DNA of 24,000 nt from Thermacetogeniaceae bacterium (GTDB lineage Bacteria; Bacillota; DSM-12270; Thermacetogeniales; Thermacetogeniaceae), in NCBI GenBank assembly GCA_050013155.1, contig JBEKFU010000027.1, positions 10,318-34,317 on the forward strand. The letters run 5' to 3'. Below, piece by piece: positions 1 to 24,000 of this stretch. A program made the translations under genes and the position numbers. The notes below the pieces were generated by a model that worked only from the letters and a program-made list of their open reading frames with translations, did no database searches and was not told the DNA's origin. Within the stretch, counting starts at the first letter, position 1. Each line of letters starts with the position of its first letter.

Positions 1-190
1 CAGCGAAGCTCAACAGCAGGGACGACCTGGGGATGCCCAGCAATACATCCTGGGTTATGCTGGCGATTCCGGGCCCCAGGCGGGCCGTCGCTGTTCCTTC
101 GAACGGATTGTTGTCGTTGACGCTGGCGTTAGTCGCGCTCCAGAAGTTCAGCCCTTCCTCAAAACTGGGGTTCTGTATCAGGTTAGACAT
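1..190 (-). CDS. 5' part of a CDS that runs off the left edge. N-terminus is MSNLIQNPSFEEGLNFWSATNASVNDNNPFEGTATARLGPG... It resembles the start of CBM4/9-like (galactose-binding-like) domains found at N-termini of Firmicute surface/spore repeat proteins.
   Basis: ATG at 190-188 (minus) with AAGGAG 8 nt upstream. The frame is open to the window edge, so it is absent from the ORF track (no in-window stop). Motif N-x-x-F-E-x-G-L-x-x-W. The function call rests on memory of family patterns only. Confidence 0.55.
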   Translation of the reverse strand, partial: MSNLIQNPSFEEGLNFWSATNASVNDNNPFEGTATARLGPGIASITQDVLLGIPRSSLLLSFA

Positions 191-319
191 GCACACCACT
201 CCTTGGTTTTTATTAATTTATAGCCCATTTTATACCGGTCTTCCATTCACATTATATGAGGGTTCCCATAATATGGTTACCATTTCCTGGTCTGTGATAA
301 AAACCTCTTCAGGAAACTT

Positions 320-351
320 CTCGAGGTTCGATTCGAGCTCCGAACCTCGAG
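320..351. promoter_or_regulatory. Perfect 11-bp inverted repeat CTCGAGGTTCG-N10-CGAACCTCGAG in a divergent intergenic region; candidate operator or RNA hairpin
   Basis: Arms at 320-330 and 341-351 are exact reverse complements. The repeat lies between the divergently transcribed edge CDS and the 454 CDS. Confidence 0.4.
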
Positions 352-396
352 GATCTGCGGGACGGGATAACAGATGTAGCAACTTTTCCGGTTCTG

Positions 397-405
397 CATA
401 TAATA
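397..405 (+). promoter_or_regulatory. Candidate -10 element CATATAATA, which fits sigma-K type CATA-N3-TA and also contains TATAAT
   Basis: Located 49 nt upstream of ATG 454. The same 9-mer occurs upstream of the 174-aa Cys-rich gene (8220-8212, minus). No convincing -35. Confidence 0.3.
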
Positions 406-453
406 TCCAGGTAGCTTAAGTGCCCATAATATGGCATGAAGGGAGAATAATAG

Positions 454-1044
454 ATGAATCCTGAAGATAGTACCATTATTGGATCCTCTACAGAGGAACT
501 GTTCGAGGACACACATCCTCCTTCTCAAAATTCGCCGGAAGCCGGCAAAACGCCGCCGTGCACCGAATGTAAATATCCGCAGCCCGAAGAGCCCGGGTCG
601 GAGTTGCCGGAAGAGGATGTTGAGCAGGAGGAAACACCGGAAGTTGTCGGAACACAGCAGTGCCCCAACTGCGATCTGCTGCAGACTGAAGAGGAGCCGA
701 CGCCGGACATAGAGCTTTATTGTGCATGTTCAAATCCAGATGCCGCAGAACATGGAATTCCAATCGCACCTGAGCAGGTGCTGGCACAATACAATTCGCG
801 ACCTCCCCTGCTGATCGAGACACGTCCTGGACGTGCCGTCCCTACCGCCCCCATACAGATCAAACCAAACCCTGGACGTCCTGTCTACCATGCTCCCATC
901 CAGATCAGACCAGATCACGCACAGCCTGTTCATGTCGCTCCCATACCGATCAACACATGCTCGAGACGACCTGCCTATGCTGCTCCCATACTGAACAATC
1001 CAAACCCGGCACACCCTGGTTGCGCCGCTCCCAAAAGACACTGA
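454..1044 (+). CDS. Hypothetical 196-aa protein. The N-terminal half is acidic with two CxxC pairs (CTEC, CPNC; zinc-ribbon-like). The C-terminal half has five degenerate ~15-aa Pro-rich repeats (..P-x-x-x-A-P-I-x-I..).
   Basis: ATG preceded by AAGGGAG 8 nt upstream. Internal 45-nt periodicity gives RAVPTAPIQIK / RPVYHAPIQIR / QPVHVAPIPIN / RPAYAAPILNN / HPGCAAPK. No family recognised. Confidence 0.6.
   Translation: MNPEDSTIIGSSTEELFEDTHPPSQNSPEAGKTPPCTECKYPQPEEPGSELPEEDVEQEETPEVVGTQQCPNCDLLQTEEEPTPDIELYCACSNPDAAEHGIPIAPEQVLAQYNSRPPLLIETRPGRAVPTAPIQIKPNPGRPVYHAPIQIRPDHAQPVHVAPIPINTCSRRPAYAAPILNNPNPAHPGCAAPKRH
823..1035 (+). repeat. Degenerate in-frame ~45-nt tandem repeats encoding the Pro-rich APIxI units
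   Basis: Five successive units are visible in the translation of 454..1044. Confidence 0.6.
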
Positions 1045-1086
1045 GGAGGGGGCGGACGCTAAAGCGGCAGGTTGTCGCCAATATTC

Positions 1087-1348
1087 AACGAGTTCTTGGC
1101 TTCAGTGGGGGATTGCCTTCTCCCCACTGAAGCCAAGAACTCGTTAATACAGTGATGTAGCTGCTCTTACCTGTGTGCCCGTTTTCTCTCAGGCCGGGCG
1201 TTAGCCCGGATACGGGCGCCCACCGCTTCATGTACTCCGCATTCTTCAGGCCGGACTGCAAGCCCGGATGCGCCTGTGCTCCGCATTCTTCAGGCCGGGC
1301 GTTAGCCCGGATGCGGAGGAGGAGAAGCGGGGGCATTAGAGCGGGTAG
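1087..1348 (+). repeat. Composite GC-rich structured intergenic repeat (family A), long variant
   Basis: 24-bp perfect-stem hairpin (1087-1110 / 1122-1145). A 68-nt core at 1163-1230 is 67/68 identical to the reverse complement of 19094-19161. Three hairpin units of type CTTCAGGCCGG[GA]C..AGCCCGGAT[GA]CG follow. The 3' end AAGCGGGGGCATTAGAGCGGGTAG matches the reverse complement of 19066-19091. Confidence 0.85.
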
Positions 1349-1361
1349 TCATCTGTGGGAA

Positions 1362-1392
1362 AAGGGAGGAGCACAGATCCTCCCTTATTTCT
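1362..1392 (+). terminator. Possible intrinsic terminator hairpin AAGGGAGGA-GCACAGA-TCCTCCCTT followed by ATTTCTATAT
   Basis: 9-bp stem at 1362-1370 / 1378-1386. The T-tract is weak and interrupted. Confidence 0.3.
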
Positions 1393-1419
1393 ATATATTG
1401 AAAAATAGAGAACCGCATT

Positions 1420-1583
1420 TAGTGGTTGGTGGTCGCGCCTGTTCCTTCGTGCCCGGAAGGCACGGTAGCGGATTTGAGCGTGCTCCAACCACCCCGGCAC
1501 TAACGTAAGGCGTTCATGGCATTCATCACTGATCAAATTTATGGCACTAACCGGCGAAACTACCAGATTACGTTAGTGCCGGG
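1420..1583 (+). promoter_or_regulatory. Highly structured leader upstream of the 1610 CDS, with mutually exclusive helices (riboswitch/attenuator-like; class not recognised)
   Basis: GTGGTTGGTGG (about 1422) pairs with CCAACCACC (about 1485). There is an internal GTGCC-CGGAA-GGCAC hairpin. A perfect 16-bp long-range stem joins 1493-1508 and 1568-1583. GGCACTAAC occurs twice (1496-1504, 1543-1551), so the 3' arm GTTAGTGCC (1572-1580) has two alternative partners. Confidence 0.4.
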
Positions 1584-1609
1584 CCAACGACCAAAACGAG
1601 GTGAGAGTA

Positions 1610-2770
1610 TTGACCGGACAGATCAGCGCCTCTGTTGAAAAGGATTTCCTATCCACATTTTATCTTCCCCTACCAGGTTATCCCATTTCCTATCAAATCG
1701 ACAACGTGGTTATGCAATGTGAGCTTGTGTTTAAAAAAAATATCCTGGTTTTCGGTAAATACGACCTGGTTTTCTGCTATCCAGATACAGTAAACGAGCT
1801 TGAACCTGGATACAGCGCCGCGAGTTTAACCCGCACTTTTTGCGAACCCATATTGCTCACCGGGTCGGACATACTTGAAATGCTGTCTGGCGGGATAATC
1901 GATATCCAGGCGGCCTTCGGCCAACCGTTGCATGTACGGATCAAGCTTGGCAAGCCTTTGAACTTGAAGCCCTGGGAACGTCTAAAAAGCCTGCTCTTAC
2001 GTAAAACATGGGTTGAAGTAGTCATAGAGGGTCGGATCACAGCGGAGATCGCCCGGAACCACCGCAACACGGACCTGGAAATTGAGGAATTTCAGTCGCA
2101 CACCAGGGCCTGCATAACTGTGGAACAAGATGACATGGCCATACAGCAAAAAGAGGCGGCCATCGACCTGGAAGCGCTGGCTGAGCAGGTGCAGAAAATC
2201 ATCAGCCGGCGCCAGGAAGAAAAGACTTCCCTCGATCTGGAGGCGATGACTGAACTGGTGCAGAAAATCATCAGCCGGCGCCAGGAAGAAAAGACTTCCC
2301 TCGATCTGGAGGCGATGACTGAACTGGTGCAGAAAATCATCAGCCGGCGCCAGGAAGAAAAAGCGTCCAAAGATGAGGCGGCGCGCCAGGAAGCGTGTGC
2401 AGAGCGGTCAAACGCCCCTAAGCAGGACGCAATACCGCCTGGTCAGGGAGAGCCCGAAGTATTGAACACAGCCAAGGTGACCGAATTGGTATTGAACATC
2501 CTGCACGCCCGGGAGGCTGCAAGGGCCATACAAGAACAGCACAGGTCGCAGCGCCCCAATACAAGTGAACGCCAGGGATATTTCAACGCCCCTCACCCGG
2601 AGGCTACCCGGTACCCGCGGGCATCCGCCCGGGAACCCGCTTGCGGGTGGGGCGGCGTGGGGTGCCCGCCGGTACCTGTTCAGATGCCGTTGGAGCAGAT
2701 CCCCAGCCGGCCCGGTTTCGAAGCAGTCATTCATAATCCACCGCCGAAACCGCCTGGCGCCGGCGGGTGA
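1610..2770 (+). CDS. Hypothetical protein (~386 aa). It has a globular N-terminal domain, 3 x 23-aa charged helical tandem repeats, and a Pro/Gly/Arg-rich tail that includes a GC-hairpin repeat.
   Basis: TTG 1610 has GAGGTG (1598-1603) 6 nt upstream. The track start GTG 1601 lies inside that RBS, in the same frame. Codon usage is like its neighbours. No family recognised. Confidence 0.6.
   Translation: MTGQISASVEKDFLSTFYLPLPGYPISYQIDNVVMQCELVFKKNILVFGKYDLVFCYPDTVNELEPGYSAASLTRTFCEPILLTGSDILEMLSGGIIDIQAAFGQPLHVRIKLGKPLNLKPWERLKSLLLRKTWVEVVIEGRITAEIARNHRNTDLEIEEFQSHTRACITVEQDDMAIQQKEAAIDLEALAEQVQKIISRRQEEKTSLDLEAMTELVQKIISRRQEEKTSLDLEAMTELVQKIISRRQEEKASKDEAARQEACAERSNAPKQDAIPPGQGEPEVLNTAKVTELVLNILHAREAARAIQEQHRSQRPNTSERQGYFNAPHPEATRYPRASAREPACGWGGVGCPPVPVQMPLEQIPSRPGFEAVIHNPPPKPPGAGG
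2162..2368 (+). repeat. In-frame tandem repeat, 3 x 69 bp (23 aa: LDLEAMTELVQKIISRRQEEKTS)
   Basis: Copies at 2162-2230 (diverged), 2231-2299 and 2300-2368. Copies 2 and 3 are identical except at the 3' end of copy 3. Confidence 0.95.
2610..2676. repeat. GC-rich hairpin cluster (family B) inside the 3' part of the 1610 CDS
   Basis: GGTACCCGCGGG (2610-2621) pairs with CCCGCCGGTACC (2665-2676). The inner hairpin is ACCCGC-TT-GCGGGT (2635-2648). It encodes REPACG, the same peptide as the murI insertion. Confidence 0.6.
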
Positions 2771-2893
2771 GAAGGCACAGTCAAGCTGCCCAGTTGGGTG
2801 GAGAACCCCTGTGAATTCCTGAGCAAGATCCGCTACCATCCTCCTGAAAAGCCCGCTGACTGCTCCCGTGCTCCGCATTCCCAATGAAGCACA

Positions 2894-2923
2894 GCAAAGG
2901 CAGCGGTTGTCCGCTGCCTTTGC
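2894..2923. terminator. 13-bp perfect hairpin GCAAAGGCAGCGG-TTGT-CCGCTGCCTTTGC between convergent genes
   Basis: Stem at 2894-2906 / 2911-2923. No clear T-tract on either strand. Confidence 0.45.
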
Positions 2924-2944
2924 CAGCGATACCCGGTCTGAGCC

Positions 2945-3955
2945 TTACCTGGGGTCGACCGTCCCTGTCGCCAGGAAGCCGTTGATGGTGACGGTGAGGA
3001 TGGGCAACCCTGTCGTGGTGGTTCCGGTCTGAGTGAAGATGAGCGAGCAGGTTGTGGCGCTGTCGTGGGCAACTCCCACAACGTCGACGAATTCGAGCGG
3101 GATCGGGAACGATACCAGTTTGCCCAGAAACGTGAATTGGACAACGTCGATGGCGCCCTCTAAGCCGCCGATCGTGGGGAAGCTCGCCGTTCCGGTCAGG
3201 TCGGTGGTTGCGATGGCGACCTGTACGCCGGCCCTGTAGATGTAAACCGTCACGCCCGAAGCAGGGCCGTTCATGCCCAGGCCCAACAGGACGACCGTCG
3301 GGGTGCCCTGACAACGCTCCGGCGGGAAGAGCGGCGTGGGCGGGCACGCGAACCCGGGTTGTGCCAAGAAGGTGCATGCCGGTACCTCGCAGAAGCCGTA
3401 GCTCGGCACCAGCAGCTTCACAGGGGCCGTCACCTGGATCTCCTTGCAGATCTTGCCGGTGCAGGCGAGCACTACCGGCAGGCCTGTCGGGCTGGCGAGC
3501 AAGGTGCAGGTGCAGTCGCCGAAGCTCAGGATATCGCACGTGATATTAGTTCCGGGCGGTACCCACAGATCTGCCCGTGCCGCTCCCGCCAGGGTGAGAG
3601 TGGGCGTGCAGACCGTTACGCCGGCCACGAGAATGGGAGCGCTGACCTGGAATGAGTTGATCACCAGCACCTCTTCGAAATACGGCGTCAGTGGCGGTGT
3701 CACCGCCACTGTCCCGGCGAAGGTACAGGTTGCGCTACCCGGAATAGGGCTGCAGGCAACGGCGGCGCCCGCCGGTATGGTGACGCCCGGGCAGGCCGAT
3801 GAAACAGGTATCTGGCTGGTTACGAGTTCCTCGGTAAAGCACTGGTCGTAGACCTTGTTGACCAGGATGCAGTCCTTGGCGGTAAACGACGGGCAGGTTG
3901 GTATGGTCACCCCTGCGATCACTGTAAATCCGCATTCGCCTGGCGTAATTGGCAT
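2945..3955 (-). CDS. Cys-rich (about 18 Cys), Thr/Pro/Val-rich 336-aa hypothetical structural protein with no signal peptide. The C-terminal ~110 aa look like a CarboxypepD_reg/Cna-B-type beta-sandwich. Candidate spore coat/exosporium protein.
   Basis: ATG 3955 has AGGAGGG 7 nt upstream; the track ORF starts 28 codons earlier without an RBS. Motifs VTIPAGAAVAC and GSATC are shared with the 174-aa protein. GPASGVTVYIYRAG..TTDLTGTASF fits the regulatory-domain pattern (recalled from memory, not searched). Confidence 0.65.
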   Translation of the reverse strand: MPITPGECGFTVIAGVTIPTCPSFTAKDCILVNKVYDQCFTEELVTSQIPVSSACPGVTIPAGAAVACSPIPGSATCTFAGTVAVTPPLTPYFEEVLVINSFQVSAPILVAGVTVCTPTLTLAGAARADLWVPPGTNITCDILSFGDCTCTLLASPTGLPVVLACTGKICKEIQVTAPVKLLVPSYGFCEVPACTFLAQPGFACPPTPLFPPERCQGTPTVVLLGLGMNGPASGVTVYIYRAGVQVAIATTDLTGTASFPTIGGLEGAIDVVQFTFLGKLVSFPIPLEFVDVVGVAHDSATTCSLIFTQTGTTTTGLPILTVTINGFLATGTVDPR

Positions 3956-4103
3956 ATGGTTTCCCTCCTGATGAAGATTTTTTAAGAGTACAGTCAATTG
4001 GTTAATCGTGACTGGTGATACATTATACGGTAAATACAAAGAAATGTGATTCCTCTCGGTAACAGTTCTCCTAAATTTTTCATATCGTAATTAGGTAGCA
4101 ATC

Positions 4104-5153
4104 ATGTCTGGATCAACAGGTGTATGGCGCATGGATAGTCATGAGGGCACAGTCGGCCAGGATACCGGGCAGCGCAGGGAGAAGACGCTACGCAACATCT
4201 CCATCCTCAAGCAGGCACTGGCGGAGAGACCTGGCGATCCCTTCCTGGGCTACAATCTCGGCCTCAGCTTCTATGCCCTGGGAGATTTGGAAAACTCCCG
4301 CCACCATTATGAAGCGGTCAGGCAGCATCTCGATCCCGGAGACATGTTTACTGCGACGTTTTTCCGAAACTACGCCATCTGCCTGGGCGACCTGGGTGAC
4401 TTCGCGCAAGCGCTCAACCTGATCGACGAGGGCCTGGCCTGTTTTCCCGACTACCCTGACCTGTACTTTATCAAGGGGGAGCTTCTTTTTGACCTGAACC
4501 TGATGGCCCAGGCAAAAGACAGTTTTTTAAAGTGCCTTCGCTTCCATGCCCTGCCGGAATATGTCACCACCGAGGGGGTCACCGGCCACCTGGCGCTTCA
4601 GAATCTGGCCGAGGTCTGCGCCCGTCAACAGGATCTCGATGAGGCCGTGGCCTATCTCGAACAGGTATTGAGAATCAGGCCTGCATATGAATTGTTTGCC
4701 CAGTTATGCTCGCTGATGAGGCAAAAGGGTCTGAATGAGGGTGAGGTGGCAAAATACCTGGAAAACGGCTTCCACCTCGACCACCCTGCAATTGCCCGGC
4801 TACTGCTTGACATCAAGGAGGCAGGTTACAGCCGGGAGGACCTGCAACAACTGGAGGACGCCCTGCACGGCGGTATCGCCACAGCCGGTGTCTACTACCT
4901 GCTCGGCACGGCATGCGCCAATCTCGACAGGCACGACCAGGCCTTCGTGTACTTCGCTCAGGCTGGTCTGCAGGAGCCCGGCAATGAACTCTATGCCGCC
5001 TGCGCTCTGGAACAGCTTGCCAGCCAGTGTCTGCTGCACATCACCAGGATGCTTGACCTGGAAAATGGACAGGTGGAACTGCGCAAGGAGCTGTTCAGGT
5101 TGGCATCCCTGAGACACAAGGCACAACGGCTTAAACAGGACCTGCTGCCTTGA
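4104..5153 (+). CDS. TPR-repeat protein; a stand-alone paralog of the TPR module of the adjacent glycosyltransferase
   Basis: TPR-like helical repeats throughout. RNISILKQALAERPGDPFLGYNLGLSFYALGDLENS aligns with KRNLKLLGITADKEKDGFFYYNLGVEHLRLREMEKA in the next protein. An alternative start is ATG 4131, with AGGTG 8 nt upstream. Confidence 0.75.
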   Translation: MSGSTGVWRMDSHEGTVGQDTGQRREKTLRNISILKQALAERPGDPFLGYNLGLSFYALGDLENSRHHYEAVRQHLDPGDMFTATFFRNYAICLGDLGDFAQALNLIDEGLACFPDYPDLYFIKGELLFDLNLMAQAKDSFLKCLRFHALPEYVTTEGVTGHLALQNLAEVCARQQDLDEAVAYLEQVLRIRPAYELFAQLCSLMRQKGLNEGEVAKYLENGFHLDHPAIARLLLDIKEAGYSREDLQQLEDALHGGIATAGVYYLLGTACANLDRHDQAFVYFAQAGLQEPGNELYAACALEQLASQCLLHITRMLDLENGQVELRKELFRLASLRHKAQRLKQDLLP

Positions 5154-5180
5154 GAAGTGAGAGGTGGGAATGACGTAACG

Positions 5181-7556
5181 ATGGAACAGGTGACTCTGAG
5201 CCTCTGCATGATCGCCAAAAACGAATCCGGGAATATTGGGCGCTGCCTGCAGAGCGTCAAGGATTTTGTGGACGAGATCATCGTCGTCGACACCGGCTCC
5301 ACCGACGATACCGTAGACATTGCCCGGGACATGGGAGCGACGGTGATCGAGACGGAATGGCAGGATGATTTCAGCCTCGCCCGCAACGCCTCACTCGATA
5401 GGGCGACCGGGGACTGGATCCTCTTCCTTGACTGCGACGAGGAACTGGCCCCCGGGAGCGGCTCCGAGCTGCGGGCGCTGATCCGGGACAGCCGCTATGA
5501 AGCCTACTTCATCCAGGTGTCCAACCTGACGGAAACGGGCTCCAAGTTCCTCGCTCCCAGCGTGCGCCTGTTCAGAAACAGAAAGGCCTTTCGTTTCGAG
5601 GGCCGGATCCATGAGCAGATCGCCACCTCGATCATTGCCAATAAGGGCCAGCAGAGCATCGGGCAGTGCAGCATCTCGATCATCCACCACGGTTACAACG
5701 GGCAGCAGTCCAACATCCAGGCAAAAATCAAGAGAAACCTGAAACTCCTGGGTATCACGGCAGATAAAGAAAAAGACGGTTTCTTCTATTACAACCTGGG
5801 TGTGGAGCACCTCCGCCTCAGGGAAATGGAAAAGGCCCTCGATTGCTTTTTAAAAGCCGCCAAACTGACGGCGGCCAACCTGGGGTATGCCCCAATCCTT
5901 GCTCTCAGAACCGCTACCACCCTGATGGACATGTCCAGGTACCGTGATGCTGTCAGGCACCTGAAATACTACCAGGGTATTTACGGGAATTTCAACGACC
6001 TGTTTCTCCTGGAGATGCTCTGTTACCTGCACTGCGGTTGGTACTCACAGGCCGGCGAATGCCTGCAGAGGTATTTCGCCATGCCTCCCGCCCCCACCTG
6101 GTATCCAACAGAAACGAACTACTGCGGGACTTCGGCCGAAGAATACAGGGACTGGCTGCAGGGGCGCCCCATCCCCAAGGATTATCCGGGGATCAGTGCC
6201 TGCATTATTGGCAGGGACGAGGCGGACCATATTCGCCACTGCATTCACGGCATCAACGAGATCGCCAGGGAGGTGATCTACGTCGATACGGGCTCGACCG
6301 ATGATACCCCGGCCATCGCTTTCCAGCATGGAGCGAAGGTCTTCGCCACCCCGTGGTCCGGCAGTTTCTCCGTGGTGCGCAATCTTAGCCTCGATCAGGC
6401 CTCAGCAGAGTGGGTCCTGGTTCTGGACGCCGATGAGATGCTGCCGGAAGAGAGCAAAAAACAGATTGTGGAGTTGCTCAAGAAGGCCCCGCCGGATGAG
6501 GGCGGGTATATCCTGAAAATCTGCACCTTCCTCGATGGCAGCATATCCCCTGCCAACTGCCACATTACCGGAAGCTGCAGGCTGTTCCGCCGGGTACCCG
6601 CCCCGGGTACCCGGCAAGGCGGGCACGGCCCGGATGCTCGCTACCGGGGAGCGGCCGGTGAAGAGGTAGTCACATCACTGCAGGCATCCGGCCAAACCGT
6701 TGCCCCGGCAGAGATCACCGTCAACCACCTACACTACCAATCAGAACCAAAAAGCATCGCCCGAAAAAGACAGTGGAAAATCGATGCCATCAACCAGGGT
6801 CTGCAGGAGGACCGCCTCACCTGCAACTACTTGCTGGGCACGGAGCTTTTCTACGCCCGGGACTTCGACGCGGCATCAGACCGCTTTGAAGCCTGCCGCA
6901 AGCTGAGCGATATGGCCTGTACGCCGGACTTTTTCTATTACTACGCCCTGTCCCTGATCAATACCCGGGATTACAACTGTGCAGTGGGAATCCTGGAGGA
7001 GGCATCGGGACTCTTCCCGGATTATACCGATTTGACCTACCTGCTGGCAGTTGCCCATAGCGCCCTGGGGAACACAGAGGCCGCAGAAACGCTGTTGCGC
7101 CGCTGCCTGGAACTGGGTGACGCCCCCTGGCAGAAGTACCTTGCCAGCCCGGGAACGGGAAGTTTCAAGGCAATGTACTCCCTGGGGACGGTCTTGGCGC
7201 AGCGGGGTCTCTTCTCCGAAGCTGCCGACCTGCTTTTTCAAGCCACTGCCCTGCCCGGGGGATTTGAGCAAGCCATTGAAGGCATCGTCATTTTGAGCGA
7301 TAAACTGGATGTCCCGCTGGAGCAGATATTAGAGGAGAAGGGGCTCCTAAATCCCGTGAGCATCAGCGCCGTCGCCAAAACCTGCGCCAAAATGCTGCGC
7401 TTCCAGGACAGCCTGCGCTACCTGGACATGGCCTACGACGAGGTTGTCAAGGGGCCGGCGCCGAGAAACTTCACCTGCATCATTCAGGCCATCGACCTGT
7501 TGATCAAGATGTTCTGCCGCGGCCCGGCGCCGGGCGCTGAACCCGCGATCTGTTGA
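5181..7556 (+). CDS. Tandem glycosyltransferase with architecture GT2 - TPR - GT2 - TPR
   Basis: GT2 module 1 spans about 5195-5695 (MIAKNES..EIIVVDTGSTDDT..ARN..DWILFLDCDEE..RLFRN..GRIHEQ). GT2 module 2 spans about 6190-6745 (ACIIGRDEA..EVIYVDTGSTDDT..VRN..EWVLVLDADEM). Helical TPR-like segments follow each module. ATG 5181 gives the usual N-terminus; the track start GTG 5157 has no RBS. Confidence 0.85.
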   Translation: MEQVTLSLCMIAKNESGNIGRCLQSVKDFVDEIIVVDTGSTDDTVDIARDMGATVIETEWQDDFSLARNASLDRATGDWILFLDCDEELAPGSGSELRALIRDSRYEAYFIQVSNLTETGSKFLAPSVRLFRNRKAFRFEGRIHEQIATSIIANKGQQSIGQCSISIIHHGYNGQQSNIQAKIKRNLKLLGITADKEKDGFFYYNLGVEHLRLREMEKALDCFLKAAKLTAANLGYAPILALRTATTLMDMSRYRDAVRHLKYYQGIYGNFNDLFLLEMLCYLHCGWYSQAGECLQRYFAMPPAPTWYPTETNYCGTSAEEYRDWLQGRPIPKDYPGISACIIGRDEADHIRHCIHGINEIAREVIYVDTGSTDDTPAIAFQHGAKVFATPWSGSFSVVRNLSLDQASAEWVLVLDADEMLPEESKKQIVELLKKAPPDEGGYILKICTFLDGSISPANCHITGSCRLFRRVPAPGTRQGGHGPDARYRGAAGEEVVTSLQASGQTVAPAEITVNHLHYQSEPKSIARKRQWKIDAINQGLQEDRLTCNYLLGTELFYARDFDAASDRFEACRKLSDMACTPDFFYYYALSLINTRDYNCAVGILEEASGLFPDYTDLTYLLAVAHSALGNTEAAETLLRRCLELGDAPWQKYLASPGTGSFKAMYSLGTVLAQRGLFSEAADLLFQATALPGGFEQAIEGIVILSDKLDVPLEQILEEKGLLNPVSISAVAKTCAKMLRFQDSLRYLDMAYDEVVKGPAPRNFTCIIQAIDLLIKMFCRGPAPGAEPAIC
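6594..6629. repeat. 36-nt GC-rich palindromic insertion (encodes VPAPGTRQGGHG) within the second GT2 module
   Basis: Module 1 reads LFRN-RKAFRFEGRIHEQ. Module 2 reads LFRR-[VPAPGTRQGGHG]-PDARYRGAAGEEV. The DNA contains direct GGGTACCCG x2 and the CCCGCC/GGCGGG stem, and shares GGTACCCGC with 2610. Confidence 0.5.
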
Positions 7557-7572
7557 CTGTCTAAGCACGTCA

Positions 7573-7601
7573 AAACCCGGGGCATGGCACATCCCGGGTT
7601 T
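7573..7601. terminator. Bidirectional terminator-like hairpin AAACCCGGG-N11-CCCGGGTTT between convergent genes
   Basis: 9-bp stem at 7573-7581 / 7593-7601, flanked by an A-run on the 5' side and a T-run on the 3' side. Confidence 0.6.
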
Positions 7602-7646
7602 ATGAATAAATTGAACCAACCTTCAAAGCTAAGCTATGCCCCCTGA

Positions 7647-8171
7647 TCATCCAGCGTAGTATTTGATCCGGTCCTCGCTGCACGGAACAGTTTCTACGCA
7701 AACAGTCGTGGGATCACAGAGATTGGTCACATGAAGGGAGATGGTAACTTGGCCGGAAACAGAAGTCGGCGTCGTTTCGATGCTGCCGGGGTCACAGGTG
7801 GCAGAGCAGGTTACTTTGGGTTCGCCGCACCCGCACGGACAGAGGGTGACACCGGCAGGCAGAGTAATGCAAGCCGATTGTCCGGTTATATCGCAGAAAT
7901 CCAGGAAGGTGCATGAACAGACGCATTTAAGGTCAGCTTCGTCCTTCTCGCGGTGGTGCTTGTCGAGATAGGCATATTCAAACTGGGCATCATAGGAAAA
8001 GCGTAGCGTCGGCGGCGTTGTGCTCAAATCCAGTTTGGCATCATAACAGCAAACGTTGCACTGGTTACCCGGTGCGACAGGCGTGAAGCAAGGGTCGTGA
8101 CAGGTCAACGTTATGGCTAAGACTGGATCGAATGAGGTGACTTCATAGGCACAAAGCTTAATTAATGGCAT
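7647..8171 (-). CDS. Very Cys-rich (19 Cys in 174 aa) hypothetical protein with no signal peptide. Candidate spore coat/exosporium cross-linking protein.
   Basis: ATG 8171 has AAGGAGG 7 nt upstream. Cys clusters are CNVCC, CVCSC and CPCGCG. The motif ITLPAGVTLC...TCSATC is shared with the 336-aa protein. Confidence 0.7.
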   Translation of the reverse strand: MPLIKLCAYEVTSFDPVLAITLTCHDPCFTPVAPGNQCNVCCYDAKLDLSTTPPTLRFSYDAQFEYAYLDKHHREKDEADLKCVCSCTFLDFCDITGQSACITLPAGVTLCPCGCGEPKVTCSATCDPGSIETTPTSVSGQVTISLHVTNLCDPTTVCVETVPCSEDRIKYYAG

Positions 8172-8211
8172 TTTTATACCTCCTTAAATAAATCTATGCC
8201 AAATCCGCTTA

Positions 8212-8239
8212 TATTATATGTTACCGGGATTAAAGGGGT
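8212..8239 (-). promoter_or_regulatory. Sigma-K-like promoter candidate: AC - 17 nt - CATATAATA
   Basis: On the minus strand, AC lies at 8239-8238 and CATATAATA at 8220-8212. The predicted TSS is about 35 nt upstream of ATG 8171. The motif has low information content. Confidence 0.35.
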
Positions 8240-8246
8240 GCCTTTC

Positions 8247-8298
8247 TAAAAAATAACAGTTGTGCTCATGGTTAAAAAATAACAGTTGTGCTCATGGT
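8247..8298. repeat. Perfect tandem duplication, 2 x 26 bp (TAAAAAATAACAGTTGTGCTCATGGT)
   Basis: 8247-8272 equals 8273-8298 exactly. The repeat sits between the fumarase-beta stop codon and the promoter region of the Cys-rich gene. Confidence 0.95.
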
Positions 8299-8299
8299 A

Positions 8300-8908
8300 T
8301 TATATTCCGGAAAACCTGCCTCTGTGGAAGAGATTGACAGGGGAGTAGGTATGGAGTTGGCGATAGCTGGCAGGGCCAGTCTGATACAGGTTCCGGCCGC
8401 GGCTATCGATGGCTACGGTGGCGGGGAAGTCCTCGATCACGAAGCGCCACAGCGCCTCGGTGCCCAGGTCATGATAGGCGACCACCTGCGCCTCTTTGAT
8501 GCAGTGCGACAGCAGGGCGCCGGCCCCGCCGGTGGCCGCCAGGTAAACGGCGCCGTTCTGCCGGATGGCCGCAATCACATCGGGGCTGCGGTCGCCCTTG
8601 CCGATCATCCCTCGCACTCCGTAGGCCAGCAGTTGGGGCGTGAAGGCGTCCATCCGCCCGGCGGTGGTCGGCCCCGCCGCTCCGATGACCCGGCCTGGAC
8701 GTGCCGGAGTCGGTCCCACGTAGTAGATGACCTGCCCTCTCAGATCTACCGGCAGGTCCTGGCCTCGAGCCAGGGTTTCGGCAAAACGCCGGTGCGCCTG
8801 GTCACGCGCCCCGAAGATCACTCCGGACAGCAGCACCTGCTGTCCAGCCTGCAGCGCCCTTGCCGTTTCCGCATCGAAGGGCGCCTTAATCCGCATGCAT
8901 TCATCCAT
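8300..8908 (-). CDS. Class I (Fe-S) fumarate hydratase / tartrate dehydratase family, beta subunit (C-terminal domain protein)
   Basis: LSGVIFGARDQAHRR..VIYYVGPTPARPG..GPTTAGRMD..GMIGKGDRS..AVYLAATGGAGALL matches the Fe-S hydro-lyase beta family. ATG has GGAGGAG 5 nt upstream. Confidence 0.9.
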   Translation of the reverse strand: MDECMRIKAPFDAETARALQAGQQVLLSGVIFGARDQAHRRFAETLARGQDLPVDLRGQVIYYVGPTPARPGRVIGAAGPTTAGRMDAFTPQLLAYGVRGMIGKGDRSPDVIAAIRQNGAVYLAATGGAGALLSHCIKEAQVVAYHDLGTEALWRFVIEDFPATVAIDSRGRNLYQTGPASYRQLHTYSPVNLFHRGRFSGI

Positions 8909-9050
8909 TCTATCTCCTCCAGGAGCAGACAGGGGGACGGTTCTTTGTCCAAGTAGTGTTTTGGACTATGTTAAGCGCTGGGTCATTCTATATGCCGCCT
9001 TGCTGTCAATCCGGCTGGCCTTGCACAATTTGCTTTTGTAATGCGCGCTG

Positions 9051-9902
9051 CTATTGCCCGGACCATATCCAGGTTTTATGCCGCAGGGCGTGGCAACCGA
9101 TGTTCACCGCCACCGGCAGCCCGGCGATGTGGGTCGGATAAGTCTCCACATGCACGGCCAGGGCGGTCACCCGGCCGCCGAGCCCCTCGGGGCCATAACC
9201 CAGGCCGTTGATCGCCGCCTTCAACTCGCTTTCCAGGGCAGCCAGGTTCGGGTCCTGGTTGGGCTCATCCAGCGGCCGCAGCAAGGCTTTCTTGGCTAGC
9301 AGCAGGGCCTTGTCCGCCGTTCCCCCCAGGCCGACCCCTACCGATACCGGCGGACACGGGTTCGCCCCGGCCCGATCCACTGCCGCCACCACGAACTGCC
9401 TGACCCCCGCCAATCCGTCCGCAGGTTTCAACATGCCCAGGGCGGTGCAGTTCTCGCTGCCGAATCCCTTGGGCATGATGGTGATGCGGAAGCCGTCCCC
9501 GGGCACGATGTCGTAATAGACCACCGCCGGGGTGTTGTCGCCGCTGTTCACCCTGCGCAAAGGATCAGCAACCACCGAGGCGCGCAGATAACCGTCCCGG
9601 TAGCCCCGGGCCACCCCCCGGTTGATGGCGTCAGCCAGGCTCCCGCCGGTGATATGGAGATCCTGGCCGACCTCCACGAAGGCGAGTACCATCCCGGTAT
9701 CCTGGCAGACGGGGACCCGCCCCGATGCAGCGACCCCGGCGTTGGCACAGAGCTCGTTCAGGATGCGCCGCCCGGTGGGGGAATCCTCCTGCTGCCCGGC
9801 CTCATCGAGGGCAGACAGCACATCGGGTGGGAGGTCAAAATTAGCCTCCTGGCAGAGAGCGGCCACCTTGTCCGCTATCAGGTCTGCGCCGAGTTCCCGC
9901 AC
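9051..9902 (-). CDS. Class I (Fe-S) fumarate hydratase / tartrate dehydratase family, alpha subunit
   Basis: VCQDTGMVLAFVEVGQD..YLRASVV.DPL.R.N.GDNTPAV..MPKGFGSEN..PCPP..VGVGLGGT is typical of the family. GTG start has AGGAGG 8 nt upstream, inside the murI 3' end. Confidence 0.9.
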   Translation of the reverse strand: MRELGADLIADKVAALCQEANFDLPPDVLSALDEAGQQEDSPTGRRILNELCANAGVAASGRVPVCQDTGMVLAFVEVGQDLHITGGSLADAINRGVARGYRDGYLRASVVADPLRRVNSGDNTPAVVYYDIVPGDGFRITIMPKGFGSENCTALGMLKPADGLAGVRQFVVAAVDRAGANPCPPVSVGVGLGGTADKALLLAKKALLRPLDEPNQDPNLAALESELKAAINGLGYGPEGLGGRVTALAVHVETYPTHIAGLPVAVNIGCHALRHKTWIWSGQ

Positions 9903-9903
9903 G

Positions 9904-10848
9904 CTACTGTCCTCCTGCGCCGCATTCGCAATTACTCTCGTTCAGGCTAACTTGCTCGACCTGGAACGGGAAATCGCCCAGAAACTGCCTACCGGAGGAG
10001 TAGAACGAGGCAGTAGCGCCGCTGGCGAAGAAGCGGTGCTCTGTCAGGCCCTGCGCCGCCGCACCCGCTGAAGCGGGTTCCCGGCGCCCGCAAGCAACGG
10101 CGCCGGGTCCGCGCCCGCAAGCGGGCTCCCGCCCGGAGCGCCGGGCGCGGCCGCGCCCATCCCCGCCGGCGGCGTCCGTCTGTAAGGCAAGCAGGGCAGC
10201 CAACTCTTTTACCGTCTCTTCGGCCGGGTCCACCACCTCCACCGCTTCTCCGGCCAGTTCTCTGATCACCGGCGCCAGGAAGGGATAGTGGGTGCAGCCC
10301 AGCACTATGGTATCCACCCCAGCCTCCTGAAGTGGCTGCAAATACTGCCGGGTCGCGGCCCGGACCTCCGGACCGTCGATCTTCCCCGACTCCACCAGGG
10401 GAACGAACTGGGGGCAGGCCTGGGCAAACACCGTCACCCCCGGATCGTAAGCCTGGAAGCCACGAGTATAGGAGCCGCTGTTGACGGTGGCGGCGGTGGC
10501 CAGGACACCGATCCGCCGGTTGCCGGTGACCTGCAGGGCTGCCCTTACTCCGGGCTCCACCACGCCCAGCAAGGGCAGGTGGTACTTCCGGCGGAGCACC
10601 GGCAGCGACACCGAAGTGCTGGTGTTGCAGGCGGCAACCACCACCTTGACATCAAACCGCAGCAAGAAAGAAAGGATCTGGTCGCCGAAAGCGATAATCT
10701 CCGCAGAGGGGCGCGGGCCGTAAGGAACCCGGGCCGTATCCCCGAAATAGACAATGCTCTCATCCGGCAACTGCTTCAGTATCTGCCTGACCACACTCAA
10801 ACCGCCCACACCGGAATCGAAAACGCCGATGGGTTGACTGCTGTCCAA
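9904..10848 (-). CDS. murI: Glutamate racemase, carrying a ~40-aa GC-repeat-encoded insertion near the C-terminus
   Basis: IGVFDSGVGGLSV, VVAACNTSTS and LGCTHYPF contain both catalytic Cys motifs. TTG start. Confidence 0.9.
   Translation of the reverse strand: MDSSQPIGVFDSGVGGLSVVRQILKQLPDESIVYFGDTARVPYGPRPSAEIIAFGDQILSFLLRFDVKVVVAACNTSTSVSLPVLRRKYHLPLLGVVEPGVRAALQVTGNRRIGVLATAATVNSGSYTRGFQAYDPGVTVFAQACPQFVPLVESGKIDGPEVRAATRQYLQPLQEAGVDTIVLGCTHYPFLAPVIRELAGEAVEVVDPAEETVKELAALLALQTDAAGGDGRGRARRSGREPACGRGPGAVACGRREPASAGAAAQGLTEHRFFASGATASFYSSGRQFLGDFPFQVEQVSLNESNCECGAGGQ
10045..10175. repeat. GC-rich hairpin cluster (family B) translated in frame inside murI
   Basis: A string of short GC hairpins (ACCCGC-TGAA-GCGGGT, GGCGCC..GGCGCC, GCCCGC-AA-GCGGGC, GCGGCCGC). 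It contains CCGCGCCCGCAAG (10109-10121), the reverse complement of the 13-mer at 14939 and 18523. It encodes DAAGGDGRGRARRSGREPACGRGPGAVACGRREPASAGAAAQG. Confidence 0.7.
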
Positions 10849-10913
10849 AGAGTTTCATCTCCATTTCCCGATGCTGGAATCTCCCTGTCTGACAACCCAG
10901 CCCGGCACGTTAG

Positions 10914-10922
10914 ATTATATCA
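10914..10922 (-). promoter_or_regulatory. Extended -10 promoter TGaTATAAT for the murI-fumarase operon
   Basis: The minus strand reads TGATATAAT, about 65 nt upstream of the murI TTG start. Confidence 0.45.
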
Positions 10923-10939
10923 CAATTTTTTGCCCAGCA

Positions 10940-11000
10940 CCGCCGGGCGCGGTTCGCTACGTTCAAATCAAGGTGGTGCCGGACGCTTTTGCGGGCGCGG
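10940..11000. repeat. Intergenic copy of GC-rich family B repeat
   Basis: CCGGGCGCGG ... TTGCGGGCGCGG (10989-11000) shares the 12-mer with 14940-14951 and 18524-18535. Confidence 0.5.
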
Positions 11001-11044
11001 TATGTTTTCGGTGTCGAGCGTATATAATTTTTTAATAAAGGATC

Positions 11045-11073
11045 TTTACAAACCCTGCCTGTCCATATATAAT
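11045..11073 (+). promoter_or_regulatory. Near-consensus sigma-A promoter TTTACA - 17 nt - TATAAT
   Basis: -35 at 11045-11050 and -10 at 11068-11073. It points toward the satP-like gene and would give a ~330-nt leader. Confidence 0.55.
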
Positions 11074-11408
11074 GATTATAATTACTTGAATTCGCCCACC
11101 TTCGCCTTATTTCTTGATCTCACCACGGTAAAGCGCCTATTTTCATCCGATATTTTCGTCTAATCTCACCATACTCTGAGAAGAACCCTACTGCCAAGAC
11201 GAACCACCATCCAGCCCGTTTAGTGCGATAAAGTTCATGCATTGCATCATCCCGAGGAGGGGGTGGAACAACAGAGTTTGAAAGCCGGGTAGGATCTCTT
11301 TATATGTTCCTGTGGGGTTGTCAAAAAATGTTTTATGGTCACCTGGTATGGTATCACTGGTCTGTAACGGTATTTATCTAATGATTCCAATGCGAAGGAG
11401 GTCTTTGA

Positions 11409-12011
11409 ATGAGTGACGAAGTTAAACAAATGAGTCTGGCAGCCTCAACTCCCAACCCAGCCGCCCTGGGTCTGGCGGGGTTCGGCGTGACCACCTTCAT
11501 GCTGAGCATGTTCAACGCCGGTTTCCTGCCTGGGGCTGCCATGTTGGTGGTGCTGGGGCCGGCCTTCTTCTACGGCGGCTTGGCACAACTGTGTGCCGGC
11601 CAGCAGGAGTACAAGACTGGCAACGTCTTCGGCGCCACCGCCTTCTCCTCGTACGGCGCCTTCTGGCTGGCTCTGGCCACCGTTCTCCTGCTGATGGCTC
11701 TCAAAGTCGTAGATTTCGGCGCCAGCACAGGAGCGGCGCTCGGCATCTTTATGATTGGGTTCACTATCTTCAATACTTACATGTGGATCGGGTCTTTCAA
11801 GCAAAGCATCGCTGTATGCGTGATCTTCACCACGTTGGAGATCACGGAAATCCTGCTTGACATAGGCTTTTTTGGACATGCTGCATGCACTACATGGGGT
11901 GGATACTGGGGCATCATCTGTGCCTTGAGCGCCTTGTATGTCTCTGCTGCAGTCGTACTCAACACGGTTTACAAGAAAACCATACTACCGGTCGGACCCC
12001 TGGACAAATAA
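11409..12011 (+). CDS. satP: GPR1/FUN34/YaaH-family acetate/succinate channel
   Basis: NPAALGLAGFGVTTFMLS, FYGGLAQLCAGQQEYKTGNVFGATAFSSYGAFWL and six hydrophobic segments are colinear with E. coli SatP/YaaH. ATG has GGAGG 7 nt upstream. Confidence 0.9.
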   Translation: MSDEVKQMSLAASTPNPAALGLAGFGVTTFMLSMFNAGFLPGAAMLVVLGPAFFYGGLAQLCAGQQEYKTGNVFGATAFSSYGAFWLALATVLLLMALKVVDFGASTGAALGIFMIGFTIFNTYMWIGSFKQSIAVCVIFTTLEITEILLDIGFFGHAACTTWGGYWGIICALSALYVSAAVVLNTVYKKTILPVGPLDK

Positions 12012-12031
12012 GACTCAACCCCTACCCGGCT

Positions 12032-12063
12032 AAAAAACCGGCAGAAACCTGCCGGTTTTTTTT
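12032..12063. terminator. Intrinsic terminator AACCGGCAG-AAAC-CTGCCGGTT plus a T-tract; the 5' A-tract makes it bidirectional
   Basis: 9-bp stem at 12036-12044 / 12049-12057. T-tract at 12058-12063, A-tract at 12032-12037. Confidence 0.85.
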
Positions 12064-12151
12064 CGAATTCTGTAACTCTTCAGGGTAGACCCCATGCCGC
12101 AACCGTTGGCACCGTCAGAGCATTCGAAGGGAAAGGCCAATCGAACATCGA

Positions 12152-12264
12152 ACTTCCCGGTGTGCAGGCGGGGCTTTCCTCCGCATCCGGGCTGCGCCCG
12201 GCCTGAAGGCCGGCTCAAGGCTCCGCCTTGGCTGAAAGCCCGCCGGCACACCGGGAATGCGGAG
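12152..12264. repeat. GC-rich structured intergenic repeat (family A, opposite orientation to the 1087 copy)
   Basis: 12179-12258 is about 90% identical to 21389-21469. An outer ~24-bp stem pairs TTCCCGGTGTGCAGGCGGGGCTTTC with GAAAGCCCGCCGGCACACCGGGAA. CTCCGCAT...ATGCGGAG interleaves with that stem (pseudoknot-like or alternative folds). Confidence 0.8.
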
Positions 12265-12294
12265 CACAGGAAGCCTGCCAACATCGAGGACGTC

Positions 12295-12939
12295 CTATTC
12301 CTGTTTGTTAACAAAGGTCAGGTTGCGGAGCAGCGGCTCATCGATCGGGATGTGCCCTGTCAGGGTGTCTTTCTTCTGGCCGCCAACCAGGATCTGCACC
12401 CGCTTCACGTTGTGGAACTCTGTCAGGGTGTCCACCAGGGCATAGACCGCCAGCGCCTCATCCTTGGGCCTGAGCTTGTCCTTGGCCACAGATCCCGCCA
12501 GGTCGACCACACAGGTGCCATTGGTCTTGATATTGACGCTGCGCACCTGCACACCTGCCGGGATGCTTGCTATGGCGTCAACACCCTGGGCAGGCCCCAG
12601 GCAGAGGGCGTCCACGATTTCCTTGGCAATCCCCGGCGCCTTGTCCACCTCAATGGTGGTGGGCACCAGGTAGCGGCCTTGCTTATCCTTGAAGTAGACC
12701 GTCACCTTGGTTTTTTCCACCTGGGGCGGCGGATTGCTCAGGCCTCCGGTGTTAAGGTCGGGCACGCCCTGGTCAACTGTTGGTTGTCCCTCCAACGCCT
12801 GCAGCTTTTCCGTCAGGTTGCAGCCTCCGCCCACTACCAGAAAAGCAGCCACCATGACGACCAGAAATACCAACCGCAGGTGAAAGAGGCGCCGCTCCTT
12901 TTCTTGCTCCTTCAACTTCTCAAAATTCCACACGTTCAC
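12295..12939 (-). CDS. gerM: GerM-like lipoprotein (GerMN domain; sporulation/germination)
   Basis: An N-terminal TM/signal segment ends in the lipobox-like VVGGGC. It is followed by VTVYF.D..G.YLVP....V....IAKE.V.AL..GP......IP.G....SV.I..G...VDL...... , which is typical of the GerMN domain. Confidence 0.75.
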   Translation of the reverse strand: MNVWNFEKLKEQEKERRLFHLRLVFLVVMVAAFLVVGGGCNLTEKLQALEGQPTVDQGVPDLNTGGLSNPPPQVEKTKVTVYFKDKQGRYLVPTTIEVDKAPGIAKEIVDALCLGPAQGVDAIASIPAGVQVRSVNIKTNGTCVVDLAGSVAKDKLRPKDEALAVYALVDTLTEFHNVKRVQILVGGQKKDTLTGHIPIDEPLLRNLTFVNKQE

Positions 12940-13002
12940 CTCTCCTTCCTTAATATGGTTTTTAATGTCTCATTAATCCTATGATGGAAGGAGGGGTTTT
13001 AT

Positions 13003-13284
13003 TCACAATATTTCAGTCTGGCAGGAGGTGATCTGGGCGTCCATCTGTTCCATGAACCGTACCACAGCGCCGAGCATCTGGTCGGCATGGGCGCGCTCGT
13101 TGCTGACACAGGCAAAGGCCACCGTTGACCGCTGCCACAACTCCTGCTGTCCCACCTCGGCAATGGAAACGTTGAAGCGCGCCCTGATCTTTTCGAGCAT
13201 GCTCTTGAGGACGCGCCGCTTATCCTTGAGAGAGTTCGCCTCTCCTATAAACAACTCCAGCGTGCAGAGGCCGATTACCGCCAC
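13003..13284 (-). CDS. DUF503 (YlxP-like) protein
   Basis: LELFIGEANSLKDKRRVLKSMLEKIRARFNVSIAEVGQQELWQRSTVAFACVSN matches the DUF503 pattern. GTG start has AGGAGG 10 nt upstream, overlapping the usp stop. Confidence 0.8.
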   Translation of the reverse strand: MAVIGLCTLELFIGEANSLKDKRRVLKSMLEKIRARFNVSIAEVGQQELWQRSTVAFACVSNERAHADQMLGAVVRFMEQMDAQITSCQTEIL

Positions 13285-13291
13285 CCCGGTC

Positions 13292-13708
13292 TTACCTCCT
13301 GACGACCATGACCGGGCAGTGGGCGTAGTGCACCACGTAGTCTGCCACGCTGCCGATCAGAATATAGGTGAGGCGGGAATAGCCGTGGGAACCGACGATG
13401 ATCAGGCTGGCGTCGTTCTCCTTCGCCCATTCGATGATCACTGTCCGCGGGCTGCCGCTCATCACCTCGCCGTCGACGTCGCTGACCCCGGCATCCCTGG
13501 CGATCTTCACCGCTTCGGCAACCGTCTGGGCGCCATCCTGTTCGAGGGTCTCCATGGCCAACTGCTGATAGGTGCCCAATTGAAAGGTGATGTGGGTATC
13601 CACAACATAGATGATTTTGAGGCGCGCCCCGGTCAGCTTTGCCAACATGGCGGCATGACCCACCGCCTTCAATGATGACGGCGAGCCGTCCACAGCAGTG
13701 ACAATCAA
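13292..13708 (-). CDS. Universal stress protein (UspA family). The 5' end is uncertain, with a possible frameshift.
   Basis: IVTAVDGSPSS..A...A..LA.....L.IIYVVD ... LIIVGSHGYS....ILGSVADYVVHYAHCPVMVV. The TTG 13708 start has no RBS, whereas a strong RBS plus ATG at 13734 lies in another frame. Confidence 0.8.
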   Translation of the reverse strand: MIVTAVDGSPSSLKAVGHAAMLAKLTGARLKIIYVVDTHITFQLGTYQQLAMETLEQDGAQTVAEAVKIARDAGVSDVDGEVMSGSPRTVIIEWAKENDASLIIVGSHGYSRLTYILIGSVADYVVHYAHCPVMVVRR

Positions 13709-13754
13709 CCTGTATCGTTAGCTTCTCCGGCCATAATCATTCCTCCTCGTTTTT

Positions 13755-13784
13755 ATTCTAAAAATAGTATTCGTGACTGATCAA
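13755..13784 (-). promoter_or_regulatory. Sigma-A-type promoter TTGATC - 18 nt - TAGAAT for the usp-DUF503 operon
   Basis: On the minus strand, -35 lies at 13784-13779 and -10 at 13760-13755, directly upstream of the AGGAGG at 13746-13741. Confidence 0.45.
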
Positions 13785-14084
13785 TTCAGGGAGAGTTGCT
13801 CATCGAAGCCGGCAAATCAGTTCAGTGCCGGGTACCGGGAGCTTTACATCCAGCATAGCAAAAACAGGACCGGTATCGCAATCAAAAATTGAAGTCAAGG
13901 CGTTCGGGCCGGGGCAGCAGGAGCCGCAGGCCCGAAATCGCCGTGTGCCCTGAATTTTTAACAGCACCGGGGCGCGAGAGCCAGCCCGATCCCAGGAGCG
14001 CCCAAGCAAAAAACGTGTTTTCGAAAAGGTTTTCCTGCGCCGGTAACGAATACAAGAACAAACATCACAACGGAGGTGGAAAGT

Positions 14085-14918
14085 GTGAAAATAGACGTCC
14101 ACGTTCACATCCTGTCGCCGGAGTTTATCCAGGACATCAAGCGGAACATGGAGCGGGACGCTCACTTCAAGATGCTGCACGAAAGCCCCAAATCGAAGTT
14201 TGCGACCGCCGAAACCCTGCTTGAGAACATGGAAAAGACCGGGATCGACAAGTCGGTGGTGTTCGGTTTCCCCTACCTCGATCTGGGAATGTGCCGGGAA
14301 AGCAACAACTACATCATCGATGCGGCCAGGCGCTACCCGGACCGCCTGATCGGTTTCGCCGTGGTCCCTCCCCTGGACCCGGGCATGGAACAGGAGCTGG
14401 TCCGCTGCCGCCAGGCCGGCCTCAAAGGGACGGGAGAGATCATCCCATCTGCAGTGCACGTCGACATTGCCGACCAGAGCCAGGTAGGGCGCTTCACCGC
14501 CCTCTGCCGGGAGTTGGACTTTCCCATCCTGATGCACACCAATGAACTGGTCGGCCACTACTACCCCGGCAAGGGCAAGATGGGGCCGGAACAGGCCTAC
14601 CAGTTCGCGGTCCAGAACCCGGACAACAAGATCATCTTCGCCCACTGGGGCGGCGGCCTGTTCTGCTACGAACTGATGCCCGAGCTGCGCGAATCCCTGC
14701 GCCACGTCTATTACGATACTGCAGCCTCGCCGTTTCTCTTCCGGCCCGACGTCTACCAGGCCGCCCGGCTGGCGGGAGTACTCGATAAGGTGCTGCTGGG
14801 CAGCGATTTCCCACTGCTCTCCCCCGCCCGCTACTACAAGGAATGGGCGGCCACCAGCATTACCGAAGAGGAAAAGGCCGGCATCTGGGGCGACAATGCC
14901 GCCCGGTTTGGGTTGTGA
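14085..14918 (+). CDS. Amidohydro_2 (PF04909-like) TIM-barrel metal-dependent hydrolase
   Basis: KIDVHVHIL (HxH metal motif), ..DKSVVFG...., PILMHT, FAHWGGG and LLGSDFP are characteristic. GTG 14085 has GGAGG 8 nt upstream; the track start 14076 lies inside the RBS. Confidence 0.8.
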   Translation: MKIDVHVHILSPEFIQDIKRNMERDAHFKMLHESPKSKFATAETLLENMEKTGIDKSVVFGFPYLDLGMCRESNNYIIDAARRYPDRLIGFAVVPPLDPGMEQELVRCRQAGLKGTGEIIPSAVHVDIADQSQVGRFTALCRELDFPILMHTNELVGHYYPGKGKMGPEQAYQFAVQNPDNKIIFAHWGGGLFCYELMPELRESLRHVYYDTAASPFLFRPDVYQAARLAGVLDKVLLGSDFPLLSPARYYKEWAATSITEEEKAGIWGDNAARFGL

Positions 14919-14960
14919 GAAGTGAGAGCGGGCGCCAGCTTGCGGGCGCGGTGAGGATGA
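14919..14960. repeat. Intergenic copy of GC-rich family B repeat immediately after the stop codon
   Basis: Contains CTTGCGGGCGCGG at 14939-14951, identical to 18523-18535 and to the reverse complement of 10109-10121. Confidence 0.6.
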
Positions 14961-15015
14961 TGCGCTGATGGCCGCACACTCGTGACTTAGGTCATGAGAG
15001 GTTCAAGCAAGGACA

Positions 15016-15046
15016 GGGGCCACGGAAAAACGTGGCCCCTTCCTGT
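15016..15046 (+). terminator. Hairpin GGGGCCACG-GAAAAA-CGTGGCCCC followed by TTCCTGT
   Basis: 9-bp GC stem at 15016-15024 / 15031-15039. The T-tract is weak. Confidence 0.5.
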
Positions 15047-15314
15047 ATGACGCATTTGTCTCTGCTTTCTGCTGGAGTTATTTTAAGTTAATTTTAGCAA
15101 TTACCTAGGACATTAGTAATATATAAATTAATTTCCTAACCCTACGTAAATTATGAAACTATTAGCAGGAAAGAGGAATCGCTTATCGAATCTTACGACT
15201 AAGAATGAATCAATTTCCAAAGGAAGAAACATTATCTAACTCTTATTTACAATGTACCTTTTTTAATCTTATATGCCAACTTTACGATTATTTGCCTTTA
15301 TGAGGTAAATTATC
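15047..15314 (+). promoter_or_regulatory. Strikingly AT-rich regulatory island upstream of the agr-type operon, with candidate promoter TTTACA - 18 nt - TATATG
   Basis: The composition shift is visible by eye relative to the flanking GC-rich DNA. -35 at 15246-15251 and -10 at 15270-15275. TTACGA-containing motifs recur at about 15203 and 15281. Confidence 0.35.
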
Positions 15315-15791
15315 ATGGCAAATGTAACGCTGTTAAATTCATTAATAGCCATGGTGCTGCAGGACTTTCCGGAGAGCCTGGTGGTCGCCATGCTGGCCTT
15401 CAGCCTGCTTAATTTTCGCTTCCAGGCTAAAAAGATTTTAACCGTCGCCGCCTTGCAGGCCGTCACCAACCAGTTGCAGCTTTTCAACATCAATTCCGGT
15501 GTCCACGTCGCCGTCATGGTCGTCTCCCTGGCCATCTACATCCGGGTCCTCGCCAGGCCCATCCTGAGCCGCTCCTTGCTGGCAGCCCTGATCAGTTACC
15601 TGGTTTTATTAATCGTGGAAGCAGCATCTGTCCCCCCGCTTTTAAAGATTATCGGATTGGCCTTACCTGCCGCTTATGCCAATCCCTTCCTGCGATCGGC
15701 ATTCACCCTGCCCTACGAGGTTGTCCTGCTGCTGGCGGCCTTGGCTAAGAACTACTACAACCGCAAGAGGGGGCTAATCGTTGAGACCTGA
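15315..15791 (+). CDS. Polytopic membrane protein (158 aa, ~4-5 TM), first gene of the agr-type operon. It is possibly an AgrC-like sensor module without a kinase.
   Basis: Hydrophobic segments run throughout. Its 3' end overlaps the agrB start by 11 nt. The N-terminus LQDFPESLVVAMLAFSLLNFRFQAKK recalls N-termini of AgrC-type sensors (weak recollection, not searched). Confidence 0.65.
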   Translation: MANVTLLNSLIAMVLQDFPESLVVAMLAFSLLNFRFQAKKILTVAALQAVTNQLQLFNINSGVHVAVMVVSLAIYIRVLARPILSRSLLAALISYLVLLIVEAASVPPLLKIIGLALPAAYANPFLRSAFTLPYEVVLLLAALAKNYYNRKRGLIVET

Positions 15792-16431
15792 GATCGTCCG
15801 GCCTGCCGCCGCCTACTTGAGGGAACAACTCGACCTGACCCCGGACCAGGAAGCGGTCGCGGTCTTCGGCCTGCAGACGCTCCTCTATCCCGCCCTGGAT
15901 TTCCTCTGTTTCTGCCTGGCAGGCTGGCTGCTGGGCTGCCTCGCCGCCACCGCCGTGGTTGCCCTGGCCACGTTTGTGCTGCGCCTTTTTGCCCACGGGG
16001 CGCACAGCAGGTCGCCGCTCACCTGCGCCCTGCTCGGTGTGATCGTGGTCCCGGCGCTCGGCAAGACAGCGGTACTCGCCGCCCCCCTTTTCACCGGCCC
16101 AGAATTAGCACTGGTTGTCACCCTCGGGTTCCTCGTCGTCATAGGCGCCGTCTGGCGCCTGGCGCCCGCCGATTCCCCCGCCAAGCCGGTCACCGCGGGC
16201 GAGGAGCGCCAAAGGCTGCGCCTCTACTCGCTCCTCGTCGTGCTGCTGATCACGGCCGGCCAGTCGGCGCTCCTGCTTACCGGGGCGCAGGCTTATCCGG
16301 TGGTGCTGGCCATGAGCTTCGGCCTCTGGTGGCAGGCCTTCACCCTGACGGGGGCCGGGCACCGGTTCGCCGTGCTGTTGGACGATGTCTTTACCAGAAA
16401 GGAGGGAAAGTTAGATGAAGCGTCTAATTAG
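15781..16431 (+). CDS. agrB: AgrB-family membrane peptidase, which processes and cyclises the AgrD propeptide
   Basis: LRLFAHGAHSRSPLTC aligns with S. aureus AgrB IRRHAHGAHAPSSFWC (catalytic His/Cys region). LAPADSPAKPV aligns with YAPAATKKKPI. The protein is multi-TM. TTG start has AGAGGGGG 7 nt upstream. Confidence 0.9.
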   Translation: MRPEIVRPAAAYLREQLDLTPDQEAVAVFGLQTLLYPALDFLCFCLAGWLLGCLAATAVVALATFVLRLFAHGAHSRSPLTCALLGVIVVPALGKTAVLAAPLFTGPELALVVTLGFLVVIGAVWRLAPADSPAKPVTAGEERQRLRLYSLLVVLLITAGQSALLLTGAQAYPVVLAMSFGLWWQAFTLTGAGHRFAVLLDDVFTRKEGKLDEASN

Positions 16432-16546
16432 TATCCTGTTGCCGTCTCTCTTCAGTGTTCTTGTCGCTGCAGCCCTGATCGGCGTCAAGCCAATGTGCGG
16501 TGTTTTTTTGTACCAACCTGAAGTGCCCGCCGTCCTGAAGAAGTAA
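16415..16546 (+). CDS. agrD: AgrD-type autoinducing peptide precursor, 43 aa: MKRLISILLPSLFSVLVAAALIGVKPMCGVFLYQPEVPAVLKK
   Basis: Below the ORF-track size cutoff. ATG 16415 has GGAGGG 8 nt upstream and overlaps the agrB 3' end by 17 nt. It has a hydrophobic N-terminal helix, a single Cys followed by 4 residues (CGVFL), then YQPEVPxxL. Compare S. aureus ..CDFIM-DEVEVPKEL. Confidence 0.8.
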   Translation: MKRLISILLPSLFSVLVAAALIGVKPMCGVFLYQPEVPAVLKK

Positions 16547-16583
16547 ACACTCAACACCGCAGCAATGGTCGCCCCTGACCCGC

Positions 16584-16626
16584 GGCGCCCAGGGCGATAC
16601 CCGTCTTGGGCGCCACCCTATTTTTT
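16584..16626 (+). terminator. Weak terminator-like hairpin GGCGCCCA...TGGGCGCC followed, after 6 nt, by TTTTTT
   Basis: 8-bp stem at 16584-16591 / 16607-16614. T-run at 16621-16626. Confidence 0.4.
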
Positions 16627-16627
16627 C

Positions 16628-16658
16628 TTGTCGGTCCCCCTGGAAGCCATGCTATAAT
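16628..16658 (+). promoter_or_regulatory. Extended -10 promoter (TTGTCG - 19 nt - TGcTATAAT) for the GGDEF/HD-GYP gene
   Basis: -35-like element at 16628-16633, TG at 16650-16651 and TATAAT at 16653-16658. Confidence 0.5.
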
Positions 16659-16715
16659 AGAAACAGGATTTAACAGCCATCTCGAGGCCATTCCGGGAAC
16701 GGCGGGGAAAGTAAG

Positions 16716-18383
16716 ATGCGCGACTGGGAAACCAAGCGAGCGAACGAGATTTCGGAAAACATCCTGGTCACCCACATCATCAGCCTGTTGATCTTCATGA
16801 TGATCATCTTCAGTCTTTTCGGCGCCCCGTTGGGACAGCAAATACAGATACAATACCAAACTACTATCATACTTATCATATTTTGCCTGGGAATAGTCAT
16901 TTATATCGCCCGCAAGCTGCTGGCCCGGTTCACCTTCATGGACCAGCCCCGCATCGACGAGATCCTGCTCCTGGCGATCACTCTCCCGATCACCTTCGGC
17001 TTCTTCTGGTACAGCAAGGGCTTTATCGGGGGCACGGTGCTGTTGATCATCCCGGCCATCATCACCGCCATCGCCTTCGGGAAGGTGGCCGGCGTCGGGG
17101 AGGCCCTGCTTTCCTGCGGGCTGCTCTTTCTATTGGACCACATTTTATATGGAACTATTCCGGCCGGGGCCTTCCAGGCCAACCTCATCATCACCGGGGT
17201 CACCACGCTCATGGCCTGGGTGGTGGGCGGCCTGATCGAGGTGGAGCGGCGTACCCAGCAGGAACTGCTCAAGCTGGCCGACTACGACCCCCTGACCGGC
17301 CTGATCAACTACCGCTTCCTGCAGGAGAGGCTGGCCGTCTCCCTGCGGCAGGCGGTCGCCGGGGCGTATCCGCTGTCACTGGCCCTGCTGGACATCGACC
17401 AGTTGAACTACTACAACCAGGTGTACGGCTACCAGAAGGGGGACGAGATTCTGAGGGTAATCGGCGGGCTGCTGCAGGAAGAGGTCCGGGAGCCCTGTTA
17501 CGCCGCCCGGTATGGCAGCGATGAATTCATGCTGGTGCTGCCGGGGCAGGATAAACCATCAGCCCGCAGGATCGCCGGAGGGATCACCGAAAAACTGGTC
17601 CGGCAGGCCACCGCAACGCTGCTGGAAAACCGTTCCACCGCCTCCTGGAGAGACTTCACCATCTCCACCGGCCTGGCCTGCTGCCCGGATGGCGGAAATG
17701 CCGTACTGCAGTTGATCCGGTCGGCTGAAGACGACCTGTTCAGGGTCAGGTACAGCAAAGCGGACTACATGTACCACTCCGTGGTCAGCGAGATCAGCAC
17801 CCTGTCGGTCAGGGACGCTTTTCCCACCCTGCATACCTTCATAACCATGATCAACTACAAGGACCGGTACACCCACGGCCACTCGGAACGGGTGATCGCC
17901 TACTCCCTGGCCATTGGGGATAGGCTTGGCCTGACCGAGTTCGAGATGGACATTCTCAGGTTCTCCGCCTACCTGCACGACATCGGGAAGATCGAGATCG
18001 ACAATTCAATATTGAACAAGGCCGAGGACCTGGAGGGGGACGAGTGGGATTTCATGATGAACCACCCGATCCACGGAAGCGAACTGCTCAAACCCCTGGT
18101 TGCCTACCTGCCGTTGGTCCCGATCATCCGTTCGCACCACGAAAACTACGATGGGTCCGGCTATCCGGATGGCCGCCGGGGCGAGGACATCCCCCTGCTG
18201 GCGCGCATCATCCGCATTGCCGACAGCTTCGATGCCATGACCACCTGTCGTCCCTACCGCCGGGCGATGATCCTGGACGAGGCCTGCGCAGAGCTGAAAG
18301 CTTACGCCGGCTCCCGGTACGACACCCAACTGGTATACATGTTCCTGGACATCGTGAAGAATATCTACCAGCCAGCCTGCTGA
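16716..18383 (+). CDS. Membrane-anchored (~6 TM) signalling protein with a degenerate GGDEF domain and an HD-GYP c-di-GMP phosphodiesterase domain
   Basis: Six hydrophobic helices span residues ~15-190. GGDEF fold: DYDPLTGL..YGYQKGDEIL..ARYGSDEFMLVL (GSDEF instead of GGDEF, no RxxD). HD-GYP: HGHSERV, YLHDIGKIEI, HHENYDGSGYPDG, RIIRIADSFDAMT..RPYR. Confidence 0.9.
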   Translation: MRDWETKRANEISENILVTHIISLLIFMMIIFSLFGAPLGQQIQIQYQTTIILIIFCLGIVIYIARKLLARFTFMDQPRIDEILLLAITLPITFGFFWYSKGFIGGTVLLIIPAIITAIAFGKVAGVGEALLSCGLLFLLDHILYGTIPAGAFQANLIITGVTTLMAWVVGGLIEVERRTQQELLKLADYDPLTGLINYRFLQERLAVSLRQAVAGAYPLSLALLDIDQLNYYNQVYGYQKGDEILRVIGGLLQEEVREPCYAARYGSDEFMLVLPGQDKPSARRIAGGITEKLVRQATATLLENRSTASWRDFTISTGLACCPDGGNAVLQLIRSAEDDLFRVRYSKADYMYHSVVSEISTLSVRDAFPTLHTFITMINYKDRYTHGHSERVIAYSLAIGDRLGLTEFEMDILRFSAYLHDIGKIEIDNSILNKAEDLEGDEWDFMMNHPIHGSELLKPLVAYLPLVPIIRSHHENYDGSGYPDGRRGEDIPLLARIIRIADSFDAMTTCRPYRRAMILDEACAELKAYAGSRYDTQLVYMFLDIVKNIYQPAC

Positions 18384-18386
18384 TTT

Positions 18387-18620
18387 GGGATGTGAGAGGT
18401 GAGATTTTTGTTGGCATTGGCGGAGGCATTGGCGGAGCTGACGTGCAGGCGGCGCACGGCCACCTTGATTGCGAGCGTAGCGAGCCGGGTGCCCTCTGGG
18501 CGCGGAGGACCCGGCACCGCCGCTTGCGGGCGCGGCGCCCCGGGCACCCGCTGGGTGGGGCGGAGCATGAGGCGAAGCCTCATAGCCTGCCAATGCCTAT
18601 TAATCCCACTTCCCACTTCT
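18387..18620. mobile_element. MITE-like, non-coding palindromic element (~234 bp) with ~40-bp imperfect terminal inverted repeats; it fills a convergent intergenic gap
   Basis: The left end is GGGATGTGAGAGGTGAGATTTTTGTTGGCATTGGCGGAGGC. The reverse complement of the right end is GAGAAGTGGGAAGTGGGATTAATAGGCATTGGCAGGC. The interior is self-complementary (CCGGGTGCCC/GGGCACCCGG) and carries the family B 13-mer at 18523-18535. No ORF with coding character. Confidence 0.55.
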
Positions 18621-18626
18621 CAAAAG

Positions 18627-18953
18627 CTAGCCATGTAGCACGAAAACCCCCGTCACGAGCAGACCCCCGAACCAGGAATAAACGAACAGACTCAGATAGT
18701 AGATGAAGGTCTGGGCAGCCACCAGCAGGGGCAGGTTCTTGACAGTCTGGTGCGCCTGCACAAAACTCATTCCCAGGGCGGTGTTGGCCAGGAAGATCAG
18801 GGGCAAGACACAGAGGTTGTAGCGGACCACCGCCGCGCCCACCAGGACGGGCACACTCCCCGGCGATATCAGCTTTACCTGCAGCGCCAGTAAAAAAGAC
18901 AACACGACAGAACCGAACACCAGCAAAATCGCCGACAGGACCAACCCGATCAC
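18627..18953 (-). CDS. Small 4-TM membrane protein (108 aa); SMR/EamA-half-like size and topology, function unknown
   Basis: Four hydrophobic segments. No conserved SMR Glu in TM1. Coding is assumed from length and hydrophobic periodicity. Confidence 0.55.
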   Translation of the reverse strand: MIGLVLSAILLVFGSVVLSFLLALQVKLISPGSVPVLVGAAVVRYNLCVLPLIFLANTALGMSFVQAHQTVKNLPLLVAAQTFIYYLSLFVYSWFGGLLVTGVFVLHG

Positions 18954-19065
18954 TCCTCCGGTGCTATTACTGCATCCAACCTTTTACCGCTGTAGACCTA
19001 TTGTAGCAGTAGCCACTCCCAGCAGACAAGCAGCCATGATGCGCCAATGCAAACTTTATCACAGA

Positions 19066-19200
19066 CTAACCCGCTCTAATACCCCCGCTTCTTTGAAGCG
19101 GCGGGCGCCCGTATCCGGGCTAACGCCCGGCCTGAGAGAAAACGGGCACACAGGTAAGAGCGGATAAGTCTCCGATAACGAGGAAGCTAAGAACTCAGTT
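19066..19200 (-). repeat. Composite GC-rich repeat (family A), short variant, inverted relative to the 1087-1348 copy
   Basis: 19094-19161 is 67/68 identical to the reverse complement of 1163-1230. The end segments also match. It lacks the inner hairpin and the 93-nt block of extra units present at 1231-1323. Confidence 0.85.
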
Positions 19201-19346
19201 GATGTTAAAACTGCCATAATAAGCAATAGAAACAATTGCAAAGCATTGGACGGGAACACCATAAAATGGTACACTGGATTTACAAATAATTAACAATAAA
19301 ACAATAATAAAACAATAATAAAAAGCTGCGGACATTTAGATACATA

Positions 19347-19355
19347 TGGTAAAAT
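19347..19355 (+). promoter_or_regulatory. Candidate extended -10 promoter TGgTAAAAT for the radical SAM gene
   Basis: Located in an AT-rich tract 55 nt upstream of the TTG start. Confidence 0.3.
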
Positions 19356-19409
19356 ACTACTAGGATATTACCTGGTAATAAGTGCAGGCAAACCAAAGGA
19401 GATGGGATC

Positions 19410-20912
19410 TTGAAAGTACTGCTGGTGTATCCAAGGTATCCGGACAGCTTCTGGAGCTTCAAATACGCCCTGCCTTTCATCAACAAAAAGGCTGCGAACC
19501 CGCCGCTGGGGCTGTTGACGGTGGCCGCCATGCTGCCCGCAGCCTGGGACAAGCGGCTGATCGACATGAATACCAAGAAAATTACTGACGACGACCTTCG
19601 CTGGGCCGATTACGTGTTCATCAGCGCCATGAACATCCAAAAAGCCTCGGTCAAGGAGATCCTGAGCCGCTGCCAGGCCCTCGGCGTGAAGACCGTGGCC
19701 GGAGGGCCGCTATTCACCATGGAGCCGGAGGAGTTTCCAGAGGCCGACCACCTGGTGCTGGGAGAGGCGGAGGCCACCCTGCCGCCCTTCCTCAAGGATC
19801 TGGAACAGGGCACGGCAAGACACATCTACAACACCAGCGAGCGGCCGGCCATGAACAACACGCCGGTGCCCGCCTGGGAGTTGATCAACAGCAAGGACTA
19901 TGCCTGCATGGGCATCCAGTACTCCCGGGGCTGCCCCTACGATTGCGAGTTCTGCGACATCACCTCCCTCTATGGACGCGTGCCGCGCCTGAAGGACACC
20001 CACCAGTTCATAAGGGAACTCCAGACCATCTACGACACCGGCTGGAGGGGCTCGGTCTTCGTGGTGGACGACAACTTCATCGGCAACAAGAACCGGTTGA
20101 AGAAAGAGGTCCTGCCGGCCATGATCGCTTGGATGGAGTTGCACCGCTATCCATTCACCTTCACCACCGAGGCCTCCATCAACCTTGCGGATGACAATAC
20201 CCTGCTAGAACTGATGCGGCAGGCGGGATTCAATCACGTCTTCATCGGCATCGAGACCCCCAGCGAGGAGAGCCTCAAGGAGTGCAACAAGTTCAACAAC
20301 GTCAACCGCAACCTGATCGCCACGGTGAAAAAGATCCAGAATTACGGGATGGAGGTCAGCGCCGGCTTCATCGTCGGCTTTGACAGCGACACCCCATCGA
20401 TCTTCGAGCGGCAGATCAGCTTCATTCAGCAGAGCGGCATCATCACCGCCATGGTGGGGCTGCTGAGCGCCCCCAGGGGAACACGGCTGTTCGAGCGCCT
20501 GAAAGCGGAGAAGCGGCTGTTGTCCGAGTGCACCGGCAACAACACTGACTTTTCCTTGAACTTCATCCCCAAAATGAACCCCCAGAGGCTGGTGGAGGGC
20601 TACCAGAGCATCGTCACCACCATCTACGACCCGGCCGCCTTCTACGAGCGGGTGTACAAATTTTTCAAGGAATTCAAGCCACTCAAACGGAAGCGCGCCC
20701 AGCGCTTCCGGCTGGTCTACATCAAAGGCCTGCTGCAGGCGATGTTCTACCTGGGCGTGCTACAGAAGGGCCGGCGCCACTACTGGAAACTGCTGTTCAA
20801 GACCACCTTCCGCTACCCGCGCTTCCTGCCGGAAGCGGTGATCTTCTCCGTCTACGGTTTCCACTTCCGGAAAATCTTCGGGCAGATGCCCCGCCTGGAG
20901 GGTGAGAGCTAG
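19410..20912 (+). CDS. B12-binding-domain radical SAM protein with a DUF4070-type C-terminus (HpnR/BchE-like class B rSAM; substrate unknown)
   Basis: N-terminal KVLLVYPRYPDSFWS...PPLGLLTVAAML fits a cobalamin-binding Rossmann-like domain. QYSRGCPYDCEFCDI is the CxxxCxxC motif. A long helical C-terminal extension follows. TTG start has AGGAG 8 nt upstream. Confidence 0.85.
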   Translation: MKVLLVYPRYPDSFWSFKYALPFINKKAANPPLGLLTVAAMLPAAWDKRLIDMNTKKITDDDLRWADYVFISAMNIQKASVKEILSRCQALGVKTVAGGPLFTMEPEEFPEADHLVLGEAEATLPPFLKDLEQGTARHIYNTSERPAMNNTPVPAWELINSKDYACMGIQYSRGCPYDCEFCDITSLYGRVPRLKDTHQFIRELQTIYDTGWRGSVFVVDDNFIGNKNRLKKEVLPAMIAWMELHRYPFTFTTEASINLADDNTLLELMRQAGFNHVFIGIETPSEESLKECNKFNNVNRNLIATVKKIQNYGMEVSAGFIVGFDSDTPSIFERQISFIQQSGIITAMVGLLSAPRGTRLFERLKAEKRLLSECTGNNTDFSLNFIPKMNPQRLVEGYQSIVTTIYDPAAFYERVYKFFKEFKPLKRKRAQRFRLVYIKGLLQAMFYLGVLQKGRRHYWKLLFKTTFRYPRFLPEAVIFSVYGFHFRKIFGQMPRLEGES

Positions 20913-21181
20913 ACGGGAAGACCGGTACTCATTACTGCCGCGCCCAGAGGCGCCCTGCACCCCTGATGTTCACCGCGCCGGGGCGTCGGACCATCCATGA
21001 TGTTCTCCACGCTGACCATTAAGGTGACACTTTCGCTCACGAGTAAAACGCCGCATATGCCTCTTATTAATGGATGCCGAAAACAGGTAATCAGATCCCA
21101 TCTGCTGATTTAACATAACACCGAAGAAGTCTCCCGCTTCTACAAGCGGGAGATGAATTCGGCAGCTTAGCTTGTATTCTA

Positions 21182-21211
21182 ATTCAGTGGGGGTGCAGAC
21201 CCCCACTGAAT
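21182..21211. repeat. Hairpin ATTCAGTGGGGG-TGCAGA-CCCCCACTGAAT, which shares its core with the 1101-1131 hairpin
   Basis: 12-bp perfect stem. The core TTCAGTGGGG..CCCCACTGAA is also present at 1101-1131. Confidence 0.6.
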
Positions 21212-21254
21212 CCCCGAGCGAAGCGAGTGGGCTATTGACAAGACGCCTAACATA

Positions 21255-21289
21255 TTGCATTTTATATTTAGGTTTGATATTATTTGACT
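21255..21289 (+). promoter_or_regulatory. Sigma-A promoter TTGCAT - 17 nt - TATTAT, overlapped by a CtsR-like heptad direct repeat
   Basis: -35 at 21255-21260 and -10 at 21278-21283. The minus strand of 21273-21289 reads AGTCAAA-TAA-TATCAAA, against the CtsR consensus RGTCAAA-NAN-RGTCAAA (12/14). Confidence 0.4.
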
Positions 21290-21388
21290 AATAGCGGTAT
21301 CACTGATTTTCAGCCCGACCGGGGCACCCTCCGGGTCGGATACCCCGACCAAGTCACTCTGGTTCTCCGCAGGCTCGAGGCTGGCGCC

Positions 21389-21469
21389 CTCCGCATCCGG
21401 GCTACGCCCGGCCTGAATGCCGGCTCAAGGCTGGCGCCTCGGCTGAAAGCCCGCCTGCGCACCGGGAAT
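21389..21469. repeat. GC-rich structured repeat (family A) within the putative dnaK leader
   Basis: About 90% identical to 12179-12258, starting CTCCGCATCCGGGCT[AG]CGCCCGGCCTGAA. Confidence 0.8.
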
Positions 21470-21578
21470 CCACCCCGGTTCGGAGGCAGAAGTGTCGCAG
21501 GCGCTGGCGCACAACATCGGCCTAACTTGCTGAAAATACTTCTTGATAAACTTCTATATAAATAAGGAGGTTTTCAAA

Positions 21579-23513
21579 ATGGCAAAATCAGTAGGAATCG
21601 ACCTGGGAACCACCAACTCGGTCGTAGCAGTAATGGAGGGCGGCAAGCCCGAGGTGATCCTGAACGCCGAAGGGTCGCGCCTGACCCCCTCGGTGGTGGC
21701 TTTCAAGGAGTCCGGGGAGCGCCTGGTCGGCCAGATCGCCAAGCGGCAGGCAGCCCTAAACCCCGAGAACACCCTGTTTTCGGTGAAGCGCTTCATCGGG
21801 CGCCGCTTTGCGGAGGTGGCCGAAGAGCGCAAACTCGTCCCCTACCAGGTGGCGGCGGGGCCGAGCGACGCCGTGCGCTTCGAGGTGCGCGGCACCAAGT
21901 ACGCCCCGGAGGAGATCTCGGCGCAGATCTTGAAGAAGCTGGTGGAGGACGCATCCAAGTACTTGGGCGAGAAGGTGCCGGATGCGGTGATCACGGTGCC
22001 GGCCTACTTCAACGATGCCCAGCGCCAGGCCACCAAGGACGCCGGCAAGATCGCCGGCCTGAACGTGCTGCGGATCATCAACGAGCCGACGGCGGCCGCC
22101 CTGGCCTACGGTTTGGACAAGAAGGCCAACGAGACCATCCTGGTGTTCGACCTGGGTGGCGGCACCTTCGACGTTTCGATCCTGGATGTGGGCGACGGCG
22201 TGTTCGAGGTCAAGGCCACCAACGGCGACACCCACCTGGGCGGTGACAACTTCGACAAGGAGATCGTCGACTGGATGGCCGGTGAGTTCAAGAAGGACTA
22301 CGGGATCGACCTGCGCACCGACAAGCAGGCGCTGCAGCGGCTGATCGAGGCGGCCGAGAAGGCGAAGATCGAACTCTCCGCCACGGTGGAGACCCAGATC
22401 AGCCTGCCCTTCATCACTGCGGACGCCACCGGGCCGAAGCACCTGGACATGAAGCTGACCCGGGCAAAGTTCGACGACCTGACCGCTCACCTGGTGGAAC
22501 GCTGCCGGGGACCGGTCAAGGCCGCCCTGGCAGACGCCAAGCTGACCGAGAAGGAGATCGACGAGGTGATCCTGGTGGGTGGCTCGACCCGCACGCCTGC
22601 GGTTCAGAAACTGGTGCGGGAACTGCTGGGCAAGGAGCCGCACATGGGCGTCAATCCGGACGAGGTGGTGGCCATCGGGGCGGCCATCCAGGCCGGCGTG
22701 CTGGCCGGCGAGGTCAAGGACGTGGTGCTGCTGGACGTCACTCCCCTGTCCCTGGGCGTCGAGACCCTGGGCGGTGTGATGACCAGGATCGTCGAGCGCA
22801 ACACCACCATCCCGGTACGGCGCAGCCAGGTTTTCTCGACTGCCGAAGACAACCAGCCCGCAGTGGACATCAACGTACTGCAGGGCGAGCGGGAGATGGC
22901 CCGGGACAACCGGTCGCTGGGGCAGTTCAAACTGGACGGCATTCCGCCGGCGCCGCGGGGCATCCCCCAGGTGGAGGTGACCTTCGACATCGACGCCAAC
23001 GGCATCCTGAAAGTGAGCGCCCGGGACAAGGCGTCGGGCAAGGAGCAGACGGTCACCATCAGCGGCTCCAGCAACCTGGACAAGGGCGAGATCGACCGGA
23101 TGGTGAATGATGCTCAGGCCAACGCCGAGGAAGACAAGAAGCGGCGGCAGGAGATCGAGGCCCGCAACGAGGCGGACAGCCTGGTCTACCAGGTGGAGCG
23201 CCAGCTCAAGGACCTGGGCGACCAGGTGCCGGTGCACGAGAAGGCCCGGGTGGAGCAGTTGGCATCAGACTTGAAGGCAGCCCTGAAGGAGAACGCCCCG
23301 GTCGACAAGATCCGGTCATTGAAGGATGACCTGCAGCAGGCGGCCTACTCCCTGTCGGAAGCCGCCTACAAGAAGGCCCAGGCGGCAGGAGGGGCCGCGG
23401 GCGGACAGCCCGGCGGGGTAGGAGAAAGCTATGGCAGCACACCCGGCAGCGCCGCACCAGGGTCGCACCAGGGTGGGCCCGACGTGGTGGACGCCGAATA
23501 CGAAGTAAAGTAA
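21579..23513 (+). CDS. dnaK: Hsp70 chaperone DnaK
   Basis: [42 protein letters not shown] and the C-terminal ..[12 protein letters not shown] 21579 has AGGAGG 8 nt upstream; the track start 21543 is 12 codons too early. Confidence 0.97.
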
Positions 23514-23547
23514 TTGTAACACTGGGAAATTGGGGGTTTCAGGGTAG

Positions 23548-24000
23548 ATGGCGATAGCTTTTCAGGATTACTACGAGATCTTAGGCATCAAGCGGGAGGC
23601 CACGGAAAAGGAGATCAAGAGCGCCTACCGGAAGCTGGCCCGCAAGTGGCATCCCGACCTGCATACGGGCAAGCAGAAGGCCGAGGCCGAGGAGAAGTTC
23701 AAGAAGATCAACGAGGCCTACGAGGTGCTGAGCGACCCGGAGAAGCGGTCGAAGTACGACCGCCTGGGCAGCAACTGGCGCAATGGCCAGGACTTTCAGC
23801 CACCGCCCGACTGGGGTGACAACGTGCGCTTCTACAACAGCGCAGACTTCCCTGGTGGGGCGGATGGATTCCAGGGCGCAGGGGGCTTCAGCGACTTCTT
23901 CGAGACCCTGTTCGGCGGCGGCGCCTTCGGGCGCGCCACCGCCGGAGCCGCCGCCGCCGGGGCGCGGCGCAGAACCCGCGGACCGCAGCGCGGCCAGGAC
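23548..24000 (+). CDS. J-domain co-chaperone (DnaJ/CbpA class), partial; it runs off the right edge
   Basis: [55 protein letters not shown] (HPD motif), then a G/F-rich region. Open to the window end, so not in the ORF track. Presence of a zinc-finger domain cannot be judged. Confidence 0.9.

Follow-up and report, generated by a model that had tools for sequence, protein, structure and literature searches.

The locus around positions 2945–8171 of the window (the whole stretch analyzed, 24,000 nucleotides of Thermacetogeniaceae bacterium, GCA_050013155.1 JBEKFU010000027.1:10318-34317) is probably a late-mother-cell locus for the outer layers of the spore (exosporium or outer coat), made up of two separately conserved modules that chance has placed side by side in this lineage. 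It most likely encodes proteins of the outermost spore shell of an uncultured spore former, known from metagenome assemblies alone, and the enzymes encoded beside the shell genes probably attach sugars to such proteins. The original prediction proposed an undescribed unit for spore-surface assembly and glycosylation. Its core idea, a spore outer layer coupled to glycosylation, is supported by homology to the exosporium protein CsxA, conserved sigma-K-type promoters, protein families confined to Bacillota, and domains resembling protein glycosyltransferases, but neither the novelty nor the single unit held up: the arrangement most likely belongs with the known csxA/bclA-type clusters and is not a new kind of system.

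The four genes named in the original prediction are real. A 336-aa protein is encoded on the minus strand (2945–3955, from the ATG at 3955); a tetratricopeptide repeat (TPR) ORF opens at 4104 on the plus strand (4104–5153) and likely starts at ATG 4131 (340 aa); a glycosyltransferase (GT) ORF opens at 5157 (5157–7556, plus strand) and likely starts at ATG 5181 (791 aa), both starts being those called in public assemblies; and a 174-aa protein is encoded on the minus strand (7647–8171). Convergent transcription of both Cys-rich genes toward the central pair had been claimed; it holds for the 174-aa gene, the only one of the two that converges with the TPR/GT operon, whereas the 336-aa gene and the operon diverge from a shared promoter region of 148–175 nt. 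The gerM (Germane) gene noted earlier lies at 12295–12939, and a gas-vesicle gene cluster is found 4–9 kb to the left of the locus.

Genome comparisons indicate two modules side by side and no single four-gene unit. Conservation of the four-gene arrangement, as envisaged earlier, fails, since the modules are adjacent only in the close clade of the window (at least 69% identity). Over long evolutionary distances, the 336-aa gene is conserved with the gene at 1610–2770, and the 174-aa gene with the GT2-TPR operon. Genes of the 174-aa family (38–50% identity) directly adjoin orthologues of the GT2-TPR-GT2-TPR and GT2-TPR genes in L009, L089-91, L092, L093, and L102, and lie about 6 kb from GT2-TPR genes in L100; this pairing spans at least seven lineages, to as low as about 40% identity, with varying relative orientation. 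Sporulation genes occur near several of these loci (yabG in L009, sipL in L089, and CsxA-like genes in L092/L093). In most lineages, the CsxA-like gene is unlinked to GT genes. All 79 genome loci come from Bacillota, including known endospore-forming genera such as Moorella, Alkaliphilus, Natronincola, and Desulfovirgula, as well as Peptococcaceae MAGs.

The 336-aa protein contains 18 Cys, in line with the original count of about 18, and is rich in Thr, Pro, and Val (47 T, 34 P, and 38 V; Thr = 14%). Its N-terminal Cys-rich domain (aa 1–215; 3311..3955, minus strand) is all-beta with long strands in the AF2 model. All but one of the 18 Cys (17) fall in this domain, and almost every one of them is invariant across the family; the domain also carries the motifs PGxC...CP...DCIxVxKVYDQC and LLVPSYGFCxxPxC...CPP..LFPP. 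Profile comparisons identify this 215-aa domain as a homologue of CsxA, the exosporium lattice protein of Clostridium sporogenes (G9F2G0): the 336-aa family profile matches at 94.8% in hhalign (E 5e-8, 187 columns), and a broader N-domain profile at 96.3% (E 1.7e-9). Pairwise BLASTP gives segments of 4e-4 and 4e-3, and a relative from L060 aligns with CsxA end to end (2e-6) while scoring 67.5 bits on the BMQ_0737 model. Alignments A1 and A4 show no variation in the signatures CIxVxKV(F/Y)DQC and LxVP(A/S)YG(Y/F)C...PP, and CsxA has both.

A more distant relationship links the 336-aa protein to a family of morphogenetic spore-coat proteins, BMQ_0737 (NCBIfam NF052457; Bacillus megaterium QM B1551); in B. 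megaterium, BMQ_0737 itself belongs to the outermost layers of the spore (PMC4656864). The model covers aa 29–212 (26.8 bits, E 5e-6) over nearly its whole length (positions 2–191 of 199) and is matched by 29/29 homologues (best E 1.2e-11), while more distant single-domain relatives score 24–67.5 bits. Neither the 336-aa protein, which falls far short, nor the 29 relatives reach the curated cut-off (71 bits, equivalog_domain), all scores lying at 24–67 bits, so that the protein is a distant BMQ_0737 relative and no equivalog; BMQ_0737 also differs in being a single-domain protein of about 200 aa. The original prediction could assign neither Cys-rich protein to a family; the 336-aa protein proves assignable to a known one and is thus not undescribed. 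Two families proposed earlier as candidates, Ena/DUF3992 and CotY/CotZ/ExsY, match neither Cys-rich protein: there was no Pfam match, including Spore-coat CotZ-type models, at E <= 1 for either protein or its relatives, and Foldseek TM scores to Ena2A fibres were 0.11–0.16.

The C-terminal beta-sandwich anticipated for the larger protein is confirmed by structure prediction (aa about 217–336; 2948..3307, minus strand). The AF2 model (pLDDT 86–97) is transthyretin-like, with Foldseek matches to transthyretin and 5-hydroxyisourate hydrolase (HIUase) at TM(target) 0.5–0.63 and probability about 1. In relatives P0019, P0022, P0023, P0045, and P0047, DUF11 or other Ig-like modules replace this domain. 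A comparable architecture is F-Anchor-3 of Clostridium aceticum, which joins DUF4183, DUF11, and a CsxA-like domain (PMC12357932); it shows that fusing Ig-like modules to a CsxA-like domain can be a way of plugging a display module or an appendage into a lattice of CsxA. Unlike F-Anchor-3, the 336-aa protein has no DUF4183 (F-ENA) domain and bears its CsxA-like domain at the N-terminus, and no fibre subunit gene was identified at the window locus.

The partner gene of this module (1610..2770, plus strand) encodes a 386-aa protein, R389. Its N-domain is beta-rich, its 23-aa repeats are variable, and the family alignment shows LEQIPSRPGL...PPPKPPGKGG to be invariant at the C-terminus. R389 has no Pfam match; its gene keeps its convergent place beside 336-family genes at identities as low as 26%, in no fewer than 15 loci.

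In the second module, the 791-aa protein (5181..7556, plus strand) has the GT2-TPR-GT2-TPR architecture originally described: PF00535 (5.1e-39) matches in two stretches that alternate with TPR repeats (Pfam), and both GT-A domains retain intact DCD and DAD motifs (LDCDEE and LDADEM), placing them in the GT2 (GT-A) family as putative catalytic domains. The closest solved relatives of domain 1 are GmaR (2e-29), SunS (2e-26), and ThuS (1e-16). GmaR is the Listeria flagellin O-GlcNAc transferase. The GT domains most resemble cytoplasmic protein glycosyltransferases (GmaR and SunS), the activity being predicted. As in enzymes of the GmaR and SgtA type, GT-A is followed by TPR in the 791-aa protein, and there is no signal peptide or TM segment (maximum hydropathy 1.15). 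The neighboring TPR-only protein (340 aa; 4131..5153, plus strand; TPR Pfam matches) is identical in four independent assemblies and aligns with the first operon gene of relatives, in which the GT2 domain is intact in L011, L013, and L014, partially deleted in L010, and lost in L023. These alignments identify it as an orthologue of a GT2-TPR glycosyltransferase whose catalytic domain was lost by in-frame deletion.

The 174-aa protein is Cys- and Thr-rich, with 19 Cys, including the clusters CNVCC, CVCSC, and CPCGCG reported earlier, and its AF2 model is all-beta with seven long strands (pLDDT 79). As predicted, neither Cys-rich protein shows a clear TM helix by hydropathy, nor anything like a signal segment at its N-terminus (maximum 19-residue Kyte-Doolittle 1.21 here and 1.74 in the 336-aa protein, the latter inside a confidently predicted beta-strand). 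Here the earlier failure to assign a family stands: no member has a Pfam or NCBIfam match, the model has no Foldseek match in PDB or BFVD, and the protein is unrelated to CsxA, CsxB, and CsxC. With 13 homologues found and 17 clusters at 50% identity among 1.84 billion proteins, it belongs to a tiny orphan family. The usual members of this family have 140–152 aa and 5–13 Cys; in the window clade, additional Cys are present and a charged/Cys loop is inserted at aa 70–87. The motif (V/I)T(I/L)PAG..C...SATC, said to be common to both Cys-rich proteins, is literally present in each, but is not significant as evidence of homology: hhalign gives a probability of 0.3–0.4% (E 0.13–0.2), BLASTP E 1.8, and profile comparison finds nothing else. 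By these measures, the two proteins are not detectably related.

Putative sigma-K-type promoters are conserved in many lineages upstream of all three transcription units, and the units are most likely expressed late in the mother cell with sigma-K-type timing. The TPR/GT operon promoter (4062..4089, plus strand) reads AC-17-CATATCGTA and matches the B. subtilis sigma-K consensus AC-N16-17-CATAnnnTA exactly; a second sigma-K-type site, at 8212..8239 on the minus strand, is the AC-17-CATATAATA motif that the original prediction saw upstream of the 174-aa gene. The 336-aa gene promoter (4022..4050, minus strand) is ATCACA-17-(C)GTATAAT; relatives have CCATATAATGTA as the -10 element, with (T/A)AC(A) ahead of it, and the window promoter reads CGTATAAT, unlike CATATAAT. 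The block GGTAACAGnnCTCCTAAAnnTTTCATATCGTA of the operon promoter is kept in L010, L011, L013, L014, and L023 despite intergenic lengths from 148 to about 480 nt, with equivalents in L009, L089, L092, and L093, and the motif precedes the GT operon in six lineages. AC-N15-18-CATA[TC]nnT occurs 15–120 nt upstream of 15/15 174-aa-family genes (38–100% protein identity) and 14/17 336-aa-family genes, against a background of 1.1% of 100-nt windows, statistics that overstate independence because the compared loci are phylogenetically related. The hexamers are also sigma-A-like: TATAAT lies within CATATAAT, and the 336-aa promoter scores 10/12 as a sigma-70-type site.

CsxA is the lattice protein of the exosporium basal layer, and csxA clusters in Clostridium also hold a glycosyltransferase and a second Cys-rich ORF (PMC7333573). 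It is reported to have a SPOCS/DUF3794-type fold and to form intertwined trimers, and CdeC of C. difficile is reported to be SPOCS-like (bioRxiv 10.64898/2026.09.03.749163). A defining behavior of the CsxA family is self-assembly on the spore into a 2-D lattice that is hexagonal and disulfide-cross-linked. The 336-aa N-domain resembles CsxA in Cys density and shares the motifs CI.V.KV(Y/F)DQC and L.VP(S/A)YG(F/Y)C with it. [quoted passage not shown] In contrast to CsxA, the 336-aa protein has an extra transthyretin-like domain and lacks the acidic tail and the CGGGCNCGCTC insert. Likewise, the window has no collagen-like BclA/BclB genes, its GTs are multi-domain GT2-TPR proteins, its small Cys-rich protein has no relationship to CsxB or CsxC, its partner gene is convergent instead of divergent, and its lineage is Thermacetogeniaceae/Peptococcaceae instead of Clostridium. 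The closest parallel to the second module is C. difficile SgtA, a GT-A+TPR enzyme encoded next to bclA3 that glycosylates the exosporium protein BclA3 (PMC7157674). Both systems combine a cytoplasmic GT-A-then-TPR enzyme, encoded beside a spore-surface protein gene, with a proposed logic of glycosylation in the mother cell ahead of deposition; they differ in that the presumed substrate here is a small beta-rich protein and not a collagen-like fibre, and the enzymes are a tandem GT2-TPR-GT2-TPR protein and a second GT2-TPR paralogue of predicted activity. GmaR and the glycocin S-glycosyltransferases SunS/ThuS similarly join GT-A to a helical-repeat domain, are cytoplasmic, and use a protein or peptide substrate, although there are no flagellar or bacteriocin genes near our locus, and the GT is here duplicated within one polypeptide.

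By analogy with CsxA, the Cys-rich N-domain of the 336-aa protein would form, by self-assembly in the cytoplasm of the mother cell, a symmetric lattice cross-linked by disulfides, or might instead insert into one that a paralogue has built; the transthyretin-like domain would then be displayed outward, with R389 as a conserved partner. The 174-aa protein would be made together with the cytoplasmic GT-A+TPR glycosyltransferases, which ancestrally had three catalytic domains, two being left in the window, the TPR-only remnant perhaps acting as an adaptor. The TPR arms would bind the protein substrate, and the GT2 domains, drawing on nucleotide sugars, would glycosylate Ser/Thr residues in the 174-aa protein and perhaps in the CsxA-like protein as well. 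The lattice would in this way gain a coating of non-collagen glycoprotein.

In this scheme, the acceptor is assigned from gene linkage, with no direct identification, and another protein or a polysaccharide could take its place. It is rather unlikely, yet credible, that at this spore-surface locus the GT2-TPR enzymes have a different spore protein as their acceptor (the CsxA-like protein, itself Thr-rich, or one encoded elsewhere) or build a surface polysaccharide, the 174-aa protein being only a co-regulated structural or morphogenetic component. GT2 enzymes make polysaccharides too, and L037 and L072 have a CsxA-like gene beside a GT2-TPR gene without a 174-aa-family gene. However, the 174-aa-family gene is the only constant companion of the GT2-TPR operon across its lineages, TPR-bearing GT-A enzymes of known function (GmaR, SunS, and SgtA) use protein or peptide substrates (PMC7157674), and the window has no sugar-precursor, flippase, or polymerase genes.

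Readings outside the spore fare worse. That the locus is unrelated to spores, its Cys-rich proteins being cytoplasmic proteins of vegetative cells with metal-binding or redox roles, or else parts linked to the gas vesicles, and its GTs serving cell-envelope synthesis, seems improbable: CVCSC and CPCGCG (CxC and CxCxC) recall metallothionein motifs, gvp genes lie nearby, and the promoters can be read as sigma-A-like, but the CxC clusters are clade-specific and missing from most family members, relatives of both modules occur in contexts without gvp genes, CATA is invariant in the -10 element, and the 336-aa protein is related to CsxA and BMQ_0737. A glycocin-like system, in which a SunS-type S-glycosyltransferase would sugar Cys of a 174-aa precursor of a secreted antimicrobial or signal, would surprise us most. 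Its attraction is that the SunS-family peptide S-glycosyltransferase model TIGR04195 is the best NCBIfam match of the GT protein (4e-43), with SunS and ThuS among its closest solved relatives and a very Cys-rich protein next door. Yet the match, at 147.8 bits, falls far under the 350-bit equivalog cut-off, and GmaR, an O-transferase, scores higher; there is no leader-cleaving ABC transporter, C39 peptidase, or thiol-disulfide oxidoreductase in the window or in L001-L004; the 174-aa family presents a confidently folded beta protein of 140–170 aa, not a helical hairpin peptide of ~40 aa; most of its Cys are not conserved across the family; and the promoters are of sporulation type.

A bolder form of the spore outer-layer reading, which we hold as possible but doubtful, makes the 174-aa family an unrecognized spore-envelope glycoprotein, possibly of new fold, serving as dedicated acceptor of a GT2-TPR machine with three catalytic domains, the two together covering a CsxA-type lattice with a non-collagen layer of sugar; at its most unusual, this reading would have SunS-like chemistry attach some of the sugars to Cys. 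Separately, the 336-aa family would bridge CsxA of Clostridia and BMQ_0737 of Bacilli. If true, one exosporium scaffold family would be common to both classes, whereas the current literature stresses convergence.

Lastly, hairpins occur at three places in the locus. A GC-rich hairpin (AAACCCGGG-N11-CCCGGGTTT; 7572..7602) between the convergent GT and 174-aa genes is a possible bidirectional terminator; the whole spacer folds no better than shuffles (z 0.17), and a terminator scan of it was empty. The 5' end of the 336-aa gene leader contains a hairpin (ACCAGTCA...TGACTGGT; 3990..4016, minus strand) that is missing from some relatives; in L005 and L017-L019, its arms differ and are still complementary (CACCAAC...GTTGGTG). 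Where the 336-aa and R389 genes converge, the spacer (2771..2944) folds with an MFE of -73.5 kcal/mol (z -2.5) and includes a 12-bp GC-rich hairpin.

The window derives from an uncultured member of the Thermacetogeniaceae/Peptococcaceae. The Cys-rich genes C336 (336 aa; 2945-3955, minus strand) and C174 (174 aa; 7647-8171, minus strand) lie on either side of a plus-strand operon consisting of a TPR gene (4104/4131-5153) and a GT2-TPR-GT2-TPR gene (5157/5181-7556), and R389, a plus-strand ORF of unassigned family coding for 386 aa, is found at 1610-2770. The most plausible interpretation of the region is a spore outer-layer locus expressed in the mother cell, in which a CsxA-type lattice or display protein and its R389 partner would be combined with C174 and the GT2-TPR glycosyltransferases; we infer the expression timing, assembly, acceptor, sugar, and localization of its products. 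Outer spore layers govern adhesion, permeability, and persistence. To our knowledge, their proteins are highly lineage-variable, so annotated exosporium genes are missing in most anaerobic spore formers. The Cys counts of 18 in C336 and 19 in C174, the CNVCC, CVCSC, and CPCGCG clusters, and the T/P/V richness were all reproduced. Of the convergence of both Cys-rich genes on the TPR/GT operon, as described in the original prediction, only the part concerning C174 stands, whereas C336 is divergent from the operon. A shared motif linking the two proteins came down to a single stretch, TLPAG..C..SATC, which is not significant by BLASTP or profile-profile alignment, and homology between C336 and C174 was rejected (BLASTP E 1.8; probability 0.3% and 0.4% in two profile-profile comparisons).

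By sequence, C336 is a CsxA-type protein. CsxA, a 299-aa protein with 25 Cys, builds the hexagonal basal layer of the Clostridium sporogenes exosporium (PMC4942563, PMC7333573) and gives 2-D crystals that, by EM, withstand SDS but not DTT/urea. The CsxA sequence in the supplement of PMC4942563 has the CIxVxKVFDQC and LMVPAYGYC...YPPQ motifs of the C336 family and aligns with the C336-family profile (hhalign 94.8%, E 5e-8) and with a broader profile (96.3%, E 1.7e-9). No Pfam model matched C336, and a PDB sequence search with the family returned nothing. The NCBIfam model NF052457, which represents the BMQ_0737 morphogenetic spore-coat family, aligns nearly full length to aa 29-212 of C336, scoring 26.8 bits (cut-off 71), and is matched by 29/29 C336 relatives (best E 1.2e-11). 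Single-domain relatives of ~190-230 aa score between 24 and 67.5 bits, and the closest to the model (67.5 bits; positions 10001-10573 of locus L060 from another genome) gives an end-to-end alignment with CsxA (E 2e-6). CsxA itself does not match NF052457. Thus, the C336 family bridges CsxA and BMQ_0737 of a Bacillus. In B. megaterium spores, BMQ_0737 occupies the outermost layers (PMC4656864), and a 2026 CsxA preprint, in which BMQ_0737 is unmentioned, held the Bacillus and Clostridium exosporium scaffolds to be non-homologous (bioRxiv 10.64898/2026.09.03.749163).

When one genome was scanned for each species, 79 C336-family loci emerged, every one in Bacillota, among them loci in the genera Moorella, Neomoorella, Alkaliphilus, Natronincola, Metaclostridioides, Desulfovirgula, Sulfobacillus, and Syntrophaceticus, plus many MAGs; the first six of these genera are known to form endospores. 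The CsxA scaffold family now reaches Thermacetogeniaceae/Peptococcaceae, Moorella, Alkaliphilus, Sulfobacillus, and others. The CsxA-like domain gave no sequence signal with CsxC and no similarity to R389.

The N-terminal domain of C336 is predicted to be all-beta with unusually long strands (AF2, pLDDT 80), and Foldseek returned no match to this model. The C-terminal domain, modeled with high confidence, matches transthyretin and HIUase in Foldseek (TM 0.5-0.63), and in some relatives its place is taken by DUF11 or other Ig-like modules; CsxA-like domains carry swappable display domains. A comparable case is F-Anchor-3, whose CsxA-like domain was proposed to anchor an appendage in the CsxA lattice (PMC12357932). 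The most conserved segment of C336, LLVPSYGFC..PxC..CPP..LFPP (aa 182-212), is yet of low confidence in AF2, and we infer that such conserved, 'disordered' Cys/Pro arms are inter-subunit connectors.

When the window proteins were compared by tblastn with every locus retrieved, gene linkage pointed to two modules rather than one: C336 with R389, and C174 with the GT2-TPR operon. The four-gene arrangement, originally taken as a single assembly-glycosylation unit, is intact only in close relatives with at least 69% identity (L010, L011, L013, L014, L023, L097, L099). R389 stays the convergent neighbor of C336 homologs in at least 15 loci, with identities as low as 26%. The protein combines a conserved N-terminal domain, variable 23-aa repeats (a 69-bp unit present in 2.9 copies at 2163-2361, with copy number varying among relatives), and an invariant C-terminal LEQIPSRPGL..PPPKPPGKGG; scans of its family members against Pfam and NCBIfam gave no match. 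C174 homologs of 38-50% identity directly adjoin both GT-gene orthologs in L009, L089-091, L092, L093, and L102 and lie ~6 kb from them in L100, and weaker GT2 genes occur near a C174 homolog in two additional lineages. The orientation is mostly convergent in distant loci and divergent in L089-091. Sporulation-type neighbors of the C174/GT module include yabG (L009), sipL (L089), and CsxA-like genes (L092, L093). In L009, yabG is just upstream of the C174 homolog, and a pair of DUF6385 proteins comes after the GT2-TPR block (15454-16435); L092 has a tandem pair of CsxA/BMQ_0737-like genes, along with two secreted CAP-domain proteins, beside the module (2713-4381).

Both Cys-rich proteins had been considered unassignable, which no longer applies to C336 but holds for C174, with no Pfam or NCBIfam match in any family member. 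A word-indexed search yielded 13 C174 relatives, 17 clusters emerged when 1.84 billion representatives were searched exhaustively with an HMM, and a PDB sequence search with the family returned nothing. Typical members have 140-152 aa and 5-13 Cys; the clade of the window has about twice the usual ~10 Cys and an extra charged, Cys-bearing loop (aa 70-87). The AF2 model consists of seven long strands (pLDDT 79, pTM 0.68) and had no Foldseek match in the PDB or among the viral models of BFVD, the best being long beta-hairpins of secretins (TM <0.3). Kinship with CsxA, CsxB, or CsxC was rejected for want of any signal in the comparisons, although CsxB (151 aa, 10 Cys) resembles typical members in size and Cys content. 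Thr/Ser-rich turns between the predicted strands, TTPPTL (aa 51-56) and TTTPTSVSG (aa 132-140), are conserved and, in the modeled fold, are candidate glycosylation sites. The only constant companion of C174 is the multi-domain GT2-TPR operon, making the two a directly testable candidate enzyme-substrate pair. Tandem copies of the C174-family gene occur in L095 (685-1796), L096 (2994-4105), and L098 (8001-9077).

L011, L013, and L014 have a complete GT2-TPR gene in the first position of the operon; the corresponding gene has an internal deletion in L010 and lacks GT2 in the window and L023. The loss in the window is in frame (MDSHEGT joined to ...GQRREKTLRNISI) and is not an assembly artifact, because the identical sequence is present in four independent assemblies. 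The TPR-only gene (4131-5153) is an ortholog of a GT2-TPR glycosyltransferase minus the catalytic domain; the ancestral system had three GT2 domains and the window genome has two, both with DxD motifs retained, a natural experiment on the number of GT domains required.

The nearest solved relatives of the glycosyltransferase are GmaR (2e-29) and SunS (2e-26), then ThuS, all of them cytoplasmic enzymes that glycosylate proteins or peptides. A flagellin system was rejected on gene context, and a glycocin system is unlikely on gene context and conservation; the SunS equivalog model gave 147.8 bits, far under its 350-bit cut-off. Context and conservation also make a metal-binding function improbable, and they speak against a gas-vesicle function. 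A gas-vesicle cluster (GvpA, GvpF/L, GvpG, GvpN-like AAA, HSP20, CDC48-like AAA) lies ~4-9 kb past the left edge of the window (L001-L004) and is missing beside relatives of either module in other genomes. The preferred reading, a spore outer-layer locus, has parallels: in C. difficile, the GT-A+TPR enzyme SgtA glycosylates BclA3, the exosporium protein of the adjacent gene (PMC7157674), and csxA clusters carry a GT alongside a second Cys-rich ORF (PMC7333573). The window is the same general kind of locus as csxA/bclA/sgtA-type clusters but differs in having no collagen-like protein, an orphan as presumed acceptor, and a multi-domain GT, making the C174/GT pair a candidate for spore-surface glycosylation beyond the collagen-like BclA paradigm. 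Collagen-like repeats were absent from the window and its extended contig; a collagen-like ORF (GAT/GPT repeat) was seen in the close relative L011 only, ~8 kb from the CsxA-like gene.

The AC-17-CATATAATA motif noted upstream of C174 is present at 8212-8239. The TPR/GT operon promoter, AC-17-CATATCGTA (4062-4089, plus strand), belongs to a block conserved in five relatives, though their intergenic length spans 148 to ~480 nt, and four distant lineages have equivalents upstream of the GT operon. The pattern AC-N15-18-CATA[TC]nnT occurs 15-120 nt upstream of 15/15 C174-family and 14/17 C336-family genes, whereas 100-nt background windows from these mutually related loci contain it in 1.1% of cases; the hexamers resemble sigma-A sites as well. 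The -10 element of C336 in the window departs from the pattern, reading CGTATAAT. CRTATAAT has four copies in the window versus 0.49 expected. The two remaining copies, CATATAAT at 397-404 (plus strand), upstream of a proline/glutamate-rich 196-aa gene (454-1044), and at 251-258 (minus strand), upstream of a leftward gene whose start is near 189 (MSNLIQNPSFEEGLNFW...) at the window edge, suggest a larger late-sporulation island reaching that edge. A scan of 2700-8400 gave no intrinsic terminators.

A perfect 26-bp tandem duplication (TAAAAAATAACAGTTGTGCTCATGGT x2, 8247-8298) lies immediately upstream of the C174 promoter. The C336 leader opens with a hairpin (3990-4016, minus strand; arms ACCAGTCA/TGACTGGT) that may be a 5' mRNA-stabilizing stem. 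Its arms are CACCAAC/GTTGGTG in L005 and L017-L019, the sequence differing by lineage with complementarity kept, and some relatives are without it. At 1085-1140 and 1231-1315, a long perfect hairpin, CAACGAGTTCTTGGCTTCAGTGGGG...CCCCACTGAAGCCAAGAACTCGTT, and a 44-bp tandem repeat lie side by side; the hairpin recurs in an intergenic region of L023 and has the look of a REP-like or small mobile element.

Follow-up and report, generated by a model that had tools for sequence, protein, structure and literature searches.

Staphylococcal agrBDCA and the orphan agrBD loci of clostridia are the described systems against which the locus analysed here can be set. As in staphylococcal agrBDCA, the locus encodes an AgrB (PF04647) whose catalytic pair is His and Cys, and a polytopic membrane protein right after agrD; the AgrD itself is short, with a ring position of the Cys-x4 type, a conserved acidic/Pro tail and ring residues that are hypervariable between species. 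Unlike agrBDCA, it has an extra conserved first gene, here called memb; its receptor position is filled by an unrelated six-helix (6TM) module leading into a GGDEF/HD-GYP output, and neither an AgrC-type (HATPase_c_5/HPK10) kinase nor a LytTR regulator is present in the window, by which we mean the whole 24-kb stretch of Thermacetogeniaceae DNA. A canonical agrBDCA locus is ruled out by the GGDEF-HD-GYP gene after agrD and by the absence of any AgrC/AgrA type domain from the window, whose ORFs contain zero HisKA, HATPase, Response_reg or LytTR domains. The preliminary description of this DNA had reported no histidine kinase or LytTR regulator following agrD, and the domain search extends that absence to all ORFs of the window. 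In the searchable literature, orphan clostridial loci are treated as agrBD only, with receptors called “not yet described” or “elusive” (PMC3673130, PMC10602386) or, in Clostridium perfringens, with VirS in that role.

We consider it probable, with moderate confidence, that the locus is an agr-type quorum-sensing cassette in which the AgrC/AgrA receptor has been replaced by a receptor of a different class. On our best reading of the sequences, the 6TM module would be a non-AgrC receptor module for the autoinducing peptide (AIP). Four ORFs, for memb, AgrB, AgrD and a 555-aa 6TM-GGDEF-HD-GYP protein (16716-18383), occupy 15315-18383 (Table 1). The first three had been described as translationally coupled, and their positions are confirmed, with overlaps of 11 nt between memb and agrB and 17 nt between agrB and agrD. 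GC content falls to 0.505 across 15001-16000. In the AT-rich stretch before memb there is no sigma-70 consensus on the plus strand, matches of the promoter scan lying on the minus strand only, and no match to an Rfam family, the c-di-GMP riboswitch included.

Table 1. Features of the memb-agrB-agrD-sensor locus, in positions of the window.
Feature	Position	Strand	Basis
AT-rich stretch, presumed promoter/regulatory region of the cassette	15030..15314	+	GC dip
memb, 158-aa polytopic membrane protein, unannotated family, cassette gene 1	15315..15791	+	ORF; hydrophobic
AgrB, membrane endopeptidase/cyclase processing AgrD	15781..16431	+	PF04647 E=1.7e-28
AgrD, 43-aa autoinducing-peptide precursor	16415..16546	+	TIGR04223 33.3 bits vs 19-bit cut-off
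Intrinsic-terminator-like hairpin and T-run, 3' of agrD	16584..16626	+	13 bp, 10 G-C
TGcTATAAT, extended -10-like element	16650..16658	+	direct sequence reading
6TM sensor module (predicted), residues 1-178	16716..17249	+	AF2 models
GGDEF domain, residues 188-350	17277..17765	+	PF00990 E=2.4e-28 over residues 188-345; RYGSDEF
HD-GYP phosphodiesterase domain, residues 372-545	17829..18350	+	HD_5 PF13487 E=3.5e-36 over residues 375-539

By homology, AgrB and AgrD are an agr-type AIP biosynthesis pair with a cyclic (thio)lactone as the predicted product. AgrB scores 99.7 bits against PF04647 (cut-off 23 bits) and contains the catalytic His/Cys region claimed for it (GAHS...C), which reads FAHGAHSRSPLTC; the pattern GG(A/I/V)H-x3-P-x2-C is kept across the AgrBs of the cassettes. 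The identification of the 43-aa ORF as agrD also stands (Table 1), and the GGDEF and HD_5 matches, like those of AgrB and AgrD, exceed the curated cut-offs. Its product is composed, in order, of a leader, Cys28 with GVFL as the predicted thiolactone ring, and the recognition tail YQPEVPAVLKK, the sequence reading ...KPMCGVFLYQPEVPAVLKK. The AgrDs of 35 cassettes have [CS]-x4-5-[YHF][QE]PxxP in common; their leader and [YH]QPExP tail are conserved while the four to five ring residues vary, as one would expect where a ligand determines specificity.

The 555-aa protein begins with six helices in the AF2 model (residues 3-35, 47-73, 80-100, 104-121, 123-145 and 150-189), in agreement with the roughly six transmembrane helices proposed earlier, and the last of these is one unbroken long helix running from TM6 into the GGDEF domain. 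Searches of Pfam and NCBIfam gave no match above threshold for the module, nor does its fold match any in the PDB. Judged by profile searches, it defines a new family, which in an exhaustive HMMER search comprises 181 clusters at 50% identity; in the full-length proteins among the matches listed, it starts within about the first 25 residues. The preliminary description had suggested comparing residues 1-190 with AgrC sensor modules, and the profile comparison was negative: the NCBIfam AgrC model NF046015 gave no match at E<=1 among 19 TM-module sequences and none at E<=0.1 against the full 555-aa protein. As the module has neither similarity to AgrC nor a solved structural relative, the type of ligand cannot be inferred by homology. 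Its resemblance to polytopic modules of the DUF4118/KdpD and PilS types is weak and concerns helices 3-6, with all scores sub-threshold: distant homologues match DUF4118 at E = 7e-6 to 1e-3 (19-26 bits, cut-off 28.4 bits) and 6TM_PilS at E = 0.005-0.011 (16-17 bits against 27), and one of 19 sequences resembles KdpD at E = 6e-4, below the curated cut-off. The 555-aa protein of the window itself matches none of the three, and we know of no agr linkage for the DUF4118, KdpD or PilS families.

The GGDEF domain had been called degenerate, which is apt in part: the second Gly of the signature is replaced in RYGSDEF, a departure from GG[DE]EF, but 33 of 75 homologues keep GG[DE]EF, the second position being G (in those 33), S, N, D, T or A. 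The other substrate and metal residues (D226, D228, N234, D243 and R265) are conserved. The RxxD I-site expected five residues upstream of the signature is absent, the sequence there being VREPCYAARYGSDEF; the earlier reading of RYGSDEF with no I-site was accurate, as was that of an intact HD-GYP domain, whose motifs HDIGK and HHENYDGSGYP are invariant across the 75 homologues. The full set of HD-GYP catalytic motifs, the variant GSDEF and the missing I-site together make it most likely that the protein acts mainly as a peptide-regulated phosphodiesterase in this organism. Its predicted output is cyclic-dinucleotide turnover, most likely of c-di-GMP. The nearest solved HD-GYP relatives are V-cGAP3 (5z7c, 1e-40), which is cGAMP-specific, and then PmGH (4mcw, 2e-31), a c-di-GMP enzyme; since the closest of them is specific for cGAMP, the substrate is not certain.

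All the evidence for the receptor reading is comparative, drawn from genomic association. The memb-AgrB-AgrD-sensor cassette occurs across seven or more orders or classes of Bacillota, amid unrelated flanking genes: it is found in Thermacetogeniaceae, Moorellaceae, Desulfotomaculia, Syntrophomonadia, Natranaerobiales, Halanaerobiales, Peptostreptococcaceae and Clostridium sensu stricto. It lies on one strand in Neomoorella glycerini, Desulfallas thermosapovorans, Natranaerobius trueperi, Orenia metallireducens and a Syntrophomonadales MAG; 26 more GTDB species carry it, including Clostridium sardiniense, C. tepidum, C. gallinarum, Romboutsia maritimum and Syntrophaceticus schinkii, and one metagenome locus was reached by searching from memb. 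Of 80 species-level GGDEF-HD-GYP loci, custom HMMs assigned the TM module to 28. The genes memb-agrB-agrD lie directly upstream in every assessable locus with the module (26/26) and in none of the 52 without it (Fisher p = 3e-21); under strict controls with at least 1.5 kb upstream, memb and AgrB are carried by 0 of 39 loci that lack the module (p = 1e-18). At the lone family locus without agrBD, L026, the gene is a pseudogene, frameshifted and truncated at the N-terminus. The preliminary description had named synteny of agrBD with TM-GGDEF-HD-GYP genes beforehand as a check on its proposal, and the result is strongly positive: the linkage is conserved.

The module is also swapped between outputs. 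Among the best 150 of the 181 clusters it is fused to a histidine kinase in 60 and to GGDEF plus HD-GYP in 37, the remainder being mostly fragments, and histidine kinase versions occur within the cassette or next to it at L018, L020, L088 and L089; at L018, a sensor phosphodiesterase and a sensor kinase follow agrD in tandem. These TM-module HisKA kinases have no adjacent response regulator, except for a DegS/NarL pair in L088. Such reuse in and beside the cassette is expected of a swappable ligand-sensing input domain. Linkage tracks the TM input module and not the output domain, be it GGDEF-HD-GYP or kinase, which suggests that the input signal is agr-derived. The proposal that the polytopic HD-GYP protein senses the AIP is therefore supported on comparative grounds, by the linkage and by the kinase fusions. 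The six-helix module is probably the peptide receptor so far missing from the agr systems of many spore-forming anaerobes.

Under the receptor reading, AgrB would cleave and cyclise AgrD into a thiolactone peptide with the predicted ring Cys28-Gly-Val-Phe-Leu, as its homologues do. The peptide would be sensed at the membrane by the six-helix module, perhaps with the help of memb, and the signal would pass along the long helix from TM6 to the catalytic domains in the cytoplasm, where HD-GYP would turn over a cyclic dinucleotide and GGDEF would be regulatory or weakly active. What the sequences show is the identity of the genes, their motifs, the strict linkage and the swapping of domains; that the TM module binds the peptide, which way regulation runs, which substrate is used and what memb does are inferred from these comparisons. 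As the same module sits on HisKA kinases in relatives, one peptide system could feed c-di-GMP, phosphorylation, or both.

The first gene is the source of the strongest rival. The preliminary description listed it as a membrane protein, which it is; it is not incidental, however, but conserved and one of the genes that define the cassette, with homologues immediately 5' of agrB in every cassette. It has zero matches in Pfam and NCBIfam, and its close database homologues (n=15) are labelled “hypothetical” or nameless. Hallmarks of the family are the motifs [IF]PE and RxLPxxFGxH together with an invariant Glu located in one of the later helices. As memb is as tightly linked as agrBD and also stands beside kinase versions without agrBD, it could be the partner that really binds the ligand, and could form part of the receptor or be the receptor itself. 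In a two-piece receptor of this kind, memb would bind the peptide, or a by-product of AgrD processing, and control the six-helix module through intramembrane contacts, with the 555-aa protein as transducer and not as ligand-binding subunit. Other sensor kinases are controlled by accessory membrane proteins in this manner. We hold a two-piece receptor to be rather unlikely here. Besides the strict linkage, it would account for memb genes without agrBD directly before TM-module kinases at L020 (memb at 7887-8285, kinase at 8305-10158) and L090 (a memb-like gene at 4306-4794, before a 952-aa kinase), for tandem memb paralogues (L008, L013 and L030) and for the near-invariant, membrane-embedded polar residues E14, H59 and E97. 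Complementation of a C. perfringens agrB mutant needed the upstream hypothetical ORFs (PMC2706048), which could equally reflect promoter placement. Against these points, a first, translationally coupled gene fits a part in biosynthesis (for example leader removal or export) equally well, the memb of the window departs from the family hallmark (QLFNINSGVH for RxLPxxFGxH), the conserved E/H/E residues are lost from the L090 gene, and memb has no homology to any known receptor, the AgrC model having matched one of 11 sequences at E = 0.064, which is chance level.

The region between agrD and the sensor gene bears on a second rival, which we regard as improbable: that the TM-GGDEF-HD-GYP protein senses some other cue, for instance the state of the membrane or a metabolite, while the true AIP receptor is an unlinked AgrC/VirS-type kinase. 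Adjacency would then be kept because c-di-GMP and agr steer the same lifestyle switch, or because the protein regulates AIP production. The hairpin after agrD had been called weak, which does not hold: of the 13 pairs in its stem (16584-16614), 10 are G-C, a T-run follows, and the region has an MFE of -41.6 kcal/mol (z = -3.25). So strong a terminator-like structure counts against the receptor reading. As for the promoter placed before the 555-aa gene, the TGcTATAAT motif is indeed there, about 58 nt 5' of the start codon, but as a motif only, since the two-hexamer promoter scan did not report it. Hairpin and separate -10-like element suggest that the sensor is transcribed separately here. In the same direction, a mirror-tree comparison of AgrD core and TM module, controlled for the cytoplasmic domains, gave no excess co-variation (partial r = -0.11, p = 0.87), a weak test as the TM distances are saturated. 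In C. perfringens, moreover, the AIP is reported to act via unlinked VirS/VirR, and in C. difficile RgaS/RgaR activates agrB1D1 (PMC10602386). The cassette occurs in close relatives of C. perfringens, and the VirS/VirR example implies that the AIP may have receptors besides a linked c-di-GMP enzyme. An agrCA pair may also be encoded outside the window, in the rest of this genome. Co-regulation alone, however, would rarely yield 26/26 adjacency over class-level divergence and amid unrelated flanks, would not explain why linkage follows the TM input module rather than the output, and sits poorly with the gene decay seen where agrBD is lost (L026). It is very doubtful that the six-helix module and memb instead aid AgrD processing or AIP export, with the cytoplasmic domains tuning this by c-di-GMP or GTP: Staphylococcus aureus does require a second membrane protease, MroQ, for AIP maturation (PMC12312760) and memb has its conserved Glu/His/Glu, but an N-terminal polytopic module joined to GGDEF/HD-GYP or HisKA is the architecture of a sensor and not of a transporter, the kinase fusions have no obvious export role, and neither memb nor the module matches a protease or transporter family.

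The preferred reading, a peptide receptor wired to an HD-GYP enzyme, can be compared with several known systems. The HD...HHExxDGxGYP core aligns over about 160 residues with PmGH (4mcw), PA4781 (4r8z) and V-cGAP3 (5z7c), at E = 1e-40 to 4e-21; the N-termini of these proteins are REC, GAF-like or tandem HD-GYP domains, and none has 6TM plus GGDEF. In RpfC/RpfG, a phosphorelay carries the DSF signal to an HD-GYP protein; RpfR, a BDSF-binding PAS-GGDEF-EAL protein, connects a cell-cell signal to c-di-GMP turnover without a two-component step. The proposed cassette would likewise lead from a cell-cell signal to c-di-GMP turnover. Unlike the Rpf signals, which are fatty acids of proteobacteria detected through a kinase or through a PAS domain in the cytoplasm, its signal would be a cyclic peptide of ribosomal origin acting through a 6TM module in Bacillota. 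The preliminary description knew of no example of such peptide-to-c-di-GMP wiring, and we likewise found no published description of a peptide receptor/c-di-GMP cassette in the searchable literature, nor, in that on orphan agrBD, any link of an adjacent GGDEF-HD-GYP gene or of CBO0336/CBO0340 to AIP sensing; these two C. botulinum orphan kinases (“5TM-PAS-HisKA”) have their function listed as ND (PMC11210211). Compared via published descriptions, C. botulinum agrB1D1/agrB2D2, C. perfringens CPE1563-CPE1562-agrB-agrD and C. difficile agr1 are of the same cassette type. The C. perfringens operon has hypothetical ORFs upstream of agrB, as the cassette does (PMC2706048). Indeed, the AgrD1 of C. 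tepidum L020 (...SSACYWCVYQPEEP) has a core identical to that of published C. botulinum AgrD1 (ACYWCVYQP), and the locus also has an AgrD2 with the same ADSAC tail (PMC12312760, PMC3673130). The 6TM module may account for the receptors of these orphan clostridial agrBD systems.

Nearly all that is understood of agr-type peptide signalling comes from the two-component model of AgrC and AgrA, and many clostridia and other anaerobic spore-formers carry agrBD without a linked agrCA. The cassette studied here encodes, in order, a small membrane protein (memb), AgrB, AgrD and a polytopic GGDEF-HD-GYP protein (the sensor protein), with overlaps of 11 nt and then 17 nt among the first three genes. As the preliminary description had it, no histidine kinase or LytTR regulator follows agrD, and none was found among the larger ORFs tested in the 24-kb window. 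The window holds no Rfam family, and no c-di-GMP riboswitch or other RNA lies 5' of the cassette. The hairpin after agrD, previously called weak, is a strong one: its region folds at -41.6 kcal/mol (z = -3.25). A Thermacetogeniaceae MAG has an annotated protein identical to the sensor protein, whose AlphaFold model (pLDDT 84) has the six N-terminal helices that had been estimated, the last of them continuous from residue 150 to 189 and entering the GGDEF domain. This domain had been described as degenerate; the altered signature and the absence of an RxxD I-site stand, and the alteration comes down to just one Gly. The HD-GYP motifs are intact, in line with the domain's apparent intactness in that description, and with these minor corrections the observation of the locus is confirmed.

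Features of the window and of comparison loci (L numbers) retrieved from other genomes
Feature	Position	Description	Match or signature
Four-gene locus	15315-18383	all on one strand	ORF calls
memb		first gene, 158 aa, hydrophobic	no Pfam or NCBIfam family
memb residues 20-67	15372-15515	variant of the family hallmark RxLPxxFGxH	QLFNINSGVH
AgrB		second gene	PF04647, E=1.7e-28; His/Cys region FAHGAHSRSPLTC
AgrD		third gene, 43 aa	TIGR04223, 33.3 bits (cut-off 19 bits); MKRLISILLPSLFSVLVAAALIGVKPMCGVFLYQPEVPAVLKK
Terminator-like hairpin, strong	16584-16614	3' of agrD	13 pairs, 10 G-C, then T-run
Promoter-like element	16650-16658	3' of hairpin	TGcTATAAT
Sensor gene	16716-18383	555-aa product	
GGDEF domain		in sensor protein	PF00990, E=2.4e-28; RYGSDEF
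C-terminal domain		in sensor protein	HD_5/HD-GYP, PF13487, E=3.5e-36; HDIGK and HHENYDGSGYP intact
108-aa ORF	18627-18953 (-)	hydrophobic, convergent with sensor gene 3' end	RhaT-like, weak, E = 0.0045, below cut-off
Radical SAM gene	19410-20912 (+)	downstream, B12-binding	DUF4070
ORFs	33-419, 454-1044, 1601-2770, 2945-4039 (-), 7647-8171 (-), 8288-8956	adjoin the TPR genes	no Pfam match
TPR protein; GT2-TPR fusion	4104-5153; 5157-7556		
296-aa ORF	12094-12984 (+)	antisense to Germane gene	
Germane gene	12295-12939 (-)	spore germination	Germane domain
L008, L013, L030	2901-4070, 3018-4196, 2127-3934	two or three tandem memb paralogues upstream of agrB	
L018 (Halanaerobiales)		memb-AgrB-AgrD, sensor-GGDEF-HD-GYP gene, then sensor-HisKA-HATPase gene	
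L020 (Clostridium tepidum), first half		memb-AgrB1-AgrD1-sensor-GGDEF-HD-GYP, then GNAT gene	RYGGEEF
L020, second half		memb-like and 617-aa sensor-PAS-HisKA kinase, then memb-AgrB2-AgrD2	
L020, L024	2735-3280, 2989-3540	membrane protein directly upstream of memb	DUF5317, PF17248, E about 1e-24
L024	265-948	AgrB gene with no AgrD recorded	
L026 (Moorella mulderi)	5013-6535	first ~53 residues missing, frameshift splits gene; no memb or agrBD in locus	
L087	100-7235	sensor-module PAS-HisKA kinase a few genes upstream of spoIIAA-spoIIAB-sigF-like operon; contig ends upstream of kinase	operon: STAS, HATPase_c_2, sigma-70
L088, L089		sensor kinase immediately upstream of memb-AgrB-AgrD	
L088	8476-10337	kinase and response regulator after memb-AgrB-AgrD	DegS-type (HisKA_3); NarL/GerE-type
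L089		GGDEF-HD-GYP protein gene after agrD	
L090		degenerate memb-like gene before 952-aa sensor-PAS-GAF-kinase; agrBD not nearby	

Elsewhere in the window, the radical SAM gene downstream of the cassette is not kept beside it in other genomes, and the 296-aa plus-strand ORF is probably spurious because the Pfam support belongs to the Germane gene on the other strand.

Full-length homologues of the sensor protein occur in many Bacillota, at identities down to 33%. Five divergent ones were inspected (Neomoorella glycerini, 56%; Desulfallas thermosapovorans, 40%; Natranaerobius trueperi, Orenia metallireducens and a Syntrophomonadales MAG, 34% each), and upstream of each, in the same orientation, come a protein of 152-163 aa without a Pfam match, AgrB and a 41-43-aa ORF, in that order, with outer neighbours that differ in all five. 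For a broader survey, one genome per GTDB species was scanned with a full-length family alignment, which returned 80 GGDEF-HD-GYP loci and, among them, natural negative controls; HMMs for memb, AgrB and the N-terminal six-helix (TM) module, built from the first cassettes, were applied to the six-frame ORFs of these loci. The TM module is present in 28 of the 80, and the synteny envisaged in the preliminary description recurs there: memb and AgrB lie directly upstream in 26 of the 28, against 0 of 52 loci with memb or AgrB anywhere when the GGDEF-HD-GYP protein has another N-terminus (Fisher's exact test on the assessable loci, 26/26 against 0/52, p = 3e-21; p = 1e-18 with only the 39 controls having at least 1.5 kb upstream). 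One TM-module locus (L021) ends at a contig edge and was left out of the assessable loci. The exception is the TM-module gene of Moorella mulderi, which stands without agrBD and is an N-terminally truncated, frameshifted pseudogene; it looks like the remnant of a decayed cassette. Carriers of the cassette include Clostridium sardiniense, C. tepidum, C. gallinarum, Romboutsia maritimum, Syntrophaceticus schinkii, Desulfoscipio, Syntrophomonas, Halanaerobiales, Caldicoprobacterales and Christensenellaceae, and a metagenome scan from the memb side gave a single locus, which carried the full cassette.

The TM module has no above-threshold match in curated families. Distant members reach DUF4118 (E = 7e-6 to 1e-3), KdpD (6e-4) and 6TM_PilS (about 0.01) below threshold, and the PDB holds neither a sequence nor a fold relative. 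The likeness to AgrC for which a comparison had been suggested did not appear, as none of 19 members matches the NCBIfam AgrC model at E<=1. A word-indexed profile search with 19 TM modules gave only 2 matches, hydrophobic words swamping the index, and 1.84 billion representatives were therefore searched exhaustively with HMMER. This recovered 181 clusters at E<=1e-3, putting the family at about 180 when grouped at 50% identity, and in the full-length matches listed the module starts within about the first 25 residues. Among the best 150 of the 181 clusters, 60 continue into a histidine kinase and 37 into GGDEF and HD-GYP, the remainder being mostly fragments. Kinase versions, too, lie in or adjoin the cassette. 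The agr linkage tracks the membrane module and not the output domain, and no other observation argues as strongly for an agr-derived input to the module. At the N-terminus it serves as an exchangeable input domain, with c-di-GMP enzymes or orphan kinases as interchangeable outputs. Besides its upstream PAS kinase with the sensor module, L088 has the DegS/NarL-type pair.

For memb, a homologue search returned 15 close relatives only, all "hypothetical" or nameless, and Pfam and NCBIfam at E<=1 gave matches at chance level. Kinship with AgrC (E = 0.064 in 1 of 11 sequences) or SpoIIGA (0.075) was dismissed as noise, and hhalign probabilities below 4% among memb, the TM module and AgrB rule out that memb is a detached part of the sensor or of AgrB. 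The hallmark variant of the window memb is common to its closest relatives, with Arg and Pro lost and His kept; more distant cassettes retain the full motif. The DUF5317 protein found in Clostridium sensu stricto may be the counterpart of CPE1563, the second of the "hypothetical" ORFs in the agr operon of C. perfringens.

An AgrD is recorded after all but two of the scanned AgrB genes, one of the two lying at a locus end (L020). The peptides share a hydrophobic leader, a Cys (Ser in Natranaerobius), 4-5 variable residues and a conserved [YHF][QE]P-x-x-P tail. Among relatives the ring residues vary (GVFL, VFFF, IAWH, GGGF, VVGH, YWCV, LWYT and others), which is the pattern seen in specificity-determining autoinducing peptides (AIPs).

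We propose that AgrB and AgrD, by homology, would make a cyclic peptide, that the six-helix module, alone or with memb, would sense it at the membrane, and that the helix running from TM6 into the cytoplasm would, judging from the AlphaFold model, relay the signal to the catalytic domains. Across 75 homologues the HD-GYP motifs are invariant, whereas in GGDEF the position of the second Gly varies (G, S, N, D, T, A) and the other site residues are kept; this suggests that the conserved activity is most likely hydrolysis, the GGDEF domain being regulatory or conditionally active, and the window protein (GSDEF) is probably a net phosphodiesterase. Since a GGDEF domain is attached, c-di-GMP is the parsimonious candidate substrate, although the closest solved HD-GYP, V-cGAP3, is cGAMP-specific. 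In this scheme memb may be a ligand-binding partner, as it is found with the sensor also where agrBD is missing and carries conserved Glu/His/Glu residues within the membrane, but a role in processing or export would fit it equally well. Alternatively, the sensor could answer a different cue and simply be encoded beside agrBD, in keeping with which no co-variation between AgrD core and TM module was detected (mirror-tree/partial Mantel, partial r = -0.11), a test that is uninformative because membrane-protein distances are saturated at about 0.75; against co-localisation alone, the adjacency is strict and module-specific, and its single exception is pseudogenised.

We regard the finding as real, and the reading of the polytopic HD-GYP protein as the AIP sensor, already put forward in the preliminary description, has the support of comparative genomics. 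From a single unusual locus the analysis arrives at a candidate that is defined and can be tested, namely a family of 6TM sensors strictly linked to memb-agrBD. The names in public databases are unspecific ("diguanylate cyclase", "histidine kinase", "hypothetical protein"), and 90%-identity clusters, searched for C. botulinum, C. perfringens and C. difficile orthologues, hold same-species proteins with generic names only. In the searchable full text we found nothing that ties agrBD to a GGDEF/HD-GYP protein or describes the TM module, which agrees with the earlier statement that no example was known; an earlier remark on the neighbours is possible. Confirmation would make it the first receptor for a peptide autoinducer with a direct action on a cyclic-dinucleotide second messenger, would explain mechanistically how agr signalling could reach sporulation, motility, biofilm and toxin phenotypes of clostridia, and would give annotation two new protein families, the sensor module and memb.

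The studied clostridia give these families a context. The receptors of C. botulinum AgrD1 and AgrD2 were "not yet described" as of 2013 (PMC3673130), and that of C. difficile AgrD1 "remains elusive" (PMC10602386). In C. tepidum (L020), the core of AgrD1 (SSACYWCVYQPEEP) is identical to ACYWCVYQP, the sequence published for AgrD1 of C. botulinum, and AgrD2 has the ADSAC tail common to C. botulinum AgrD2 (PMC12312760, PMC3673130). By size, architecture and gene numbering we infer that CBO0336 and CBO0340 of C. botulinum, orphan kinases of 615 and 617 aa with a "5TM-PAS-HisKA-HATPase" layout and a function listed as undetermined (PMC11210211), are of the L020 kinase type. The AgrD ring of Clostridium sp. 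B9, CLWYT, is one residue off the C. perfringens AIP CLWFT (PMC12312760). In C. perfringens itself, agrB is co-transcribed with two hypothetical ORFs upstream, and the complementing plasmid carried these ORFs with agrBD, agrBD alone having failed (PMC2706048). The reported AIP receptor there is VirS/VirR (PMC10602386), and a linked c-di-GMP enzyme therefore need not be the sole receptor. The receptors long sought for the orphan agr systems of clostridia are probably among the members of the TM-module family. The broadest reading, which we find plausible without quite favouring it, is that the six-helix module and memb form a new AIP-receptor family and supply the receptor that "orphan" agrBD systems lack in spore-forming Bacillota at large; the peptide would then act directly on c-di-GMP hydrolysis and, via orphan HisKA kinases, possibly on Spo0A and sporulation. 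If true, this would extend to the group of C. botulinum and C. sporogenes as well as to relatives of C. perfringens and C. difficile, and Spo0A would possibly be reached via paralogous kinases of the CBO0336/CBO0340 type. The cassette appears to be a system of the agr type in which the receptor belongs to another class and the output is a second messenger.
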